From positions 7,166 through 71,165 of the forward strand of contig JAKFBU010000030.1 of NCBI GenBank assembly GCA_036676985.1: a stretch of DNA of 64,000 bases. Direction: 5' to 3'. Numbering within the stretch: the stretch's first letter is position 1; each line of letters opens with the position of its first letter. The DNA comes from Candidatus Sericytochromatia bacterium. Its GTDB lineage: Bacteria; Cyanobacteriota; Sericytochromatia; S15B-MN24; UBA4093. Below, piece after piece: positions 1-64,000 of the stretch. The translations under genes and the position numbers were made by a program. The notes below the pieces were generated by a model that ran no database searches, was not told the DNA's origin, and worked only from the letters and a program-made list of their open reading frames with translations.

Positions 1-434
1 GACTCCAGGATCGCGAGGGCCTCCTCGCGCCAGAGCAAGCCGGCGAGCGCGAACGGGTCGACCTGGGGGTTCTGCTGGGCCGGGCGGTCGGGGTAGAGGC
101 GCACCAGGCCCGGCCGGATCGGCACGGCCGTCATGACGCCCCACCAGTCCGGCACCATGCGTTTCGCGCTGGAGTGATGACGTTCGCCCACCACCAGCGT
201 CACGCGGTCCAGCACCTGGCTGTAGCGCCTGGCCTGGGTCGCAAGCCGGCTCAGCGTGTCGGCGTCGCTCTTGATCTCGTAGCCATGCAGCCAGTCGTCG
301 ATGGCCACGAGATCCACGCGGACGTCCCCGTTGCCGATACCGAACTCCTCGACGATCCGGGCATGCGGCTCCGAGCCGTGCCACTGTGGCAGCACGACCC
401 GCAACGTCGCCCGGACGTCGCCGTCGCGCATCAT
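1..434 (-). CDS. PD-(D/E)xK-like protein resembling the 'sce7726 family' (partial; 3' end runs off the left window edge, so it is absent from the ORF track)
   Basis: Hand translation of the reverse strand from ATG at 434 gives MMRDGDVRATLRVVLPQWHGSEPHARIVEEFGIGNGDVRVDLVAIDDWLHGYEIKSDADTLSRLATQARRYSQVLDRVTLVVGERHHSSAKRMVPDWWGVMTAVPIRPGLVRLYPDRPAQQNPQVDPFALAGLLWREEALAILE, with no stop down to position 1. It has a D..D..EIK core of PD-(D/E)xK type and a GGGAG-like RBS upstream. The family name is recalled from the GYEIKSD.DTL.RL..Q...Y..V.DRVTLV motif and was not searched. Confidence 0.55.
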   Translation of the reverse strand, partial: MMRDGDVRATLRVVLPQWHGSEPHARIVEEFGIGNGDVRVDLVAIDDWLHGYEIKSDADTLSRLATQARRYSQVLDRVTLVVGERHHSSAKRMVPDWWGVMTAVPIRPGLVRLYPDRPAQQNPQVDPFALAGLLWREEALAILE

Positions 435-540
435 TTGAACCTGCTCCCTAGAAACCGGCAACTCGACAACAAATCACACCTGCTCAGAATCGTCACCGTG
501 ATTCATTGCCGAGTTGCCACCTACGCGATGTCGACCTGCC

Positions 541-2547
541 CTACCAGAGCCGGACCCGGTCCTGGGGGGCCTTGTAGAGCTTGTCGCCCGGCTTCAAGCC
601 GAAGCTCGAGTAGAAGCCGTCGATGTTGGTCACGATGCCGTTGGTGCGGTACTCGTCCGGCGAGTGCGGATCCGTCAGCAGCCACTCCTTCATGGTCTGG
701 GGACGCGCCTTGGAACGCCAGCCCCGGGCATAGGCGTAGAAGAAGCGCTGATCGCCCGTGAGGCCGTCGATGACAGGCGCTTCCTTGCCGCCCAGCGAGA
801 GGCGGTAGGCCTCGAGGGCCGTGGTGATGCCCGCGAGGTCCGCGATGTTCTCGCCGAGGGTGAGCTTGCCGTTGACGTGGAGGCCCTTGATGGGCTCGTA
901 GGCGTCGTACTGGGACACCAGGCGCGCGGTGCGCTCGTTGAACGCCTTCTGGTCGGCGGCCGTCCACCAGTCGCGCAGGCGGCCGTCGCCGTCGTAGTTG
1001 CGGCCGGAGTCGTCGAAGCCGTGGCTGATCTCGTGGCCGATGATGGCCCCGATGGCGCCGTAGTTGAACGCGTCGTCAGCCGTGGGGTCGAAGAACGGCG
1101 CCTGGAGGATGGCCGCCGGGAAGACGATCTCGTTGCCCACCGGGCTGTAGTAGGCGTTGACCGTCTGGGGCGTCATCTCCCAGCGCAGCTTGTCGACGGG
1201 CTGACCCAGATCCTTGATGGCACGCACCGAGGCGAAGCGGTTGGCCCTCAACACGTTGCCCACGCCATCCTGGCGCTTGACGACGAGCCCCTCGTACCCG
1301 CGCCACTTGTCGGGATAGCCGATCTTTACGGTGATCTTGGAGAGCTTGTCCAGGGCTTCCTTGCGGGTGGGCTCGCTCATCCAGTCCACGGCCGAGAGCT
1401 TGTCGCGGTAGGCGATGAGCAGGTTGTCCACGAGCTCCTTGGCCTTCGCCTTGGAGCTTGCCGGGAAGTAGGTGGCGACGTAGCGCATGCCGATCGCCTC
1501 GCCCAGCATGTCGCTGGTGGTGCGAAGCGCCGTGCGCCAGCGCGGCGGCTCGGAGGTGAGGCCCCGCAGCTTCTCGCGCCGGAAGCTCTGGTAGGCGGCC
1601 CGGTAGGAGGCCCCCAGGTGCACGGCGTAGTCGTCCACGATCCGCAGGCGCAGGTAGGCCTGCCAGGTGCTCAGGGGGGTCTTCTGGGCGAGCTGACCGA
1701 AGGCCTTGAAGTAGCTGGGCTGGTTCACGATGCAGCCCGCCGCGGCCGGCATGCCGAGGGCACTGGCGTAGGCCTCCCAGTCGAAGGGCGCGTAGTCCTT
1801 GACCCAGCTGGCCCGCGTGGTGGGGTTGTAGGTCTTGAGGTCGTCGCGGCTCTCCACCTCGGTCCACTGGATCTTGGCGATCGCCGTCTCGAACGCGAGC
1901 ACCGCCTGGGCGTCGGCCTCGGGCGATCGCGAGCCGCTGAGGCGCGCGAGCTTGGTCAGGTAGGCGACGTAGTCCTTGCGCAGGGCCACGTCCGAGGCGC
2001 CCTGGTTGAGGTAGTAGTCGCGGTTGGGCAGGCCCAGGCCGTCCTGGTAGAGATAGAGGACGTTCACCTTGGGGTTCTTGGCGTCCGCGCCCACGTAGGC
2101 GCCGGCCGGAACCCGCACGCCCGCCATGGAGAGGTCGCCGAGCACGCGGCCGACCTCGGAGACGCGCTTGAGCTTGCGGACGGCGTCGAGCTCGGCGCGC
2201 AGCGGCCGGAGGCCCGCGCGCTCGAGGGCGGCCGTATCGAGCAAGGACGCGTAGAAATCGCCCAGCATGCGGTTCTCGGCGTTGGCGCCGGGCTTGGCCC
2301 GCGCGGCCTCCAAGAGGGTCCGGACGTGCTCCTCGGAGCGCTGGGCCATCTGGTCGAAGACGCCGTACGAGACGCGATCGCCCGGGATCTGGACCGAGTT
2401 CAGCCAGGCGCCGTTCGCATGGCGGAAGAGGTCGTCCTGGGCACGGACGGTCGCATCGACCCCCTCGAAGGGGACGCCGGGGGCGGCCAGGGCGGACGGG
2501 GAGAGCGACAGGGCAAGCAACAAGGCGAGCATGACTTTGGACGTCAC
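541..2547 (-). CDS. M13 family zinc metallopeptidase (PepO / neprilysin-like), secreted or lipid-anchored
   Basis: ORF 541..2580 carries the HEISHGFDD (HExxH) motif plus the NAYY and GENIADLAG motifs. Signal peptide KVMLALLLALSLSPSALAAPG. A GAAAGGAG RBS 10 nt upstream favours the GTG start at 2547 over ATG 2580. Confidence 0.9.
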   Translation of the reverse strand: MTSKVMLALLLALSLSPSALAAPGVPFEGVDATVRAQDDLFRHANGAWLNSVQIPGDRVSYGVFDQMAQRSEEHVRTLLEAARAKPGANAENRMLGDFYASLLDTAALERAGLRPLRAELDAVRKLKRVSEVGRVLGDLSMAGVRVPAGAYVGADAKNPKVNVLYLYQDGLGLPNRDYYLNQGASDVALRKDYVAYLTKLARLSGSRSPEADAQAVLAFETAIAKIQWTEVESRDDLKTYNPTTRASWVKDYAPFDWEAYASALGMPAAAGCIVNQPSYFKAFGQLAQKTPLSTWQAYLRLRIVDDYAVHLGASYRAAYQSFRREKLRGLTSEPPRWRTALRTTSDMLGEAIGMRYVATYFPASSKAKAKELVDNLLIAYRDKLSAVDWMSEPTRKEALDKLSKITVKIGYPDKWRGYEGLVVKRQDGVGNVLRANRFASVRAIKDLGQPVDKLRWEMTPQTVNAYYSPVGNEIVFPAAILQAPFFDPTADDAFNYGAIGAIIGHEISHGFDDSGRNYDGDGRLRDWWTAADQKAFNERTARLVSQYDAYEPIKGLHVNGKLTLGENIADLAGITTALEAYRLSLGGKEAPVIDGLTGDQRFFYAYARGWRSKARPQTMKEWLLTDPHSPDEYRTNGIVTNIDGFYSSFGLKPGDKLYKAPQDRVRLW

Positions 2548-2641
2548 AGGGCTACGGCTCCTTTCTCGAGCAGAACGCATGGTTCTATACCCCGCGCGCC
2601 GTCCCCTAGACGCGGCAAGCGCAAACGGCTATGGTCGAGCC

Positions 2642-3097
2642 ATGCGCCTGATCGTCGACGGGGACGCTTGTCCCGTGAAAGACCTCCTGCACCGCGCGGC
2701 CCTGAGGCTCGGCGCGCCCATGATCCTCGTGAGCAACCGGCCCATGGCCTTCGGCGCGGAGCATGGCGTCACGGCCGTCATCGTCCCGGAGGGCCCCGAC
2801 GAGGCCGACCGGTGGATCGTCGCGGCGGCCACCCCCGAGGACCTCGTCGTCACGGCGGACATCCCGCTCGCGGCCGAGGTGGTGGCCAAGGGGGGCGTGG
2901 CCCTCGGGCACCGGGGCGAGGTCTTCGACGCGGCGAGCATCGGCGAGTACAAGGCCCGCTGGACCCTGATGAACTCCCTGCGGACCGAAGGCATGGAGAT
3001 CGGCGGTCCCAAGCCCTACGGCAACAAGGACCGCGCGAGCTTCGCCAATGCCCTCGAGCAGTTGATCCGGCGGCTCCAAAGGGCCCGCAAGCCCTAA
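2642..3097 (+). CDS. yaiI: YaiI/YqxD family protein (UPF0178/DUF188)
   Basis: MRLIVDGDACPVKD...VVTADIPLAAEVVAKGGVALGHRGEVF...KDRASFANALEQLI is collinear with E. coli YaiI. Only the part of ORF 2267..3097 from the ATG at 2642 is used. The upstream part is antisense to the peptidase gene. Confidence 0.88.
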   Translation: MRLIVDGDACPVKDLLHRAALRLGAPMILVSNRPMAFGAEHGVTAVIVPEGPDEADRWIVAAATPEDLVVTADIPLAAEVVAKGGVALGHRGEVFDAASIGEYKARWTLMNSLRTEGMEIGGPKPYGNKDRASFANALEQLIRRLQRARKP

Positions 3098-3186
3098 TCC
3101 CCCTGGATACGGGCGATCGGGTGACAAATGTCCGCTTGCTTGCTAATGTAAAATCCGCTTACCGGCTGCTGTCCACAGGCTGACCC

Positions 3187-5658
<2,472 letters not shown>

Positions 5659-5769
5659 CCCCGCCCCGCCCGGATGGCTTGTCGGCCCCCTCCGGCAACT
5701 GGCCTCGGGGCCGCGATCGTGCTAGATTGAGGAGTTTCCATCCTCCACTTCACAAAGGGACCTGCGACC

Positions 5770-7458
5770 ATGGACACGACACGCGCCGAAACCCCGGAAG
5801 CCGCCGAGAAGGTCGGCCGGGATTTCATCCGCGACATCATCGACGAGGACCTGCGCACGGGCAAGCGCACCAAGGTCGCCACTCGCTTCCCCCCGGAGCC
5901 CAACGGCTACCTACACGTCGGGCACGCCAAGTCCATCACCCTGAACTTCGGCATCGCCCAGGAGTACGGCGGCACCTGCAACCTGCGCTTCGACGACACC
6001 AACCCCACCAAGGAGGAGACGGAGTACGTCGAGTCGATCATGGAAGACGTGCGCTGGCTCGGCTTCGAGTGGACCGGCCTCTACTACGCGTCGGACTACT
6101 ACGAGAAGTTCTACGACTACGCCATCGAGCTCATCTCCAAGGGGCTCGCCTACGTCGAAAGCCTGACGGCCGAGGAGATGCGCGAGTACCGCGGCACCCT
6201 GACCGAGCCGGGCAAGAACAGCCCCTACCGCGATCGCTCCGTCGAGGAGAACCTGGACCTCTTCAAGCGCATGCGCGCGGGTGAGTTCGAGGACGGGACG
6301 CACGTGCTGCGCGCCAAGATCGACATGGCCTCGCCCAACCTCAACATGCGCGATCCGGCCCTCTACCGGATCCGGCGGGCCCATCACCACCGGACGGGGG
6401 ATGCCTGGTGCATCTACCCGATGTACGACTACGCGCACCCCATCTCGGACGCCCTCGAGGGCATCACGCACTCGATCTGCACGCTCGAGTTCGAGGATCA
6501 CCGTCCCCTGTACGACTGGGTGCTCGACAACATCACCATCGACTGCCACCCGCAGCAGATCGAGTTCGCGCGCCTCAACGTCGGCTACATGGTCACCAGC
6601 AAGCGCAAGCTGCTCAAGCTCGTCACCGACCGGATCGTGAGCGGCTGGGACGACCCGCGCATGCCCACCATCTCGGGGATGCGGCGGCGCGGCTACACGC
6701 CGGCGGCCATTCGCAACTTCTGTACGGCCGTGGGCACCTCCAAGGCCAACGGCATGGTCGAGCTCGGGCTCCTGGAGCACTTCGTCCGCGACGACCTGAA
6801 CAAGACCGCCCAGCGCGTCATGGTCGTGCAGCGTCCCCTCAAGGTGGTCCTCGAGAACTACCCCGAGGGACAGGTCGAGTGGTTCGAGGCGGAGAACAAC
6901 CCCGAGGACCCCAATGCGGGCACTCGCAAGGTCCCCTTCTCGAAGGTCCTCTACATCGAGCGGGACGACTTCATGGAAGTGGCGCCCAACAAGAAGTACT
7001 TCCGGCTGGCGGTGGGCAGCGAGGTGCGCCTCAAGCACGCCTACTACATCACCTGCACCGAGGTCCTCAAGGACGAGGCCGGCGACATCGTCGAGCTGCG
7101 CTGCACCTATGATCCCGAGAGCCGGGGCGGCGGCACGCCGGACGGCCGCGTGGTGCGCGGCACCCTGCACTGGGTGTCGGCCGAGCACGCGGTGCCCACC
7201 GAGATTCGCCTCTACGAGACGCTCTTCACCGAGCCCACGGCGAGCGACGTCGAGACCGACCTCAACCCGCGTTCGCTCGAGGTCCTGAGCGAGGCCAAGG
7301 CCGAGCCCTCCCTCAAGGAGGCCAAGGCGGGCGATCGCTTCCAGTTCCTGCGGATGGGCTATTACGCCATGGATCCGGACTCGACGGGCGATCGGCTGGT
7401 CTTCAACCGGACGGCCACGCTCAAGGACACCTGGGCCAAGGTCGGAAAGCAGCAGTAA
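5770..7458 (+). CDS. glnS: Glutamine--tRNA ligase
   Basis: 562 aa with class I motifs [14 protein letters not shown] (HIGH) and VTSKRKL (KMSKS-like). GlnRS-type C-terminal anticodon-binding domains. Confidence 0.93.
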
Positions 7459-7471
7459 TCAGGTCTAAGGA

Positions 7472-7502
7472 AACGCCCCTCGCATTGCGCGAGGGGCGTT
7501 TT
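7472..7502 (+). terminator. Rho-independent terminator after glnS
   Basis: A 12-bp perfect stem, AACGCCCCTCGC (7472-7483) pairing with GCGAGGGGCGTT (7489-7500), with a 5-nt loop. It runs into TTTT, 14 nt after the glnS stop. Confidence 0.8.
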
Positions 7503-7550
7503 GAATGGGGTCAAAGGGTCAGCCCCGATCCGCGGCCGCCGAGTTCGCGA

Positions 7551-7665
7551 CCCTGGACTCCCGCTTTCGCGGGAGAGACGGGAGGGCCGACTGGGCCTTA
7601 CAAGGGCTTGGCCTCGATGCCTGAATGAGCGCTCCCGTCATTCCCGCGAAAGCGGGAATCCAGGG
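7551..7665. repeat. Inverted pair of about 35-bp REP-like palindromic elements (core TCCCGCGAAAGCGGGA)
   Basis: Copy 1 (7551-7585) is CCCTGGACTCCCGCTTTCGCGGGAGAGACGGGAG. The reverse complement of copy 2 (7632-7665) is CCCTGGATTCCCGCTTTCGCGGGAATGACGGGAG, about 31/34 identical by hand alignment. Copy 2 contains ATTCCC-N8-GGGAAT. The pair gives the typical spurious peptides VIPAKAGIQ and SRESGNPG in the ORF track. Confidence 0.7.
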
Positions 7666-7708
7666 CAGTGCCATCCGGCCGCCAGGGTGGGTAGCGGTGG
7701 CTCCCGAG

Positions 7709-8053
7709 CTACAAGATGCTCACATCGAGCTCCAGCCGCTCTCCCAGCCACCGGACGTGCTCGGTGTGATCCACCAGGTCGTTGCCCGTCTCGGGATGCA
7801 ACAGCACCGACTGGGCCCCGTGGTGCGACTGAAGCCATCCGAGCACCGCCTCCCGCTGCGCATCCGGGAACTCGATCTCGAACATGGGCAACGGGTGCGG
7901 GCCTACCTTGCGGTAGCGGATCGGCCAGACGGTCGCCATGTCCCCGAGGTCCCGCTGCGCGTCGGCGTGCATGGCCTCGATGAGGCCCTCCTCGCCGGGC
8001 CGGAAGTAGATATGGGCGTGATAGGACGGTGCCTCGACGAGCATCCGGACCAC
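7709..8053 (-). CDS. DOPA 4,5-dioxygenase (DodA) family protein
   Basis: 114 aa: SYHAHIYF...VGPHPLPMFEIEF...WLQSHHGAQSVLLHPETGNDLVDHTEHVRWLG. This matches the small bacterial DodA/COG3805 family as I recall it. It starts directly after the stop of the upstream gene. Confidence 0.75.
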   Translation of the reverse strand: MVRMLVEAPSYHAHIYFRPGEEGLIEAMHADAQRDLGDMATVWPIRYRKVGPHPLPMFEIEFPDAQREAVLGWLQSHHGAQSVLLHPETGNDLVDHTEHVRWLGERLELDVSIL

Positions 8054-8992
8054 CTAGCGCAGGGCCGTGCGGCCGTGCGGGCTCGTGAAGTCGAGCTCGG
8101 GGCCCACCGGGACGATCCGCGTCGGGTTGATCTCGTCCTGCGTGACGTAGTAGTGGCGCTTGATGTGGTCCATGTTCACCGTCTCGGCCACGCCCGGCAC
8201 CTGGTAGAGGTCGCGCAGGTAGCCGGAGAGGTGGGGGTAGTCCGCAATGCGGCGGAGGTTGCACTTGAAGTGCCCCACGTAGACCGCGTCGAAGCGAACG
8301 AGCGTGACGAACAGGCGCCAGTCTGTCTCGACCGGGTGATCGGCCACCAGGTAACGGCGCTTCGAGAGGCGCTCGTCCAGCTGATCGAGCGCCTCGAAGA
8401 GGCCCCGCACCGCCCGCTCGTAGGCCGCCTGGGAGGTGGCGAAGCCCGCCCGGTACACGCCGTTGTTGACCGTCTTGTAGATCCAGTCGTTGAGTCGGTC
8501 GATCTCCGCTCGGTGCTCGACCGGGTAGAGATCCAGGCTCCGGTCGGCGAAGGCCTCGAACTCTGTCTCGAACATCCGCATGATGTCGTCGTCCGAGTTG
8601 CTCACGACCCGCCGCGTCTCCTTGTCCCACAGGACCGGCACCGTGTAGCGTGCCCGGAAGTTCGGGTCCGTGGCGTGGTACGCCTCGCTCAGGAAGCCAA
8701 AGCCGTTGATGGGGTCGCGGGAGTGGCCCTCGCCCTCCCGAAAGGCCCAGCCGCGCTCGTCGCGGATGGGATCGACCGCGGTCATGCCGATGACGTTCTC
8801 CAGGCCCTTCAGCCGGCGGACGATGATGGTGCGATGGGCCCAGGGACAGGCCCACGACACGTAGAGGTGGTACCGACCGGCCACGGCCGGGTATTGCGAG
8901 CTCCCGTCGGCCTTGACCCAGTCTCGAAAGGCGTCTTGCTGCCGCTCGAACCCGCCTTCGGCCGTCTGTTCACTCGGGAATTGGGCTTTCAT
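8054..8992 (-). CDS. yqjG: Glutathionyl-hydroquinone reductase (Xi-class GST, YqjG-like)
   Basis: 312 aa. GRYHLYVSWACPWAHRTIIVRRLKGLE is near-identical to the E. coli YqjG CPWAHR active-site region. Confidence 0.9.
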   Translation of the reverse strand: MKAQFPSEQTAEGGFERQQDAFRDWVKADGSSQYPAVAGRYHLYVSWACPWAHRTIIVRRLKGLENVIGMTAVDPIRDERGWAFREGEGHSRDPINGFGFLSEAYHATDPNFRARYTVPVLWDKETRRVVSNSDDDIMRMFETEFEAFADRSLDLYPVEHRAEIDRLNDWIYKTVNNGVYRAGFATSQAAYERAVRGLFEALDQLDERLSKRRYLVADHPVETDWRLFVTLVRFDAVYVGHFKCNLRRIADYPHLSGYLRDLYQVPGVAETVNMDHIKRHYYVTQDEINPTRIVPVGPELDFTSPHGRTALR

Positions 8993-9064
8993 GGTCTATC
9001 CCTCGCGCTGAATCCTCACACGTTTTATCCTAGCACTCCCGACGCGGGCGCGCCGGACATGGGC

Positions 9065-10276
9065 TCAAGGCTCGCTGCCGAGCGGATGCGGGCGGCCCCG
9101 CAGGGAGCCGGACGGACGCTCGTACGCCCCCCGGATCCGGCGCCTCAGCGGGTCCTCGTAGTAGCGGTACAGGAGGCACGAGACACCGACCGTCACGCCC
9201 AGGGCGATCGCGAAGGCCTTCCATCCCAGGTGGCCGACCTGGCGACCCAACGCCTCCGAGAGGCGGTGGCCGATGGGGACGTGCAGGAGGTAGATGCCGT
9301 AGCTCGCCTCGCCGAGGCGAATCGACCAGGGGTGCGACAAGAGGGCCGCGAGCGCCCCTGAGCCGTAGGCGAGGCCGCCCACCAGGGCGACGACCAGGGG
9401 GAGGTTGAGGGCGATCGCAAGCTCCGCCGGCATGGCCAAAAACGCGTTCATGGCGAGAAAGAGCCCCATGGCCCAGCCGGTCGTGACGCCCGCCGCCCGC
9501 CGTAGCGCCGGCTGGGCCGGCTCCAGGAGCCGGAAGGCCCGTCCCAGGATCATGCCCGCCAGGAACTCCGGCAGCCGAAAGACGGGCGCCATGCCGATCA
9601 CCGCGTAGAGGTCGAGGCCCGGGCTCACGAGGCGAACGCCCCACATGGCGAGGCCCATCCCCAGGACGAGGGCCCACAGGGTCAAGAGCGCGAGGCCCGC
9701 CCGCCCGAGCGTGAGGCTCCGGTGGAAGCCGGAGGCCACGATCAGAGGGAACATCAGGTAGAAGAAGGCCTCGGCGGACAGGGACCAGGCGGGTGCGTTC
9801 CAGAACATGGCGCCGCTCGGGATCCACGCCTGCACGAGTCCCAGGACCATGCCTCCCTTGATGAGGCCCCAGGCCGTCCCGAGGGTCGCTCCGTACTTCT
9901 GGGCCAGCACGCCCACGTCCCGCAACAGGTCCGGAAAGGCCACCACCAGGGAGAGCAGGTACATGGGATAGACCCTGGCGAAGCGCGCCGCCCAGAACCG
10001 TCGGCGATCGAGCCGCTCGCCTTCCCGGTCGTAGGTGTGGGTCAGGACGAAGCCCGACAGCACGAAGAACAGCGACACGCCGATGAAGCCGTGCGCCGCC
10101 AGGGCGTTCAGCCCGGCCACGAGGAAGCCCGGCACCCCTTCTGGCGCTTGCGCCATGGGGGACCAGAAGTGATGCAGCACGACCAGGAGGACAGCAAGGA
10201 AGCGCAGTCCCGTCAGGGCCGACAGGTGAGGGGTACCCGCCGCGGTCGCGTCCCGTTCGATAGTCGTCAGTCTCAT
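9065..10276 (-). CDS. Acyltransferase family 3 integral membrane protein
   Basis: 403 aa with about 10 TM helices. N-terminal LTGLRFLAVLLVVLHHF motif of the acyltransferase_3 family. Confidence 0.8.
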   Translation of the reverse strand: MRLTTIERDATAAGTPHLSALTGLRFLAVLLVVLHHFWSPMAQAPEGVPGFLVAGLNALAAHGFIGVSLFFVLSGFVLTHTYDREGERLDRRRFWAARFARVYPMYLLSLVVAFPDLLRDVGVLAQKYGATLGTAWGLIKGGMVLGLVQAWIPSGAMFWNAPAWSLSAEAFFYLMFPLIVASGFHRSLTLGRAGLALLTLWALVLGMGLAMWGVRLVSPGLDLYAVIGMAPVFRLPEFLAGMILGRAFRLLEPAQPALRRAAGVTTGWAMGLFLAMNAFLAMPAELAIALNLPLVVALVGGLAYGSGALAALLSHPWSIRLGEASYGIYLLHVPIGHRLSEALGRQVGHLGWKAFAIALGVTVGVSCLLYRYYEDPLRRRIRGAYERPSGSLRGRPHPLGSEP

Positions 10277-10466
10277 GGGGCGACATGGTCTCAGATGTGT
10301 CGACCACGATCATTGGCGGATCCGCCCTAACCTCGCCCGGTATACCAGCCATCTTGGCTCAGGCACGCGGATTTCCGGACGAAGCCCCGTCCCCGGACGG
10401 CCCCGCGGTTCAGCTTGCCACCTTACGATCGACGGTCGCGGCCGCGACGACGGGGCTTGCCATATT

Positions 10467-10482
10467 TATACCGATCGGTATA
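10467..10482. promoter_or_regulatory. Perfect 16-bp palindrome TATACCGATCGGTATA, candidate TetR operator
   Basis: Read directly from the sequence, 10 nt upstream of the tetR-family ATG (10493). It sits in the divergent region shared with the acyltransferase gene. A 13/16 match recurs at 11085. Confidence 0.6.
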
Positions 10483-10492
10483 TCATCGAGCC

Positions 10493-11068
10493 ATGAGGAC
10501 ACAGGACAACCGGCAACGCCTCCGCGAGGTGGCCCTGGAGCTGTTCGCGCACCGCGGCTACGACGCCACGGGCGTACAGGAGATCGTGGAGGCGGCGGGC
10601 GTCACCAAGCCCACGCTGTACCACTATTACGGCAGCAAGCGGGGCCTGCTCGAGGCCCTGGTCCAGGACCAGAGCGCCGAGTTCATGGCCGAGCTGCGCG
10701 GTGCTGCGGCCTATGCCGGGGACCTGCCCCTGACGCTCATGCGGATCGTGTCGGCCTATCTGGCCTTCGCGCGCCGCCGTCCGGACTTCTACCGCCTGCA
10801 CATGATGCTGTACTTCCTGCCGCCGGAGCACGAGGCGCGTCTCGCGACCCTGCCCCTCTTCGAGGAGCAGCAGCGCCTGCTCGAGGACATGTTCGTCGCG
10901 GCCGTCCCCCACCACGGCAACCTCCGGGGACGGCACCAGCGCCTGGCCGCGGCCCTGCAGGGGCACATCAACAGCCATGCCGCCATGCTCTTGAACGGGC
11001 GGCTCGCCGAGAGCGACTCGCTCCCCCACGAGATCGCCAAGCAGTTTAGCTACGGCATCTACGCGTGA
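10493..11068 (+). CDS. TetR/AcrR family transcriptional regulator
   Basis: MRTQDNRQRLREVALELFAHRGYDATGVQEIVEAAGVTKPTLYHYYGSKRGLLEAL is a canonical TetR HTH. The ATG at 10493 inside ORF 10415..11068 is preferred. Confidence 0.9.
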   Translation: MRTQDNRQRLREVALELFAHRGYDATGVQEIVEAAGVTKPTLYHYYGSKRGLLEALVQDQSAEFMAELRGAAAYAGDLPLTLMRIVSAYLAFARRRPDFYRLHMMLYFLPPEHEARLATLPLFEEQQRLLEDMFVAAVPHHGNLRGRHQRLAAALQGHINSHAAMLLNGRLAESDSLPHEIAKQFSYGIYA

Positions 11069-11084
11069 GTTTTTTTCACAGCTC

Positions 11085-11100
11085 TATACCGACCGGTAAG
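11085..11100. promoter_or_regulatory. Second operator-like half-palindrome TATACCGACCGGTAAG
   Basis: 13/16 identical to the 10467 palindrome. It lies between the tetR stop (11068) and the AAGGAGG RBS/ATG (11117) of the GH13 gene. Confidence 0.5.
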
Positions 11101-11116
11101 TAAACAAGGAGGAACC

Positions 11117-12472
11117 ATGTCTCACTGGGCCCAGGACGCCGTCTTCTACCACGTCTATCCGCTCGGGGCGCTGGGGGCGCCCGCGCGCAACGACTTCTCG
11201 AGCGCTCCCCAGGCGCGCCTGGAGGAGCTGCACGCGTGGCTCGAGCCGCTCCAGGCGCTGGGAGTCACGGCGTTCTACTTCGGCCCGGCCTTCGAGTCCA
11301 CGGCACACGGGTACGACACGGCGGACTACTACCGCGTCGATCGCCGGCTCGGCGACGACGCCGCCCTCGCGCGCTGGAGCAAGGCCCTGCACGGGCGCGG
11401 CATGCGCCTGGTGCTGGATGCCGTCTTCAACCACGTGGGGCGCGACTTCTGGGCCTTCCGAGACGTCCAGCGGAACGGCGCCCACTCCCCCTATGCGGGC
11501 TGGTTCCACCTGGACTTCGGGCGCCGCAGCCCCTGCGGGGATCCCTTCTATTACGAAGGTTGGAACGGCCACTACGACCTGGTCAAGCTCAACACGAGCC
11601 ATCCTGGCGTCAAGGAGCACCTGTTCGGCGCCGTCAGGCACTGGATCGAGGCCTACGAGATCGACGGCCTGCGCCTGGATGCCGCGGACGTCCTCGACAA
11701 GGGCTTCCAGCAAGAGCTCGCGACCTTCTGCCGCACGCTCCGGCCCGACTTCTGGCTCCTCGGCGAGGTCATCCACGGTGACTACAAGGGCTGGGCCGGT
11801 CCCCACATGCTCGACTCGGTGACGAACTACGAGCTCTACAAGGGCCTCTACTCCAGCCACAACGATCGCAACTACTTCGAGCTGGCCCACTCGCTCAACC
11901 GGCAGTTCGGTTCGGGCGGGCTCTACCGGGACCTTTCGCTGTACACGTTCCTGGACAACCACGACGTGGAGCGCATCGCGAGCCGCCTGAAGCGCTCAAG
12001 CCACCTCTACCCCCTGCACGCGCTGCTCTTCACCGTCCCTGGCGTGCCTTCTCTCTACTACGGCAGCGAGTGGGGGATGCTTGGTAAAAAGGCGCACAAC
12101 AGCGACGCGCCGCTGCGACCCGCCTTCCACCCGCAAGCAGGTCCCAGGCAGGGGACCGAGCCGGACCTGGCAGCGGCAGTGTCGCGGTTTGCCCGTCTGC
12201 GCCGGGCGCACCCGGCCCTGCGGGAGGGGGGCTACCGGCAGCTGCATGTCTCCGCCGAGCAGTTCGCCTTCCTGCGCAGCTGCCAAGACGAGCAGCTCGT
12301 GGTCGCCGTGAATGCGTCGGACGAGCCCGTGGAGATCCGGCTGCCCATCGAGGAACACGGCGCGAGCCAGCTCGTCGACGTGCTCAACGACGGGGAGCGC
12401 TTCTCCGTCATGGGTGGAGAGGCGGTCGTCACGCTCTACCCGAGCTGGGCGCGCGTGCTGAAGCTGGCTTAG
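11117..12472 (+). CDS. GH13 alpha-amylase family glycoside hydrolase (catalytic domain only)
   Basis: 451 aa with the four GH13 regions: DAVFNHVG, GLRLDAADV, LLGEVIHGD, FLDNHDVER. Strong AAGGAGG RBS. Confidence 0.88.
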   Translation: MSHWAQDAVFYHVYPLGALGAPARNDFSSAPQARLEELHAWLEPLQALGVTAFYFGPAFESTAHGYDTADYYRVDRRLGDDAALARWSKALHGRGMRLVLDAVFNHVGRDFWAFRDVQRNGAHSPYAGWFHLDFGRRSPCGDPFYYEGWNGHYDLVKLNTSHPGVKEHLFGAVRHWIEAYEIDGLRLDAADVLDKGFQQELATFCRTLRPDFWLLGEVIHGDYKGWAGPHMLDSVTNYELYKGLYSSHNDRNYFELAHSLNRQFGSGGLYRDLSLYTFLDNHDVERIASRLKRSSHLYPLHALLFTVPGVPSLYYGSEWGMLGKKAHNSDAPLRPAFHPQAGPRQGTEPDLAAAVSRFARLRRAHPALREGGYRQLHVSAEQFAFLRSCQDEQLVVAVNASDEPVEIRLPIEEHGASQLVDVLNDGERFSVMGGEAVVTLYPSWARVLKLA

Positions 12473-12499
12473 AGGAGTTCCCGTCCCGGGTCGACGTGC

Positions 12500-13315
12500 C
12501 TAGCGCGAGGCCTTTCGGGCCCAGAACAGCATGCGCCTGAAGGGATAGAAATAGGGAGCCCGGTCACCGAGCTCGCGCAAGAGCCTGGCACGATAGGTCG
12601 AGAGAAAGGCCTCCTGGGCCTCGGCCTCGAGGCGGCCCAGATAGGCCGTCAGGAGCGTCCCCTTGACCCACTCCACGACCGCTCCGACGTCCGGGAGCAC
12701 GTGGCCGTAGATCTTCTCGAGACAGACCTGCTCCTCGAAGCCGTGCTCGTATAGGAGCTCGGCGTATCGCTCGAGCGACAGGACCTCACTCTGGCGCACG
12801 TAGCCGCCGAGGAGGTCCTTGAAGGGCGCCTCCTCGGCCACTTCGGCCGCAAGGCGATGGGAGGGATGCCCCTCGTTGCGGGGGACCTGCACGGCAATCT
12901 GGCTGCCGGGCCGCATGTCCGACAGGCTCCGGCCGAGCAGACCCTCGTTGTCCGGCACCCATTGCAAGGCAGCATTGGAGAAGACGAGGTCACACTCGGC
13001 GCCCCCCCGCCACGCGAGGATATCGGCATGTTCGAAGCGCGTCCGCTCGCTCGCGCGCTCCCTGGCACGCTCCAGCATGGCGGCCGACGAGTCCACGCCG
13101 AGTACCGAGGCTGCCTGCAAGGTCTCGGCCAGCATGACCGTCAGTTCTCCGGTGCCGCACCCCAGATCGACCACCCGCATGGCGGGGCGAGGGTGGATAA
13201 GGCCCACCAGGTCGTGGTAGGGCTGCATGCGCTCGGTTCGGAACTTCTCGTACTGCGCGGGGTTCCAGGCATCGGCGGACACGGCGGACTCCTCTGGGGC
13301 CGGGGGCCCACCCAT
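12500..13315 (-). CDS. tam: Trans-aconitate 2-methyltransferase-like SAM-dependent methyltransferase
   Basis: WNPAQYEKFRTERMQPYHDLVGLI and VVDLGCGTGELT (SAM motif I) resemble Tam. The ATG at 13315 has an AGGAG RBS 5 nt upstream. The track ORF extends to 13393. Confidence 0.8.
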   Translation of the reverse strand: MGGPPAPEESAVSADAWNPAQYEKFRTERMQPYHDLVGLIHPRPAMRVVDLGCGTGELTVMLAETLQAASVLGVDSSAAMLERARERASERTRFEHADILAWRGGAECDLVFSNAALQWVPDNEGLLGRSLSDMRPGSQIAVQVPRNEGHPSHRLAAEVAEEAPFKDLLGGYVRQSEVLSLERYAELLYEHGFEEQVCLEKIYGHVLPDVGAVVEWVKGTLLTAYLGRLEAEAQEAFLSTYRARLLRELGDRAPYFYPFRRMLFWARKASR

Positions 13316-13361
13316 CCTACTCCTGCTCGAACGCTTGGCGCAAAGTCCCGGCCCCCGTAAG

Positions 13362-13907
13362 ATGGTTCCAGAAAGTGAGGTTCCCGTGTCCAAGGCCTTC
13401 CAGTACTGTCCCTACTGCCGGCACGAGCTCGCCACCCGCCCCATCGAGGCTATCGAGCGCCAGTTCTGCCCGGGGTGCGGCGAGGTGTTCTACCGGAACT
13501 CCAAGCCCTGCGCGGGGGCATTGGTCGCCAACGCGGACGGCCACCTCCTCTTGACCCGGCGAGCCGTGGAGCCCTTCAAGGGCAAATGGGATCTCCCGGG
13601 CGGCTACCTCGAAGACGGCGAGCACCCGGAGGCGGGCGCCATCCGCGAGCTGCGCGAGGAAACGGGCCTGACGGTCCGCATCACGGGCCTTTGCGGCATC
13701 TACATGGACACCTACGGGGCGGGCGGCGTGTCGACCCTCAACATCTTCTACGAGGCCGAGATCGTCTCGGGCGAGGCCGGCAGCGACGGCGACGTGAGCG
13801 AGCTGCGCTACTTCGCGCCCGAGGACCTGCCCCTCGATGAGTTCTCATTCGAGAACGGCCGCCAGGCCATCCGAGACTGGCTCTCGCGTCGAAAGGTCAG
13901 GGTGTAG
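13362..13907 (+). CDS. NUDIX hydrolase with N-terminal zinc ribbon (NudC-like)
   Basis: CPYCRHEL...CPGCG zinc ribbon, then the Nudix box GGYLEDGEHPEAGAIRELREETGL. The start is uncertain: ATG 13362, or GTG 13386 with an AGTGAGG RBS. Confidence 0.82.
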   Translation: MVPESEVPVSKAFQYCPYCRHELATRPIEAIERQFCPGCGEVFYRNSKPCAGALVANADGHLLLTRRAVEPFKGKWDLPGGYLEDGEHPEAGAIRELREETGLTVRITGLCGIYMDTYGAGGVSTLNIFYEAEIVSGEAGSDGDVSELRYFAPEDLPLDEFSFENGRQAIRDWLSRRKVRV

Positions 13908-15564
13908 CCGAGGTCTCCGCGGGGACCGGCACGAGCGGCAGGTCGAACCAGAAGGTGCTGCCTTGCCCGGGCGTGCTCTCGACCCCGATCGCACCGCCGT
14001 GCGCCTCCACGATCGCCCGCGAGATGGCGAGCCCGAGGCCCGCGCCCCCGCGCTCGCGCGTGGTGCTCGGATCGACCTGGAAGAATTTCTCGAAGAGGCG
14101 GGGCACGCTCTCCGGGCCGATGCCGATGCCCGTGTCCGCGACCTCGACCCGCACCGACTCGTCTCGGGTCAGCGATCGCACCGTCACGCGGCCGCCGGGC
14201 GGCGTGAACTTGATGGCGTTGGTCATGAGGTTCAGGACCACCTGCCCGACACGCAGCGGGTCCATGCGGACCCAGGTGGCCTCCGATGCGAGCTGCACGT
14301 CCAGCGTGAGGCAGGCCTCCTGCAACTGGGGCTTCAGGCTCGAGAGCTCCTCCTCGATGAGCTGGACGAGGCATGCTTCTTGCCAGACCAAAGTGAAGGT
14401 GCCGGCCTCGAGGCGAGCGAAGTCCAGCATGTCGTCGACGATCCGCTTCAGACGCCGCGCCCCGTCCTGGATCTGGGCCACGAACGCGAGCTGATCCGGC
14501 GAGAGCGGACCGGCCACCCGGTCCTCGAGGAACTCGGAGTACCCGATGATGGAGGCAAGCGGCGTGCGCAGCTCGTGGGAGGCGACGTTGATGAAGTCCC
14601 CCTTGAGCCGATCGACCTCGCGGAGGTTCTCGATCTGCTCGTGCTGCAGGCGCTCGATCTCGACCCGGTCCGAGACGTCCACGGCGAAGATCAGGACTCC
14701 CTCGAGCGCCCCGTCGTCCGAGCGGGTCGGGACGTAGACGGCATCCATGGGGACGGCCACGTCACGGCCACCGCGCCGGACGGCGAAGGTCAGGCCCGAG
14801 GTGCGGCGGGGCTCCAGCGTCTCCAGGACGGCCGCGAGGCTCGGGTCCGACTCGGGGATGACCTCGCCGTAGGGACGGCCGATGAGCGCCTGGGTCGATT
14901 GGTGCGAAATCTCGGCGAAGAGCGGGTTGAACCAGCGAATCCGGAGCTCGGGGTCCAGGAAGACGACGGCGGCGGGCGCGTGGTGGATGATGCGATCCAG
15001 GAGGGCCTTTTCGGCCGCGAGCTCGCGGGTCCGCTGGTCGACCACGGCCTCGATCTGCTCGTTTCGCGCCTGGAGCTGTTCGGCGAGATCGTGCAATTCC
15101 GTGTTGGCTCGCTGCAACTCCTCGGCGACCGCCAGGGCCGCCGCCCGATCCGCCTCCAGGCGGACCGTCTGCTCCAGTCGACGCCGCATGCCGGCCGCCA
15201 GAAAGAGCGCCACCGCGTAGGTCACGGCGATGCCCACCAGGATCTCCACGTCTCGCCCGTCGTACCGGAAGACGTGCCCCGGGATCGCGAGGTCCACGAG
15301 CAAGAAGCCCATGGCCAAGGCGAAACAGAGGCTCCCGAGGCGGAGACCGCCCGCGAAGGCCGCGTAGACGACGAGCAGGCCGAAGGCCGAGCCCGAGTAG
15401 ATCTCCGGGATGTGCTCCAGGCCCCGGAGGCGCTCGACGGCACCGAACGCCGCGATCGTCGCCACCGTCAGCCACAGCGGCAGCATGCGCCCGACGAACG
15501 ACATGAACTTGACACCTGAGGCCACAGAACAGCCCTCATGCCGCAAACCGACCAAGTTAATCAT
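13897..15564 (-). CDS. Orphan sensor histidine kinase (TM region, coiled coil, PAS, HisKA, HATPase_c)
   Basis: 555 aa. H-box SHELRTPLASIIGYSEFLEDRV is identical to that of the 3187..5658 kinase. [28 protein letters not shown]-like segment between the coiled coil and the DHp domain. Confidence 0.9.
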   Translation of the reverse strand: MINLVGLRHEGCSVASGVKFMSFVGRMLPLWLTVATIAAFGAVERLRGLEHIPEIYSGSAFGLLVVYAAFAGGLRLGSLCFALAMGFLLVDLAIPGHVFRYDGRDVEILVGIAVTYAVALFLAAGMRRRLEQTVRLEADRAAALAVAEELQRANTELHDLAEQLQARNEQIEAVVDQRTRELAAEKALLDRIIHHAPAAVVFLDPELRIRWFNPLFAEISHQSTQALIGRPYGEVIPESDPSLAAVLETLEPRRTSGLTFAVRRGGRDVAVPMDAVYVPTRSDDGALEGVLIFAVDVSDRVEIERLQHEQIENLREVDRLKGDFINVASHELRTPLASIIGYSEFLEDRVAGPLSPDQLAFVAQIQDGARRLKRIVDDMLDFARLEAGTFTLVWQEACLVQLIEEELSSLKPQLQEACLTLDVQLASEATWVRMDPLRVGQVVLNLMTNAIKFTPPGGRVTVRSLTRDESVRVEVADTGIGIGPESVPRLFEKFFQVDPSTTRERGGAGLGLAISRAIVEAHGGAIGVESTPGQGSTFWFDLPLVPVPAETSATP

Positions 15565-15714
15565 ACCGCGGTTGCCCCGTAATCTCTCATCTATACAGGG
15601 GTACAGTACCTACTAGCAGGTGCAAACAGTGACAAATCCTGGATCCAAGCGTCCTGAAAGCCTGGACAGAGGCCTGGGAATTGCCTATAACGGTAGCGCA
15701 CCCTCCCGTCATAC

Positions 15715-16236
15715 GTGCGAGACGCCGCCATGAACCCGAACCCCACCGGTACGCTCGACCCCATCCAAGTGCTCGGCGACGGCCCCCTGCCCGAACCGGG
15801 GCCTCGCGCAGCATGGATCCCGCTCGGCAAGCACGGCCCGTGCTTCGTGTGCCAGCCGGACAATCCCGGCGGCCTGAGGGCCGATCTCTTCCGGGACGGT
15901 GACGTGATCCGCTGCCCGTTCACCTTCCAGGGCCCGCAGGAGGGCCCTCCGCGCCATGCCCACGGGGGCAGCATCGCGGCCCTGCTCGACGAGGTCATGG
16001 GCGCGGCGGCCTGGTCGCGGCGCCACAACCTCCTGGCCGTCCACCTGGAGCTCGACTACCGCCGGCCGATCCCGCTCGGCGCCGAGCTGACGGCTCTGGG
16101 GTGGGTCCGGGCGGAAGGCAACCGCTCCATCAAGGTGGCCAGCGAGATCCGGCTGCCGGACGGCACGACGGCCGTGCAGGCTTCGGGGGTCTTCGCGATC
16201 GCCCCCGAGATGTTCGACCAGCCCTTCTTCGGCTAG
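15715..16236 (+). CDS. PaaI/hotdog-fold thioesterase family protein
   Basis: HGGSIAALLDEVMGAA... followed by the beta-sheet core is typical of PaaI-type thioesterases. The start is uncertain (15715 or ATG 15730). Confidence 0.7.
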   Translation: MRDAAMNPNPTGTLDPIQVLGDGPLPEPGPRAAWIPLGKHGPCFVCQPDNPGGLRADLFRDGDVIRCPFTFQGPQEGPPRHAHGGSIAALLDEVMGAAAWSRRHNLLAVHLELDYRRPIPLGAELTALGWVRAEGNRSIKVASEIRLPDGTTAVQASGVFAIAPEMFDQPFFG

Positions 16237-16414
16237 TTCATCTTCTCGAAACGGAAGCTTGACCGTTTGGAAGCCAACTCTCCATCGTCGCTTGATGCGC
16301 GCGGGGCATAGTAGACCTAGAAGCCGAGCGATGAGGGCGAAAGAAAACGCTACTGGCGACCAGCAGGTTGGCCACCCGCATCCGAAACGCCCAACACTCG
16401 ATCGCATTGCCAAG

Positions 16415-16440
16415 GGCCGCCGTCAGGCGGCCTTTGTGTT
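16415..16440 (+). terminator. Intrinsic terminator-like hairpin in the thioesterase/ligase spacer
   Basis: GGCCGCC (16415-16421), loop GTCA, GGCGGCC (16426-16432), then TTTGTGTT. It lies about 180 nt after the thioesterase stop and 42 nt before the ligase ATG. Confidence 0.5.
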
Positions 16441-16481
16441 GCGCGGGGTTCCCCGGCTGCCCGCGGTGGTAAGATGCAGGC

Positions 16482-18167
16482 ATGCGCAAGACCCGCCAAT
16501 ACCCCGGCCTGGCCCTCCTCGCCGACTGCGAGCACCTGGGATCCTTCCTGGACGCCTTGAACGCGCGCTACGGAGACCGTCCCGCCCTCTCCATCCTGCG
16601 GGGCGATCGCATGGTCACGCACCGCTACTGCGACGTGCACGCGCGCGCGGGGCAGATGGCCGCCTACCTGGAGACGCTCGGGATCGCGCCGGGCGATCGC
16701 GTGGCGATCCTCGGCGACAACTCGCCGGAGTGGCTCATGGCGTCCTTCGCAATCGCCCGGCTGGGGGCCGTGGCCGTGCCGCTCGACGCCCAGCTCACGC
16801 AGGGCGAGATCACCCACCTCCTGGATCACTCCGAGGCACGCGCCATCTTCGCGGCCGAGCGCTGGGTGAAGGCCCTCGAGGCCGTGGGCCGGCGCCACGT
16901 CCTGACCCTCGCCCCCGCGACCTTCGAATCGCTCGACTTGCCGCCCGCGCCACCCGTGAAACGCTCGGGAGACGATCTGGCGGCCATTCTCTACACGTCG
17001 GGGACCACCGGCTCGCCCAAGGGCGTCATGCTCACGCACCGGAACCTGCTCTCCAACCTGCGGGGCTGCTCCGAGGTCCTCTACATTGAGCCGCAGGACG
17101 TCCTCATGAGCCTCCTGCCCCTGCACCACGCCTACGCCTACACCACCACCCTCATCGGCCTGGGGGCGGGCCTGCCCGTGGTGCTCCCCCACAGCCTCAA
17201 GCCCGACTCGGTGGTCGCCGCGCTGCAAGCCGGACGGGTGACGGCCCTGCCCGCCGTACCCCTATTGCTCGATCACCTGGCGCGCGGCATCCGCGAGCGC
17301 ATCGACGCCCAGCCGCCCCTGCCACGCACCGTCGCCCGCCTCCTGCTGGGACTGGCCCGGTTCGTGCGACCGCGGGTCGGCGCGCGCGCCGCGCGGGCGA
17401 TCGCGCGCCCCATCACCAAGCGTCTCGGCTGCCTGCGGGGCCTGGTCGTGGGGGGCGCTGCCCTGACGCCGGACAGCGCGACCTTCTTCGACTCCCTCGG
17501 GATCGTCGTCATGCACGGCTACGGGCTCACGGAGACCGCGCCGGTGGTGGCCCTGACGGAGCGCCCCTGGCGCCCGGGAGCGGGTGTCGGACGTCCTCTT
17601 CAGGGGGTCGAGGTCCGGATCGACGCGCCCGACGCCGAGGGCGTGGGCGAGGTGCTCGTGCGGGGCCCGAACGTCATGGCGGGCTACTACCGCAACGCCG
17701 CGGCGACCGAGGCCGCCTTCGCGGACGGATGGCTGCGCACGGGGGATCTGGGACGGCTCGACGAGGCGGGGCGCCTGCAGCTATCGGGCCGCTCCAAGGA
17801 CGTCATCGTGCTGTCGAGTGGCAAGAACGTCTACCCCGAGGAGCTGGAGCTGCACTACGGCCAGAGCGAGCTCATCGCCGAGCTGTGCGTGGTCACGGGG
17901 CACGCCGAGGACGGCAGCGAGCAGCCTCTCGGCGTGATCGTCCCGAGCCCCAAGGCGCATGCCCGCCTCGAAGTGGCGACGGACGACGCCATGCGCCGGC
18001 TCATCGGGCGCGAGCTCTCCCGCCTGTCGACGGGGCTCGCGGACTACAAGCGCCTCAAGCGGTTCGTCCTCCAGTCGGAGGCTTTGCCGCAGACCACGTC
18101 GCGCAAGGTGCGCCGGCATGTGGTCCAGGCCGAGGCCCAAGCCCTCAGCGCTTCGGCCGGTTCCTGA
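16482..18167 (+). CDS. AMP-dependent synthetase / long-chain acyl-CoA ligase (FadD-like)
   Basis: 561 aa. AMP-binding motif YTSGTTGSPKGVMLTHRNL, then GYGLTE, TGDLG and SRKVRR near the C-terminus. Confidence 0.88.
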   Translation: MRKTRQYPGLALLADCEHLGSFLDALNARYGDRPALSILRGDRMVTHRYCDVHARAGQMAAYLETLGIAPGDRVAILGDNSPEWLMASFAIARLGAVAVPLDAQLTQGEITHLLDHSEARAIFAAERWVKALEAVGRRHVLTLAPATFESLDLPPAPPVKRSGDDLAAILYTSGTTGSPKGVMLTHRNLLSNLRGCSEVLYIEPQDVLMSLLPLHHAYAYTTTLIGLGAGLPVVLPHSLKPDSVVAALQAGRVTALPAVPLLLDHLARGIRERIDAQPPLPRTVARLLLGLARFVRPRVGARAARAIARPITKRLGCLRGLVVGGAALTPDSATFFDSLGIVVMHGYGLTETAPVVALTERPWRPGAGVGRPLQGVEVRIDAPDAEGVGEVLVRGPNVMAGYYRNAAATEAAFADGWLRTGDLGRLDEAGRLQLSGRSKDVIVLSSGKNVYPEELELHYGQSELIAELCVVTGHAEDGSEQPLGVIVPSPKAHARLEVATDDAMRRLIGRELSRLSTGLADYKRLKRFVLQSEALPQTTSRKVRRHVVQAEAQALSASAGS

Positions 18168-19707
18168 GGAGCCGGAGGCCCCCCTCGATCCGGGCCCCCA
18201 GGGTCGCCCCGTGGAGGGCCTGCATGGAGCCCGCGAGGAAGTCCCTGAAGCCGTCCCATGTCGGGTACCAGAGCACCCGATGGCGTCCCGAGCGGTTGAT
18301 GTCCACGAGCTTGGCGTCGACGAACTCCATGAGGCCGATCCGACCGCCCACGTAGCCGAGCCCGCTCTCCTTGAGGCCGCCTCGCGGCGTGACCGGGTTG
18401 CCGTAGGTGTCGAGGCCCGTGTTGACCCAGACCGTACCCGCCTCGATGCGCCTGGCCACCTGTTCGGCCGCCGCGAGGTCCCGACCCCAGACCGTCGCGT
18501 TGAGGCCGAAGGAGGACTGGTTGGCCCGGGCCACCATCTCCTCGCGGCCTTCCACCGGGATGATGGGCAGGATCGGCCCGAAGGTCTCCTCGCGCATCAG
18601 GAGCATGTCGTCGGTGACATCCGTCAGCACCGTGGGGGCGTAGAAGTAGCCCTTGCCTTCGAGGCGGTGGCCGCCGACCAGGACCCTCGCGCCCTTCGCG
18701 ACGGCATCCGCCACCTGCGCTTCGACCTTGGCCAGCTGGACAGGGTTGATGAGGGGGCCCACCTCGGTGCCCTTCTCCTGGCCGTTGCCGACCTTCAGGG
18801 CCTTGACCAGCTCGACGATGCGCTCGGTCAAGGGAGCCGCGATCGCACGGTCCACGTACAGGCGCTCCACCGAGGCACAGGCCTGCCCGGTGTTGCTGTG
18901 CGCCGCCCAGACCACGCCGTGGGCCGTGAAGTCGATCTCGGCGTCCGCGAGCACCAGGGCGGGATCCTTGCCACCGAGCTCCAGGGTGACGGTGATGAGC
19001 TTGTCGGCGCAGCGCGCCGCCACCTTCTTGCCGGTCGCGACGCTGCCGGTGAAGCACACGTGCTGGATGGGCGCGTCCACCAGGGCCGCCCCGGTGGAGC
19101 CGTCGCCCGTCAGCACCGCGAGCACGCCCTCCGGCAGGCCCGCCTGCTTGGCGAGCCGGTCGAGGTGGACGGCGACCAGGGGCGTCCATTCCGAGGGCTT
19201 GTGGATCACCGTGTTGCCGGCGGCGAGGGCTCCTGCGATCGAGGACATCGAGAGCAGAAGCGGGTAGTTCCAGGGCGAAATCACGGCGACCACGCCCTTG
19301 GGCACGAAGGTCGAGTAGGTCTTGTGGTTGCGCAAGATGGGATTCCAGACCTGCAGGGGCTGATCCTTGAGAAACCTTGCGGCATGGCGGGCGTAGTATG
19401 CCAGGAACTCACAGGCCGAGAGGACCTCCCCCATGGCCTCGGGGACGGGCTTGCCGTTTTCTTGGCTCAGGAGCTCGGCGAAGGCCTCGAAGTCGTCCCG
19501 CAAGGCATCGCGCAGGCGCAGGAGGTACCGCGCGCGGCCCTCGAAGCCGAGCGCTTGCCAGGCGGGCAAGGCGCGGCGCGCGGCCTCGACGGCCCGGCTC
19601 ACCTCGTCCGGGCCCGACAGCGGCACCTCGCCGATCGGCTCCTCGGTGGCCGGGTTGTAGGACACCAGGCGCCGCACCGCAGCCGGTTGGGTCGTCGCGT
19701 CGATCAT
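18145..19707 (-). CDS. NAD(P)-dependent aldehyde dehydrogenase
   Basis: 520 aa with FTGSVATGKKV, ELGGKDP and GQACASVERLYV (catalytic Cys). It converges on and overlaps the ligase 3' end by 23 nt. Confidence 0.9.
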   Translation of the reverse strand: MIDATTQPAAVRRLVSYNPATEEPIGEVPLSGPDEVSRAVEAARRALPAWQALGFEGRARYLLRLRDALRDDFEAFAELLSQENGKPVPEAMGEVLSACEFLAYYARHAARFLKDQPLQVWNPILRNHKTYSTFVPKGVVAVISPWNYPLLLSMSSIAGALAAGNTVIHKPSEWTPLVAVHLDRLAKQAGLPEGVLAVLTGDGSTGAALVDAPIQHVCFTGSVATGKKVAARCADKLITVTLELGGKDPALVLADAEIDFTAHGVVWAAHSNTGQACASVERLYVDRAIAAPLTERIVELVKALKVGNGQEKGTEVGPLINPVQLAKVEAQVADAVAKGARVLVGGHRLEGKGYFYAPTVLTDVTDDMLLMREETFGPILPIIPVEGREEMVARANQSSFGLNATVWGRDLAAAEQVARRIEAGTVWVNTGLDTYGNPVTPRGGLKESGLGYVGGRIGLMEFVDAKLVDINRSGRHRVLWYPTWDGFRDFLAGSMQALHGATLGARIEGGLRLLRNRPKR

Positions 19708-19763
19708 GGCCCTTCGCTCCTGTCGTCTCTCGCCCGCACGCTTTCACGCGAGCCAGAGGGATC

Positions 19764-20459
19764 TTACCCGATCGGGAGGCGGGACTGTACGGCGATGCCG
19801 TCCGGGGTGACGGTGCACGCGTAGCAGAGGGCCTCCACGCCTTCTGCGAGCGCCTGCTCGAACTCCCGGGCATAGACCGGGTCGATGGCCGCGGCCGGCC
19901 GGAAGCGCCGGCAATCCTCGCGCTGGACGAGGTAGACCATGACCGCGCGGTGGCCCTCCCGGACCATCCGGCTCAGCTCGCGCAGGTGCTTGGCACCGCG
20001 CTCGGTGACGGAGTCCGGGAACAGGGCGAGCTCCCCTTCGGCGAGCGTGACGTTCTTGACCTCCACGTAGCAGAGGCCCCGGTCGGGATCGCTCAGGAGC
20101 AGGTCGATGCGGCTGTTGACGCCGTACTTCTGCTCGGGCTTCAGCGCGGCGTAGCCCGCAAGCTCCGGGATGCGCCCCTCCGCGATGGCCTCGGCGACCA
20201 GGCGATTGGGCAGGCTCGTGTTGATGCCGACCCATGTGGAGCCCACCTGAACGAGCTCCCAGGAGTAGGGCAGCTTGCGCTTGGGATCGGGCTTGTAGCT
20301 GAGCATGACGGGACTTCCGGGCTCCCGGCAGCCCAGCATGGAGCCCGAGTTGGCGCAGTGGGCCGTGACGACGGTGCCGTCCGCCAGCCGCACGTCGGCG
20401 AGGAAGCGCTTGTAGCGCTGGATCAGGGTGCCTGCGACCAGGGGTTCGGGAAACTGCAC
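19764..20459 (-). CDS. sfsA: DNA/RNA nuclease SfsA (sugar fermentation stimulation protein A)
   Basis: MQFPEPLVAGTLIQRYKRFLADVRLADG...HCANSGSMLGC is collinear with E. coli SfsA. Confidence 0.9.
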   Translation of the reverse strand: MQFPEPLVAGTLIQRYKRFLADVRLADGTVVTAHCANSGSMLGCREPGSPVMLSYKPDPKRKLPYSWELVQVGSTWVGINTSLPNRLVAEAIAEGRIPELAGYAALKPEQKYGVNSRIDLLLSDPDRGLCYVEVKNVTLAEGELALFPDSVTERGAKHLRELSRMVREGHRAVMVYLVQREDCRRFRPAAAIDPVYAREFEQALAEGVEALCYACTVTPDGIAVQSRLPIG

Positions 20460-20606
20460 GGGGCCTCACGCGGACGGTTCGGGGACGGCGACGGCTCCAT
20501 TATCTCACCTGACGGGGCACGACGCCCTGAAGCGAGCCGAAACGTTGGGCACCATGCGCAAGCACCCGGATCCGGACGGAGGGACAATCCCCCCAGGAGG
20601 TGGCCC

Positions 20607-21107
20607 ATGCATCGGACGAAGCTCGTCCCCTCGCTCGCAGCCAGCGTCTTCGTGCTCAGCGGCACGCTCGTCATGGTGGGGACCGCCGCGGGCCTCGGGG
20701 GCCTCGCGACCGCCCAGGGCATGGACGGCTGGTACCAGACGCTCGAGAAGCCGGCCTTCAATCCGCCGGATGGGGTCTTCGGCCCGGTCTGGACGACGCT
20801 CTATCTCCTCATGGCGATTTCGGCCTTTCTCGTCTGGCGACAGGGCTGGCCGAGCCGGGAGGCCAAGCTGGCCCTGAGCCTGTTCGGGATCCAGCTCGGC
20901 CTGAACATGCTCTGGTCGGTGCTGTTCTTCGGCCTGCAATCGCCGGGGGCGGCCTTTGTCGAGCTCGCGATGCTGTGGGCCGCCATCGCGGCCTGGATGG
21001 CGGCCTCGTGGCGGGTCTCGCCGGCCGCAGGCGCCCTGATCCTTCCCTACCTGGCCTGGGTGACGTTCGCCGGGGTTCTCAACGCGGCCATCTGGCGGCT
21101 AAACTGA
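20607..21107 (+). CDS. tspO: TspO/MBR family tryptophan-rich sensory protein
   Basis: WYQTLEKPAFNPPDGVFGPVWTTLYLLMAIS, five TM helices, Trp-rich. AGGAGG RBS before the ATG at 20607. Only the 3' 501 nt of ORF 19377..21107 is used. Confidence 0.88.
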   Translation: MHRTKLVPSLAASVFVLSGTLVMVGTAAGLGGLATAQGMDGWYQTLEKPAFNPPDGVFGPVWTTLYLLMAISAFLVWRQGWPSREAKLALSLFGIQLGLNMLWSVLFFGLQSPGAAFVELAMLWAAIAAWMAASWRVSPAAGALILPYLAWVTFAGVLNAAIWRLN

Positions 21108-21137
21108 GACGGTTCCCCCGGTCGAAAGGACGTTGCC

Positions 21138-21683
21138 GTGAAAGCCCACCTCAGCCCCGTGGCCGCCGCCTTGCTCGTCGCCCTCCTGGCCCTGCCCTCC
21201 CACGCCCTGACGCTCACGGGCAAGGTCGTGAAGGTCGCGGACGGGGACACGCTCACGATCCTGGTCGACGGCCAGAAGGAGCGCATCCGGCTGGTCGGCA
21301 TCGACACGCCCGAGAAGAAGCAGCCCGTCTGGGGGCCGGCGGCCAAGGACTTCACGACCCGGCTCGCCATGGGCAAGACGGTGCGGGTGGAGACGGACGT
21401 GGAGGAGCGCGATCGCTACGGCCGCGTGCTCGGCTACGTCTACGTCGGCAAGACGTTCCTCAATCTGGAATTGGTCCGCCAGGGCTACGCCATGCTCTAC
21501 ACCTCGCCGCCCAACGTGGCCCACACGGACGCGTTCCTGGCCGCCCAGCGCGAGGCGCGCGCGGCGGGCCGCAACATCTGGAACGCCAAGACCGGCCTGA
21601 CCGAGACGCCGTACGAGTTCCGGCACAAGGGGAAGAAGGCCCCCAAAAAGATCCAGCAGGAGGGGCTGCCGGCGGCGCAGTAG
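21138..21683 (+). CDS. Secreted thermonuclease (SNase/micrococcal nuclease family)
   Basis: Signal peptide MKAHLSPVAAALLVALLALPSHA. VVKVADGDTLTILVDGQKERIRLVGIDTPE...RYGRVLGYVY is the SNase core. Confidence 0.88.
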   Translation: MKAHLSPVAAALLVALLALPSHALTLTGKVVKVADGDTLTILVDGQKERIRLVGIDTPEKKQPVWGPAAKDFTTRLAMGKTVRVETDVEERDRYGRVLGYVYVGKTFLNLELVRQGYAMLYTSPPNVAHTDAFLAAQREARAAGRNIWNAKTGLTETPYEFRHKGKKAPKKIQQEGLPAAQ

Positions 21684-21694
21684 CGGCGGTTCCG

Positions 21695-23917
21695 CTAGAA
21701 CCTCAGCTGATACCCCAGGTACGGGATCGCCGGGATGCCGTAGTTGAAGGTCGGATTGGCATACCGCTCGTAGTCCGTGCCGTAGTCGACGGCGAGCACC
21801 TCGCGCTGCTGCGTGACCTCGAAGTAGAACCGCCCGTCGAGCCCGAACATCCCCGCCGGCCGCTCCACCCGGGCCGACCAGGTGATGCCGTCCGGGTAGC
21901 GAGCCGAGTTCTCGGGCCCGTTGACGGGCTGGTAGCCCGTGGGCGTCTGCGTCCGCCCCACCACTGGGGTGTAGGGGCGGCCCGTGGAGTAACGCAGCCG
22001 CAAAGAGGGCGACCACTCCCAGATCGTGGGGGCCGAGAGCGTCAGGTTGCCGATCCAGGGCTGGTCGTACTCGTAAGGCAGCTCACCCTTGTCCGGCCGG
22101 GTGCGGAAGGTGCGCGCGTAGGTCAAGGCGAGCGCGCCGCTCCAGCCCGCCTGCTCGGCGAACTCGAGCGTGAGCTCGGCTCCGGTCGAGCGGCCCGAGC
22201 CCAGGTTCGTGAAGCGCTGGACCGGATCCGAGATGACCAGGCCGAACAGGTCCCGGTGATAGACCTCCAGGCGCCCGAAGAGCTGATCCGAGATCTGCCG
22301 ATCCATCCCCAGCACGTATTCCCGGGAGAAGGCGGAGGAAAGGGTCGGATTGCCCACGCCCGGCAAGAGTTGGGTGGGACTGGGGAACTGGAACTGCTGG
22401 CCGTAACCCAGGCGATAGGTGGTATCGGGGTCGGGCCGCCAGCTCGCCCCAAGGCGAGGAGCCACGTGATCCTGACGGGTGCTCTGCAGCTTGTCGTAGC
22501 GGGCCCCGAGCGAGAGCGTCAGGCTCTCGACAGGCTTCCAGGCATCCTCGACGTAGGCGCCGTAGACCTTCTCGTTGCCCGTCGTGTCGGTGGTCAGCTT
22601 GGGCAGCGCGTCCAGTTCCTCGGCGGTGGGCGGCTGCTGGCGCTGCTGGCCCGGATTCCGCAGGCTCGACGTATCCGGCTGGATGCGGCGCGACAGGAAG
22701 TTGATGGTGTCGTAGCGGAGCCCCGAGCGCAGCTCGTGATGGTCGTTGATCTGCCAGGCCACGTCGTCCGAGACCGTCCACTGGTAGCGGTAGTCCTTGA
22801 CGGAAACCAACCGCCCGAGCTGGAAGTCCGTGTAGGGCTCCTGGTAGTTGAGCGTCAGGCGGTTGGAGGCGTGCTCGCCGAGGGGCTGGCGCCAGTTGCC
22901 GCCGGTGCTGCGGTAGCCGGTGTCCGCGGAGATGGTGCCGAAGCCCCGCGTGATGCCCCCGTTTTCGAGCACGACCGACAGGGCGTCCTGGGCCCCGATG
23001 GACTCGGCGTCGAAGCGGCCGCCGCCCGGCAGGGGCGCCGAGAGCTTGCTCTGGAAGTCCGTGAAGCGCGGGAAGACCGTGAAGGCCGGAAAGGCCCGGC
23101 TCGCGATGAGGTCGATGTAGCTGCGGCGTCCGGCCAGGAAGAAGGACGTGCCCCAGCCCAGGGGGCCCTCGATGAGGCCCTCCGAAAAGAGCAGGTTGCC
23201 GTCGAAGACGCCATGGAAGCCGTCCGTGCGAGGCTGGCGGGTCTCCACGTCGATGACCGCGGACATGACGTTGCCGTAGCGAGCGGGCAGGGCCCCGGTG
23301 TAGAGGTCCACCTTGGAGAGGGTGTTGGCGTTGAAGACGCTGACGAGCCCGCCGAAGTGGAAGGGGTTGCCGATCTCGATGTTGTCCAGGTAGTAGAGGT
23401 TGTCGTTGGGGCCGCCGCCCCGCACCACGGGCGCTCCCGAGAAGCCGCCCGTGTTCACGCCCGCGGTGTTGGTGACCGCGAGGATGGGATCGTTGCGCGC
23501 GCCCGCGACCTTGGTGACCTCCGCGGCCGTGATGGTGCGGCGGCTGGTCTCGGTCTGGGCGATGCGCGAGGGCTTGGTGCCGGAGACGACCTGGCGATCG
23601 GCCGAGACCACCCCGGGCTTCAGGGCGACCTTCACCTGGATGGGGCGCGCGTCGTCGAAGGGCAGGTCCTTGGCGACAAAGGACAGGTGGCCCGGGGCCT
23701 CGACCTTGAGGATGCGCTTGCCGGCGGGAACCCCATCCAGCTTGAAGGCGCCCGCGCCGTCGGTCGTGACCGATTTTCCCGTGCCCACGACCGTGACGAC
23801 GGCGCCCGAAAGGGGGCGATCGCTCCCGCGCTCCCGCACCGTCCCCTCGATGGTCGCAGCCAGCGCCGGGGCCTCGAGGGCGAGGACGAGGGCGATGACC
23901 AGGCTACTTCGTCTCAT
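21695..23917 (-). CDS. TonB-dependent outer-membrane receptor with N-terminal carboxypeptidase-regulatory-like domain
   Basis: Signal peptide, CarboxypepD_reg-like segment (GTVRERGSDRPLSGAVVTVVGTGKSVTTDGAGAFKLDGVPAG), plug, beta-barrel, C-terminal ...LGYQLRF. Start at Met-6 (23917) is preferred. Confidence 0.85.
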   Translation of the reverse strand: MRRSSLVIALVLALEAPALAATIEGTVRERGSDRPLSGAVVTVVGTGKSVTTDGAGAFKLDGVPAGKRILKVEAPGHLSFVAKDLPFDDARPIQVKVALKPGVVSADRQVVSGTKPSRIAQTETSRRTITAAEVTKVAGARNDPILAVTNTAGVNTGGFSGAPVVRGGGPNDNLYYLDNIEIGNPFHFGGLVSVFNANTLSKVDLYTGALPARYGNVMSAVIDVETRQPRTDGFHGVFDGNLLFSEGLIEGPLGWGTSFFLAGRRSYIDLIASRAFPAFTVFPRFTDFQSKLSAPLPGGGRFDAESIGAQDALSVVLENGGITRGFGTISADTGYRSTGGNWRQPLGEHASNRLTLNYQEPYTDFQLGRLVSVKDYRYQWTVSDDVAWQINDHHELRSGLRYDTINFLSRRIQPDTSSLRNPGQQRQQPPTAEELDALPKLTTDTTGNEKVYGAYVEDAWKPVESLTLSLGARYDKLQSTRQDHVAPRLGASWRPDPDTTYRLGYGQQFQFPSPTQLLPGVGNPTLSSAFSREYVLGMDRQISDQLFGRLEVYHRDLFGLVISDPVQRFTNLGSGRSTGAELTLEFAEQAGWSGALALTYARTFRTRPDKGELPYEYDQPWIGNLTLSAPTIWEWSPSLRLRYSTGRPYTPVVGRTQTPTGYQPVNGPENSARYPDGITWSARVERPAGMFGLDGRFYFEVTQQREVLAVDYGTDYERYANPTFNYGIPAIPYLGYQLRF

Positions 23918-24605
23918 GGGGCACCTCGGCAAGCGAGAACTCGATGGGGAGCCGTACCGAGCACGCGACGGCCACGCCCTCGCGCAGGGCGGGCTTGAAG
24001 CGGGTCTGCCGCACGGCCGCCTCTGCGGCCTTGGCGAAGGCCACGCCTCCCGAGTACGACAGCACCTTGGCCTGCGTGACCCGCCCGTCCGCCTCGACCC
24101 AGGCCTCGACGAGGGCCGAGCCCGTCGCCCCTGCGACGCGGGCGACCTCCGGGTAGTTGACCCTCAGGCGGCCGATGGGCTCGGGCTCGCGCGCGAGCAC
24201 CTCCACGGTGGCCTCGTCCGAGAAGTCCAGCTCCAAAGGAGCGGGCGCCGAGGCCGTGGCCTCGACCTCGAGGGTGTCGCCCACCGGAACCTCCATGGTG
24301 CCGCCCGGTCCGTCGGCCACCCCGAAGGTCGCGGGCGCGTTGCCAGGGTTCGGGGCCACCGCCGTCATGGGTTGGGGGCGAGCAGGGCGCGGCGGGGTCT
24401 TGGCGGCGGCCTTATTCGGGGCGGCCTGCTTGGGCTTCGGGGGCTCCTTCGGCTTCTCGGGAGGGCGCGGCTTCTTGCGCTCCACCAGCATGACCGGCAC
24501 GACCTTCTTGACGAGCTCCCGGCCGGGGACGCTCATCAAGGCGAAGGCTGCGAGCACGTGCAGCCCGATCGAGAGCCCGATGATCCAGGGGAGGCGAATC
24601 CGCAT
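23904..24605 (-). CDS. tonB: Energy transducer TonB
   Basis: N-terminal TM anchor, Pro/Lys-rich spacer (KKPRPPEKPKEPPKPK), C-terminal TonB_C-like domain (YPEVARVAGATGSALVEAWV..DGRV). Confidence 0.85.
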   Translation of the reverse strand: MRIRLPWIIGLSIGLHVLAAFALMSVPGRELVKKVVPVMLVERKKPRPPEKPKEPPKPKQAAPNKAAAKTPPRPARPQPMTAVAPNPGNAPATFGVADGPGGTMEVPVGDTLEVEATASAPAPLELDFSDEATVEVLAREPEPIGRLRVNYPEVARVAGATGSALVEAWVEADGRVTQAKVLSYSGGVAFAKAAEAAVRQTRFKPALREGVAVACSVRLPIEFSLAEVPHETK

Positions 24606-24614
24606 CGGATCGTC

Positions 24615-25013
24615 CTAGAGGCGATCGACCGCGAAGGCGAGGCCCTCGATGCCGGCCCGGCGCGCGGCGTCCATGACCTCGACCACCCGGCCGTGCACCA
24701 CCTCGCGATCGGCCCCCACCAGCACCTGGAGGTTGGGCCGGGCGCGCTTGCGCTCGGCGAGCTCGGACTGGAGCGCCGCGGGGTCCATGACCTCACCGTC
24801 CAGGATGATGGTGCCGTCGGCCTTGACCGTGACGGCCACCGTGCGGGCCTCGGTGGCCACGCTCTGCGAGGCCTTGGGCAGCTCGACCTTGAGGCTCTGC
24901 TGGGCGATGAGGTAGCTGGTCGCGAGGAAGATGATGAGGAGCACCAGCGTCACGTCCACCAGGGGCGTGACGTTGATGTCGACGATGGGATCGTCGTCGC
25001 TACCGGACCGCAC
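24615..25013 (-). CDS. exbD: Biopolymer transporter ExbD/TolR
   Basis: 132 aa. INVTPLVDVTLVLLIIF motif, a single TM helix and a periplasmic domain. Confidence 0.9.
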   Translation of the reverse strand: MRSGSDDDPIVDINVTPLVDVTLVLLIIFLATSYLIAQQSLKVELPKASQSVATEARTVAVTVKADGTIILDGEVMDPAALQSELAERKRARPNLQVLVGADREVVHGRVVEVMDAARRAGIEGLAFAVDRL

Positions 25014-25644
25014 GCACAGCCTCCGACTTCTGGTCGGCGATCGCCAGGGCGTGGATGGCCTCGGCGGCCTCCTCGAGGCGGTAATCGACCACGCGGATGT
25101 GGCGCTGGCAGAGGTTGAAGGCGATGACGGCCGGGATGGCGACGAGGATGCCCACGGCCGTGGCGACCAGGGCCTCGGAGATGCCCGCCATCACGACCGA
25201 GGGGCCCTGGCCCGCGGACGCCCCCAGGTCGTGGAAGGCCTTGATGATGCCGAGCACGGTGCCGAAGAGGCCCACGAAGGGCGCGTTGTTGCCGAGCGTG
25301 CCGAGCACGACCAGGCCGCGCTCGGCGGCCGCCTTCTCCTGGAGGCGGTGGGCGAGAAGGGTGGCGCGCAGGCGATCCGGGCCCTGGTGCCAGGAGTCGA
25401 CCGCCAGCTTGAGCATCCGACCCACGGGCCCGTTGGTCGCTCGGCTCGCCGCCTCGTAATCGCCCCGCGCCAGGGCCGCGACGCCCTCGAGGATGAGGGT
25501 GCCCGCCGGCTCACGGTTGCCGAAGAAGTAGGCGACCCGCTCCAGGATGAGCGTCACCGAAAACATGGAAAAGGCCAGGAGCAAGTAGAGGACCCACTCG
25601 CCCCCCCCGTTGCCGATGCCCTTGATGAGTTCCGTGAGGTTCAC
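25000..25644 (-). CDS. exbB: MotA/TolQ/ExbB proton channel protein
   Basis: 214 aa. LGTLGNNAPFVGLFGTVLGII and GISEALVATAVGILVAIPA motifs. GTG start with an AGGAG RBS. Confidence 0.9.
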   Translation of the reverse strand: MNLTELIKGIGNGGGEWVLYLLLAFSMFSVTLILERVAYFFGNREPAGTLILEGVAALARGDYEAASRATNGPVGRMLKLAVDSWHQGPDRLRATLLAHRLQEKAAAERGLVVLGTLGNNAPFVGLFGTVLGIIKAFHDLGASAGQGPSVVMAGISEALVATAVGILVAIPAVIAFNLCQRHIRVVDYRLEEAAEAIHALAIADQKSEAVRAVR

Positions 25645-25923
25645 TGCAGCCGCTCCTATCCCGCCCAGATCGTGTCAGCAAGCGAATTTTGTACTAAAGT
25701 ATAGGATTCATCCTATGACACCCCGGCGATGCCGTCAATCAAGATCGGGCCGTCCCTCGCCGACGACGTGGACATCCCGATCGAGCGGTCGCGACGGGTG
25801 CTCCCATCGCCCTCGTCTCTTAACCATTCCTTTCCCCAAGGTTAGCCACCCCATAAGAACTTCACCCGTCGGAGCCCGGGATAACTCGATATCGACGTGA
25901 AGCAATCTTAAGGAGGCACCCTC

Positions 25924-27237
25924 ATGGCGAGCACCATTCCCGGCCGACTTCTGTCCGACCTGCTGCCGCAGATCGACCGCAACCGCAACAAGCTCATCGA
26001 TGCCTCGGAGGCGTCGGTGGCCGGCCGGGTGGGCAACCAGAACGGGTTCAACGGGTTCGCCGAGACCGCCGAGGCCCTGGAGTCGGGCCGCGCGGCCCTC
26101 AAGGACTTCCGCCTGACGGCCCCGGATGCCGAGGCCTTCGCGGATCGTCTTGCCGGGGGCGACGCCTGGGTCTCCAAGGAGGACGTCTTCATCTCGGACG
26201 CCGCCCGCAGCCGCATCGACGGCTTCGGCGGGGCGGCCGACGGCCGCGTCTCCAGGGCCGAGCTCGCGGGTGCCTTCCAGCGCCGGGGCTTCGCCCTCCA
26301 CCGCGACGGCATCTTCCTGTCGAGCGAGGTCGAGGGCCGCCTGGGCGCCGGTCGTCCGACTCCGCCCGCCGCGGGGCGCCCCACGCCTCCTGCCACCGAG
26401 CGCCCGACTCCTCCGTCGACGGGTCGTCCCACGCCTCCTTCGACCGGCCGTCCCACGCCTCCTGCCAGCGATCGCCCCACGCCTCCGCCGATCGGTCGTC
26501 CCACCCCGCCCCCGGTGGACCGCCCGACGCCGCCGCCCGTCGGCCTCGATCCCCGCGAGGTGTCGAGCCGCTACCAGGAGCAGCGCCGCACCCTTTCGGA
26601 CCTCTACAACCGCTCCGGCGGCGTCATGAGCTACAGCGAGTTCCAGCGCCGCGACAAGGAGCTGATCCAGCGCGCCGTCGCCGACCTGGTGGACGTCACG
26701 GGGGACGCCTCCTATGGGACCCGGCGTCAGGCCCTTTCGGACATCTACAACCGCGCCAGCGGCAACATGAGCTACAGCGAATTCCAGAGCGCCGACAAGA
26801 GCCTCATCCGGGCTGCCGTCGACCAGGTCCTCTACGTTCCGGGCGCCTATGCGCAGCGTCGTTCGGAGCTGTCGGACATCTACAACCGTGCGAGCGGCAA
26901 CATGAGCTACTCGGAGTTCCAGGCCGCGGACAAGAGCCTGATCCGCGCGACGCTCGACGAGCTGCTCATGACCCCGGGCGACTACCGGACGCAGCGCCGG
27001 GACCTGTCGGACCTCTACAACCGCGCCAGCGGCAACATGAGCTACAGCGAGTTCCAGAGCGCGGACAAGGAGCTCATCCGGTACGCCGTCGACGACCTGC
27101 TGCGGATGCCCGGCTCGTTCGACGACAAGAAGCGCCGCCTCTCGGAGATCTACAACCTCGCGAGCGGCAACATGAGCTACTCGGAGTTCCAGGCCGCGGA
27201 GCGCCGCCTCCTCGACCAGTCGCTCGGCCGCCTGTAA
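25924..27237 (+). CDS. Repeat protein of unknown function (EF-hand-like N-terminus, 8x PTPP octapeptide linker, 5x ~45-aa YNRASGNMSYSEFQ repeats)
   Basis: 437 aa with an AAGGAGG RBS. DRNRNKLIDASE fits the 12-residue EF-hand loop pattern D-x-N-x-N-x-x-I-D-x-x-E. No signal peptide is seen. I recognise no characterised family. Confidence 0.75.
   Translation: MASTIPGRLLSDLLPQIDRNRNKLIDASEASVAGRVGNQNGFNGFAETAEALESGRAALKDFRLTAPDAEAFADRLAGGDAWVSKEDVFISDAARSRIDGFGGAADGRVSRAELAGAFQRRGFALHRDGIFLSSEVEGRLGAGRPTPPAAGRPTPPATERPTPPSTGRPTPPSTGRPTPPASDRPTPPPIGRPTPPPVDRPTPPPVGLDPREVSSRYQEQRRTLSDLYNRSGGVMSYSEFQRRDKELIQRAVADLVDVTGDASYGTRRQALSDIYNRASGNMSYSEFQSADKSLIRAAVDQVLYVPGAYAQRRSELSDIYNRASGNMSYSEFQAADKSLIRATLDELLMTPGDYRTQRRDLSDLYNRASGNMSYSEFQSADKELIRYAVDDLLRMPGSFDDKKRRLSEIYNLASGNMSYSEFQAAERRLLDQSLGRL
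26350..26541 (+). repeat. 8 tandem 24-nt coding repeats (xRPTPPxx octapeptides)
   Basis: aa 143-206: GRPTPPAA GRPTPPAT ERPTPPST GRPTPPST GRPTPPAS DRPTPPPI GRPTPPPV DRPTPPPV. Confidence 0.9.
26575..27234 (+). repeat. 5 tandem ~135-nt coding repeats (LSD[IL]YNRASGNMSYSEFQxADKxLIRxAVD...)
   Basis: The LSDxYN motif recurs at aa 224, 271, 316, 361 and 406, giving periods of 47, 45, 45 and 45 aa. Confidence 0.9.
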
Positions 27238-27251
27238 CGTCTTCCACCGTC

Positions 27252-27288
27252 AGCGTCCCGGGGCCGCAGCCCCGGGACGCTTCTCTTT
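27252..27288 (+). terminator. Rho-independent terminator after the repeat-protein gene
   Basis: A 13-bp perfect stem, AGCGTCCCGGGGC (27252-27264) pairing with GCCCCGGGACGCT (27269-27281), with loop CGCA and a TCTCTTT tail. Confidence 0.8.
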
Positions 27289-27434
27289 GAAACGAGCTTG
27301 GAGCCTATCGAGCCCCACAACAAACCCGTTCACATTGAGGCTCTCGAAATGCGAACGGTTCCTCCCGTGCATGATCCCTCCTGGGACATCCCCTCAAGAG
27401 GCCCAAACGGCGCCCCTTGAGGTATCATGGCCGC

Positions 27435-28028
27435 ATGCTCAGCCCGCACTTCCTGGATCTGCCCCGCATGGACGCCCGCGACCTCGCCGAGAACACGGTC
27501 GCAGCCGCCCGTCGCCTCCTCGGCTGCGTGCTCGTGCGCCGCGAGGGCGACGTCCTCATGGCGGGCCGCATCGTCGAGACCGAGGCCTACCGCCCCGACG
27601 ACCCCGCCTCGCACTCCTTTCGCGGCCCCTCCGCCCGCAACGCGTCCATGTTCGGCGCGCCCGGACGGGCCTACGTGTACCTCATCTACGGCCTCAACCA
27701 CTGCCTCAACGTCGTGACCGAGGCCGCAGGCACCGGCTCCGCCGTCCTGATCCGGGCCCTGGAGCCCCTCTCGGGCCATGACCTCATGCAAGCGCGGCGC
27801 AAGAGCCCGCACCTCACCAACGGGCCGGGCCGCCTTTGCCAGGCCCTCGGCATTGACCGGACCCTCGACGGCGAAGACCTGCTCGGGAGCGATCGCCTCT
27901 ACCTGCTCGCCGCCCCGCCGCTAGCCGACGACGCCATCCTCGCCACCGGCCGCATCGGCATCACCAAGGCGGCCGACTGGCCGTGGCGGTTCGTCATCGC
28001 CGGAAACGCCCACCTGTCCAGGAAGTAA
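27435..28028 (+). CDS. mpg: DNA-3-methyladenine glycosylase (Mpg/AAG family)
   Basis: GRIVETEAYRPDDPASHSFRGPSARNASMFGAPGRAYVYLIYGLNHCLNVV is the AAG-family core. ATG 27435 is preferred to TTG 27417. Confidence 0.9.
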   Translation: MLSPHFLDLPRMDARDLAENTVAAARRLLGCVLVRREGDVLMAGRIVETEAYRPDDPASHSFRGPSARNASMFGAPGRAYVYLIYGLNHCLNVVTEAAGTGSAVLIRALEPLSGHDLMQARRKSPHLTNGPGRLCQALGIDRTLDGEDLLGSDRLYLLAAPPLADDAILATGRIGITKAADWPWRFVIAGNAHLSRK

Positions 28029-28089
28029 ACCGTCTTGCGCTCATTTGTTCGAAACGCTACCATGGTCCCGCTGAAGCGGGGATGAGCCC

Positions 28090-30651
28090 ATGTCCACGTC
28101 CATCGGAAAACTGCACCAGGCCCTCACGGTCGAGGCGCGCCACCGCTACCCCAACATCCAGGGGCAGACGGCGCGCTTCGCGGACTTCGTGTGCGAGCAG
28201 TTGGCCGTCCTGCGCCTCACCCTGGGTCCCAACCCCAGCCTCCGGGCCAAGCTCGCCCAGCTGGGCGACGGCTTCGCCCAGTACGACGCCCTGACGCCGC
28301 CCGAGCGGCAGACGCTGGTCGACGGCATGATCGCGGTCCTGCCCTACCTCTCGGGCCCCCGCGCCGAGGCCTTCATGAACGCCCCGATGGGCGTGCTCAG
28401 CCCCGCGGACTCGGCCCGCATGGCGGCCAAGGCGGCACAGGCGAGCAGAGCGGCTCAGGCCGACCAGTCCGTCCGCGAGACGCCGAACCCCTACGCGAAA
28501 AAGCCCGCCGCTCCCCGTACCGGCGCCCCCAAGGTCGACGGCAAGGGGCTCGACCAGGCCGTGCAGTTCGTCAAGGGCGTGGGCCCGCGCATGGCCGAGA
28601 GCCTCGCCAAGCTCGGCATCCTCACGGTGCGCGACCTCGTGCATCACTTCCCGCGCAAGCACCTCTACTACGACAACCGCACGCTCATCCGGGACCTCAA
28701 GGAAGGCGACGAGGTCTCCATCTGGGGGACCGTCCGCAAGGTCGAGGCCTTCAACCCGCCGCGCAAGCCCAACATGTGCATCATGACCGTCACCGTCAGC
28801 GACGGGACGGGCTCCGTGACGGCCCGCTGGTTCCAGGGCAAGGCCAACCGCTACCAGATGGACCAGTTCAAGAAGCGCTTCCCCATCGGGTGGCGGGTGC
28901 TCCTGTCGGGCGTGGTGCGCTACGACGAGTTCCAGGGCCGCAAGTTCTTCGATCGCCCCGAGGCCGAGGTCCTGGGCGAGAGCGGCGAGGAGGAGACGGA
29001 CTCGCTGCACATGGGGCGCATCGTGCCCGTCTACCCGCTGACCGAGGGGCTGCACCTCAAGGGGCTCAGAAACGCGATCCACGCGGCCCTCGAGGCCTTC
29101 GGGCCACTGATCACGGACCCCATGCCCCCGGCCCTTATTAAGCGCAACGGGCTCATGGGCCGCCGCGAGGCCATCCGGGCCTACCACTTCCCCTCCTCCA
29201 AGGAGGAAGAGAAGCGAGCCAAGGAGCGCCTGGTCTACGACGAGTTCTTCTGGCTGCAGCTGGGGCTCGCCTACCGCCGGGCCCAGATCCGCAAGAACAG
29301 CGAGAGCATCGCCATCCCGGCCAAGGGCGAGCTCACCGAGAAGCTCCTGGCCGCCCTGCCGTTCCAGCTCACGGGCGCCCAGGCCCGGGTCTTCGACGAG
29401 ATCCGGCGCGACCTCGCGGCCTCCGAGGCCATGAACCGCCTGGTGCAGGGGGACGTGGGCTCCGGAAAGACGGTCGTGGCCCTCCTGAGCCTCTTGGTCG
29501 CCGTCGAGAACGGCTACCAGGGCGCCCTCATGGCCCCCACCGAGATCCTCGCCGAGCAGCACTACAAGAAGTTCGTCGAGTGGCTCACGCCCCTCGGCAT
29601 CCCCTGCGCGCTCCTGCTCGGCAAGCAGGGCAAGCGCGAGCGCAACCAGTATCTCAAGGCGATCGCCGCCGGCTACACGCCCATCACCGTGGGAACCCAC
29701 GCCCTCATCCAGCAGGGCGTCGAGTTCCAGAACCTGGGGCTGGTCGTCATCGACGAGCAGCACCGCTTCGGCGTCAAGCAGCGCGCCGAGCTGCGCAGCA
29801 AGGGCCGGCACCCCGAGGTCCTGACCATGACGGCCACCCCCATTCCGCGCACCCTGGCCCTCTCCATGCACGGGGACCTGGACGTCTCGGTCATCGACGA
29901 GCTGCCGCCCGGCCGCAAGCCCATCCAGACGTCCTGGGTCTCCTCCAAGGGCCGCAAGGGCGCCTGGGAGCTCGTCCGCCGGGAGCTCGGCATCGGCCGC
30001 CAGGCCTACATCGTCTTCCCGCTCATCGACAAGAGCGAAGAGATGGAGAACGTGCGCGCGGCCACCGAGGAGGCCGAGGTCCTCCAGCACAAGGTCTTCC
30101 CGGAGTACCGGGTGGGCCTCTTGCATGGCCAGATGCCCGCCGACGAGAAGGAGGCCATGATCGAGGCCTTCCGCAAGCACGAGCTCGACATCCTGGTGGC
30201 CACCACCGTCATCGAGGTGGGCGTGGACGTGCCCAACGCCTCGGTCATGGTCATCGAGAACGCCGAGCGCTTCGGCCTGAGCCAGCTTCACCAGCTAAGA
30301 GGCCGCGTGGGCCGGGGCGCCGACCAGTCGTACTGCATCCTCGTCACGAGCTCCCCGTCCGAGGCCACCAAGCAGCGCATGGAGGTCATGGTCGCCACCA
30401 ACGACGGCTTCGTCATCGCCGAGCAGGACCTCAAGCTGCGCGGCCCCGGCGAGTTCCTGGGCACCCGCCAGAGCGGTCTGCCGGACTTCGTGCTCGCAGA
30501 CCTCACGGCCGACACCCACGCCCTCGAAGAGGCGCGCAAGGCGGCCTTCGAGCTCATGGGGCAAGACCCCGAGCTCGCGCGTCACCCGGAGGTCAAGGCC
30601 GAGCTGTACCGTCACTTCCAGTCCAACCTGGGCTTCTTGGGAATCGGATAA
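28090..30651 (+). CDS. recG: ATP-dependent DNA helicase RecG with ~160-aa N-terminal extension
   Basis: 853 aa. The wedge region starts at FVKGVGPRMAESLAKLGILTVRDLVHHFPRKH (about aa 160). Helicase motifs GDVGSGKT, VIDEQHRFG, TATPIPRT and QLHQLRGRVGRG. Confidence 0.92.
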   Translation: MSTSIGKLHQALTVEARHRYPNIQGQTARFADFVCEQLAVLRLTLGPNPSLRAKLAQLGDGFAQYDALTPPERQTLVDGMIAVLPYLSGPRAEAFMNAPMGVLSPADSARMAAKAAQASRAAQADQSVRETPNPYAKKPAAPRTGAPKVDGKGLDQAVQFVKGVGPRMAESLAKLGILTVRDLVHHFPRKHLYYDNRTLIRDLKEGDEVSIWGTVRKVEAFNPPRKPNMCIMTVTVSDGTGSVTARWFQGKANRYQMDQFKKRFPIGWRVLLSGVVRYDEFQGRKFFDRPEAEVLGESGEEETDSLHMGRIVPVYPLTEGLHLKGLRNAIHAALEAFGPLITDPMPPALIKRNGLMGRREAIRAYHFPSSKEEEKRAKERLVYDEFFWLQLGLAYRRAQIRKNSESIAIPAKGELTEKLLAALPFQLTGAQARVFDEIRRDLAASEAMNRLVQGDVGSGKTVVALLSLLVAVENGYQGALMAPTEILAEQHYKKFVEWLTPLGIPCALLLGKQGKRERNQYLKAIAAGYTPITVGTHALIQQGVEFQNLGLVVIDEQHRFGVKQRAELRSKGRHPEVLTMTATPIPRTLALSMHGDLDVSVIDELPPGRKPIQTSWVSSKGRKGAWELVRRELGIGRQAYIVFPLIDKSEEMENVRAATEEAEVLQHKVFPEYRVGLLHGQMPADEKEAMIEAFRKHELDILVATTVIEVGVDVPNASVMVIENAERFGLSQLHQLRGRVGRGADQSYCILVTSSPSEATKQRMEVMVATNDGFVIAEQDLKLRGPGEFLGTRQSGLPDFVLADLTADTHALEEARKAAFELMGQDPELARHPEVKAELYRHFQSNLGFLGIG

Positions 30652-31194
30652 ATGCAAGTCATCGCAGGCACGCACCGCGGGCGCAAGCTCAAGACCCTCA
30701 AAGGAGACCTCACCCGGCCGACCAGCGGCCTGGTACGGGGCGCCATGTTCAGCATCCTGGGCGATCGCCTCCCCGATGCGCGGGTGCTCGACCTGTATGC
30801 AGGCAGCGGAGCGCTCGCCATCGAGGCCCTGTCACGCGGAGCCCGAGACGCCGTCCTCGTCGAGCGCGCGGCCGACGCCCAGAAGGTCATCCAGGACAAC
30901 CTGCAGGCCTTGGGGCTGGGCGAACGCGCCACTCTGGTCCGGGGCGACGTCTCGGGCAAGCTCAAGGCCCTCGTGGGCCCCTTCGACGTGGTGCTCGCCG
31001 ACCCTCCCTACCGCACCGTCGATTGGTCCCAGTTGCTTCAGGCCCTCCAGACCCCGGGCCTCCTGGCACCCGGAGCCGTGGTGCTCGCCGAGCATGCCCG
31101 GGGCGAGGCCCTTCCAGCCGCGTGCGGCTCCCTGACCCTCGCCAGGACCTACCAGTACGGCGAGACGCACCTCGCCCTCTATCACCTGGCCTGA
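30652..31194 (+). CDS. rsmD: 16S rRNA (guanine966-N2)-methyltransferase RsmD
   Basis: 180 aa with LDLYAGSGALAIEALSRGA and the DPPY motif (ADPPY). The ATG abuts the recG TAA stop. Confidence 0.9.
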   Translation: MQVIAGTHRGRKLKTLKGDLTRPTSGLVRGAMFSILGDRLPDARVLDLYAGSGALAIEALSRGARDAVLVERAADAQKVIQDNLQALGLGERATLVRGDVSGKLKALVGPFDVVLADPPYRTVDWSQLLQALQTPGLLAPGAVVLAEHARGEALPAACGSLTLARTYQYGETHLALYHLA

Positions 31195-31537
31195 CGGGGG
31201 ATCCCGCTCCGGCCCGCCGATCCGCTGGGGCGGCGCCGTTGCGCGCTTTCGCTTAGAAAGCTCACACGAATGAGCCAATCCTTACGGCCACCCGGCGAGG
31301 GGGGTCCCGACCGCTCCTGGGCACCGACCTCCGATAGTCGAGCAGTCGCCGTCGCGGCGAGCCGGCATGGGTCGAGCGCTCGATGGCACCATGCCGACGT
31401 TTGAGCGTCCTCGGGATCGATTGACAGGCAGGCCTCCGATCGAGGACACTAAGGCTTGTTACATATATTCATTATAATTTATGAACGATCGGCCTGGACA
31501 CAGGTCATAGGAACTGGCCTAGAGGAAAGGAGCGCGC

Positions 31538-31864
31538 ATGCTGCAGCTCGATATCCAACAGACCCCCGAGGAAACGGTTCTCCTGCTGTCCGGGGCGGTG
31601 GATACCCGCGAACTTTCGCAGCTCGACACCCAACTCGACGTCCTGATCGGCACCTTCCGGCCCGTCGTCGTGGCCGACCTCAGCCAGCTCGGCAGCCTCA
31701 CGAGCGTGGGGCTCAAGTCCTTCATCCGCCTGGAGCGGCGGCTCACGATCTGCGGCAAGCGCTTCGTCATCCGGCACGCACCCGCGCACATCAAGCGGGT
31801 CTTCGAGTACTGCGGCTTGGACGTCTACTTCTCGTTCGAGAGCCCCCCCGGCCGTATGGCTTGA
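31538..31864 (+). CDS. STAS-domain protein (anti-sigma-factor antagonist type), copy 1
   Basis: 108 aa. LLLSGAVDT...DLSQLGSLTSVGLKSFIRL...VFEYCGLDVYF, with a Ser at the SpoIIAA phospho-site position (TSVGL). AAGGAG RBS. An AT-rich tract containing TATAAT lies upstream (31456-31480). Confidence 0.8.
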   Translation: MLQLDIQQTPEETVLLLSGAVDTRELSQLDTQLDVLIGTFRPVVVADLSQLGSLTSVGLKSFIRLERRLTICGKRFVIRHAPAHIKRVFEYCGLDVYFSFESPPGRMA

Positions 31865-31897
31865 GAGGGGACTGACCGAGCACCAAAGCCACGTGCC

Positions 31898-34800
31898 TCA
31901 GGCGCTCCGTGGGCCCGAAGGGGTCACCTCCGGCTGCTCCGATACGGAAGGAACGAACCCTACCTGGATCATGTAGTCGAGGTAGGTGTCGAAGAGCCTT
32001 CCATCCAATGGAGGACAGGGGATCATGCCGGGTGCCAGTCGCTCCCATGTGTAGCCGCAGTCGAACGCCGGGGACTGGTCCAGGAAGAACAGCTCCCACA
32101 AGGACGGCGGCTCTCCGGGCGCGCGCTCGGCGAAGAACGGTTGCAGCACCCGCAAGGCATCGTCGGGTTGGTCACCCGAGATCCGGGCGAGGTGATGCTT
32201 CCACTCCTCCAGGGGCATCAAGCGGATGGGATAGCCCTTGGCCCGTAGGTGTTCGGCCAAGCTCCGCCACGTCGCGGGCCGGGGATGGATCAGGTGGAAG
32301 ACCTGGTCGGTCTGAGGGGCTTGCAGCGATAGCTCGACGATGGCCTGGCTCACGACCTCCACCGGCAGGATATCGAGGGGCGTCTCCGCATCCGGGGCGG
32401 CCTGCATCCGGATCCACGCCTGGACCATGCGGCAGACCATGTCGCTCAGGTTGCTGACTCCCGTCCGCTGGGAGCCGCCGATGAAGCCCGGTCGATACAC
32501 CGAGACGGGCAGCCCCCGTTCCTGTGCCGCCACCACCAGCTTCTCGGCGACCCACTTGCTTTGCAGGTAGCCGCTGATGACGCTCTGCCAGCGCTCGGGC
32601 CAGTCCGTCTCGACGACCCGCCGTCCTGCGAACTCCTCGGTCGCGAACAGGGCGAGCGTCGAGACCATGTGTACCGGCTTGATCCGGGTATGGAAGGCCA
32701 AGCGCAGGATCTCCTGCGTCCCGATGACGTTGGGGCCCTTCAAGGCCGCGTAGGGATAGAGGTGGTTGGGCTCGGCCCCGCAGTGGTAGATGACATCCAC
32801 CTCCTGAGCCAGCTGGGCGAATCGCTCGCCGGACAAGCCCAGGCGCGGCAGCGTCAGATCGCCATGGACGGCCTCGATCCGGGTCGCATGGGCCTCCTGC
32901 CACAGGCCATGCGCCTCCAGGTTCTCCCGGACCCGCCGCATGGCATCGCCCGGCTCGGCAGCTCGAACGAGACAGTACACCTTGGCTGGGGTCGCCTCCA
33001 GCAGATCGTGCAACAGGTAGGCCCCGAGCAGGCCCGTGGCACCCGTGAGCAGCAACGTCTCGGGCTCCGCACGAACGGGCAGGGGGTCTGCAGGCGGCAC
33101 GATGGTCGGATCGAGCACCGCCTCCTGGGTCAGGTCGATGGTCGCCGCCGTGCTTTCGGTCCCCTGCTCGAAGGTCTCGAGCACGTGCTCGGCGAGGTCG
33201 CGAATCGAGAGCCCCTCGAGAAACTTGACGACGGGGATCACGCACTCCAGGCCGTCTCGGATCCGGTTCTTGAGCTCGGTGGCCGTCAATGAGTCGAGGC
33301 CCAGCCGGGGCAGCGCGACTTCCGGATCGATGCGGGCGACGGGGATCCGCAAGGAGCGGCTGAGCTCCTGGGCGAGATACGCGACGAGCCGATCCTGGCG
33401 CGCCTCGGTGGGCAACGCCAGTAGTTCTTGCCGCAGCGAACCCGCGGCCGGGATGCGGAGCTCGAGCGCCTCTTCCGTCGCTTGCTCGGGGATCAAGTGG
33501 GCGTACAGCGGCTTCGCCCCCGCACGGTGCCCGAACCGGGCCCAGTCCATGGGCAGTACCGCGGCCTGCGCTGGGGTCGAGCCCAGGAGCCGGCTCAAGG
33601 CCTCCAGCCCCATGTCTGGCCGGATGCCGGCAAGCCCCAGCTGCGCCAGCCGTTCGCCGCGGTTTTCCTCGGCGGCCGCGAGGCCGACCTGGGCCCAGGG
33701 GCCCCAGTTGATGCTGAGGGCAGGAAGCCCTTCGCTCCGACGATGGTGGGCCAGCGCATCCAGGTAGGCGTTGGCGGCCGCATAGGCGCCCTGGCCGCTC
33801 GAGCCCAGGAGGGACGAGGCCGACGAGAACAGGACGAAGAAGTCGAGGGGCAGCTCCCGGGTGAGGGCATGCAGGTTCCAGGCGCCGCCAATCTTGGGAG
33901 CCATCACCCGCTGGAACCGCTCAGCGTCGAGGGCGAGCAGCATGCCGTCATCCAAGAGGCCTGCGGCATGGACGACGCCCCGGAGCGGAGCCCCGTCACC
34001 CGTTGCGGCCAGCGCCGTGCGGAGCTGATCGGAATCGGTCACGTCCGCCAGCGCGACGGTGACCGAGACCCCGGCCTGCCGTAACTCGGAGAGGACCTGA
34101 TCCGCCTCGCCCCGAGGAGCCGACCGCCCCAGCAGCAGCAGGTGGCGCGCGCCGTGATCGGCCAGCCACCGCGAGACGAGCAAGCCAAGAGCCCCCAGGC
34201 CCCCGGTGATGAGATAGGTCGCATCCGGTCGGAAGGCCAGGACCTCGTCGGGTCGAGCCTCCGACTCCGATAGCGGCTGCAGCCTTTCGAGGTACCGGAC
34301 TCCCGAGCGGATGGCCACGAGTGTTTCCGCATCGTCCGCCAGGATCTCGGCGGCGAGGCCGGCAAGGTCTCGGGCCCCAGGGTCGGGCTCCAGGTCGAGG
34401 CAGGTACAGCGGAGCTCGGGGTGCTCCTGGGCGATGGTCTTGCCCAGCCCCCACATGGGGGCCTCCATCAGGGCGCTCGCCGATACGTCCGCGACGGGCT
34501 GAACGCCCGCGGTCACCAGGTAGAGGCGAGGAGCCTGGGGCCAGGCCGTCTCCCCGATGGCCTGGATCAAGGCCAGGACGCTGTGGCACCCGGAGGTCTG
34601 CGCTGCCGCAAGGGCTGCCGGGGTGAGGAGCTGGCCCGCCACGGGTGAGCGTCCCCCCAGATGCACGATGGTGGTGCAGGCCGGGCCCTCCGTAGCGCCG
34701 ATGGCTTCGAGCAGCCGGACCATATCCTCGCGCGCGTCCGGTCGCAACCGGAAGCGCCGCTTGCTCGACCGTTCGTAGCCCGGTCCCGGCAAGGCCAGGT

Positions 34801-37800
34801 AGCATGTGATGCCCTTGGCCTCCAGGAGGGTCGCCAAGGAGTCGGCAGTAGCTTCCGTATCCGCGAACAGCAGGCAGGCGGAAGGGGTCACCGTTTGGTC
34901 GAGCGACAGGGGCTCCGCCTGCCAGCGAACCTGATAGAGGCTGTCTTCGACGCGGGCGCTCCGGGCACCCTCCATGGCGCGCCACTTCAGGCCCTCGAAC
35001 TCGGCGATGACGCCGTGCTCGTCGTAGAGCCGGACGTCACCTTCGAGCGTCCCATCGTCCTGGTGGGTGCAGCGCGCATGGCACCACATCTCGCTCGAAG
35101 GGCGCGCCATCAGGCGAACGGTATGGATGCCCACCGGCAGGAAGGAGCCCGCCATGAGGGCCTCCGGGGAGACCGCCGCCATCATGGCCTGACCGCAGGC
35201 GTCCATGAGGGCCGGGTGGCCGTGATAGGCCGCGAGGTCGGGCGCCAGGGCGTCCGGAGGGACGACCTGCGCCAGCGCCTCGGAGTCTCCGCGCCAGAGG
35301 CGCTGGATCCCCTGGAACGTGGGACCGTACGCGTAGGCCGACCCGTCGCCGCGGAGCCGGCGGTAAAACTCGGCACCGGCCTGCGCCGGTCCCTCGGTCT
35401 CGAACCGCGCGCGGAGGGTCTCCGGCCGGGGCGGCTCCGAGGGGCTCGCGGTTCGGGGCGAGGCCAGCATGGTCGCATGACTCGTCCAGGCGGTGTCCGG
35501 GGGGCTGTCCGCGGGGCGGCTGTGGAGGCGGATCCGGACGGCTCCCTCCGGCGCGGGGCTCAGGGAAATCTGGACCGTATAGGTCTCGGCTTCCGAGACG
35601 ACCAGGGCCTGCTGCAGCTCCAGGTCGGCCAGCGTGAGCTCGGAGGTGCCGAAGTAGCGGCTCGCCGCCGCATGCGCCATTTCCAGGTAGGCCGTGCCGG
35701 GGAAGATCGTCGCGCCAAACACCCGGTGGTCCTGGACGAACGAGAGACGCCCGTCCACCTGGGCCTGCCAGACTCGCTCCTCCGGGTGCCCGGCAAGGCT
35801 CAAGGGCTCGCCCAGCAAGGGATGGCCTCCCTTGGTCCCACGGGCGGAAAGGCGGCGCGGGGTAGAGGGATCGAACCAGTAGCGCTCGCGCTGCCAGCGA
35901 TACGTCGGCAACGGGATGAAGCGCCCGACAGGCGAGACCCGCTCCCAGTCGATCGCCTGTCCGACGGTAAAGAGCGCGGCCAGCGAGCCCAGCATGACGG
36001 CAAGCTCTGCCTCGCCCCGCTTGAGGGAGGGCAGCACGAGCGCTGAGGGGGCCGCGAGGGCGTCGCGGACCGAGCCCGTCAGGATGGGATGTGGGCTGAT
36101 CTCCACGAAGAGATCGTGCTTGGTGTTGCCGAGCGTCTGGATGGCCGGCGAGAACAGGACGGGCTCCCGCATGTTGCGCGCCCAGTAGGCGGCATCGAGC
36201 GTCGGGCCATCGACCATCTGGCCCGTCACCGTCGAGAGCATCGGCACCGTCGGTCGCTCCGGGGTGATGCCGGCCAGCATGCCTTGGAGCTCGTCCAGGA
36301 GCGGATCCATGTGGGGGCTGTGAGAGGCCACGTCCACGTTGACCAGCCGGCAGAAGACCTCCTGCTGCTCGAGCGTGGCGAGCAGCTCGAGGACCGCCGC
36401 GCGATCGCCGGACAGGACCGTGGAGCTGGGCCCGTTGCAGGCCGCGAGGGCCAGGCGCCCCTCGTAGCCGGCGATCGCCCGCTTGGCGTCGTCCCAGCTC
36501 AGGTCGACCAGCGCCATGGCCCCCTGTCCGGCGGCCCGCTTCATCAGGTGGCTGCGCAGGCAGATGATCCGGGCGGCGTCCTCCAGGCGGAGGGCTCCGG
36601 CGACGTGGGCCGCCGCGACCTCCCCCATGCTGTGGCCGACCACCGCCTGGGGCTCGACGCCCCAGGAGCGCCACACCGCCGCCAGGGCCACCTGCACCGC
36701 GAAGATCAAGGGCTGGATGGTGTCGATGCCCTCCCAGGCCGCCTGGTCTTCGGGAGCGAAGAGCTGCTCGAGCAAGGGCACCGAGAGGTGCGGGGCCATC
36801 GCGGCCGCACAGCGCTCCAGGGCGGACCGGAAGACCTCCGATTCGGCGAAGAGCTGCCGTCCCATGCCCAGCCATTGCGAGCCCTGGCCCGGGAACACGA
36901 AGACGACCTTGCGGCGTCGCCCGCTCCGCTTGCCGAGCGCGACGCCCGGCAACACGTCTCCGCTCGCAAGGGAAGAGAGCTTGTCCTTCAGGTCGGGAAG
37001 CGAGGTGAAGGCGATCGCCAAGCGTTGATCCAGGTGCTCGCGCCTCAGGGCAGCCGTGTGGCACAGATCTCCCAGGCCTCCGGCCGGGAGGGTGTCGACC
37101 AGGGCCGCGTAATCCCCTGCCAGGGCCGCGAGCGAGTCGGGCGTCTGGGCCGAGAGCGCGAGCAGCCGAGCTGTCGGCTCGGCGGGGTCGTCCGTCGCCG
37201 GCACCGGCTCCGGCGCCGAGGCCAGGACCACATGGCAATTGGTCCCCCCGAAGCCGAAGGCGCTGACGCCCGCGATGCAGGGGTGGGGCCAGTCCTCGAG
37301 CCGAGTCTGGACCTTCAGCGGCAGCCGGTCGAACGGGATGTAGGGGTTCGGGTTCTCGAAGTGCATGTTCGCCGGGAGCTGGCGCCGGTGCATGGCCAGG
37401 GCGGTCTTGATGACCCCGGCCACCCCCGCGGCCGCCTCGGCGTGACCGATGACCGACTTGACCGAGCCCAGGCGGCAGGGCCGATCCGCCGATCGGCCCT
37501 CGGCGAGCACGGTCCCCAGGGCCTGCGCCTCGATCGGATCTCCGAGCAGCGTCCCGGTCCCATGGGCCTCGACGTACTGGACGTCACCCGGCGAGATCCC
37601 CGCCTGGCGGTAGGCATCGCGCAGGAGGGCCTCCTGGGAGTAGCGGTTGGGAGCGGTCAGGCCGTTGCTCTGGCCATCCTGGTTGACGGCCGAGGCCTGG
37701 ATGACCGCGTAGATCCGGTCTCCGTCGGCCACCGCCCGGGAGAGCGGCTTGAGGACGACCATACCCACCCCTTCGGCCCGGACGTAGCCGTTGGCGCGGG

Positions 37801-38467
37801 CGTCGAAGGACTTGCAGCGACCGTCCGGCGACAGGGCGGTCAGACGGCTGAACCCGAGGCTGAGCTCGGGGCTGAGCAGGAGGTTCACGCCGCCGGCAAG
37901 CGCAAGCGACGACTCTCCGGCCCGGAGGCTCTGGCACGCCAGGTGGAGGGCCACCAGGGACGAGGAGCAGGCGGTATCCACCACCATGCTCGGCCCCCGG
38001 AAATCGTAGAAGTACGACAGGCGGTTGGCGGCGATGCTCGGCGCGGCCCCCGTGTTGGTGTGCGCGTCGATGCGCTCGGGATCCGCCAGCAGCCACCGCG
38101 CGTAGTCGTTGGTGGCCACGCCGAGGAAGACGCCGACCGATGTGCCCGCCAGACGGCTTGGAGGCTGCCCGGCATCCTCCAGGGCCTCCCAGGAGGCCTC
38201 CATCAGGAGGCGCTGCTGGGGATCCATGAGCGTGGCCTCGCGCGGCGCGATCCGGAAGAAGGACGCATCGAAGCGATCGACTCCCTCGAGGAAGCCCCCC
38301 CAGCCTGCCCCCTGAGCCTTGGGGTCGTCCGACTCGGCCGCCTCCCACCGGGACGGGGGAACCGGGGTGATGGCATCCGTCCCCGTGCGCAGCAGGTCCC
38401 AGAAGGCGTCCGGGCCATCGGCCCCCGGGAAACGGCAACCGATACCGACAATCGCGATGGCTTCCAA
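31898..38467 (-). CDS. Single-module type I polyketide synthase, KS-AT-DH-KR-ACP-R (terminal thioester reductase)
   Basis: 2189 aa, TTG start with a GGAG RBS.
- KS, aa 1-418 (nt 37214-38467): DTACSSSL Cys167, EAHGTGT, VIGHAE.
- AT, aa 520-835 (nt 35963-36910): GHSMGE Ser613, VASH 713-716.
- DH, aa 880-1165 (nt 34973-35830): HPLLG, HRVFGATIFP (HxxxGxxxxP), YAYGPTF, DACGQ.
- KR, aa 1415-1595 (nt 33683-34225): TGGLGALG, LDD, SSASS, YAAAN.
- ACP, aa 1685-1765 (nt 33173-33415): LGLDSL Ser1726.
- R, aa 1803-2189 (nt 31901-33061): TGATGLLG, YLQSK (YxxxK). Confidence 0.92.
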   Translation of the reverse strand: MEAIAIVGIGCRFPGADGPDAFWDLLRTGTDAITPVPPSRWEAAESDDPKAQGAGWGGFLEGVDRFDASFFRIAPREATLMDPQQRLLMEASWEALEDAGQPPSRLAGTSVGVFLGVATNDYARWLLADPERIDAHTNTGAAPSIAANRLSYFYDFRGPSMVVDTACSSSLVALHLACQSLRAGESSLALAGGVNLLLSPELSLGFSRLTALSPDGRCKSFDARANGYVRAEGVGMVVLKPLSRAVADGDRIYAVIQASAVNQDGQSNGLTAPNRYSQEALLRDAYRQAGISPGDVQYVEAHGTGTLLGDPIEAQALGTVLAEGRSADRPCRLGSVKSVIGHAEAAAGVAGVIKTALAMHRRQLPANMHFENPNPYIPFDRLPLKVQTRLEDWPHPCIAGVSAFGFGGTNCHVVLASAPEPVPATDDPAEPTARLLALSAQTPDSLAALAGDYAALVDTLPAGGLGDLCHTAALRREHLDQRLAIAFTSLPDLKDKLSSLASGDVLPGVALGKRSGRRRKVVFVFPGQGSQWLGMGRQLFAESEVFRSALERCAAAMAPHLSVPLLEQLFAPEDQAAWEGIDTIQPLIFAVQVALAAVWRSWGVEPQAVVGHSMGEVAAAHVAGALRLEDAARIICLRSHLMKRAAGQGAMALVDLSWDDAKRAIAGYEGRLALAACNGPSSTVLSGDRAAVLELLATLEQQEVFCRLVNVDVASHSPHMDPLLDELQGMLAGITPERPTVPMLSTVTGQMVDGPTLDAAYWARNMREPVLFSPAIQTLGNTKHDLFVEISPHPILTGSVRDALAAPSALVLPSLKRGEAELAVMLGSLAALFTVGQAIDWERVSPVGRFIPLPTYRWQRERYWFDPSTPRRLSARGTKGGHPLLGEPLSLAGHPEERVWQAQVDGRLSFVQDHRVFGATIFPGTAYLEMAHAAASRYFGTSELTLADLELQQALVVSEAETYTVQISLSPAPEGAVRIRLHSRPADSPPDTAWTSHATMLASPRTASPSEPPRPETLRARFETEGPAQAGAEFYRRLRGDGSAYAYGPTFQGIQRLWRGDSEALAQVVPPDALAPDLAAYHGHPALMDACGQAMMAAVSPEALMAGSFLPVGIHTVRLMARPSSEMWCHARCTHQDDGTLEGDVRLYDEHGVIAEFEGLKWRAMEGARSARVEDSLYQVRWQAEPLSLDQTVTPSACLLFADTEATADSLATLLEAKGITCYLALPGPGYERSSKRRFRLRPDAREDMVRLLEAIGATEGPACTTIVHLGGRSPVAGQLLTPAALAAAQTSGCHSVLALIQAIGETAWPQAPRLYLVTAGVQPVADVSASALMEAPMWGLGKTIAQEHPELRCTCLDLEPDPGARDLAGLAAEILADDAETLVAIRSGVRYLERLQPLSESEARPDEVLAFRPDATYLITGGLGALGLLVSRWLADHGARHLLLLGRSAPRGEADQVLSELRQAGVSVTVALADVTDSDQLRTALAATGDGAPLRGVVHAAGLLDDGMLLALDAERFQRVMAPKIGGAWNLHALTRELPLDFFVLFSSASSLLGSSGQGAYAAANAYLDALAHHRRSEGLPALSINWGPWAQVGLAAAEENRGERLAQLGLAGIRPDMGLEALSRLLGSTPAQAAVLPMDWARFGHRAGAKPLYAHLIPEQATEEALELRIPAAGSLRQELLALPTEARQDRLVAYLAQELSRSLRIPVARIDPEVALPRLGLDSLTATELKNRIRDGLECVIPVVKFLEGLSIRDLAEHVLETFEQGTESTAATIDLTQEAVLDPTIVPPADPLPVRAEPETLLLTGATGLLGAYLLHDLLEATPAKVYCLVRAAEPGDAMRRVRENLEAHGLWQEAHATRIEAVHGDLTLPRLGLSGERFAQLAQEVDVIYHCGAEPNHLYPYAALKGPNVIGTQEILRLAFHTRIKPVHMVSTLALFATEEFAGRRVVETDWPERWQSVISGYLQSKWVAEKLVVAAQERGLPVSVYRPGFIGGSQRTGVSNLSDMVCRMVQAWIRMQAAPDAETPLDILPVEVVSQAIVELSLQAPQTDQVFHLIHPRPATWRSLAEHLRAKGYPIRLMPLEEWKHHLARISGDQPDDALRVLQPFFAERAPGEPPSLWELFFLDQSPAFDCGYTWERLAPGMIPCPPLDGRLFDTYLDYMIQVGFVPSVSEQPEVTPSGPRSA

Positions 38468-38494
38468 CTCTAGCGCTCCAACCTCGATGCCCTG

Positions 38495-38740
38495 TTAGGC
38501 CGCCACCAGGGATGCCGCGAGGGCCTCGATGGTCGGGAAGTCCCACAGCAGGGTCGGCTCCAGTTCGCGGCCGAGCATGTCCTCGAGGTCCGCGGCCAGC
38601 GTGATGGCCATGACGGAATCCAGGCCGTAGTAGGAGAAGGGACGGCGCACGTCGATCTCCTGGTCGAGGTTCAGATCCTGGGTCAGTCTTTCTACGAGCC
38701 AGTCCTCGAGGGCTTGCCGGGTGACGGGGGCGGTGGACAT
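38495..38740 (-). CDS. Stand-alone acyl carrier protein
   Basis: 81 aa with the phosphopantetheine attachment motif YGLDSVMAITL. It lies between the FAAL and PKS genes, with 38-nt and 27-nt spacers. Confidence 0.88.
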   Translation of the reverse strand: MSTAPVTRQALEDWLVERLTQDLNLDQEIDVRRPFSYYGLDSVMAITLAADLEDMLGRELEPTLLWDFPTIEALAASLVAA

Positions 38741-38778
38741 GGACGATTACCTTTCTGGGGTCTAGGAGTGCGGCTCCG

Positions 38779-40575
38779 TCAGCGGGGCCCCAGCCGCTTC
38801 AGGCTGCCGTCGAGATACAGCGCGCGGCAGGCGCTGCGCTGGATCTTGCCGCTGGAGGTCTTGGGGATCGAGGTCGCCTGGATCAGGACCACCTCATGGG
38901 GCATCAGCTCGTGGTGCTCGGCGACGGCCTGCCGGATGACGCCGTGCACCTCATCGGCCTCGAGGCGGGACTCGGCCAGCTCAAAGCTGTCCAACCGGTC
39001 CTCCATGGCCCGCAGGTTTCCCTCGGTCTGAAGCGAGCGCTCGGACTGGTAACGCCGCTCGACCTCGGCGACCACCACCAGCCGCTCCTCACCCGCCACC
39101 TCGACGGAGAAGGCCGCCGTGCAGCCCTGACGGATGGAGGGGTGCGCCTCTTCAGCGGTCCGTTCGATGTCCTGGGGATAGTGGTTGCGTCCCCGGATGA
39201 TGATGAGGTCTTTGAGGCGCCCCGTGATGAAGAGCTGGCCTTCCTGCAGGAAGCCGAGATCGCCGGTCCGCAGGTAGGGCCCGGCACCGGTGTCGGCCAC
39301 ATGGGCCCCGAAGGTCTGGGCGGAGGCGTCCGGCCGGTTCCAGTAGCCGCGCGCCACGCTCGGCCCCGACAGCCAGATCTCGCCCACCCGATCGGGCGGG
39401 CACTCGCATCCCGTCTCGGGATCGACGATGAGGACGTGCTGGTCATGCCAGGTCGTGCCGTTACCGACCAGCCGCTTGGTGTCCTCCGACGTCAGGGGAG
39501 GCGCGACCAGACCTTGCGACAGCAGCGACTCCGAGACCTCGATCATGGTCGGCATCGGGCCGATTTTCTGGGACGTCACGAAGACCGTGCCCTCGGCCAG
39601 CCCGTAGCCCGCGCGCAAGGCCTCCTTTCGGAAGCCGCTCGGGGCCATGGCGGCCGCGAAGCGCTCTAGGGTGTCGGCCCGCACCGGCTCGGCAGCGTTG
39701 CCGGCGAGCCGCCAGGCGCTCAGGTCCAGCTGCTCGACTAGCTCCGGCTTGAGGCGCCGGAGGCACAGCTCGTAAGCGAAGTTCGGCGCCACCGAGTGGG
39801 TCGCCCGGTAGCGCGACAGGGCCTGGAGCCACCGCATGGGCCGCTGGATGAAGGCGACGGGGGCCATCAGCACGCAATGGCTGCCGACGTACATGGCGTG
39901 CAGCATGCCCAAGATCAACCCCATGTCGTGGAAGAGCGGCAGCCAGCTGACCCACACCGACTCGGGGGTGGTCTCGAAGGCCGCATGCATCATCTGCTCG
40001 TTGTGCAGGAGGTTGCCGTGGCTGACCATCACGCCCTTGGGGAGGCCCGTGGATCCCGAGGTGTACTGCAGGAAGGCCAGGTCGTCTCCGTCGAGGGCCG
40101 GACCGTGCCACTCCAGTCCCTCGGCGGGCGGCAGATCGTCGGTGGCGAGGATCGCAAGGTCCGTCAGCTCGGGGAATCCCTGGATCAGCGGCCGGTGCTT
40201 GTCGAGCGTCAACGCGACGGTCGCCTGGGCGTCCTGGGCGATCGCGGCCAGGCGCGCGCCGTCGCGGTTCTGCTTGGGGGGGTAGACCGGCACGGCCACC
40301 ACCCCGGCATAGCAGCAGCCCATGAACGCCGCGACGAAGTCCAGGCCCGCCGGGTAGAGGAGCATGGCCCGATCGCCCACCGCAAGGCGCTCTTGCAGGG
40401 TCAGGGCGATCGCGCGCGCCCGGGCGTCCAGCTGCCCGAAGGTGAGCGTCTCGGTCGTGGCGTCGCCGTCGATCAAGAACGTGTAAGCAAGCCGATCGGG
40501 CTCATGAACGGCGCGCCAGCGCAGAACGTCGACCAGCGTGCGCACCGCGGTGGGCACCGGTGCCTGAAGTTGCAA
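38779..40575 (-). CDS. Fatty acyl-AMP ligase (FAAL)
   Basis: 598 aa, TTG start with a GGGAGG RBS. LQYTSGSTGLPKGVMVSHGNLLHNE, YGLAEGT, TGDLGF and RGRNHYPQDIE are typical of FadD32/FAAL-type enzymes that load ACPs. Confidence 0.88.
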   Translation of the reverse strand: MQLQAPVPTAVRTLVDVLRWRAVHEPDRLAYTFLIDGDATTETLTFGQLDARARAIALTLQERLAVGDRAMLLYPAGLDFVAAFMGCCYAGVVAVPVYPPKQNRDGARLAAIAQDAQATVALTLDKHRPLIQGFPELTDLAILATDDLPPAEGLEWHGPALDGDDLAFLQYTSGSTGLPKGVMVSHGNLLHNEQMMHAAFETTPESVWVSWLPLFHDMGLILGMLHAMYVGSHCVLMAPVAFIQRPMRWLQALSRYRATHSVAPNFAYELCLRRLKPELVEQLDLSAWRLAGNAAEPVRADTLERFAAAMAPSGFRKEALRAGYGLAEGTVFVTSQKIGPMPTMIEVSESLLSQGLVAPPLTSEDTKRLVGNGTTWHDQHVLIVDPETGCECPPDRVGEIWLSGPSVARGYWNRPDASAQTFGAHVADTGAGPYLRTGDLGFLQEGQLFITGRLKDLIIIRGRNHYPQDIERTAEEAHPSIRQGCTAAFSVEVAGEERLVVVAEVERRYQSERSLQTEGNLRAMEDRLDSFELAESRLEADEVHGVIRQAVAEHHELMPHEVVLIQATSIPKTSSGKIQRSACRALYLDGSLKRLGPR

Positions 40576-40602
40576 TCCTACCTCCCGGGGGCTCCAGCCC
40601 CC

Positions 40603-43600
40603 CTACTTGATGCTCAGCGCGGCCATCGCTCCACCCAGGAGCTGGGCGCAGGTTTCGATATGAGGGACGTCGGTCTCGCTCAAGGGGGTCTCCGTCCCCC
40701 GGCGGACGCAGTACAGCGCTCCCTTGAGGGAACCTTCCCCCTCGATCGGGCATGCGGCGACCCAGGGCGGCATGCCCGCGCTGATCTCGCCACTGCCCAG
40801 CACGCACTTACCCGAGCCGTAGGCCTCGGTCAGGACGGCATGGTCGAGGGAAATCGGCTGCGTCTCCTGCGGAGCGCGCGAGACGCTCAGCGAGATCTCG
40901 TCTCCGATCAGGATCGCGAGATCGTCGAGCCCCAGCTGGGCGGCCCATTCCGTCATCACCGACTTGATGAGGTCCGACGAGGAGCCGCAGGAATGGGCCT
41001 GGAACGTCCGCCGGAGCTCCTCGTCCAGGGTCACGCCCCGGACGGTCTGGCGGGAAGCGGTCTGGGACCACAGGGCCGAGACCGCCCCGATCAGGTCGTC
41101 GAATCGCTCGACGTCCTCCGGCTCGAAGGTGCCCTCCTGCTTGACGAGGCACAGGGCCCCGACGACCTGCCGATCGACCGCGACGGGCCCGATCAGCACC
41201 GACAGGAACGTGACGTCGAGCTGCGTTCCCTGGCTCTCGGAGGCCTCCTCCGGCAGCTCGACGAAGGTGGTGGCCTTGACCTCCGCGAGGGCCCGCGAGA
41301 CCCAGTCGGCGGGTATCCGCAAAGGAGCGCAGGGGCCCGAGGCGTTGCGGCTGGCCACGGGCGTGGCCTCCGGGGCGACCTCCAGGAGCGTGGCTTCGGA
41401 CGCCTGGAAGTCGGTCATGCCGATTTCCAGGGACGCTTGACGCCAATCGGCAGCCCCCTGGAGCCGCTGGCGCCAGCGAGGCGAGGCCGAGGACTCGGTA
41501 GCCCCCTTCTCGATGGTGCGTTCAAGGCCGTGCTGAAGCTGCTCCAGCTGAAGGGAGACCGGTTTCAACAGGTGGCGGTTCCGGAGCCCGTGGAAGATCG
41601 TTCCGGCGGCACGGAAGGAGGCCCTGGCCTCCTCCGGACGCTGGGTGGCCAGGTAGAGCTCTCCGAGATCCCGCTGGAGGAGTCCTTGCTCGATCAGGTT
41701 GTCCTGCTCGGGGCGGGTCACGATCGCCAGGGCCTGCTCGAACTCCTGGGCGGCCTGCGGATAGTCCCCTTCCTTCAGGGCCAGCTCCCCGAGGCGCCGG
41801 GAGGCGATCGCCGCGTGCAGGGGATTGCGGGCATCGCCTGCCTCGCTGAGCTCCCGGGCTTCGAGGAGGTGCTCGCGCGCCGCGGCGGAGTTCCCGCGGA
41901 CCGTTTCGAGGGCTCCTATGCCGATCAGGGCCTGGATCAGCACCAGCATCAGGTGCTGGTTCCGGGCGCGATCGCGCATGGCCGTGAGCGCGCGGTCCGC
42001 CTCCTCGAGCTGGCCGCGGTCGAGGGCGATGTAGCCGCCGAGGACCCGCAGGCTGAACTCGGCGAACGCATCTTGCTGGACATGGGGATACTGCAAGGCC
42101 TGCTGCACGATGCGGCCGGCCTCCTCCAGCTCGCCGCTCTGCCACAGCACGTAGGCCCGCAGGTAGAAGGCCCACTGATAGGTCGGAGCGTTGATGCGGC
42201 GGCAGGTCTGGCCCATGAGGTCGAGCAGTTGCTCGGTCTCCGCCCGACGCCCCGTGAAGGCGGTCCAGACGCCCTGGCGGGACCAGAAGAAGTTCTTGAA
42301 GGGATGCGCCTGGTAGCGTTCGGCGGCGGCGATCCCGGCCTCCAGCCGCTCGGGATCCGGGCGGATCCCCTGGTAGGCGACGGTCAGCTGGGAGCCGTTG
42401 ATCGCGAACCACGCGGCCACGAAGGCCGGATTCAGCTTGAGGTGCGACTCGTCGAGCAGCCGGGCGGCCTGGGGCCCAAGGCGCAAAACCTCGTCGTAGT
42501 GCCCCGCCGGCCCCAGGCACGTGGCCTCCGCCATGAGCATGCTGCCATCCATCGGCGAGCCGGCAAACATCTTCAAGCGCTTGGCTCGCGCCGCCTTCGC
42601 CATGCCCGTCATCGGGTGCCCGAAGGGGCCGTAGGCGGCACACAACAGGCCGTACGTCGTCACGATCGAGCGGAGCCAGTCCAGGGGCTTGGCGGGCGCG
42701 CAGCCACGAACCCCCTTGAGCCGCTTACGCAGGTGGGGTGTGATCCCGAAGGCCTGGGCCTTCCAGCGGGCCCGATCGAACGTGGGGCGGCGCCGGACCC
42801 GAGCCACCAGCCAGAGAATGGCGTGGGTCCGCTCGACATCCCCCAGGCTCTCCTGGAAGGCGATCAACTTCTCGAGGGCGTAGACCCCGATGGTGGGGAA
42901 CCCGTAGGCGCCGGCAAGACCCATGGCCCCCCAGAGGGCCGCCAGGCGCGGCGCCTTTCCGGGATAATCGAGGGTCAACAGGGTCTCTTCCGCCTGCTTC
43001 CAGTAGCGGATCGCCACCGCGAGCATCGCCCCGGCCCGAGCCTGATCGCCGGCCATGTGCAGGTACTCGTAGGCCTTGACCTTGTCGAGGCCGCGGCTGA
43101 AGTGGTGGGCCAGCTCGTTGGCAAAGGCGGTCCGCTGCTCCCCGTAGCCCTCCTCCAGGTACTCGGCGCACCGCTGGTGGAAGTGCCGGCGATCGTCCTC
43201 CGAGAGGTCGGCGTAGAGCGCCTCGCGCACCCGGTCATGGGCGAAGGAGACATGCGCCCCTTCGCTGACCAGGAACTGCCGCTCGGTCAGCTGGCTCAGG
43301 CCCTCGAAGAAGTCCTCTTCGCCCAGCCCGCTGATGGCCAGGAGCATGCTGCGTTCCTGGTTGCGCCCGATGACCGAGGCCACCTGCGCCAGGCGTCGCG
43401 CCACCTCGGACAGCTGGGAGAGGCGCCGGACGACGGTGGCCTCCACGCTGGTCGGCAGCTGCAGGCCCGCCGCATCCGACGGAAAGTGCCAGACCCCTTC
43501 CTTGAGGACGAGCAAGCCCTCTTCCACCATGTAGCGCAGGACTTCCTTCAGGAAGAAGGCGTTACCGGCCGTGGCCGCGTACAGGAAATCGCTGAACTCC

Positions 43601-45132
43601 GTGCTGATCACCATGTCGTTGAGCATGGCATTGAGCAGCTCCAGGGCCTGCTCCTGGGTGAACGGGCTCAATTGCAGGAGCTCGGTGGCTCCTTCTTCGA
43701 CGGTGTACCAGACCGGGCTGCTCGCGAGCGTCTCGTCGCTGCGCAGGGTCGCCAGGCAAAGGATGGCATGGCCTACTACCTGTCGGATGCAGCGATTGAA
43801 GAGCTCCAGGCTGCTCGGATCGCACCAGTGCACGTCGTCGAGGAAGAGCACGAGCGGGGTACGGGCGGCCACCGACTGCAGCCAGGCGATGACGGACTCG
43901 GAGAGGCGAGCCTTCTCGACATCCCCCGAGCTCGCCGGAGCCGGCTCGATGCCGCGGCCGGCGAGCTCCGGGAGGAGCTTGACCAGAGCCGGGCCGAAGC
44001 GCTGGAGCTCCTCGGGAATGGATAGGGAGATGAGCGGCCTCAGGGCCTGCGCTAGGGGCTCGTAGGGGGCCATACCGCCTTCCAGGCACTGCCCCCGCAG
44101 GACGGGCACGTCGTTGAGCGTGGCCTGGAGGACAAACTCGCTGACCAGGCGGGACTTTCCGACGCCCGCAGGTGCGCCGACGAACAGGGCGGATCCTTGC
44201 CCCGAGCGAATCGAGGTCAGCGCCTTGCCGAGCGTCTCCAGCTCGGCTTCCCGGCCGACCAGGACGCTGCTGTTGAGGTAGCTCTTCTTTTGGTCCAGGG
44301 TCTCGCGGGCGACCTGCAAGGAGGAGAGGTCGGCCAGATCGGCGATCACCTCGGCTGCGGAGCGGTAGCGGAGCTTCTGGTCCTTCTCCAGCAGCTTGAG
44401 GACGATGGCCTCGAGGCGGCGCGGCAAGTCCGGGCGCAGGCTGGAAGGCGGCGCGGGTGGCTCGGAGACGTGCGCCTTGAGGGTATCGACCAAGGAGCCG
44501 CGGAAGGGCAGCCGGCCGGTCAGCATCTGGTAGGCGAGGCAGCCGACGGAATAGAGATCGGAGGAGGCGTCGATCACCCCACCCTTGACGACCTCTGGGG
44601 GCAAATACCCGGGCGTGCCCGTGATCTTGCCGGTGGAGAGGATGCCCAGCCGGTCCATCAGGCCGAAGTCCATGAGCTTGAGGGTGCCGTCGGGCCGGAT
44701 CCGGATGTTCTCGGCCTTGATGTCGCGGTGCGCGAACAGGCGGGAATGGATGAAGCCGAGCGCCTGCAAGAGCTGGATCAGCCAGGGATAGAATTGCTCC
44801 AGCGGCAACGAGGTTCCGGAGATCAGGTCGGTGAGCTCCTGGCCCTCGACGACCTCCATGGTCAGGTACTGGCTGCACTCGTCCGCCTGGCCGTAGTCGA
44901 ACACCTTGAGGGTGTTCGGGTGCTGCAGCTTGGCCATCGCCCGGAACTCTTCCTTGAAGCGCAACTTGAGATCCGAGGTGATGGGGCCGTTGGACCGGAT
45001 CATCTTGAGGGCGAGCTCAGTGTCGCCCTCGAGCTGGTCGACCACGCGGTAGACCTCGCCCATTCCGCCTTTGCCCAGCAAGGCGAGCACTTGGTAGCGA
45101 TTGGCGATCACTTCGTTCTTCAAGTCGGTCAT
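40603..45132 (-). CDS. Multidomain Ser/Thr protein kinase: STK - P-loop NTPase (AAA_16/STAND-like) - TPR-like helical repeats - two C-terminal GAF-like domains
   Basis: About 1509 aa from ATG 45132 (the ORF extends to 45225). Kinase motifs GKGGMGEVYRV, ALKMI, HRDIKAENI, DFGL and GTPGYLPPE. NTPase motifs LVGREAELETL, Walker A GAPAGVGKS and Walker B LVLFLDDVHWCD. A long helical-repeat region follows, then GAF-like C-terminal segments. The stop is 27 nt upstream of the FAAL start on the same strand. Confidence 0.88.
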   Translation of the reverse strand: MTDLKNEVIANRYQVLALLGKGGMGEVYRVVDQLEGDTELALKMIRSNGPITSDLKLRFKEEFRAMAKLQHPNTLKVFDYGQADECSQYLTMEVVEGQELTDLISGTSLPLEQFYPWLIQLLQALGFIHSRLFAHRDIKAENIRIRPDGTLKLMDFGLMDRLGILSTGKITGTPGYLPPEVVKGGVIDASSDLYSVGCLAYQMLTGRLPFRGSLVDTLKAHVSEPPAPPSSLRPDLPRRLEAIVLKLLEKDQKLRYRSAAEVIADLADLSSLQVARETLDQKKSYLNSSVLVGREAELETLGKALTSIRSGQGSALFVGAPAGVGKSRLVSEFVLQATLNDVPVLRGQCLEGGMAPYEPLAQALRPLISLSIPEELQRFGPALVKLLPELAGRGIEPAPASSGDVEKARLSESVIAWLQSVAARTPLVLFLDDVHWCDPSSLELFNRCIRQVVGHAILCLATLRSDETLASSPVWYTVEEGATELLQLSPFTQEQALELLNAMLNDMVISTEFSDFLYAATAGNAFFLKEVLRYMVEEGLLVLKEGVWHFPSDAAGLQLPTSVEATVVRRLSQLSEVARRLAQVASVIGRNQERSMLLAISGLGEEDFFEGLSQLTERQFLVSEGAHVSFAHDRVREALYADLSEDDRRHFHQRCAEYLEEGYGEQRTAFANELAHHFSRGLDKVKAYEYLHMAGDQARAGAMLAVAIRYWKQAEETLLTLDYPGKAPRLAALWGAMGLAGAYGFPTIGVYALEKLIAFQESLGDVERTHAILWLVARVRRRPTFDRARWKAQAFGITPHLRKRLKGVRGCAPAKPLDWLRSIVTTYGLLCAAYGPFGHPMTGMAKAARAKRLKMFAGSPMDGSMLMAEATCLGPAGHYDEVLRLGPQAARLLDESHLKLNPAFVAAWFAINGSQLTVAYQGIRPDPERLEAGIAAAERYQAHPFKNFFWSRQGVWTAFTGRRAETEQLLDLMGQTCRRINAPTYQWAFYLRAYVLWQSGELEEAGRIVQQALQYPHVQQDAFAEFSLRVLGGYIALDRGQLEEADRALTAMRDRARNQHLMLVLIQALIGIGALETVRGNSAAAREHLLEARELSEAGDARNPLHAAIASRRLGELALKEGDYPQAAQEFEQALAIVTRPEQDNLIEQGLLQRDLGELYLATQRPEEARASFRAAGTIFHGLRNRHLLKPVSLQLEQLQHGLERTIEKGATESSASPRWRQRLQGAADWRQASLEIGMTDFQASEATLLEVAPEATPVASRNASGPCAPLRIPADWVSRALAEVKATTFVELPEEASESQGTQLDVTFLSVLIGPVAVDRQVVGALCLVKQEGTFEPEDVERFDDLIGAVSALWSQTASRQTVRGVTLDEELRRTFQAHSCGSSSDLIKSVMTEWAAQLGLDDLAILIGDEISLSVSRAPQETQPISLDHAVLTEAYGSGKCVLGSGEISAGMPPWVAACPIEGEGSLKGALYCVRRGTETPLSETDVPHIETCAQLLGGAMAALSIK

Positions 45133-45266
45133 GGCGTCGATCGTTCTCCTCATCCATCCGCGGAACGCGGCTGTACAGCGCTTGAATGCCTCCGCCGGCT
45201 CATCCGGTATACCCGAAACGAGCAAGGGTTATCCCATGATCCGCCAAGGACCATGGCCCCATCCGT

Positions 45267-45614
45267 TCACGAGCCGCCGCTCCAATGGAACTGCGCCCGC
45301 TGATGGCCACGGCCCGCGACGGCGAGGGCGCTCACGTAGCCCGGTATGGGCGGCAGGTCTTCGAGGCTCCAGGGCCAGGCCTCGGGCATGGCCACTAGAC
45401 GAGCGGGCTCATCGGCCGAGACGCTCACGTCGCAGGCCGCAAGCGACCCTGTCAGCCCGAGGCCGCTGGCTTTTAGCAGGGCCTCGAGATCCAGCCCCAC
45501 CGCGCGATCGCGGCTGAAGGCCATGAGGGCCCGATCGGCCGAATGGAAGAGGTTGAAATGGAGCCCCTCCACCTAGGGCTTTCCTTGGGGCCCCGAAAGG
45601 AACTGGGCCAACTA
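45267..45614 (-). pseudogene. Decayed Sfp-type 4'-phosphopantetheinyl transferase relic
   Basis: One reverse frame reads ...GAR*LAQFLSGPQGKP*VEGLHFNLFHSADRALMAFSRDRAVGLDLEALLKASGLGLTG...PGYVSALAV. The PPTase motifs GKP, FN.SHS and G.D.E are present. Two in-frame TAG stops interrupt them (45612-45614 and 45573-45575). The roughly 40 aa normally found between DxE and the (W..KE)xxxK.G.GL motif are missing, and there is no intact N-terminal half. Confidence 0.6.
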
Positions 45615-45969
45615 ACGGGCGCCTCGGAGTCGGATTCGAGGGGGGAGGGCACGAACATCAGCGGCACGACTCCTGGCGGCGGCAGGTGCGAAAACGAGTG
45701 GGAATAGCGCCCATGGGCTCAAAGATACCCCGAAGCAAGCAGGGTCAAACGGAGCTTCGACCGGCTAAACGGCACGCCACGGGCCCTAGCGGGAAAACAG
45801 GAAGCGCCGCGCCTTCGGCGCAGAATCTGGCGCCATGAGCGGGATCCGGCCGCCCTGTCCTCAACCCACGCTCGTTAGAACCGGGGGGGACGTGGTATGA
45901 GGGAGGCATGCCATTCGCGAGCCGACCGCGCACGTGTTCGATTCAAGGGGCGGATCGCAAGGAGGTTCC

Positions 45970-46275
45970 GTGTTCGCCATCGACTCCCAGGAAACGGAAG
46001 GGACCATGCTCCTCAAACTTTCGGGCGAGCTGGATACTTGGGCGTCCGGAGAGCTGGATGAATACCTGGCCAAGCTGGTCCCCACCCTCCGCAAGAACCT
46101 GGTCATGGACCTGTCGCAGCTCGCGTTCATGAACAGCTCGGGTCTGCGCTCCTTCTTGCGGCTGGACAAGCTGATGAAGGGCGAGGGGATGGCGCTGGTC
46201 ATCGAAGGCGCCTCGCGTTCGGTGTTCAAGGTCTTCCGCTACAGTGGCCTTGATGGCTACTTCACCTTGCGCTGA
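45970..46275 (+). CDS. STAS-domain protein (anti-sigma-factor antagonist type), copy 2
   Basis: LLKLSGELDT...DLSQLAFMNSSGLRSFLRL...VFRYSGLDGYF, with a conserved phosphorylatable Ser (NSSGL). GTG 45970 is preceded by an AAGGAGG RBS. The track ORF starts at 45934. Confidence 0.82.
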   Translation: MFAIDSQETEGTMLLKLSGELDTWASGELDEYLAKLVPTLRKNLVMDLSQLAFMNSSGLRSFLRLDKLMKGEGMALVIEGASRSVFKVFRYSGLDGYFTLR

Positions 46276-46303
46276 AGGGCGTTCACGTTAGAGGGCTCCA
46301 TCG

Positions 46304-47008
46304 ATGAGTGTCTTGCCTGAGAATGCCTCCGCGACCCGGCACGAGTTCGAGCTTGCCTGGCCCACCAACCTGGAGGCCTTCAGCCCCTACCGCCAGAAGG
46401 TGCGGGACTTCTTCGCCTCCCACCTGTACTGGGGAGAGGTGGCCGAGGACATGCTCCTCGGCCTCGACGAGGCCATGACCAATATCGTCCAGCATTCCTA
46501 CGCAGGCATGCCCGATCAGGTCGTCGCGCTGCGCCTGCGGCTGGAGGACTACTCCCCGCAGAACTATTCCGTCCTGACCATGGAGATGCTCGACCAGGGC
46601 TCCGGCGGCCAGGACTACGATCCGTCCCGACACCTCGAGCAGGCGCGCCAGGACCATGCGGCCCAGGAGCACCGGATGGGGTACGGGATCATCTTCCTCC
46701 ACCGCCTGATGGATCGCATTCATTACGAGAGCTCGGAGGCCGGCATGAACCGGTTGGTCCTGCAGAAGTGGTTCTCCAACGGACCGGTCGAGCCGCAATA
46801 TCGGGAGTCCCTGCTCAACGAGCTCCAGGTCCTGGAAGTCCTACCGCCGGTCGAGCCCGAGATGCTGCAGGCGGTGTGCGAGACTTACCCCGACCTCGAG
46901 GTCGGCGAGCAGCTGTTGATCCTGGGTTCCATCTTCGGTTGCGAGCAGGAGGCCATGCGCGCGGCCATCGTCCAGGCTCGCCTCAACCTGTCCGAGCGCG
47001 CCTCCTAG
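46304..47008 (+). CDS. RsbW/SpoIIAB-type anti-sigma-like serine kinase (HATPase_c_2) with ~80-aa C-terminal extension
   Basis: 234 aa. N-box LDEAMTNIVQHSY, G1 LDQGSGG, G2 GYGIIFLHRLMD. The residues after about aa 150 (NGPVEPQYRESLLNELQVLE...IVQARLNLSERAS) match no domain I recognise. Confidence 0.8.
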   Translation: MSVLPENASATRHEFELAWPTNLEAFSPYRQKVRDFFASHLYWGEVAEDMLLGLDEAMTNIVQHSYAGMPDQVVALRLRLEDYSPQNYSVLTMEMLDQGSGGQDYDPSRHLEQARQDHAAQEHRMGYGIIFLHRLMDRIHYESSEAGMNRLVLQKWFSNGPVEPQYRESLLNELQVLEVLPPVEPEMLQAVCETYPDLEVGEQLLILGSIFGCEQEAMRAAIVQARLNLSERAS

Positions 47009-47670
47009 CGGAGGTCAGGCGCATCAGGGTGCGCGAGCGCGGTGCGACGCTCCCTGCCCTGCAGCGCGAACACGTGGCGAATGATGCAGCTGCGCCGCCC
47101 ATCGGACATGGGGTCGAAGGCGATGCCAAGCGAGTACTCGGTGCCCCCACGGCTGAAATGGGGAACGCAGTGCCTGACGGTTCCCTCGAACTGCATCTCG
47201 CCGGCATCCGGGAGGTCGAGGGTCACCCGCACCTGCACCCCTGTCCGGACCGCCATCATGAAGACCACCGCGCAGCCCCCGCCCGACAGGTTCTTCAGGG
47301 GGGCCGCCGCGGGCGGCAGGAAGCGCCCCTCGGACTCGTGAAACACCTCCAGCTTGCAGGTGTCGAGGGTCGGGACGCGCACGTACTCGCGGCGCTGGAT
47401 GCGCTGGCACACGGTGGGCGAGGCGAGGCAGACGCGATCCGGGCTGACGGACCGGACCATGCACTGCAACTCGTAGAGGGCGTCGCGCTCCACCCGCACG
47501 CTCAGCTCCGCCGCCTTGACGGGGATCTTGACCCCGTGGCGCTGGGGGGGATCCACCTCGAAGCCTTCGGGGCTCACGGCCAGCACCTTCGCCTCGCACG
47601 GAACGAGGCGCTCCGAGACCGGCACCAGGAGGCAGACGGGTTGTTCCGCGAACAGCTTGACGCGTTGCAT
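47005..47670 (-). CDS. PilZ-domain c-di-GMP receptor, YcgR-like (PilZN-like + PilZ)
   Basis: 221 aa from ATG 47670, 5 nt after the phosphatase stop. PilZ motifs QRREYVR (RRxxxR) and NLSGGG (D/NxSxxG). Only the 3' 666 nt of ORF 47005..48354 is used. Confidence 0.82.
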   Translation of the reverse strand: MQRVKLFAEQPVCLLVPVSERLVPCEAKVLAVSPEGFEVDPPQRHGVKIPVKAAELSVRVERDALYELQCMVRSVSPDRVCLASPTVCQRIQRREYVRVPTLDTCKLEVFHESEGRFLPPAAAPLKNLSGGGCAVVFMMAVRTGVQVRVTLDLPDAGEMQFEGTVRHCVPHFSRGGTEYSLGIAFDPMSDGRRSCIIRHVFALQGRERRTALAHPDAPDLR

Positions 47671-47675
47671 GGAGG

Positions 47676-50111
47676 CTACCTGCAACCGAGCGCGAGGGAG
47701 GCATCGCGCATCACCACCAGGACCGTCATGTCGTCGAACGGCTGGGCCTCGCCCACAAAGGCCTCGACGCCCGCGAAGATCGCCGCGCGCAGCGCCTCCG
47801 CGTCCGCCCAGGGTCCCGCCGACACCAGCTCGATCAGCCGCTCCTCGCCGAATTCCTCGCCGGCGGCGTTGCGGGCCTCGGTGATGCCGTCGGTGTAGAG
47901 CACGATCGCCTCTCCCGGCGCGAGCTCGAGGTCCTGGCGCGCCAGCCGCCCGTTGAAGAGATCCGCGTCCAGGCCCAGCGCCACCCCCTGGGCCCACCTC
48001 GGCGTGACGCCGTCCGGGCGCACGTGCAGGGCGGGGGGATGACCGGCACATGCGAAGCTCGCACGGCCTGTGGCCGGATCCAGCGCGAGGAAGAAGGCCG
48101 TCACGTAGTTGCAGTCTCGGAGGTCCGAGCCGATCGTCGCGTTGACCTGCTTGAGGCCGGCGACCGGATCGGTGCAGCCGCCCAAGAGGGCCCGCACGGC
48201 CATGTGGGTCACGGCCATGTAGAGCGCCGCGGACACGTTCTTGCCCGAGACGTCCCCGATGAACAGGCCCAGGGGGCCCGCCGGGGCGTGAAGCACCTCG
48301 AACAGGTCCCCCCCGACCTCCATCGCGGGCAGGCAGCGGGCCGCCAGGGACCATCCGGGAATGGCCGGCAGCTCGGCGGGCAAGAGGCCCATCTGGATGT
48401 CCCGCGCGATGCGCAGCTCGGCGTCCATCTTCTCCTTCTGCTGGATGGCCGCCACGTAGAGGGCGTTCTGAACCGAGAGGGCGGTCTGGCCGGCGATGGC
48501 CACGAGCAGGTCCAGGTCCTGCGAGCCGAACGAGCGGGTCACGTAGTTGGAGCTCACGTAGAGCAGGCCGATCAGCTCATCCTTGACGATCATGGGCACG
48601 CACATGACGCTCTGGAGGTTGAGGGCCATGACGCTGGTGGTCTGGGTCGACGCATCGGCGCCCGTGTCCAGGATGCACAGGGGCTGGCGCGTCTCGAGGA
48701 CCTTGTTGGCAAAGGTATAACTGATCTCGAGCCCCTCCACGGGGTGGCCCTGGCGATTGAGGCCATAGCGACAGTGCAGGCCTTCTTCCGCCGGCAGGAT
48801 GACGAAGCCCGTATCCGCGTCGGTCAGCGACAGGGTGTGCTCCAGGAGCAACCGCAGGACCTGGTCGAGGTTCAGCGAGGAGGCGACCGCCTTGCCCAGC
48901 TCGTTGAGCGTGTCGAGGCGGCGGGCCTGCGAGGCTCCTTCCTGGCGCAGGGCCGCGATCCGGCGCAGCTCCAGCAACCACGAGACGAGCTCGCGGTAGG
49001 GGGCGGTTTGGTGCTCGACCTGAGCGGGATCGGCCGGGGCCTCCAGGCAGATCCCGAGCTTTGCGGTCTCGTCGCCCCGCTCGACGCGGATCGGCACGAT
49101 GACGCGCCCTTGATCGACGAGGGGAGCGCCCTGGGCGTGGGCCCGACCGAGCTGGATCGCATAAGGCTCCGCCTTCGCGCCGGTGGCGCAGAGGACGCGC
49201 CACGCTCCGTCTTCCTCGATCAGCAGGGCCCCGGAGGCGGCTCGGGTCGCGCCGAGCACCAAGCCGAGCAGATCCTGCTGCATCGCCTCGATCTCGTCGG
49301 CCGGGTTCGGGGCGTCCAGGAGAGCCTGCAAGAGGCCCCGCAGCCGCTCCGAGAGCCCGACCGCGGACAGGGACGTCTCCGGGGTGTCCGGGCCGGGGCT
49401 TGCGACCTGGAGGGCGACGGCGCTCGCGTTGTCCTGGCTCCCGTGCGCGATCGCCTCTTCCAGGGCGGCCCCCAGTTGTCGCTCCAGCTCCGCGGCGCCG
49501 CAGAGGTCGCGCAGCGAGTCGGTCCCCAGGGTCGAGTAGAAGCCGTCGGAGCACAGCAAGAGCATGTCGCCCGGCTCCAGCTCGAGCGTCTGGTGGGCGA
49601 TCTTGGGGGCCTCCTCCTTGCCCAGGTAGCGCAGGAGGGTCTTGCGCGCCGGATGGCCGAGCGCCTGCTCGGGCGTGAGCTGCTTGGTCTTCACGAGCTG
49701 GGTTGCGAGGGTATGGTCTTCAGTCAACTGCCGGACCTCGCCCCCCCGGATCAGGTAGGCACGAACCTCGCCCAGGTGGTAGAGGTCCAGGTCCTCGCCC
49801 TGCACGACGGCGACGGCGACGGTGGCCCCCATCCCCTTGCGCTCGGGGTGCTCGGCGATCTCCTGGCGGATCCGGGCGTTGGCTGCGAGGAGCGCGGGCT
49901 CGATCGCGGCCCCGGCCGCGAGGCTCGCCACCACCAGCTCGCTCGCGAGGTCGCCCCGGCCGGGGCCGCCGATCCCGTCTCCGACGGCGAAGATGCCGCG
50001 CTCCGGCGCGACCCAGACGAAATCCTCATTCAGCGCCCGGAGGCCGGCCGAGGTAACCGCGGCATGCGTCATGGGCGGAGAGATCCGCTGTGCCGTAACA
50101 GGAGCCTGCAT
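47676..50111 (-). CDS. Double phosphatase: N-terminal PP2C (PPM Ser/Thr phosphatase) - GAF - GAF - C-terminal SpoIIE/RsbU-type PP2C
   Basis: 811 aa.
- aa 14-236 (nt 49404-50072): LNEDF, GDGIGGPG, CSDGF, GSQDNAS.
- aa ~260-560: two GAF-like segments.
- aa 568-811 (nt 47679-48410): IARDIQMGLLP, VGGDLFEV, GDVSGKNVSAAL, AGHPPAL, LYTDGITEA, FDDMTVLVV. Confidence 0.88.
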   Translation of the reverse strand: MQAPVTAQRISPPMTHAAVTSAGLRALNEDFVWVAPERGIFAVGDGIGGPGRGDLASELVVASLAAGAAIEPALLAANARIRQEIAEHPERKGMGATVAVAVVQGEDLDLYHLGEVRAYLIRGGEVRQLTEDHTLATQLVKTKQLTPEQALGHPARKTLLRYLGKEEAPKIAHQTLELEPGDMLLLCSDGFYSTLGTDSLRDLCGAAELERQLGAALEEAIAHGSQDNASAVALQVASPGPDTPETSLSAVGLSERLRGLLQALLDAPNPADEIEAMQQDLLGLVLGATRAASGALLIEEDGAWRVLCATGAKAEPYAIQLGRAHAQGAPLVDQGRVIVPIRVERGDETAKLGICLEAPADPAQVEHQTAPYRELVSWLLELRRIAALRQEGASQARRLDTLNELGKAVASSLNLDQVLRLLLEHTLSLTDADTGFVILPAEEGLHCRYGLNRQGHPVEGLEISYTFANKVLETRQPLCILDTGADASTQTTSVMALNLQSVMCVPMIVKDELIGLLYVSSNYVTRSFGSQDLDLLVAIAGQTALSVQNALYVAAIQQKEKMDAELRIARDIQMGLLPAELPAIPGWSLAARCLPAMEVGGDLFEVLHAPAGPLGLFIGDVSGKNVSAALYMAVTHMAVRALLGGCTDPVAGLKQVNATIGSDLRDCNYVTAFFLALDPATGRASFACAGHPPALHVRPDGVTPRWAQGVALGLDADLFNGRLARQDLELAPGEAIVLYTDGITEARNAAGEEFGEERLIELVSAGPWADAEALRAAIFAGVEAFVGEAQPFDDMTVLVVMRDASLALGCR

Positions 50112-50289
50112 TGCGTCGCCTACCTTAACTGCGCCCCGAACAGCGGGGCGTGCCCGATCTGGATGCCCGCCCCGCGTCCACGTGATGCGCGGCGGAGGGG
50201 GGCGAACCTATTTTATAGCGAAACGCGGCGAGGGTATATAGCATGGGAGCATCGCCCTCGCGCCCGGTCGCCATGTCACGACAGCAGAA

Positions 50290-51990
50290 ATGGACGTTAT
50301 GACCCGCAACTCTCCCGCTCGGCCGTCCGGCCAGCCCCGCCCCTACGCCACGGCGTTCCAGGACCTGGCTGCGGCCTTCAGCGCCTCCACCCTGGCCGCG
50401 AACGGCAGCCGGGCCCTGTCGCCCCTCAAGCTGCCGGAGCGCCCATGGACGCCGCTCGACCTGGATACGGTCCTGCTGGATGTCCTGAGCAAGGTGGCCC
50501 AGATCGCCAAGGCCGATCGCGGCTTCATCTCCCTGGTCGACGAGTCCGGAGGGCCGATTTACTCATTGGTTCTCGGGGGCACGGGCGACGTCCATACGCT
50601 GTTCCCGTACTGCACCACCCTGCTGCAGGACGTGATGACCGAACGCAGGCCCCTCTGGATCGACGACGCCCAGCGTCACCCCCTCTTGCAGCACTCCGAC
50701 AGCGTCTTCGAGCTCGGGCTGAGAAACTTGATCGTCTTGCCGCTCCTGCTGTCGGAGGTGGTGGTGGGCGTCATCTACATGGACCGGAGCTCCCTCGAAG
50801 AGCGGCTCACCCCCTCGGATCACGCGATCCTCGAGAGCTTCGCGACCTACGCGGCCCTGGCCGTCCACAGCGTGTGGGCCAACAACGAGATGTCCGCCCG
50901 CGTTCGGAAGCTCCAGCTCATCAACGAGGTCTCCCTGGCGATCAGCGCCACCCGCAAGATCGAGCGCCTGCTCTCGTTGATTCTCCAGCACTGCTTGTCG
51001 CTCTCCGGCGGCGACCAGGGCTACATCCTGCTGGGCACCCACGGCGACCTCAAGTGTCTCGCCAGCCTGGACAGCTCCGGGCAGCCGGTGGAAACCCTCG
51101 CGATCAGCCGCAGCATCGTCTCGCGCTGCATCGACGAGCGACGCGCGATCTGCATCCTCGATACGGGCCTGGACGCGGCCAACCAGACGGCCAGCGTGAT
51201 GGCGCTCGACTTGCGATCGGTCATCTGCGTCCCATTGGTGGCGAGCCAGCAGCAGCTCGGTGCGCTGTACATCAGCAGCAACGCCATCACCAAGACCTTC
51301 ACGGCCCAGGATCAGTCCCTGCTGGAGGCGATCGCGAACCAGGCGGCCCTCACCATCCAGAACGCCCAGTTGCTCGACGAGCAGGAGCGCCAGATCCATG
51401 AACTGGAGCGGGCCCTCCAGCTGGTCCACGAGGCTCAGATCAAGGCCGTGACGGACGGATTGACGGGGCTCTTCAACCATCGCTTCTTCAAGGAGCAGTT
51501 GATCAACGCCCTGGCGGAGGCCGAGCGCTACGGCACGCCGCTCAGCGTCATCATGGTGGACCTGGACCACTTCAAGCGGATCAACGACACCTACGGCCAC
51601 CAGACGGGCGACGAGGTGCTCCGCCAAGCCAGCGCGTGCCTTCGCCAGACGGTCCGCGACAGCGACATCGTGGCGCGGTATGGCGGGGAGGAACTGGCCG
51701 TCTTGCTGCCCCATACCGACGCCGCCGGGGGCGCCTTGGCCGCCGAACGGATCCGCGAGGCCATTGCCGCCATGGCCTTGACGACGATCGCGGGCGAGCC
51801 CTTCACCGTCACGGCGAGCTTGGGCGTCGCCTCGCTGAGGGAGGGTTCGACCGCCGTCGAGCTGCTGGAACGTGCGGACAAGGCCCTCTACTCGGCCAAG
51901 CACGGCGGGCGCAATCAGGTGGGACTGGATGATCCGGCGGCCGCCACGAGCCTGAATCCCGCTCCGGAGAAACCTCCGAGCGGCTCCTAG
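50290..51990 (+). CDS. GAF-GAF-GGDEF diguanylate cyclase (GGEEL variant, RxxD I-site present)
   Basis: 566 aa with two GAF segments, then DGLTGLFNHRFF, VDLDHFKRINDTYGH, RDSD (51655-51666), YGGEEL (51679-51696) and ALYSAKHGGRNQV. Confidence 0.88.
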   Translation: MDVMTRNSPARPSGQPRPYATAFQDLAAAFSASTLAANGSRALSPLKLPERPWTPLDLDTVLLDVLSKVAQIAKADRGFISLVDESGGPIYSLVLGGTGDVHTLFPYCTTLLQDVMTERRPLWIDDAQRHPLLQHSDSVFELGLRNLIVLPLLLSEVVVGVIYMDRSSLEERLTPSDHAILESFATYAALAVHSVWANNEMSARVRKLQLINEVSLAISATRKIERLLSLILQHCLSLSGGDQGYILLGTHGDLKCLASLDSSGQPVETLAISRSIVSRCIDERRAICILDTGLDAANQTASVMALDLRSVICVPLVASQQQLGALYISSNAITKTFTAQDQSLLEAIANQAALTIQNAQLLDEQERQIHELERALQLVHEAQIKAVTDGLTGLFNHRFFKEQLINALAEAERYGTPLSVIMVDLDHFKRINDTYGHQTGDEVLRQASACLRQTVRDSDIVARYGGEELAVLLPHTDAAGGALAAERIREAIAAMALTTIAGEPFTVTASLGVASLREGSTAVELLERADKALYSAKHGGRNQVGLDDPAAATSLNPAPEKPPSGS

Positions 51991-52571
51991 ATGTCTTTTC
52001 GCTCGGCCCACTTGCGGCCTAGATCGGGCACCTGGTAGCGCTCCAGCCGATCCAGGAGGCGTCGCGGATCGGGCTCCAAGCACAGGAGGGCCTGGTGCGA
52101 CTCGGGGATGAAGCCCTCGGCCACACCCCGCTCCACCAGGGCCAGGAGGGGATCGTAGTAGCCCTCCACGTCCAGCAGGCCGACGGCCTTGCGGTGGATG
52201 CCCAGCTGCCCCCAGGTCACCACTTCGAAGAGCTCTTCGAACGTGCCGAAGCCCCCCGGCATGGCGATGAAGGCGTCCGACTTGGCCGCCATGAGGGCCT
52301 TGCGCTCGTGCATGGTGCCGACCACATGCAGCTCGGTCAGGCCGCGATGGGATAGCTCGCGCGACACCAGGGCCTCGGGGATGACGCCGATGACCTCGCC
52401 GCCCCGCGCGAGCACCTCGTCCGCGATGGCGCCCATCAGCCCGACGCTGGCCCCACCGTACACCAGGCCATAGCCCCGCTCCACAAGAGCGGCCCCCAGC
52501 TCCCGGGCGGCCTCCAGGTAGGCGTCGCGCGCCCCCGGCTTCGATCCACAAAACACGCACACGCGCTGCAT
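51987..52571 (-). CDS. LOG family protein (TIGR00730; cytokinin riboside 5'-monophosphate phosphoribohydrolase-like)
   Basis: 194 aa with VYGGASVGLMG and MPGGFGTFEELFE motifs. Confidence 0.9.
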   Translation of the reverse strand: MQRVCVFCGSKPGARDAYLEAARELGAALVERGYGLVYGGASVGLMGAIADEVLARGGEVIGVIPEALVSRELSHRGLTELHVVGTMHERKALMAAKSDAFIAMPGGFGTFEELFEVVTWGQLGIHRKAVGLLDVEGYYDPLLALVERGVAEGFIPESHQALLCLEPDPRRLLDRLERYQVPDLGRKWAERKDI

Positions 52572-52715
52572 GAAAGGTCCTTCTTCCCACCGTATCCGCC
52601 GGCTTCCGTCCGGCCCGCATCGCCGCCCGGCATCGGTCCTCCGGGCGCCGCGAATCCACCATTATTCCACACGCGGACGGTCAAACGACCTACTCAATAT
52701 TCCGTTACACTTTCC

Positions 52716-52744
52716 TTGACCCGGGGCTCCCGCAGGCGTACAGT
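52716..52744 (+). promoter_or_regulatory. Sigma70-like promoter candidate for the gap operon
   Basis: TTGACC (52716-52721), a 17-nt spacer, then TACAGT (52739-52744). TAGGAGG RBS before the ATG at 52783. Confidence 0.4.
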
Positions 52745-52758
52745 TAAGCGAGGGATAA

Positions 52759-53802
<1,044 letters not shown>

Positions 53803-53805
53803 GCC

Positions 53806-55008
53806 ATGGCGAGCAAGAAGAGCGTCGCGGACCTCGGTCCGCAAGATCTCAAGGACAAGCGGGTGCTGGTCCGGGCGGACTTCAACGTCCCCATGGACGA
53901 TGGCCGGATCACGGACGACACCCGCATCCGCGCCACCTTGCCCACCATCAAGTACCTGACGGACCGGGGCGCCAAGGTTCTCTTGACGTCCCACCTCGGC
54001 CGTCCCAAGGGCAAGACCCCCGAGCTGACGCTTCAGCCGGTGGCCAAGCGCCTGGGCGAGCTCCTGGGCCAGGACGTGCGCATGGCGCCCGACGCCATCG
54101 GCCCCGAGGTCCAGAAGCTCGCCGAGGACCTCAAGCCCGGAGATGTCCTCCTCCTCGAGAACATCCGCTTCTACCCGGAAGAGGAGAAGAACGACCCCGC
54201 GTTCGCCAAGCAGCTCGCCTCCGAGGCGGACCTCTACGTGAACGACGCCTTCGGCACCGCCCACCGGGCGCATGCCTCCACGGCCGGGGTCGCCGAGTAC
54301 CTGCCCGCGGTCGCGGGCCTCTTGCTCGACAAGGAGATCTCGGTGATGGGCAAGGCCCTCTCGAACCCCGAGCGGCCCTTCGTCGCCATCATCGGCGGCT
54401 CCAAGGTCTCGAGCAAGATCGGCGTCATCGAGAACCTGATCGGCAAGGTCGACACGCTCGTCATCGGCGGCGGGATGATCTTCACCTTCTTCAAGGCCCA
54501 GGGCCTCGAGGTCGGGCGATCGCTCGTCGAAGCGGACAAGCTGGAGCTCGCCCGCGAGCTCATGACCAAGGCCGCCGCCAGCGGGACCACGCTCCTGCTG
54601 CCCGTGGACGTCCTCGTCGCCCCCGACATCAAGGCCGCTAAGGCCAGTGCCGTGGTCGACGTCGACAAGATCCCGCCCACCGAGATGGGCGTGGACATCG
54701 GCCCCAAGTCCATCGAGGCCATCCGCCGGGCCCTCGGCGACTCCAAGACGATCGTCTGGAACGGTCCCATGGGCGTCTTCGAGAACCCGGCCTTCGCCGA
54801 GGGGACCCGGGCCGTGGCCCAGTTCGCGGCGGAGCGGACCGAGAAGGGCGCCACCACCATCGTGGGCGGCGGCGACTCGGTGGCGGCCATCGAGCAGATG
54901 GGCCTCGCCGACAGGTTCACCCACGTTTCGACCGGCGGCGGCGCCTCGCTCGAGTTCCTCGAAGGGCTCGAGCTCCCGGGCGTCGCGGCCCTGAGTGAGA
55001 AAGCATGA
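53806..55008 (+). CDS. pgk: Phosphoglycerate kinase
   Basis: 400 aa with [15 protein letters not shown] and GGGDS motifs. Confidence 0.95.
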
Positions 55009-55778
55009 GCAAGCGCAAGCCGGTCATCGCCGGCAACTGGAAGATGTTCAAGACGACCCAGGAAGCCCGCGACTTCGCGCGCGGGCTCTCCGAGGAGCTC
55101 AAGCGCACGACCGATCCCACGGTGGTGATCTGCCCGCCCTTCACCTCGCTGCACGTGCTCCGCGAGGAGCTCGGCAACACCGAGGTGCAGCTCGGCGCGC
55201 AGAACATGCACTGGATGGACGAGGGCGCCTACACCGGCGAGATCTCGCCCGTGATGCTCCGGGACGCGGGGGCCACCCACGTGATCATCGGGCACTCGGA
55301 GCGGCGCCAGTACTTCCACGAGACGGACGGCACGGTCAACCGCAAGGTCCAGGCCGCCCTCCAGTGGCAGCTCACGCCGATCATCTGCGTCGGTGAGACG
55401 CTCGAGGACCGCGAGGTCCAGCTCACGGACAACGTGATCATCGTCCAGACCCAGCGGGCGCTGTTGAACATCGCCCCGGAGCTGGTCGCGCAGTGCATGT
55501 TCGCGTACGAGCCCGTCTGGGCCATCGGCACGGGCAAGACCTGCGCGTCGGACGAGGCCAACCGGGTCTGCGGCATCATCCGCGAGACGGTGGGCAAGAT
55601 GGCCGGGCCCGAAGTGGCGGATGCCGTGCGCATCCTCTACGGCGGCTCGGTCAAGCCCGAGACGATCGCCGAGCAGATGGCCCAGCCGCACATCGACGGA
55701 GCCCTGGTCGGCGGCGCGAGCCTCGACCCCAAGAGCTTCGGGGCCATCGTCAACTTCCGTTCGGCCGCCGCACGCTAA
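55005..55778 (+). CDS. tpiA: Triose-phosphate isomerase
   Basis: 257 aa with [24 protein letters not shown] and YGGSV motifs. 4-nt overlap with pgk. Confidence 0.95.
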
Positions 55779-55944
55779 GTCCCCTTCGGGACTGACCTGG
55801 AGACCCTCCCTGGCTGCAGCCGCCCTTCCGGTGGCTTCCCCCCTTCTAGAGGGGGGGCCAGGGGGGGTCCTCCTCTTATCGTCGCACAGTTTTTGGCCCG
55901 CCCGCAGCTTGAAATAGGCTCACGGCGCACGTTAGGGTGAAATC

Positions 55945-57486
55945 ATGAAAAACGGACCGCTCGCACTCATCGTATTGGACGGCTGGGGCATCAACCCGCG
56001 GCCGGAAGGCAACGCGATCGCCATGGCCCAGAAGCCCAACTGGGACCGCTTCATGGCGACCTACCCGTGCGTGCCGATCCCCACGTCGGGCGAGTCGGTC
56101 GGCCTGCCGCCCGGGCAGATGGGCAACTCCGAGGTGGGCCACACCAACATGGGCGCGGGCCGGGTGGTCTACCAGGACCTCGTGCGCATCAACAAATCCA
56201 TCTACGACGGGGACTTCTTCGAGAACCCGGTGCTCGTCGAGGCCATGCAGGCCGCCAAGCGCAAGGGCGGTCGGGTCCACCTCATCGGGCTGGTCTCGGA
56301 CGGCGGCGTCCACAGCTCCCTGGAGCACCTCTACGCCCTCTTGGAGCTCGCGAGCCGCCAGAGCGTCCCCAGCATCTTCGTCCATGCCTTCATGGACGGC
56401 CGGGACACGCCGCCCACCTCGGGCGGGCGCTTCCTGTACGAGCTCGACAAGCGACTGGCCGCCACGAGCGGCGCCCAGCTCGCCACCATCGTCGGCCGCT
56501 ACTACGCCATGGACCGCGACAAGCGCTGGGACCGGGTGGAGCTCGCGTACCGCGCGATGGTGGACGGCGTGGCCGAGCACCATGCCCGTACGGGTTCCGA
56601 GGGCATGTCCGAAGCCTACGCGCGGGGCGAGACCGACGAGTTCATCAAGCCCATCCTCGTGGCCGAGGACGGCCGGATCCGCACGGGCGACACGGTGATC
56701 TTCTTCAACTTCCGGCCGGACCGGGCCCGCGAGATCACCCGGACGCTCATCGACCCCGCCTTCAACGAGTTCGAGCGCCCGAACCAGCCGGACGTGCACT
56801 TCGTGTGCATGACCCAGTACGACGAGAGCTTCAAGCTGCCGCTCGCCTTCGGCCCCCAGAGCCTGGACCGCATCCTGTCCCCGGTGCTGGCGGACGCCGG
56901 CGTGCGCCAGCTGCGCACGGCCGAGACCGAGAAGTACGCGCACGTGACCTTCTTCTTCAACGGCGGGGTCGAGAAGCCCTATCCCGGCGAGGAGCGGGTG
57001 CTGGTGCCGAGCCCCAAGGTGGCGACGTACGATCTGCAGCCGGAGATGAGCGCGTTCCAGGTGGCGGACGTGGCCGAGCAGTGGATCAAGGACGCCAAGG
57101 CGGACGTCATCATCATGAACCTGGCCAACGCGGACATGGTGGGCCACACGGGCAACATGGGCGCGACGGTCAAGGCCATCGAGGCCCTGGACATCTGTCT
57201 GGGCCGGATCATCGGGGCCATCGAGGCCAAGGGGGGCACGGCCCTCATCACGGCGGACCACGGCAACGCCGAGCAGATGTACGATCCGGCCTCCGGCGAG
57301 ATCGTCACCTCGCACACGCTGAACCCGGTGCCCCTCATCCTGGTGGGCGGCCAGGGCGCCAAGCTGCAGAGCGGCCTCTTGTCGGACATCGCGCCGACCA
57401 TGCTCGACCTTCTGGGCATCCCGCAGCCCAAGCAGATGACGGGGCACTCGCTCCTGGTCCGCGAGCCGTCCACGCTGATCAAGTGA
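55945..57486 (+). CDS. gpmI: 2,3-bisphosphoglycerate-independent phosphoglycerate mutase
   Basis: 513 aa with ILDGWG, GNSEVGHTNMGAGR, SDGGVHS, ADMVGHTG and TADHGNAE motifs. Confidence 0.95.
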   Translation: MKNGPLALIVLDGWGINPRPEGNAIAMAQKPNWDRFMATYPCVPIPTSGESVGLPPGQMGNSEVGHTNMGAGRVVYQDLVRINKSIYDGDFFENPVLVEAMQAAKRKGGRVHLIGLVSDGGVHSSLEHLYALLELASRQSVPSIFVHAFMDGRDTPPTSGGRFLYELDKRLAATSGAQLATIVGRYYAMDRDKRWDRVELAYRAMVDGVAEHHARTGSEGMSEAYARGETDEFIKPILVAEDGRIRTGDTVIFFNFRPDRAREITRTLIDPAFNEFERPNQPDVHFVCMTQYDESFKLPLAFGPQSLDRILSPVLADAGVRQLRTAETEKYAHVTFFFNGGVEKPYPGEERVLVPSPKVATYDLQPEMSAFQVADVAEQWIKDAKADVIIMNLANADMVGHTGNMGATVKAIEALDICLGRIIGAIEAKGGTALITADHGNAEQMYDPASGEIVTSHTLNPVPLILVGGQGAKLQSGLLSDIAPTMLDLLGIPQPKQMTGHSLLVREPSTLIK

Positions 57487-58322
57487 GGCTCACGCTCGCC
57501 CTGACCGCGCTGGCCATCCTCTGGCCCGGTACGGTCTGGGCCCGAGAAGCCGTCCGGTACCGGGCGCGCGTGCTGCCGACGGCCACGGTCCATGTCCTGG
57601 AAGTACCGCCGGGGCACGAGATCCGGCCCATGCTGGCCCCGGCCCGGCGCACGGTCCGCGCCTGGGTCCGGGAGCAAGGGGCCGTCGCGGGCCTCAACGG
57701 CGGCTACTTCAACCATCAGGACGGGGTCAGCGCCTCCTACGTCACCATCGACGGCGGCCTCCGCTCGGATCCGCACGACAACGACCTGCTGGTCAACAAC
57801 CCCAAGCTAAAGCCCTACCTGGGGCGAATCTTCCATCGCACGGAGCTCCGGGTGCTCGCGGGGCCGAGCGGCACATGCTGGCGGCTCGCTCCCCATGCCG
57901 AGCCCCTGCCCGCGGGCTATCGGCTGATGCACGCCCTGCAGGCGGGTCCGCGCCTGCTGCCGACCCTGCGACTGGAGCAAGAGGGCTTTGTCGCCTACGG
58001 CCGACGCGACGCCCAGGGTCGGCGGCCGCTCGTGCGGGACGGCATCGCCGCCTATGGGCGGGCCGCGCGCAGCGCCCTCGGCCTGAGGCCGGACGGCACC
58101 ATGCTGCTCGTCGCGGCCCTCGGGCCCGAAGGCGGCGGGTTGACGCTGCCGGAGCTGCGGGACCTGCTCGCCTCCGAGGGCTGCTCGGAGGCCCTGAACC
58201 TGGACGGGGGCAGCTCGACGTCACTGGTGGTCCGAGACGGCGATCGCCTCAACGAATACGCCCCGCCGAAGGGCGGGGCGAAGGTGCGATCGGTGCTCTT
58301 GATCCTACCGCTTCGGCGGTAG
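57483..58322 (+). CDS. Phosphodiester glycosidase family protein (DUF2233/NAGPA-like), secreted
   Basis: The GTG start overlaps the gpmI stop (GTGA). Signal peptide VRLTLALTALAILWPGTVWA. NGGYF and ALNLDGGSSTSLV motifs. Only the 3' 840 nt of ORF 56067..58322 is used. Confidence 0.75.
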   Translation: MRLTLALTALAILWPGTVWAREAVRYRARVLPTATVHVLEVPPGHEIRPMLAPARRTVRAWVREQGAVAGLNGGYFNHQDGVSASYVTIDGGLRSDPHDNDLLVNNPKLKPYLGRIFHRTELRVLAGPSGTCWRLAPHAEPLPAGYRLMHALQAGPRLLPTLRLEQEGFVAYGRRDAQGRRPLVRDGIAAYGRAARSALGLRPDGTMLLVAALGPEGGGLTLPELRDLLASEGCSEALNLDGGSSTSLVVRDGDRLNEYAPPKGGAKVRSVLLILPLRR

Positions 58323-58649
58323 GGCCTTGCCGAGGGGCTTGCCGCCCCGGAGGATGCGAACCATCAGGGGGACGTCGGTCGCATAGACGGCGGGCATGGA
58401 CTTGGCATCGTGGTGCGAGACGCAGCGGCGATGGGCCATGAAGTCCTTCGAGATCCCCTTGGCCAGCAGGACGCTGGGACGGGTCGGCTGGCGGTTGGTC
58501 GGATCCACGAACACCGCGCACTCCTGACAGACCAGCTGCTCGCAGAGCACGCAGGCCTCCTCGAGGCTGGCCATGCCGCACCGGCACGCCGCCAGATCCT
58601 CTTTCGGCAGAAAGACGATGGAGGGGCGGTGCGAGGTCGTGAAGCGCAT
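58305..58649 (-). CDS. Cys-rich hypothetical protein (possible zinc-binding)
   Basis: 114 aa with high third-position GC consistent with coding. CRCG...CVLCEQLVCQEC cluster. AAAGGAA RBS. No family recognised. Confidence 0.45.
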   Translation of the reverse strand: MRFTTSHRPSIVFLPKEDLAACRCGMASLEEACVLCEQLVCQECAVFVDPTNRQPTRPSVLLAKGISKDFMAHRRCVSHHDAKSMPAVYATDVPLMVRILRGGKPLGKALPPKR

Positions 58650-59047
58650 GGCGTCAGTTCCTTTCTAGGGAGCTGTCAGGTGCCTGAACCCATCAACCCT
58701 GGGTTGCTCCGGTTGTACCATTGACCTAACGAGTAGACAGCGGTGATCTGGACAAAGTTCGTTGCACAGCCCCCGGTGAGGCGCGCAGCATGACCCTTCC
58801 AGCCGACTACGTCACGAGGATGGGGCGCCAATCATATCAACGATAGCAAACATTTACCCATGCTTGCAAGAGTTTATTAACGTTTGCTATCCCGGGAGAT
58901 AACACTGATTTATCCGCTGGTCGGGGAGCGAACTTGCGTGCTCCGGAGCGTCTGTAACGCGCGTCACGCCTCCGGTTAAAAGATCGCAAACTTTGGGAAT
59001 TAAGGAGCCAAGGGTTCCGTCTCCACGCGATCGAGGAGGTAACGACC

Positions 59048-59245
59048 ATGTTGCCCAGTTCCTACGAAGCCGAGATCCGGGTGCGCGTCAAGCTGGACGC
59101 CAACAACGAGGCCGAGGCCCAGGAGATCCTGGCCCGCCACATCCACCGCATGGTCAAGTACCGCGAAGCCGAGACCACCGAGGTCTTCCCGATCGGCATC
59201 CGCGAGCTGACGCTCACGACCACGCCCGACGAGAGTTTGCACTAG
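59048..59245 (+). CDS. Small hypothetical protein (65 aa)
   Basis: Strong GAGGAGG RBS 8 nt upstream of the ATG, followed by a hairpin plus T-run. No recognisable family. Confidence 0.5.
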   Translation: MLPSSYEAEIRVRVKLDANNEAEAQEILARHIHRMVKYREAETTEVFPIGIRELTLTTTPDESLH

Positions 59246-59267
59246 GCGCCTCTTAGGGCGCCTTTTT
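59245..59267 (+). terminator. Hairpin + T5 after the 65-aa ORF, overlapping the fliR 3' end
   Basis: GGCGCC (59245-59250), loop TCTTAG, GGCGCC (59257-59262), TTTTT (59263-59267). The right arm encodes the last fliR codons on the other strand. Confidence 0.55.
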
Positions 59268-60074
59268 GATGTCCTGGCGCTGGGACAGCACCACGCGCTG
59301 CACGTCGGTGATCATCTGCTCCGAGTAGTGGTGCACGGCGGCGACGATGTTCGGGATCATGAGGCTCACGATCAAGAGCCCCACGCCCGGCTTGATGGTC
59401 TGCACGAAGTCCAGCAGGTTCTGCGCCTGTGGCGTGGTGCGCTGGATGACGCCGAGGGTCACGTCGATGAGCAGGACCACGATGACGGCCGGCATGGCGA
59501 GCTGCAGGACGATGCCCAGCAGCGCCCCTGTCACCTGCAGCATGACCCCCCAGAGGGCGGGCGTGACGCGGAAGCCGCCCACCGGCACCAGCTCGTAGGA
59601 CTGGAAGAAGCCCCCCAGGAACAGCAGGTGCCCTCCCATCAGGATGAAGACCGTGAGGGCCATGTAGTAGAAGATCTGCCCGGTCGGCGTCGAGTTGGTG
59701 CGGATCATGGGGTTCATGGTGGAGATCATCGTGAGGCCGATGGCCTGCGCCACGAAGTCGCCCGCCCCCTGGATGGCGAAGTGGATGATCGAGGCCGCGA
59801 AGCCGATCGCCATGCCGAAGAACAGCTCGGAGATCAGCACGATCGTGAAGGCCAAGAAGTGGCTCGGCGCCGGTACCATGTCGGGCTGGCTCGCGACGTA
59901 GACGAGCGCCAGGGAGAAGGCCAGCCCCACGCGCCCCATGGCCGGGATCACGCGGCTTCCGAAGATCGGCGCCTGCAGGCAGAGGCCGACGCAGCGAGCG
60001 AGGATCAGCAGGAAGCCGGGGGTGAGGAGCGCCAACCAGTTGGCAAATTGAATGAGCCCCTGGTCGCCCCGCAT
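59253..60074 (-). CDS. fliR: Flagellar biosynthetic protein FliR
   Basis: 273 aa polytopic membrane protein. N-terminal LLILARCVGLCLQAPIFGSRVIP is typical of FliR. It follows fliQ with a 1-nt spacer. Confidence 0.88.
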   Translation of the reverse strand: MRGDQGLIQFANWLALLTPGFLLILARCVGLCLQAPIFGSRVIPAMGRVGLAFSLALVYVASQPDMVPAPSHFLAFTIVLISELFFGMAIGFAASIIHFAIQGAGDFVAQAIGLTMISTMNPMIRTNSTPTGQIFYYMALTVFILMGGHLLFLGGFFQSYELVPVGGFRVTPALWGVMLQVTGALLGIVLQLAMPAVIVVLLIDVTLGVIQRTTPQAQNLLDFVQTIKPGVGLLIVSLMIPNIVAAVHHYSEQMITDVQRVVLSQRQDIKKAP

Positions 60075-60075
60075 G

Positions 60076-60348
60076 CTACCGCACCAACATCTGAGGGATG
60101 CTCGACCACAGGCTCGTGAGGAAGCCCGTCATGGTCGAGAGCAGCCACGGCCCGAGCAGGATGAGGACGCCGAACACGGCGACCGCCTTCGGGACGAAGG
60201 ACAGCGTCTGCTCCTGGATGGACGTGATGGTCTGCAGCAAGGCCACCGTGAACCCGACCACCAGGCTCGTGATGAGCACCGGCCCCGAGAGCAGGAGCAC
60301 CATGATGACGGCCTGGGTGAGGACGTGCAGGACGGTCGTGTCGGACAT
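60076..60348 (-). CDS. fliQ: Flagellar biosynthetic protein FliQ
   Basis: 90 aa. ALLQTITSIQEQTLSFVPK motif and two TM helices. Confidence 0.92.
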   Translation of the reverse strand: MSDTTVLHVLTQAVIMVLLLSGPVLITSLVVGFTVALLQTITSIQEQTLSFVPKAVAVFGVLILLGPWLLSTMTGFLTSLWSSIPQMLVR

Positions 60349-60351
60349 GGC

Positions 60352-61539
60352 TTACTTGAAGCTCTGGACCAACGCTGACATCACCAGATGCCAGCCGTTG
60401 GCGAGCGTGAAGACCAGGAGCTTGAACGCGTTCGAGATCATCTGGGGTGGCAAGGAGCTCATACCCAGTGCCAACAGGACGTTCGAGACCACCAGGTCGA
60501 TGACGATGAACGGGATGTAGATGATGAAGCCGATCTTGAAGGCTGTTGTCAGCTCGCTGACCATGAAGGCCGGGATGACGACGTGCAGGGGCACGTCGGC
60601 CGCGGTGTTCGGCGCGGGCGTCCGCGAGAGGCGCACGAAGAACGCGAGCTCCTGCTGGGCCGTCTGGCGGATCATGAACTCCTTGAGGGGCGCCTGGGCC
60701 CGGTCCATCATGACCTGCTGGGAGACCTGCCGGGCGAAGTAGGGCTGCAGGGCCGACTTGTCGATGGACTCCCACACGGGCGCCATGGTGTACATGGAGA
60801 GGAACAGGGCGAGGCCCAGCATCACCGGGTTGGGCGGGATGCTCTGGGTGCCCAGAGCCTGGCGCAGGAAGCCCAGGACGATGATCGTCCGCATGAAGGA
60901 CGTCGTCATGATGACCAGGAACGGCAGCACCGTGAGCGACGCCAAGAGGAAGATGAGGCCGACCGAGGTGGTCATGTTGGGCGCGTTCAGGGGCTCGCGC
61001 AGGTCGAAGGACGTGAAGGGGTTAGCGGGCATCCCCTGGGCTGCGGCGGGCAGCGCGAACAGGGCGCCCATGGCAACGGCCATGAGCCCGAGACCCAGGG
61101 CCTGACGCCACCAGGGGCGCTTGCCCTCGTGCGGCTCGGCGCTTTCGACCATCTGCGCGAAGTCGGGCGCCGCGTCCTCCGCCGAGAGCTCGGCGATGGA
61201 CTGGAAGCTTGCGTCGGTCATGCCCACCAGGAAGTTACGCTGGCCCACGTTCACGACCATGAGCGCGCGCTTGTGGTCGATGTTCAGGCGATCGAGCACC
61301 TTGATGCCCTTGGATCGCGCGCTGAAGCCGGGGATCTGGCCGTTGCGCGTCAGCCGCAGGGCGACGTAGCCGAGGCCGAGCATCAGGAGCGTGACGATGA
61401 GGAGCTGGATCATGTAGGGCCCGATGCCGAGGTCCGCCGAGGGCAGGGCCTGCGGGGCGGCGAGGCTCGAGGTCGCGAGCGCCTCCTGAAAGGACGAGGT
61501 CGCCGTGAGCAGCGACATGCTGGTGGTGCTGGTGTCCAT
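60352..61539 (-). CDS. fliP: FliO-like domain and FliP in one uninterrupted reading frame (apparent FliO-FliP fusion)
   Basis: The N-terminal ~130 aa have a single TM helix (YMIQLLIVTLLMLGLGYVALRL) plus IKVLDRLNIDHKRALMVVNVGQRNFLVGMTDASFQSIAEL, which looks like FliO. Then comes a signal-like helix, and FliP (VIMTTSFMRTIIVLGFLRQALGTQSIPPNPVMLGLALFLSMYTMAPV). There is no stop between them. The internal ATG at 61152 (MVESAE) has no SD sequence within 20 nt. Confidence 0.85.
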   Translation of the reverse strand: MDTSTTSMSLLTATSSFQEALATSSLAAPQALPSADLGIGPYMIQLLIVTLLMLGLGYVALRLTRNGQIPGFSARSKGIKVLDRLNIDHKRALMVVNVGQRNFLVGMTDASFQSIAELSAEDAAPDFAQMVESAEPHEGKRPWWRQALGLGLMAVAMGALFALPAAAQGMPANPFTSFDLREPLNAPNMTTSVGLIFLLASLTVLPFLVIMTTSFMRTIIVLGFLRQALGTQSIPPNPVMLGLALFLSMYTMAPVWESIDKSALQPYFARQVSQQVMMDRAQAPLKEFMIRQTAQQELAFFVRLSRTPAPNTAADVPLHVVIPAFMVSELTTAFKIGFIIYIPFIVIDLVVSNVLLALGMSSLPPQMISNAFKLLVFTLANGWHLVMSALVQSFK

Positions 61540-61541
61540 CG

Positions 61542-61883
61542 TTACCCCATCGTGCTCGACAGCTCGCTCTGGAAGATCTTGGTGATCTTGATGCCAAAGT
61601 TGGAGCCGATCACAACCACTTCGCCCTGGGCGACGATCTTGCCCGCGGCGATCACGTTGACGGGCTCGCCCGCGAGCTGGTCGAGCTCGATGACAGAGCC
61701 TTCCATCATCTGCATGACCTGCTTGAGCGGCAGGCTGGTGCGTCCCAGCTCCACCGAGACCTGCAGGCGGATGTCGCGCAGGAGGTCGAGGCTGCCTCGG
61801 ACGTTGGTGTCCCCGAAGCCTCCGCCCGTCAAGGGGCCGAACTTGACGGCGTTGTAGCCTTGGCGTTGGTCTTGCCAGTCCAT
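61542..61883 (-). CDS. fliN: Flagellar motor switch protein FliN
   Basis: 113 aa. SpoA domain IRLQVSVELGRTSLPLKQVMQMMEGSVIELDQLAGEPVNVIAAGKIVAQGEVVVIGSNFGIKITKI. Confidence 0.9.
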   Translation of the reverse strand: MDWQDQRQGYNAVKFGPLTGGGFGDTNVRGSLDLLRDIRLQVSVELGRTSLPLKQVMQMMEGSVIELDQLAGEPVNVIAAGKIVAQGEVVVIGSNFGIKITKIFQSELSSTMG

Positions 61884-61889
61884 GCGACC

Positions 61890-63275
61890 TTACCTCCCGA
61901 GGTTCTGCGTGGCGTCCGCGCTGAGGCGGAGTACCTTGATGGCCTTGTGGTCCTCGATCATGACGGCCCGACCCTTGCCGACGGGCTTCCCGTTGATGCA
62001 CAGCGTGACGCTGTTGTCCTTGGGACGCGGCAGCTCGAGGATGGAGCCCTCGGCCATGGTCAGCCATTCGGTCAGGGGCAACTCCGTGCTGCCGAGCTGC
62101 GCGCTGACCTGGACGTAGACGTTGGAGAGCTGCCCCATGGCGCTGTCGAAGGAGACGTCGAAGTCCGGCCGCCGCGCCGAGATGACGTTCGCCACCGCGG
62201 GCTCCTGGTCCGGTTCGTCCGAGTGGTCCTCCTGGACGGCAGCGGCGAGGGTGCTCGCCGGCTCGACCGGATCCAGGAAGCCCAGCTGGCGCGCGAGGTC
62301 GTTCAGCTGATTCTGGAAGCTCTGGGCGATCTGCTCGGTCTCATGGCCGATGGACGCGAAGTCGAACTCGGGCTCGGGCGTCTTGGGCAGCTCGGGGATC
62401 TTGATCTTCATGTCGGGTTCGCGCTCTTCGGGGCGCGGATCCGAGAAGCTGACCGTGAAGTCGGCCTTGCCGAGGAAGAGCGTCGAGAAGGCCACGAGCC
62501 AGCCCGCGGTGGAGACGGCGTTGGTGAAGGCGAGGTTCGGGTCGGCGACCACGCCGAGTGCTGTCAGCATGGCCTGCAGCGAGGGCGCCACCGAGGCTGC
62601 GCCCGCGAAGAGCTTGTGCGCGACCCAGATGCCCGCCGCCCCGAACCAGAAGCCGAGACTCATGCCGTAGAAGTAGCCGATGGTCATGCGCCAGAAGGCC
62701 CAGCCCGAGCTGCCGCCGAAGGGCTCCTGACGAGGGTCGAAGGCCTCCTGGCGCAGGGCGGCGAAGCCGAAGCCGGCGATCGCGAACACCACCGCGTACC
62801 CGAGCGCTCCCCACAGGGATCCGCCGAGGAAGTTCGCCTGCAAGAGGAAGTCCGAGACCTTGGGCAGCTGGTCGAGGTTCACCTCGATGGGCGTGCCCAG
62901 GAGCATCCGCGCCACCACCCGCAGCCAGCGCGCGGGGCTCTCCATGCCGTTCGGCGAGAGCATCAGGGAGTAGCCCGCCCCCGAGCCCCACAGGTTCACG
63001 AGCGTGAAGGGCAGGATCAAGGCCGCCACCACGGCGCCGCGCCAGTAGGGCATCGGCTTGATGACGACCTTGGGGATCGAGGAGCGGCAGAAGAAGTGGT
63101 AGCCCACGCTCACGGCGAAGCTCAACAGGCCGAAGGCCGCGAACACGAGCAGGACCGGGCTCAGGCCCGTCCCCGACCGGAGGGCGAAGATGAGGAACAT
63201 GAGCAAGGGAGCGATCCCCAGCCAGAGGGGGATCGCCTGGGGGCGCAGGAGCTTGGCGCGTTCCTTGGCGGTCAC
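61890..63275 (-). CDS. Polytopic membrane protein with C-terminal FliN/SpoA (SctQ-type) domain
   Basis: 461 aa. aa ~15-290 have about 7 hydrophobic helices (for example IPLWLGIAPLLMFLIFAL, VLLVFAAFGLLSFAVSVGYHFF, LWGALGYAVVFAIAGFGFAAL). An acidic linker follows. aa 383-461 (nt 61893-62129) read VYVQVSAQLGSTELPLTEWLTMAEGSILELPRPKDNSVTLCINGKPVGKGRAVMIEDHKAIKVLRL, which is SpoA-like. It is located between fliM and fliN. Confidence 0.8.
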   Translation of the reverse strand: MTAKERAKLLRPQAIPLWLGIAPLLMFLIFALRSGTGLSPVLLVFAAFGLLSFAVSVGYHFFCRSSIPKVVIKPMPYWRGAVVAALILPFTLVNLWGSGAGYSLMLSPNGMESPARWLRVVARMLLGTPIEVNLDQLPKVSDFLLQANFLGGSLWGALGYAVVFAIAGFGFAALRQEAFDPRQEPFGGSSGWAFWRMTIGYFYGMSLGFWFGAAGIWVAHKLFAGAASVAPSLQAMLTALGVVADPNLAFTNAVSTAGWLVAFSTLFLGKADFTVSFSDPRPEEREPDMKIKIPELPKTPEPEFDFASIGHETEQIAQSFQNQLNDLARQLGFLDPVEPASTLAAAVQEDHSDEPDQEPAVANVISARRPDFDVSFDSAMGQLSNVYVQVSAQLGSTELPLTEWLTMAEGSILELPRPKDNSVTLCINGKPVGKGRAVMIEDHKAIKVLRLSADATQNLGR

Positions 63276-63285
63276 GGCTCCCCCC

Positions 63286-64000
63286 TCAATCCGCGCCCAG
63301 GCGGACGATCTGGACCGCCTTGCGCAGGCCGTCGGCGCTGGTGCCGGGCTTGGCGAGGATGCGCGCGCCGCCGCCCAGCTGGACCATGAGCGGATCGGTG
63401 ACGCCCTGCTCGAGGACGATCACGTCCTCCTCCTCGAGGCCCTGCAGCTCCGCGACGGTCATGGTGGTGGCGCCCAGGTAGGCGACGACCTGGGTCGGCG
63501 TGTCGCCCAGGTGGTGGAGCCGGGCGTCGATGTCCTCGCCGCCCGTCTGGACGAAGGTGTTCTCGGCGGCGACCCGCAGGCTGTCGGAGTAGGGCACCAG
63601 GTAGGGCTGCGGGATCGCGAACATGAGCCGGCCCATGGGCTGGGAGGGGACGCTCACGCGGTAGGTGATGGCGGCCATGGGCGTGTTGGTGGCGAGGCCC
63701 ATGAAGATCTCCTGGAGCTCGCCCAGGTCGGGCATCTCCGGGAAGGTGCCGTGCTGGTTGTCGGCCTCGCTGAAGATGTCGGCCCACTGTTCGGTGAAGG
63801 TCTCGCTCATGCGGCGGACCACCTCGTCGGCCATGTCCAGGTGCTCGTCGCCGAACCGGCGGTTGGCGGCCACTCCCGTCAGGCTCTTGGCTGTCCCGTG
63901 ATCGAGGAGGACGAACATGCCTCCGGGCTGCTCGGTGAACTGCAGGATGCCCCACAGCGCGCCCTGGCCGTACTTCTCCTGCAGGGTGGCGAAGGGGACG
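63286..64000 (-). CDS. fliM: Flagellar motor switch protein FliM (partial; 5' end beyond the right window edge)
   Basis: C-terminal SpoA-like VVAYLGATTMTVAELQGLEEEDVIVLEQGVTDPLMVQLGGGARILAKPG. The frame stays open upstream of the track Met (hand translation VPFATLQEKYGQGALWGILQFTEQPGGMFVLLDHG...) as far as position 64000. Confidence 0.85.
   Translation of the reverse strand, partial: VPFATLQEKYGQGALWGILQFTEQPGGMFVLLDHGTAKSLTGVAANRRFGDEHLDMADEVVRRMSETFTEQWADIFSEADNQHGTFPEMPDLGELQEIFMGLATNTPMAAITYRVSVPSQPMGRLMFAIPQPYLVPYSDSLRVAAENTFVQTGGEDIDARLHHLGDTPTQVVAYLGATTMTVAELQGLEEEDVIVLEQGVTDPLMVQLGGGARILAKPGTSADGLRKAVQIVRLGAD

Follow-up and report, generated by a model that had tools for sequence, protein, structure and literature searches.

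A partner-switching cassette with no adjoining sigma factor, and its links to c-di-GMP genes and a giant Ser/Thr kinase, in an uncultured Sericytochromatia bacterium

Partner switches are best known for controlling sigma factors, and demonstrated cases of one acting on a c-di-GMP enzyme are few. In a 64-kb stretch of DNA (hereafter, the window) from an uncultured bacterium, partner-switch genes lie among genes for a predicted diguanylate cyclase and a predicted c-di-GMP receptor, raising the question of what this switch controls and which genes belong to it.

Gene content, layout and conservation

The first-pass annotation had described a five-gene partner-switching set at 45970-51990. We found every gene, with its domains recognized by Pfam and its motifs intact, and the limits are exact gene ends, from the GTG start codon of the STAS gene (45970) to the stop codon of the cyclase gene (51990). 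The forward strand encodes STAS1 (45970..46275), a 101-aa single-domain protein of the anti-sigma-antagonist type, an RsbW/SpoIIAB-type Ser kinase of 234 aa (46304..47008) and a 566-aa GAF-GAF-GGDEF predicted diguanylate cyclase (50290..51990). The reverse strand encodes a 221-aa PilZ-domain predicted c-di-GMP receptor (47005..47670) and a PP2C-GAF-SpoIIE "double phosphatase" (47676..50072), which is 798 aa long if it starts at Met14 and 811 aa long from an alternative ATG at 50111. The kinase and PilZ genes are convergent and overlap by 4 nt, and 5 nt separate the TAG of the phosphatase gene from the ATG of the PilZ gene, as expected for the translational coupling that had been proposed for them. 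The phosphatase and cyclase genes are divergent and 178 nt apart (217 nt with Met14 as the phosphatase start). Because the DNA that separates the phosphatase/PilZ operon from the cyclase gene (50112..50289) is the sole AT-rich stretch (TATTTTATAG, GGTATATAG), promoters are presumed to be located there; no consensus sigma-70 promoter was called in this region, and the inverted repeats within it are weak.

Relatives at 40-57% protein identity retain parts of the cassette. Since the neighbourhood is conserved in these relatives, the clustering reflects more than chance, and the genes make up a genuine signalling cassette that evolution has conserved. The first-pass annotation had called for such a conservation check, and its outcome was mixed: parts of the cassette recur and are fused to one another elsewhere (PP2C to the cyclase, the giant kinase described below to GAF-SpoIIE, and an aminotransferase to STAS), but the PilZ gene was found in two lineages only (L001 and L006) and proximity to flagellar genes is not kept. 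A c-di-GMP arm is present in 7 of 11 lineages and missing from L005, L085, L088 and L092, of which L085 and L088 are short contigs. The gene neighbourhoods of L004, L006, L086, L089, L090, L008 and P0008 support the view that the link between the partner switch and c-di-GMP recurs in evolution. The STAS/kinase pair that adjoins the orthologous phosphatase gene in L004 and L005 is not orthologous to STAS1 and its kinase, and the kinase lacks the C-terminal domain described below, indicating that modules shuffle.

The functional unit is larger than five genes, in that it includes a giant PknK-like Ser/Thr kinase of 1540 aa (40603..45225, reverse strand) and probably also STAS2 (31538..31864, forward strand), a second single-domain STAS paralogue.

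The STAS proteins and the RsbW-type kinase

STAS1, whose GTG start codon is preceded by GGAGG, matched Pfam STAS (E 6e-16) and scored 66 bits, above the cut-off, against NCBIfam ant_ant_sig. In an alignment that also included TM1442, its motif N55-S56-S57-G-L lies over D-S58-S-G-L of SpoIIAA, such that Ser56 (codon 46135-46137) is the candidate phosphorylation site, in agreement with the conserved phospho-Ser noted previously. In L006, L085, L086, L088 and L089, a kinase gene of this family is preceded by the gene for a STAS1 orthologue with 44-60% identity. The orthologue in L090 has 34% identity, and those of L002 and L003 are 99% identical. STAS2 matched Pfam STAS_2 (E 1.6e-10), is 40% identical to STAS1 (compared via the L002/L003 orthologues) and keeps the Ser in a TSVGL motif. 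Its gene is located 14 kb upstream of the cassette, at the far end of a FAAL-ACP-PKS cluster bordering the gene for the giant kinase. STAS2 would probably belong to the same unit, possibly as a second substrate or an output.

The kinase is composed of a GHKL domain (approximately residues 1-155) and a conserved four-helix C-terminal domain (residues 156-234, 46769-47005). Its match to Pfam HATPase_c_2 (E 2e-16), its N-box (DEAMTN, 55-60), G1 box (DQGSGG, 97-102) and G2 box (GYGI, 126-129), and the best Foldseek matches of its AF2 model (SpoIIAB, RsbW and UsfX, E 7e-8 to 1e-5) all agree with its assignment to the RsbW/SpoIIAB type, and the sequence supports the presence of a partner-switch set, composed of a predicted STAS substrate, RsbW-type kinase and SpoIIE-type phosphatase. 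Scores against the NCBIfam equivalogs were nevertheless far below the cut-offs (33 versus 135 bits for SpoIIAB and 31 versus 145 bits for RsbW). The C-terminal domain, modelled with a pLDDT of 82-91 (73 for the kinase overall), matched neither Pfam nor PDB entries. A search of 1.84e9 cluster representatives found it in only 11, including 8 kinases with this same layout. A GGDEF gene is located directly 3' of the gene for such a kinase in L086/87 and L090/91, where it overlaps the kinase gene (at the stop codon in L086/87), and in L089, where the gap is 12 nt.

The phosphatase, the c-di-GMP genes and the client of the switch

The double phosphatase consists of a PstP/Stp1-like PP2C domain (1-225), a variable linker, a GAF domain (~400-535) and an RsbU/SpoIIE-type PP2C domain (~550-790), corresponding to Pfam matches to PP2C_2 (28-195), GAF (414-546) and SpoIIE (612-802, E 1e-50). 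Both phosphatase domains contain metal-binding Asp motifs, the catalytic Asp residues are invariant across five homologues, and aspartates D589, D607, D728, D780 and D781 of the SpoIIE-type domain are likewise invariant, which bears out the earlier assignment of an RsbU/SpoIIE-type phosphatase. Among PDB entries, the N-terminal domain matched PstP (E 6e-29) as well as tPphA, PppA and Stp1, and it scored 150 bits against NCBIfam Stp1, under the equivalog cut-off of 230; the C-terminal domain matched a P. aeruginosa RssB-type PP2C. The architecture is rare, with four other full-length clusters among 5.8e9 proteins searched. The GAF domain of the phosphatase has a paralogue in the second GAF domain of the cyclase (GAF2; 43% identity, E 7e-42).

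In Pfam, the giant kinase comprises a Pkinase domain, an AAA_16 (STAND NTPase) domain, TPRs and a weak GAF match. Genes for its orthologues adjoin those of the phosphatase family in L001, L005 (42%) and L008 (46%), lie 7.6 kb away in L004 (36%), and are fused to GAF-SpoIIE in L086 and L092. In six lineages, the giant kinase either adjoins a SpoIIE phosphatase or is fused to one. A PP2C core homologous to PstP/Stp1 next to a Hanks-type kinase is seen in the window, L005 and L008. These neighbourhoods and fusions mark the giant PknK-like kinase as a conserved cassette partner. The first-pass annotation had overlooked this kinase, STAS2, the C-terminal domain of the RsbW-type kinase and the paralogy of the two GAF domains.

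The co-occurrence of the phosphatase with the RsbW-type kinase raises an alternative for which the RsbR/S/T-RsbU system of B. subtilis is the precedent: the client of the kinase might be the double phosphatase itself (or, in relatives, the kinase-SpoIIE fusion), with STAS1 sequestering the kinase as RsbS does and the freed kinase activating the SpoIIE domain through its C-terminal domain, after which the phosphatase would act on, for example, STAS2, and c-di-GMP would be affected downstream via coupling between PP2C and the cyclase. A SpoIIE-type phosphatase gene is present at every locus that encodes a C-terminal-domain kinase and has enough flanking DNA, the window contains a second STAS paralogue with the Ser, and the two PP2C domains could serve RsbU-like and RsbX-like roles. 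We nevertheless consider this arrangement unlikely, as the NCBIfam and PDB matches of the kinase, all weak, are to SpoIIAB and RsbW and not to RsbT, the phosphatase has a catalytic PP2C and a GAF domain in place of an RsbU-type N-terminal kinase-binding domain, and STAS2 is encoded 14 kb away.

Sequence and Pfam analyses confirmed the earlier description of the cyclase as a GAF-GAF-GGDEF protein encoded divergently from the phosphatase (GGDEF E about 1e-51 to 1e-52 in Pfam and NCBIfam). They also revealed a detail absent from that description, namely that the active-site motif is GGEEL (465-469) instead of GGDEF or GGEEF. This motif is kept in the orthologues of L004 and P0008. Five residues before it is an I-site, RDSD (456-459), and the protein additionally carries DLDHFK, a RIND stretch after GGEEL, and KHGGRN. 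The L004 orthologue (57% identity), which has an HD-GYP domain in addition, is encoded divergently from the orthologous phosphatase, and in L008 and P0008 the cyclase orthologue is fused behind a PP2C domain. The cyclase and phosphatase are therefore linked in four lineages, as neighbours here and in L004 and by fusion in L008 and P0008, and its closest ties are to the PstP-like PP2C domain at the phosphatase N terminus and not to the STAS/kinase pair.

The PilZ protein combines an N-terminal domain of ~90 aa with a PilZ domain at the C terminus (Pfam PilZ, residues 92-202, E 5e-14), in which RREYVR (93-98; RRxxxR) and NLSGGG (127-132; NxSxxG) are invariant in three orthologues. Its description as YcgR-like is partly borne out, by these two intact motifs; the N-terminal domain did not match Pfam PilZN even at E 10, and the AF2 model had a pLDDT of 34, too low for use. 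Among solved structures, its sole relative is B. subtilis YpfA (PDB 5vx6; profile E 1.3e-7, residues 60-172 versus 63-180), also called MotI, the c-di-GMP-dependent flagellar clutch; the alignment with MotI begins at residue 60. PilZ orthologues are encoded at the same position, after the phosphatase gene, in L006 (40%, E 9e-46) and L001 (83%). Flagellar genes, reported earlier at a distance of 8 kb, are indeed present, with FliR, FliQ, a FliO-FliP ORF and FliN-like genes starting 7.3 kb downstream of the cassette, but this proximity is without conservation in relatives.

The position of the PilZ gene, translationally coupled to the phosphatase gene and with its 3' end overlapping the kinase gene both here and in L006, could alternatively mean that c-di-GMP is the input, with the PilZ protein either serving as the kinase's client or regulating the kinase or the phosphatase, binding of c-di-GMP shifting the switch, and a STAS-controlled enzyme or protein encoded elsewhere being the output. 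Among the phosphatase orthologues, long kinases co-occur with PilZ and short ones (L004 and L005) do not, in line with this idea. It is quite unlikely, however, given that C-terminal-domain kinases occur without any PilZ in L086, L088, L089, L090 and L092 and that no PilZ/STAS or PilZ/RsbW interaction was found in the literature searched.

The classical client of a partner switch is a sigma factor that is held by the kinase and freed by the STAS protein, and no such client was encountered within the 64-kb window or the related loci. We detected no sigma factor gene in the window, among all ORFs with coding-type GC3 and in the gaps between ORFs, and none in the neighbourhood of any of about ten related loci. 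These results agree with the first-pass annotation, and they describe the neighbourhood (the window and the related loci) and not the genome. The kinase shares its fold and motifs with SpoIIAB, RsbW and UsfX, all of which are anti-sigma factors, and our view was limited to 64 kb, so the kinase might inhibit an alternative sigma factor whose gene lies beyond the window, with the c-di-GMP genes being co-regulated neighbours or part of the regulon. The lack of a sigma factor gene beside the related loci, the low equivalog scores of the kinase and the existence of several established sigma-less partner switches (PMC8256260, PMC5085249) make this decidedly unlikely.

Direct control of a lipid or polyketide enzyme by a STAS protein as the primary output, with c-di-GMP as an accessory, is most improbable; the enzyme would be an alpha-oxoamine-synthase-type aminotransferase in relatives and part of the FAAL-ACP-PKS pathway, which STAS2 flanks, here. 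In favour of this idea, an aminotransferase gene is located directly 5' of the STAS gene in L086, L090 and L092 and fused to it in L088, the PKS cluster in the window separates STAS2 from the giant kinase, a PPTase-like remnant is also present, a PPTase gene adjoins the cyclase gene in L004, and an Anabaena STAS protein is reported to regulate a biosynthetic enzyme directly (bioRxiv 10.64898/2026.04.08.717354). Against it, there is no aminotransferase gene in the window cassette, L004, L005 or L006, the PKS linkage is confined to the same species (L002), and the PP2C-cyclase fusions are left unexplained.

The explanation that we prefer, and in which our confidence is about even, is that the locus encodes a sigma-independent signalling hub joining a partner switch, a Hanks-type kinase/phosphatase pair and a c-di-GMP module. 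The genes present, their catalytic motifs, their conservation together and the fusions between their domains are observations, from which we infer the phosphotransfers, protein contacts, c-di-GMP binding and motor target of the following scheme. The RsbW-type kinase would phosphorylate STAS1 on Ser56, and the SpoIIE-type C-terminal domain of the double phosphatase would remove the phosphate, while the N-terminal PstP-like PP2C domain would counter the giant PknK-like kinase. The cyclase would make c-di-GMP, to be read by the MotI/YcgR-like PilZ protein, most probably with the flagellar motor as the target. Through the paralogous GAF domains, a single ligand could act on phosphatase and cyclase alike. 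The phosphorylation state of the switch would set cyclase activity, either via phosphorylated or unphosphorylated STAS protein, as for HsbA-HsbD and BgrV-BgrR, or via the C-terminal domain of the kinase. Counting against this scheme, the fusions link the cyclase to the PP2C/Hanks branch and not directly to STAS or the kinase, the c-di-GMP arm is missing from four lineages (two of them short contigs), the modules shuffle, GGEEL departs from the usual active-site motif, relatives lack nearby flagellar genes and the N-terminal domain of the PilZ protein gave no PilZN match.

More tentatively, the C-terminal-domain kinases may form an unrecognized class of RsbW-like kinases whose client is a GGDEF cyclase or PilZ protein and not a sigma factor, in which case the double phosphatase would physically merge Hanks-type signalling with partner switching, and a three-tier phospho-relay would gate c-di-GMP output according to one GAF ligand. 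The wiring inferred for the locus, if correct, would show the merging of Hanks-type kinases, partner switches and c-di-GMP in one decision circuit and would give a role both to a new domain appended to the kinase and to a rare double phosphatase. The relatives provide a natural experiment, as the same STAS/kinase pair occurs with different phosphatases (PP2C-GAF-SpoIIE or Ser/Thr kinase-GAF-SpoIIE) and with varied second-messenger components (a GGDEF cyclase, a PilZ protein or a class III cyclase).

Comparison with known systems

That partner switches can control diguanylate cyclases is already established, as the first-pass annotation had said with the HptB-HsbR-HsbA-HsbD pathway as its example. 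Known cases are HsbA-HsbD, BgrV-BgrR and SiaABCD: HsbD and BgrR are cyclases under STAS control, and SiaD is controlled by SiaC (PMC5085249, PMC8457831). A sigma-independent partner switch has also been reported in a cyanobacterium (bioRxiv 10.64898/2026.04.08.717354). The cassette is thus a fresh variation on an already known mode of control of motility/biofilm signalling.

It resembles the P. aeruginosa HptB-HsbR-HsbA-HsbD pathway (PMC5085249) in having an RsbW-type kinase and a PP2C phosphatase that would together cycle a STAS protein, in lacking a dedicated sigma factor as its sole output, in the nearby gene for a cyclase that would be controlled and in its setting of flagellar motility. 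However, HsbR is a single REC-PP2C-kinase protein fed by the Hpt protein HptB, whereas here the kinase and phosphatase are encoded by separate genes and the cassette contains no Hpt or REC domain; the locus is therefore an analogue and not a homologue, as originally suggested. The putative inputs also differ, being GAF domains and a Hanks-type kinase, and the cassette includes a second PP2C domain and a PilZ gene, with no FlgM found.

In Sinorhizobium meliloti BgrSTUWV-BgrR and P. aeruginosa SiaABCD, as summarized in PMC8457831, the genes are clustered with that of the cyclase, and the switch protein (BgrV or SiaC) directly modulates the cyclase according to its phosphorylation state. SiaC is a DUF1987 protein, in contrast to the STAS protein here, and counterparts of the giant Ser/Thr kinase, the double phosphatase, the PilZ gene and the kinase C-terminal domain are absent from both systems. 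Membership in SiaABCD was rejected, with scores of 22 bits (cut-off 700) against NCBIfam SiaA and 171 bits (cut-off 290) against SiaD.

With the Bacillus SpoIIAA-SpoIIAB-SpoIIE and RsbV-RsbW-RsbU systems, the cassette shares the fold of the STAS protein and its phospho-Ser motif, the GHKL fold of the kinase and the SpoIIE-type PP2C, but it has no adjoining sigma factor gene, its kinase has an additional domain of 80 residues and fails the equivalogs, and its phosphatase has a different architecture. Like B. subtilis MotI (YpfA/DgrA) and E. coli YcgR, the PilZ protein has a C-terminal PilZ domain with both motifs and is encoded in a flagellated genome; its length (221 aa, versus 216 aa for MotI) is similar, and the same-register alignment reaches the N-terminal domain. 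Unlike those proteins, for which a partner-switch operon has not been described, it shows weak similarity in profile comparison and no PilZN match. Finally, the giant kinase, with its Pkinase-AAA_16-MalT-like TPR architecture, and the phosphatase N-terminal domain, nearest to PstP, recall mycobacterial PknK-type STAND kinases and PstP. The PP2C domain here is, in contrast, fused to a GAF domain and a second, RsbU-type PP2C, and relatives fuse PP2C to a diguanylate cyclase or the kinase to GAF-SpoIIE.

Gene content of the cassette

Real genes were told from the many spurious ORFs of the window (GC content ~68%) by a third-position GC (GC3) filter, and Pfam and motif analyses recovered the five genes at 45970-51990 exactly as the first-pass annotation had described them. 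STAS1 (45970-46275, +) has a GTG start with GGAGG upstream and matches Pfam STAS (E 6e-16), and alignment with SpoIIAA and TM1442 places its N55-S56-S57-G-L over the D-S-S-G-L phosphorylation loop. The RsbW-type kinase gene (46304-47008, +) encodes a HATPase_c_2 domain (E 2e-16) with N, G1 and G2 boxes, followed by a C-terminal domain (residues 156-234) that has neither a Pfam match nor a sequence relative in the PDB and is predicted with confidence to form four helices (pLDDT 82-91). The phosphatase, encoded at 47676-50072 or 50111 (-), is double: it contains two PP2C-clan domains with a GAF domain between them (Pfam). Its N-terminal domain is nearest to PstP, tPphA, PppA and Stp1 among PDB entries (E down to 6e-29), its C-terminal domain is nearest to RssB-type and SpoIIE-type PP2C domains, and the metal-binding aspartates of both show no variation among homologues. 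The cyclase (50290-51990, +) has the architecture GAF-GAF-GGDEF, with an RxxD I-site and the active-site motif GGEEL. Judged by sequence, the phosphatase GAF domain is a paralogue of the second GAF domain of the cyclase (43% identity over 161 residues, E 7e-42), suggesting that one ligand may be common to both.

The PilZ gene (47005-47670, -) starts 5 nt past the phosphatase stop codon, the spacer noted in the first-pass annotation, and its product contains both expected motifs, RRxxxR as RREYVR and NxSxxG as NLSGGG. The only solved relative of this protein is B. subtilis YpfA (PDB 5vx6; profile E 1.3e-7). The alignment keeps register and extends into the N-terminal domain, but there is no match to Pfam PilZN, and the earlier description of the protein as "YcgR-like" is no more than plausible. 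YpfA is MotI, a flagellar clutch dependent on c-di-GMP. The AlphaFold model of the PilZ protein (pLDDT 34) was unusable for a fold search, and no link of PilZ with STAS or RsbW proteins was found in the literature searched.

The kinase and PilZ genes converge and overlap at 47005-47008, and a LOG/TIGR00730-family gene (51987-52571, -) likewise converges with the cyclase gene, their stop codons overlapping by 4 nt; there is therefore no room for a terminator in either pair. In the intergenic regions, scans for promoters, terminators and inverted repeats found no signal exceeding chance, and Rfam searches detected no RNA element, including any c-di-GMP riboswitch.

Relatives of the cassette and of the kinase C-terminal domain

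Close relatives are few. In a collection of 5.8 billion proteins, the double phosphatase has full-length relatives in just four 90% clusters besides its own; word-index searches returned just the window's own cluster and one 83% relative for PilZ, and two close relatives and one at 53% for the kinase. A genome scan found two family members, at loci L007 and L008, the remaining matches being generic PP2C proteins, and a JGI metagenome scan found no close family members. More distant relatives were recovered by the phosphatase search and by an exhaustive profile search with the kinase C-terminal domain.

Conservation of the neighbourhood, which the first-pass annotation had proposed checking, is complete in some relatives and partial in others: L001 and L007 (MAG, 83-93% identical) keep the order of the window, including the 1540-aa PknK-like giant kinase encoded at 40603-45225 (-), and more distant relatives keep parts of it. 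At L006 (phosphatase 49% identical), the phosphatase gene is followed by a PilZ gene (40%, E 9e-46, motifs retained), with kinase (53%, C-terminal part included) and STAS (45%) genes convergent. At L004 (phosphatase 47%), an orthologous cyclase is divergent from the phosphatase (57% over 499 residues, GGEEL and RxxD retained, with an extra HD-GYP domain), and the next genes encode a different STAS protein and a short kinase. At L005 (phosphatase 41%), the gene divergent from the phosphatase encodes a giant-kinase orthologue (42%). In L008 and protein P0008, a PP2C domain 47-53% identical to the N-terminal domain of the window phosphatase is fused to an orthologous GAF-GAF-GGDEF cyclase (48-57%), and the L008 fusion gene adjoins a giant kinase 46% identical to that of the window. 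These fusions show that the tightest link of the cyclase is with the N-terminal, PstP-like PP2C domain. The five cassette genes thus belong to a signalling system that is modular and evolutionarily recurrent, and the giant kinase is part of the unit.

The kinase C-terminal domain was present in only 11 proteins among 1.84 billion cluster representatives, eight of which are kinases of 214-272 aa carrying it at the C-terminus. Over both sets of relatives, genes for c-di-GMP signalling accompany the system in seven of 11 lineages, and the giant kinase or a fusion of it was found at all loci with sufficient flanking DNA except L088. L086/87 encodes a Kinase-AAA16-TPR-GAF-SpoIIE fusion (kinase part 32% identical to the giant kinase, GAF-SpoIIE part 39% to the phosphatase), an aminotransferase, STAS, kinase, and a GGDEF gene overlapping the kinase stop codon. 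L089 has STAS, kinase and GGDEF genes, and L090/91 has aminotransferase, STAS and kinase genes, then a gene running into a GGDEF domain at the contig end. L092 has a kinase-GAF-SpoIIE fusion, then aminotransferase, STAS and kinase genes; a class III adenylate/guanylate cyclase gene (577-1362, -) is divergent from the fusion, a position like that of the GGDEF cyclase relative to the phosphatase in the window and L004. L088 contains an aminotransferase-STAS fusion, a kinase, a REC protein and a degenerate kinase paralogue. The fusions at L086 870-6023 and L092 1599-6371 are single proteins of 1590-1717 aa with Pkinase, AAA_16, TPR, GAF and SpoIIE domains, effectively uniting a Hanks-type kinase with an RsbU-type phosphatase on one polypeptide. 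Proteins P0058, P0061 and P0063 (464-1715 aa) contain 3-6 repeats matching the "YPD(L/M)..G" core of the domain. A specific co-occurrence of PilZ with this domain was rejected, since the domain occurs without PilZ in five further lineages; the 215-aa and 214-aa genes beside relatives' kinases are not PilZ genes, one encoding a membrane protein and the other a degenerate kinase paralogue.

Surrounding genes

Directly 3' of the giant kinase gene and on the same strand is a FAAL-ACP-PKS cluster (31898-40602, -; FAAL 38779-40602, -; ACP 38495-38746, -), a linkage also present in conspecific contig L002. The 2198-aa PKS, with the order KS-AT-DH-KR-ACP-terminal reductase, probably makes a long-chain aldehyde or alcohol. 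Just past the PKS gene, at the cluster end away from the giant kinase and 14 kb from the cassette, STAS2 (31538-31864, +) encodes a single-domain paralogue of STAS1 (40%) that keeps the phosphorylatable Ser (TSVGL). A 101-aa ORF at 45267-45572 (-), in the stretch separating the giant kinase from STAS1, shows coding-type GC3 and resembles Sfp-type phosphopantetheinyl transferases in its motif FNLFHS...VGLDLE; it has no Pfam match and is apparently truncated. A complete PPTase gene adjoins the L004 cyclase.

Flagellar genes do lie nearby, with FliR, FliQ, FliO-FliP and FliN-like genes from 7.3 kb downstream. The ORF at 60352-61590 (-) is apparently a FliO-FliP fusion (FliO residues 88-148, FliP 215-407, in a single uninterrupted frame), and upstream of it are three consecutive FliN C-terminal-domain genes (61542-63999, -). 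The presence of FliO and FliP led us to reject an injectisome as the identity of these export genes. Between the cassette and the flagellar genes is a housekeeping glycolytic cluster, gap, pgk, tpiA and then gpmI (52783-57486, +); the order gap-LOG-cyclase is kept only in L007. The nearest genomes, those of L007 and L008, are MAGs labelled "Stenomitos sp." and "Cyanobacteria bacterium UBA8530", and the source organism is uncultured. No photosynthesis genes were found in the 64-kb window, which, with 68% GC and flagellar genes, suggests either a cyanobacterial lineage that does not photosynthesise or a bin that is mislabelled or contaminated.

Proposed wiring, alternatives and known systems

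The core idea of a sigma-less partner switch wired to c-di-GMP has held, while the unit is larger and its wiring somewhat different from what was first proposed. The kinase would phosphorylate STAS1 at Ser56, and the SpoIIE domain would reverse the reaction. The giant kinase and the N-terminal PP2C domain would form a second, Hanks-type pair, and cyclase activity would be set by both phosphorylation branches and by the GAF ligand. The PilZ protein would read c-di-GMP, probably braking the flagellar motor. Contact between switch and cyclase could be made by STAS, as in HsbA-HsbD and BgrV-BgrR (PMC5085249, PMC8457831), or alternatively by the kinase C-terminal domain. We give this general scheme, of partner switch, Hanks pair and GAF ligand setting the cyclase and PilZ reading its product, an even chance of holding.

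The top structural matches to the AlphaFold model of the kinase (mean pLDDT 73) are SpoIIAB, RsbW and UsfX, all confined to the GHKL part (Foldseek). That the kinase is RsbT-like, with the phosphatase as its client, appears rather unlikely. A reversed flow, with c-di-GMP and PilZ as input to the switch, we consider quite doubtful. A sigma factor encoded elsewhere is a similarly doubtful output: none was found in the window, as first noted, by Pfam scan of every GC3-supported ORF and inspection of gaps, and none is encoded at the loci of kinases with the C-terminal domain (L086/87, L088, L089, L090/91 and L092). Alpha-oxoamine-synthase-type (Aminotran_1_2) aminotransferases (L088 51-2057, L086 6047-7636, L090 1-609, L092 6390-7637) are encoded directly 5' of STAS in relatives, or fused to it in L088; this association raises the possibility that the switch has a biosynthetic enzyme as a client and suggests a STAS-controlled lipid or polyketide enzyme, which as the main output is nevertheless very improbable.

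Sigma-independent partner switches are established, one of them cyanobacterial (PMC8256260; bioRxiv 10.64898/2026.04.08.717354). The cassette would work like HptB-HsbR-HsbA-HsbD, BgrSTUWV-BgrR and SiaABCD but is a member of none: unlike the first, it lacks Hpt and REC domains as well as a fused protein of the HsbR type, and unlike SiaABCD, its switch protein is STAS rather than DUF1987. Scores against the NCBIfam SiaA, SiaD, SpoIIAB and RsbW models were all far under cut-offs, and PADLOC gave generic kinase-domain matches only, with no defence-system membership. What sets the cassette apart is its double PP2C phosphatase, the C-terminal domain of its kinase, the PilZ receptor embedded in it and its conserved association with a giant STAND-type Ser/Thr kinase.

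What the first reader, a model, noticed from the sequence alone, without database searches (positions are those of the whole stretch)
61890..63275. Membrane-anchored SpoA (FliN-like) domain protein sits between fliM and fliN
Canonical C-ring proteins (FliM, FliN, FliY) are soluble. Here a 461-aa ORF sits at the position of a C-ring gene (fliM stop 63286, this ORF 63275-61890, fliN start 61883). It has about 7 predicted transmembrane helices in its first ~290 aa, an acidic linker, and a C-terminal ~75-aa segment that aligns by eye with the FliN/SpoA fold of the neighbouring fliN and the fliM C-terminus. So three SpoA-domain genes sit in a row, one of them tethered to the membrane. I do not know of a described flagellar or injectisome component with this architecture. 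It could tether part of the C-ring or sorting platform to the membrane, or act as a stator/export-gate adaptor.
Basis: partly seen in the sequence, partly recalled or inferred. Interest (0 to 1): 0.72.

Follow-up and report, generated by a model that had tools for sequence, protein, structure and literature searches.

The report
Membrane-anchored FliN-like flagellar motor protein
Non-photosynthetic relatives of cyanobacteria (Sericytochromatia) encode, between the flagellar switch genes fliM and fliN, a conserved protein that joins a new six-helix membrane domain to a FliN-type domain; no such part has been described for a flagellar motor, and its role is still inferred.

Summary
ORF 61890-63275 (-) is a real 461-aa gene, translationally coupled between a fliM-like gene and fliN, upstream of a fused fliO-fliP, fliQ and fliR. 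Its C-terminus (aa 382-450) is a clear SpoA/FliMN_C domain (Pfam E=7e-17), closest to FliN.

The N-terminus is an integral membrane domain with 6 helices, not 7. AlphaFold2 gives it pLDDT 85-96. The N-in/C-in topology puts the SpoA domain in the cytoplasm.

It is not a frameshift artefact. About 60 full-length homologue clusters exist in two deeply diverged subfamilies (458-475 aa and 551-718 aa). Nearly all that carry a taxonomic label are Candidatus Sericytochromatia, and every locus examined has the order fliM-X-fliN-fliOP-fliQ-fliR.

The membrane domain has no Pfam or NCBIfam family and no PDB fold match. A profile search of 1.84 billion representative proteins found no relative outside this architecture. 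No paper describing it was found.

The TM6-to-SpoA linker stays at 104-127 aa, while other loops vary 4- to 10-fold.

Best reading (inferred, not shown): a lineage-specific third SpoA subunit, in the gene position of FliY, that pairs with FliN or FliM at the C-ring base and ties it to the membrane part of the rotor or export gate. It is a new variant of a known kind.

The parts
61890..63275 (-). Gene X: 461-aa membrane-anchored SpoA protein (whole ORF including stop)
   Evidence: ORF list. RBS and coupling to both neighbours. GC3 0.95. 100% match to cluster P0001 and 29 further homologue clusters.
62472..63245 (-). N-terminal integral membrane domain, aa 11-268. Six TM helices: aa 11-33, 40-65, 77-98, 147-173, 189-223, 246-268. 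Orphan fold.
   Evidence: AF2 pLDDT 83-96 over most of the domain. Same six-helix layout in the long-subfamily model. Hydropathy. Positive-inside charge distribution. No Pfam hit, no PDB sequence hit, no PDB fold hit. Only 16 representatives among 1.84e9 proteins.
62640..62678 (-). Glycine zipper G200-x3-G204-x3-G208-x3-G212 in TM5, invariant across both subfamilies
   Evidence: Invariant columns of alignment A4 and A1.
62712..62756 (-). Cytoplasmic loop 4-5 (aa 174-188) with invariant R175, E177 and the FDPRQxPFGG motif. Most conserved loop (0.78 mean pairwise identity).
   Evidence: In the AF2 model, residues 177-179 of this loop and residues 70-72 of loop 2-3 are both beta strands; their pairing is my inference.
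62376..62471 (-). Post-TM6 cytoplasmic motif, aa 269-300 (GKADFTVxFSDPRPEEREPDMKIxIPELP). Conserved (0.70) but low pLDDT; candidate partner-binding segment.
62283..62360 (-). Linker helix, aa 306-331
   Evidence: AF2 secondary structure. Linker helices also occur in the long subfamily model.
62196..62270 (-). Variable acidic spacer, aa 336-360 (0.37 identity)
   Evidence: The total TM6-to-SpoA spacing is held at 104-127 aa in 21 diverse members.
62133..62195 (-). Conserved pre-SpoA segment, aa 361-381 (NVISARRPDFDVSFDSAMG; 0.86 identity)
61926..62132 (-). C-terminal SpoA (FliMN_C) domain, aa 382-450, FliN-type
   Evidence: Pfam E=6.9e-17. NCBIfam fliN 2.1e-13 and SctQ 8.6e-14, both below their cutoffs. 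H. pylori FliN 5xrw_A E=3.1e-10. 33% identity to the adjacent FliN against 24% to FliM-C. Foldseek probability about 1.0 to FliN/SctQ chains.
63286..64000 (-). fliM-like gene, C-terminal 237 codons (runs off the window end)
   Evidence: The L001 orthologue is 306 aa. The L013 orthologue passes the Pfam FliM cutoff.
61542..61883 (-). fliN (113 aa), bona fide FliN
   Evidence: TIGR02480 95.5 bits, above the 84.05 cutoff. Pfam E=2.7e-23.
60352..61539 (-). Fused fliO-fliP (395 aa)
   Evidence: Pfam FliO + FliP on one product; TIGR01103 240.9 bits, above the 217.45 cutoff. Start mapped. The fusion is present in all related loci.
60076..60348 (-). fliQ (90 aa)
   Evidence: Pfam Bac_export_3, E=7.9e-26.
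59253..60074 (-). fliR (273 aa)
   Evidence: Pfam Bac_export_1, E=2.5e-49.

Best explanation
X is a third SpoA-domain subunit of the flagellar switch/export platform, specific to Sericytochromatia.

Shown:
- It is a single polypeptide with a six-helix inner-membrane domain of an otherwise unknown family.
- Its conserved loops lie on the predicted cytoplasmic face.
- A cytoplasmic linker of constrained length (about 110 aa) leads to a FliN-type SpoA domain.
- It is co-transcribed and translationally coupled with fliM and fliN.

Inferred:
- SpoA domains work only as intertwined dimers, and X has just one. It must therefore pair with another SpoA domain, most likely FliN or the FliM C-terminus. 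FliY does this in Campylobacter and Helicobacter C-rings.
- This would place X in the SpoA spiral at the base of the C-ring.
- The fixed-length linker would run up the inside of the C-ring, with the membrane domain sitting in the rotor-associated membrane next to FliF and the export gate.
- X would then staple the C-ring base, which is also the FliH/ATPase docking site, to the membrane part of the rotor. It would co-rotate with the rotor rather than act as a stator.
For: - **SpoA domain.** Clear and FliN-like (Foldseek).
- **Topology.** Six TM helices, N-in/C-in, in two independent AF2 models from subfamilies only 22-26% identical. Charge distribution is positive-inside.
- **Operon.** Gene order fliM-X-fliN-fliOP-fliQ-fliR holds in all 10 distinct loci examined, with 6-11 nt intergenic gaps and RBS-like runs.
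- **Evolutionary rate.** X diverges at about the same rate as FliM and FliR: 33% against 29-32% identity to the most distant locus. This fits a stoichiometric structural part.
- **Conserved face.** Cytoplasmic loops and the post-TM segment are the most conserved (0.62-0.78). The two longer periplasmic loops are the least conserved (0.40-0.44) and tolerate 47-184 aa of low-complexity insertion.
- **Spacer.** TM6-to-SpoA spacing is held at 104-127 aa across both subfamilies, whereas the N-tail varies from 8 to 104 aa. This is consistent with a spacer constraint.
- **Precedent.** Three-SpoA C-rings, with a lineage-specific paralogue pairing with FliM and FliN and helping to dock FliH, are described in PMC6946799.
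- **Flagellar context.** flgD, flgE and flagellin are in the same cluster in relatives. FliP passes the flagellar cutoff but not the injectisome cutoff.
Against: - No interaction has been tested. No multimer prediction was possible with these tools.
- The SpoA part has low pLDDT as a monomer (38-74). This is expected for an obligate dimer but is uninformative.
- A membrane protein fixed to a rotating C-ring must co-rotate inside the stator ring. That is geometrically possible but unprecedented.
- A homodimer (X2) that never enters the C-ring would fit the same data.
- The Glu before the hydrophobic patch of FliN (GEVVV) is Arg, Lys or Ala in X (GRAVMI), so FliH binding may differ.
- The rest of the flagellar gene set (fliF, fliG, fliH/I/J, motAB) could not be inspected in these genomes.
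Confidence: 0.45

Rival explanations
1. X is an export-apparatus adaptor or assembly factor, not a C-ring subunit. It would sit with the export gate (FlhA, FlhB, FliOPQR) in the membrane. Its SpoA domain, as an X2 homodimer or an X-FliN heterodimer, would be a membrane-proximal dock for the FliH N-terminus and the FliI ATPase. Alternatively it would chaperone gate assembly as FliO does.
For: - The gene lies immediately upstream of fliN-fliOP-fliQ-fliR.
- SpoA dimers are the known docking module for FliH/SctL (PDB entries 4yxc and 4yx7 listed; FliY/FliM-FliH data in PMC6946799).
- The conserved cytoplasmic face and the glycine zipper suggest packing against other membrane proteins.
Against: - There is no similarity to FliO (hhalign probability 0.2%; no Pfam FliO hit).
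- A long linker of fixed length is not needed if the dock is at the membrane.
- FliN already supplies the FliH site in model motors.
Confidence: 0.25
2. X is a signal-input or brake module. X holds the gene position of FliY, whose N-terminal CheC domain feeds signalling into the switch. The membrane domain of X could sense a membrane-linked state (proton motive force, lipid, a ligand) and pass it to the switch. Or it could hold the rotor to the membrane as a clutch or brake.
For: - It occupies the position of fliY after fliM.
- The long subfamily adds a conserved N-terminal cytoplasmic peptide plus a polyacidic tract, reminiscent of the short signalling peptides on FliM and FliY.
- Invariant R175, E177 and near-invariant R196 lie at the membrane-cytoplasm boundary.
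Against: - There is no recognisable sensor domain.
- The window subfamily lacks the N-terminal peptide.
- Tight coupling with the structural genes suggests constitutive, stoichiometric production.
Confidence: 0.12
3. X is a stator-like or ion-conducting element. The glycine-zipper helices would form a channel that couples ion flow to the C-ring.
For: GxxxGxxxGxxxG in TM5 and a Gly/Ala-rich TM4 are invariant. In my own knowledge, such zippers occur in some channel-forming proteins.
Against: - No Pfam match at all at E<=10 in the membrane domain; that library, to my knowledge, includes the MotA/ExbB family.
- No invariant acidic residue lies within a TM helix.
- No conserved periplasmic or peptidoglycan-binding domain; periplasmic loops are the least conserved.
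- No fold similarity to any solved channel or stator.
Confidence: 0.05
4. Artefact: a frameshift or assembly error fused a membrane-protein gene to a fliN/fliY gene.
For: None found.
Against: The same architecture is found in about 60 clusters at 90% identity, most of them full length, from independent assemblies. They fall into two subfamilies down to 22% identity. No separate genes are seen at any locus.
Confidence: 0.01

Closest known systems
FliY (CheC-like domain + SpoA; Bacillus, Thermotoga, Campylobacter/Helicobacter)
   Same: - A second FliN-type SpoA protein encoded next to fliM.
- It coexists with FliM and FliN, giving three SpoA proteins per motor.
- The N-terminal region is a different, lineage-specific module.
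- In ε-proteobacteria FliY pairs with FliM and FliN and helps dock FliH (PMC6946799).
   Different: - X has no CheC-like domain and no EIDAL peptide.
- Its N-terminus is a six-helix membrane domain.
- NCBIfam FliY models score far below cutoff (32 against 218 bits).
FliN (TIGR02480)
   Same: The SpoA fold. The SpoA domain of X is closest to FliN: 33% identity to the adjacent FliN, and the best solved match is H. pylori FliN.
   Different: - FliN is a small soluble protein, and a true FliN is encoded next door.
- X scores 50.0 bits against a cutoff of 84.05.
- X carries a membrane anchor plus linker of about 380 aa.
SctQ / SctQ-C (injectisome sorting-platform pods)
   Same: SpoA domain (TIGR02551 E=8.6e-14; YscQ-C 3uep E=2e-6). 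In injectisomes the SpoA pods are held to a membrane ring through SctK and SctD, which is functionally what a tether would do here.
   Different: - X has one SpoA domain, not two.
- It has no conserved internal translation start.
- Its score is below cutoff (52 against 101 bits).
- The context is flagellar (flgD, flgE, flagellin; flagellar-type FliP).
- In X the tether is covalent.
FliO
   Same: A flagellum-specific inner-membrane protein with a cytoplasmic domain, encoded beside fliN and fliP.
   Different: No detectable homology. FliO has one TM helix. FliO is present separately here, fused to FliP.

Membership tests
SpoA / FliMN_C superfamily (PF01052) | Match to the Pfam model above the gathering score | tested here: met
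   61.6 bits against a 23.8 cutoff, E=6.9e-17, aa 382-450, profile positions 2-70 of 73.
SpoA / FliMN_C superfamily (PF01052) | SpoA fold similar to solved FliN/SctQ structures | tested here: met
   Foldseek probability 0.98-1.0 to Salmonella, T. maritima and H. pylori FliN and to YscQ-C. E is only about 1e-2 because the monomer model is low-confidence. Sequence hits to the same chains.
SpoA / FliMN_C superfamily (PF01052) | Forms an intertwined dimer with another SpoA domain | not testable with these tools
   No multimer prediction or experiment was available.
FliN (TIGR02480 equivalog domain) | Score at or above the NCBIfam cutoff | tested here: not met
   50.0 bits against 84.05. The neighbouring gene scores 95.5 and is the FliN.
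FliN (TIGR02480 equivalog domain) | Small soluble protein (about 100-140 aa) without membrane segments | tested here: not met
   461 aa with six TM helices.
FliY | CheC-like phosphatase domain N-terminal to SpoA | tested here: not met
   No Pfam hit in aa 1-295 at E<=10. NF005995 32.1 bits against 218; NF006272 13.6 bits against 219.
FliY | Encoded next to fliM, coexisting with FliM (and sometimes FliN) | tested here: met
   fliM-X-fliN in all loci.
SctQ (TIGR02551) | Score at or above cutoff; tandem SpoA1-SpoA2 | tested here: not met
   52.2 bits against 100.8. Only one matched SpoA stretch in Pfam.
SctQ (TIGR02551) | Internal translation start giving a free SpoA fragment | tested here: not met
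   No Shine-Dalgarno sequence lies before M380. The GTG at V361, preceded by AGGAG in the window, is GTC in L005-L011 and is not Val in L003, L004 and L012.
FliO (PF04347) | Match to the FliO model, or profile similarity to the local FliO | tested here: not met
   No Pfam hit. hhalign probability 0.2% against the window FliO-FliP.
MotA/ExbB-type stator | Match to a MotA_ExbB-type Pfam model | tested here: not met
   Zero Pfam families at E<=10 in the membrane domain. That the library holds the MotA/ExbB model is my own knowledge.
MotA/ExbB-type stator | Partner with a conserved membrane Asp and a peptidoglycan-binding domain | tested here: inconclusive
   No conserved acidic residue in any TM helix, and periplasmic loops are poorly conserved. 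A separate partner protein could not be searched for.
Flagellar (not injectisome) type III system | Flagellar-type FliP; hook and filament genes in the cluster | tested here: met
   TIGR01103 fliP 240.9 bits, above 217.45; yscR 189.8, below 208.6. flgD, flgE and flagellin flank the operon in L001 and L002.

The most novel reading that the evidence does not exclude
About 30 or more copies of X form a membrane-embedded ring that co-rotates with the MS-ring. Each copy would be linked by a fixed-length strut to the FliM/FliN spiral. The Sericytochromatia C-ring would then be attached to the membrane at both its top (FliG-FliF) and its base. That would be a rotor design not seen in any studied flagellar motor, built on a membrane domain with no known relatives.
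Probability: 0.25. Interest if true: 0.8.

Novelty: new variant of a known kind. Interest (0 to 1): 0.6.

Why it matters
In every motor studied so far, the C-ring (FliG, FliM, FliN/FliY) is made of soluble proteins. It is linked to the membrane only through FliG-FliF (my own knowledge).

A conserved SpoA subunit that is itself an integral membrane protein implies one of three things:
- a second, covalent link from rotor to membrane;
- a membrane-anchored dock for the export ATPase;
- a new input into the switch.

Any of these would widen the known design space of flagellar motors and of type III sorting platforms.

X also marks the flagellum of Sericytochromatia, a non-photosynthetic lineage related to oxygenic Cyanobacteria, as distinctive. 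Its FliM is divergent, FliO and FliP are fused, and X is added. The profile search found no relative of the membrane domain outside this protein family.

The membrane domain is an orphan fold. Its invariant glycine zipper and Arg/Glu pair give clear targets for mutagenesis.

Tried and rejected
- **Frameshift or fusion artefact.** Rejected. Full-length homologues are common and no locus has split genes.
- **SctQ-like internal start giving a free SpoA fragment.** M380 has no Shine-Dalgarno sequence. V361 is GTG preceded by AGGAG in the window and GTG in L001/L002, but GTC or another residue in the other eight loci. It is not conserved, so rejected.
- **Homology of the membrane domain to known families.** None found:
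  - Pfam at E<=10: zero hits.
  - NCBIfam: only SpoA-region hits.
  - Profile against PDB sequences: only noise, E>=0.5.
  - hhalign against the window FliO-FliP and FliR: probability 0.2-0.3%.
  - Foldseek of two models against the PDB: only GPCR-type noise for the membrane part, with probability <0.45, TM-score <0.27 and rmsd >16 Å.
- **Relatives outside Sericytochromatia.** The N-terminal profile search of 1.84e9 representatives gave 16 hits. All are members or fragments of the same family.
- **Contig of the window itself.** Two look-ups found nothing on record.
- **Literature.** Searches for Sericytochromatia flagella, SpoA plus transmembrane, FliN-like plus transmembrane, and PF01052 gave no description of this protein.
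- **Not attempted.** A read-through "fusion" of the X C-terminus and FliN as a stand-in for multimer prediction. Any two linked SpoA domains would be expected to dimerise in such a model, so it would not discriminate.
Full report
**1. The observation**

The minus strand at the right end of the window carries a compact flagellar operon:
- a fliM-like gene, 63286 to beyond the window end;
- gene X, 61890-63275, 461 aa;
- fliN, 61542-61883;
- a fused fliO-fliP, 60352-61539;
- fliQ, 60076-60348;
- fliR, 59253-60074.

X starts with GTG, 10 nt after the fliM stop and behind a GGGGGGAG run. fliN starts 6 nt after the X stop, behind GGGAGG. X has GC3 = 0.95, like the other genes of this roughly 67% GC genome.

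Pfam finds a FliMN_C/SpoA domain in all three consecutive genes. For X the hit is aa 382-450, E=6.9e-17, 61.6 bits against a cutoff of 23.8. The coordinates and the "three SpoA genes in a row" statement are therefore correct.

**2. Architecture of X**

Hydropathy and an AlphaFold2 model built on 18 homologues agree. The model has mean pLDDT 75, with 83-96 over most of the membrane part. It shows:
- six membrane-spanning helices: aa 11-33, 40-65, 77-98, 147-173, 189-223 and 246-268;
- two short non-spanning helices, 114-126 and 231-239;
- short beta strands at 70-72 (loop 2-3) and 177-179 (loop 4-5), which probably pair and would then lie on the same side of the membrane.

Lys+Arg counts across the family put the N-tail, loop 2-3, loop 4-5 and the post-TM6 segment inside. 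The topology is N-in/C-in, and the SpoA domain is cytoplasmic.

A second AlphaFold2 model was made for a member of the distant long subfamily (P0039, 551 aa, 28 sequences). It gives the same six-helix layout, followed by a helix-containing linker and the SpoA domain.

The 112-aa linker is more than an acidic tract:
- aa 269-300 is a strongly conserved motif, GKADFTVxFSDPRPEEREPDMKIxIPELP (0.70 mean pairwise identity), with low pLDDT. It is a candidate binding peptide.
- aa 306-331 is a helix.
- aa 336-360 is a variable acidic spacer (0.37).
- aa 361-381 (NVISARRPDFDVSFDSAMG) is the most conserved part of the whole protein (0.86).

**3. Not an artefact, and who has it**

A word-indexed search of 5.8 billion proteins returned 30 clusters at 45-100% identity. 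Most are full length, at 458-467 aa.

A profile of the membrane domain alone was run with HMMER against 1.84 billion representatives. It found only 16 proteins. They are members or fragments of the same family, including a second subfamily of 551-718 aa with 33 clusters.

The two subfamilies are homologous over the whole membrane domain (hhalign probability 99.8%, E=7e-30). They share only 22-26% identity overall.

Species-representative genomes that carry the gene are labelled Candidatus Sericytochromatia: LC028, LC031, S15B-MN24 CBMW_12, UBA8530 and others. A few carry the labels "Stenomitos", "Pantanalinema" and "Woesearchaeota". These are probably binning or labelling errors.

In all 10 distinct loci examined the order fliM-X-fliN-fliOP-fliQ-fliR is kept. 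flgD and flgE lie upstream in some, and flagellin lies downstream in L001.

Against the most distant locus (L013), X is 33% identical. FliM is 29%, FliR 32%, FliOP 42%, FliN 44% and FliQ 47%. X therefore evolves like the structural proteins around it.

**4. What the two domains are**

*SpoA domain.* It is FliN-type:
- 33% identical to the adjacent FliN, against 24% to FliM-C.
- The best solved match is H. pylori FliN (5xrw_A, E=3e-10), followed by T. maritima FliN and YscQ-C.
- Foldseek matches only FliN, FliM-C and SctQ chains with high probability.
- It fails the curated cutoffs for FliN (50 against 84 bits), SctQ (52 against 101) and FliY (32 against 218). The neighbouring gene passes the FliN cutoff at 95.5 bits.

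X is therefore a paralogue, not the FliN of this motor.

*Membrane domain.* It is an orphan:
- zero Pfam families at E<=10;
- no NCBIfam model;
- no PDB sequence match;
- no fold match in the PDB from either model; only GPCR-type noise;
- no similarity to the local FliO-FliP or FliR.

Residues invariant across both subfamilies are G101, G159, R175, E177, the TM5 glycine zipper G200/G204/G208/G212, and G241.

**5. Clues to function**

- Cytoplasmic loops are the most conserved parts of the membrane domain (0.62-0.78). The two longer periplasmic loops are the least conserved (0.40-0.44).
- In the long subfamily, periplasmic loop 3-4 swells to as much as 184 aa of low-complexity sequence, and the N-tail to 62-104 aa.
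- The TM6-to-SpoA spacing stays at 104-127 aa in all 21 diverse members. Constant length with poor sequence conservation in its middle is consistent with a spacer between two fixed attachment points.
- No conserved internal start could release a free SpoA domain. The SpoA domain is therefore always tethered.
- No acidic residue is conserved inside a TM helix, and there is no conserved periplasmic domain. This argues against a stator-like role.

**6. Most likely mechanism (inferred)**

SpoA domains function as intertwined dimers. In the Salmonella C-ring, one FliM-C and three FliN domains per subunit form the basal spiral (entries 8UMD, 8UMX and 9N49, listed). That spiral also docks FliH (4yxc).

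In Campylobacter and Helicobacter a third SpoA protein, FliY, pairs with FliM and FliN and takes part in FliH docking. SpoA paralogues have arisen repeatedly in different lineages (PMC6946799).

By analogy, and from the coupled gene order, X most probably pairs with FliN (or FliM-C) at the C-ring base. The linker has a 26-residue helix plus about 85 flexible residues. By my own estimate it can span the roughly 15 nm from the C-ring base to the membrane; this was not computed.

The rotor, MS-ring and export gate turn together (my own knowledge). A membrane domain located inside the stator radius, next to FliF or the gate, could therefore co-rotate without mechanical conflict.

I give this C-ring-tether reading 0.45. 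The rivals are:
- an export-gate or FliH-dock adaptor or assembly factor, 0.25;
- a FliY-like signal or brake module, 0.12;
- a stator- or channel-like role, 0.05;
- an artefact, 0.01 or less.

The data here do not separate the first two readings.

**7. Comparison with known systems and novelty**

X works most like FliY: a lineage-specific FliN paralogue with a different N-terminal module, encoded after fliM. It fails FliY's defining CheC-domain test. It is a member of the SpoA/FliMN_C superfamily but not of the FliN, FliY or SctQ equivalogs.

Functionally, a covalent membrane tether resembles what SctD and SctK do for SctQ pods in injectisomes. The context here is clearly flagellar, however.

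Sources name the protein only "FliM/FliN family flagellar motor switch protein". No paper in the searchable library describes it.

I rate it a new variant of a known kind. Interest is 0.6: surprising to a motor specialist and conserved across a whole class. However, its function is only inferred, and as far as I know the organisms are uncultured.

Noticed in passing
window 60352-61539 (-); also L001 11731-12912, L003 5141-6181, L013 12446-13687: FliO and FliP are fused into one 346-413 aa protein (Pfam FliO + FliP on the same product) in the window and in every related Sericytochromatia locus.
   Followed up: partly
window 63286-64000 (-); L001 9079-9999; L013 9074-9982: The fliM-like gene is very divergent. 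In the high-GC lineage only its SpoA domain is detected by Pfam, and phmmer finds no solved FliM middle domain. The L013 orthologue just passes the Pfam FliM cutoff (30.2 against 27 bits). By eye, the canonical GGXG FliG-binding motif was not evident in the window sequence, but this was not rigorously aligned.
   Followed up: partly
P0036-P0075 (long subfamily), e.g. L013 10001-12025: The long subfamily of X has a conserved N-terminal cytoplasmic peptide (DxxLxxLxRPLxMA) followed by a polyacidic tract, 62-104 aa before TM1. It also has a 47-184 aa low-complexity Pro/Lys/Ala-rich insertion in periplasmic loop 3-4. Both are absent from the window subfamily.
   Followed up: partly
L005 (DATNQJ010000027.1, 'Stenomitos sp.' MAG); P0008 ('Pantanalinema sp.'); P0073 ('Woesearchaeota'): MAGs labelled as filamentous oxygenic cyanobacteria or as archaea carry this Sericytochromatia-type flagellar gene. 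The proteins encoded on L005 are 85-94% identical to the window's fliM-like and X proteins. This probably reflects mis-binning or mislabelling, or a Sericytochromatia associate of cyanobacterial cultures.
   Followed up: no
window 62193-62195 (GTG, V361 of X) with AGGAG at 62202-62206: An in-frame GTG preceded by a well-spaced AGGAG could start a 101-aa free SpoA fragment, as in SctQ-C. The GTG is shared only with L001 and L002; the other eight loci have GTC or a different residue.
   Followed up: yes
window 45934-51990: A cluster of partner-switching and signalling genes: STAS anti-anti-sigma (45934-46275, +), HATPase_c_2 anti-sigma kinase (46304-47008, +), PP2C-GAF-SpoIIE phosphatase (47676-50111, -) and GAF-GAF-GGDEF diguanylate cyclase (50290-51990, +).
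   Followed up: no
window 31898-45225 (-): Three large genes on the minus strand: a fatty-acyl-AMP-ligase-like gene (38779-40575); a 2189-aa type I PKS with KS-AT-DH-KR-ACP and a terminal reductase (31898-38467); and a 1540-aa Ser/Thr kinase-AAA_16-TPR protein (40603-45225).
   Followed up: no
window 52783-57486 (+): A glycolytic gene run of gap, pgk, tpiA and cofactor-independent phosphoglycerate mutase, close to the flagellar operon. fliR is not followed by the flagellin gene that follows it in L001 and L002.
   Followed up: no
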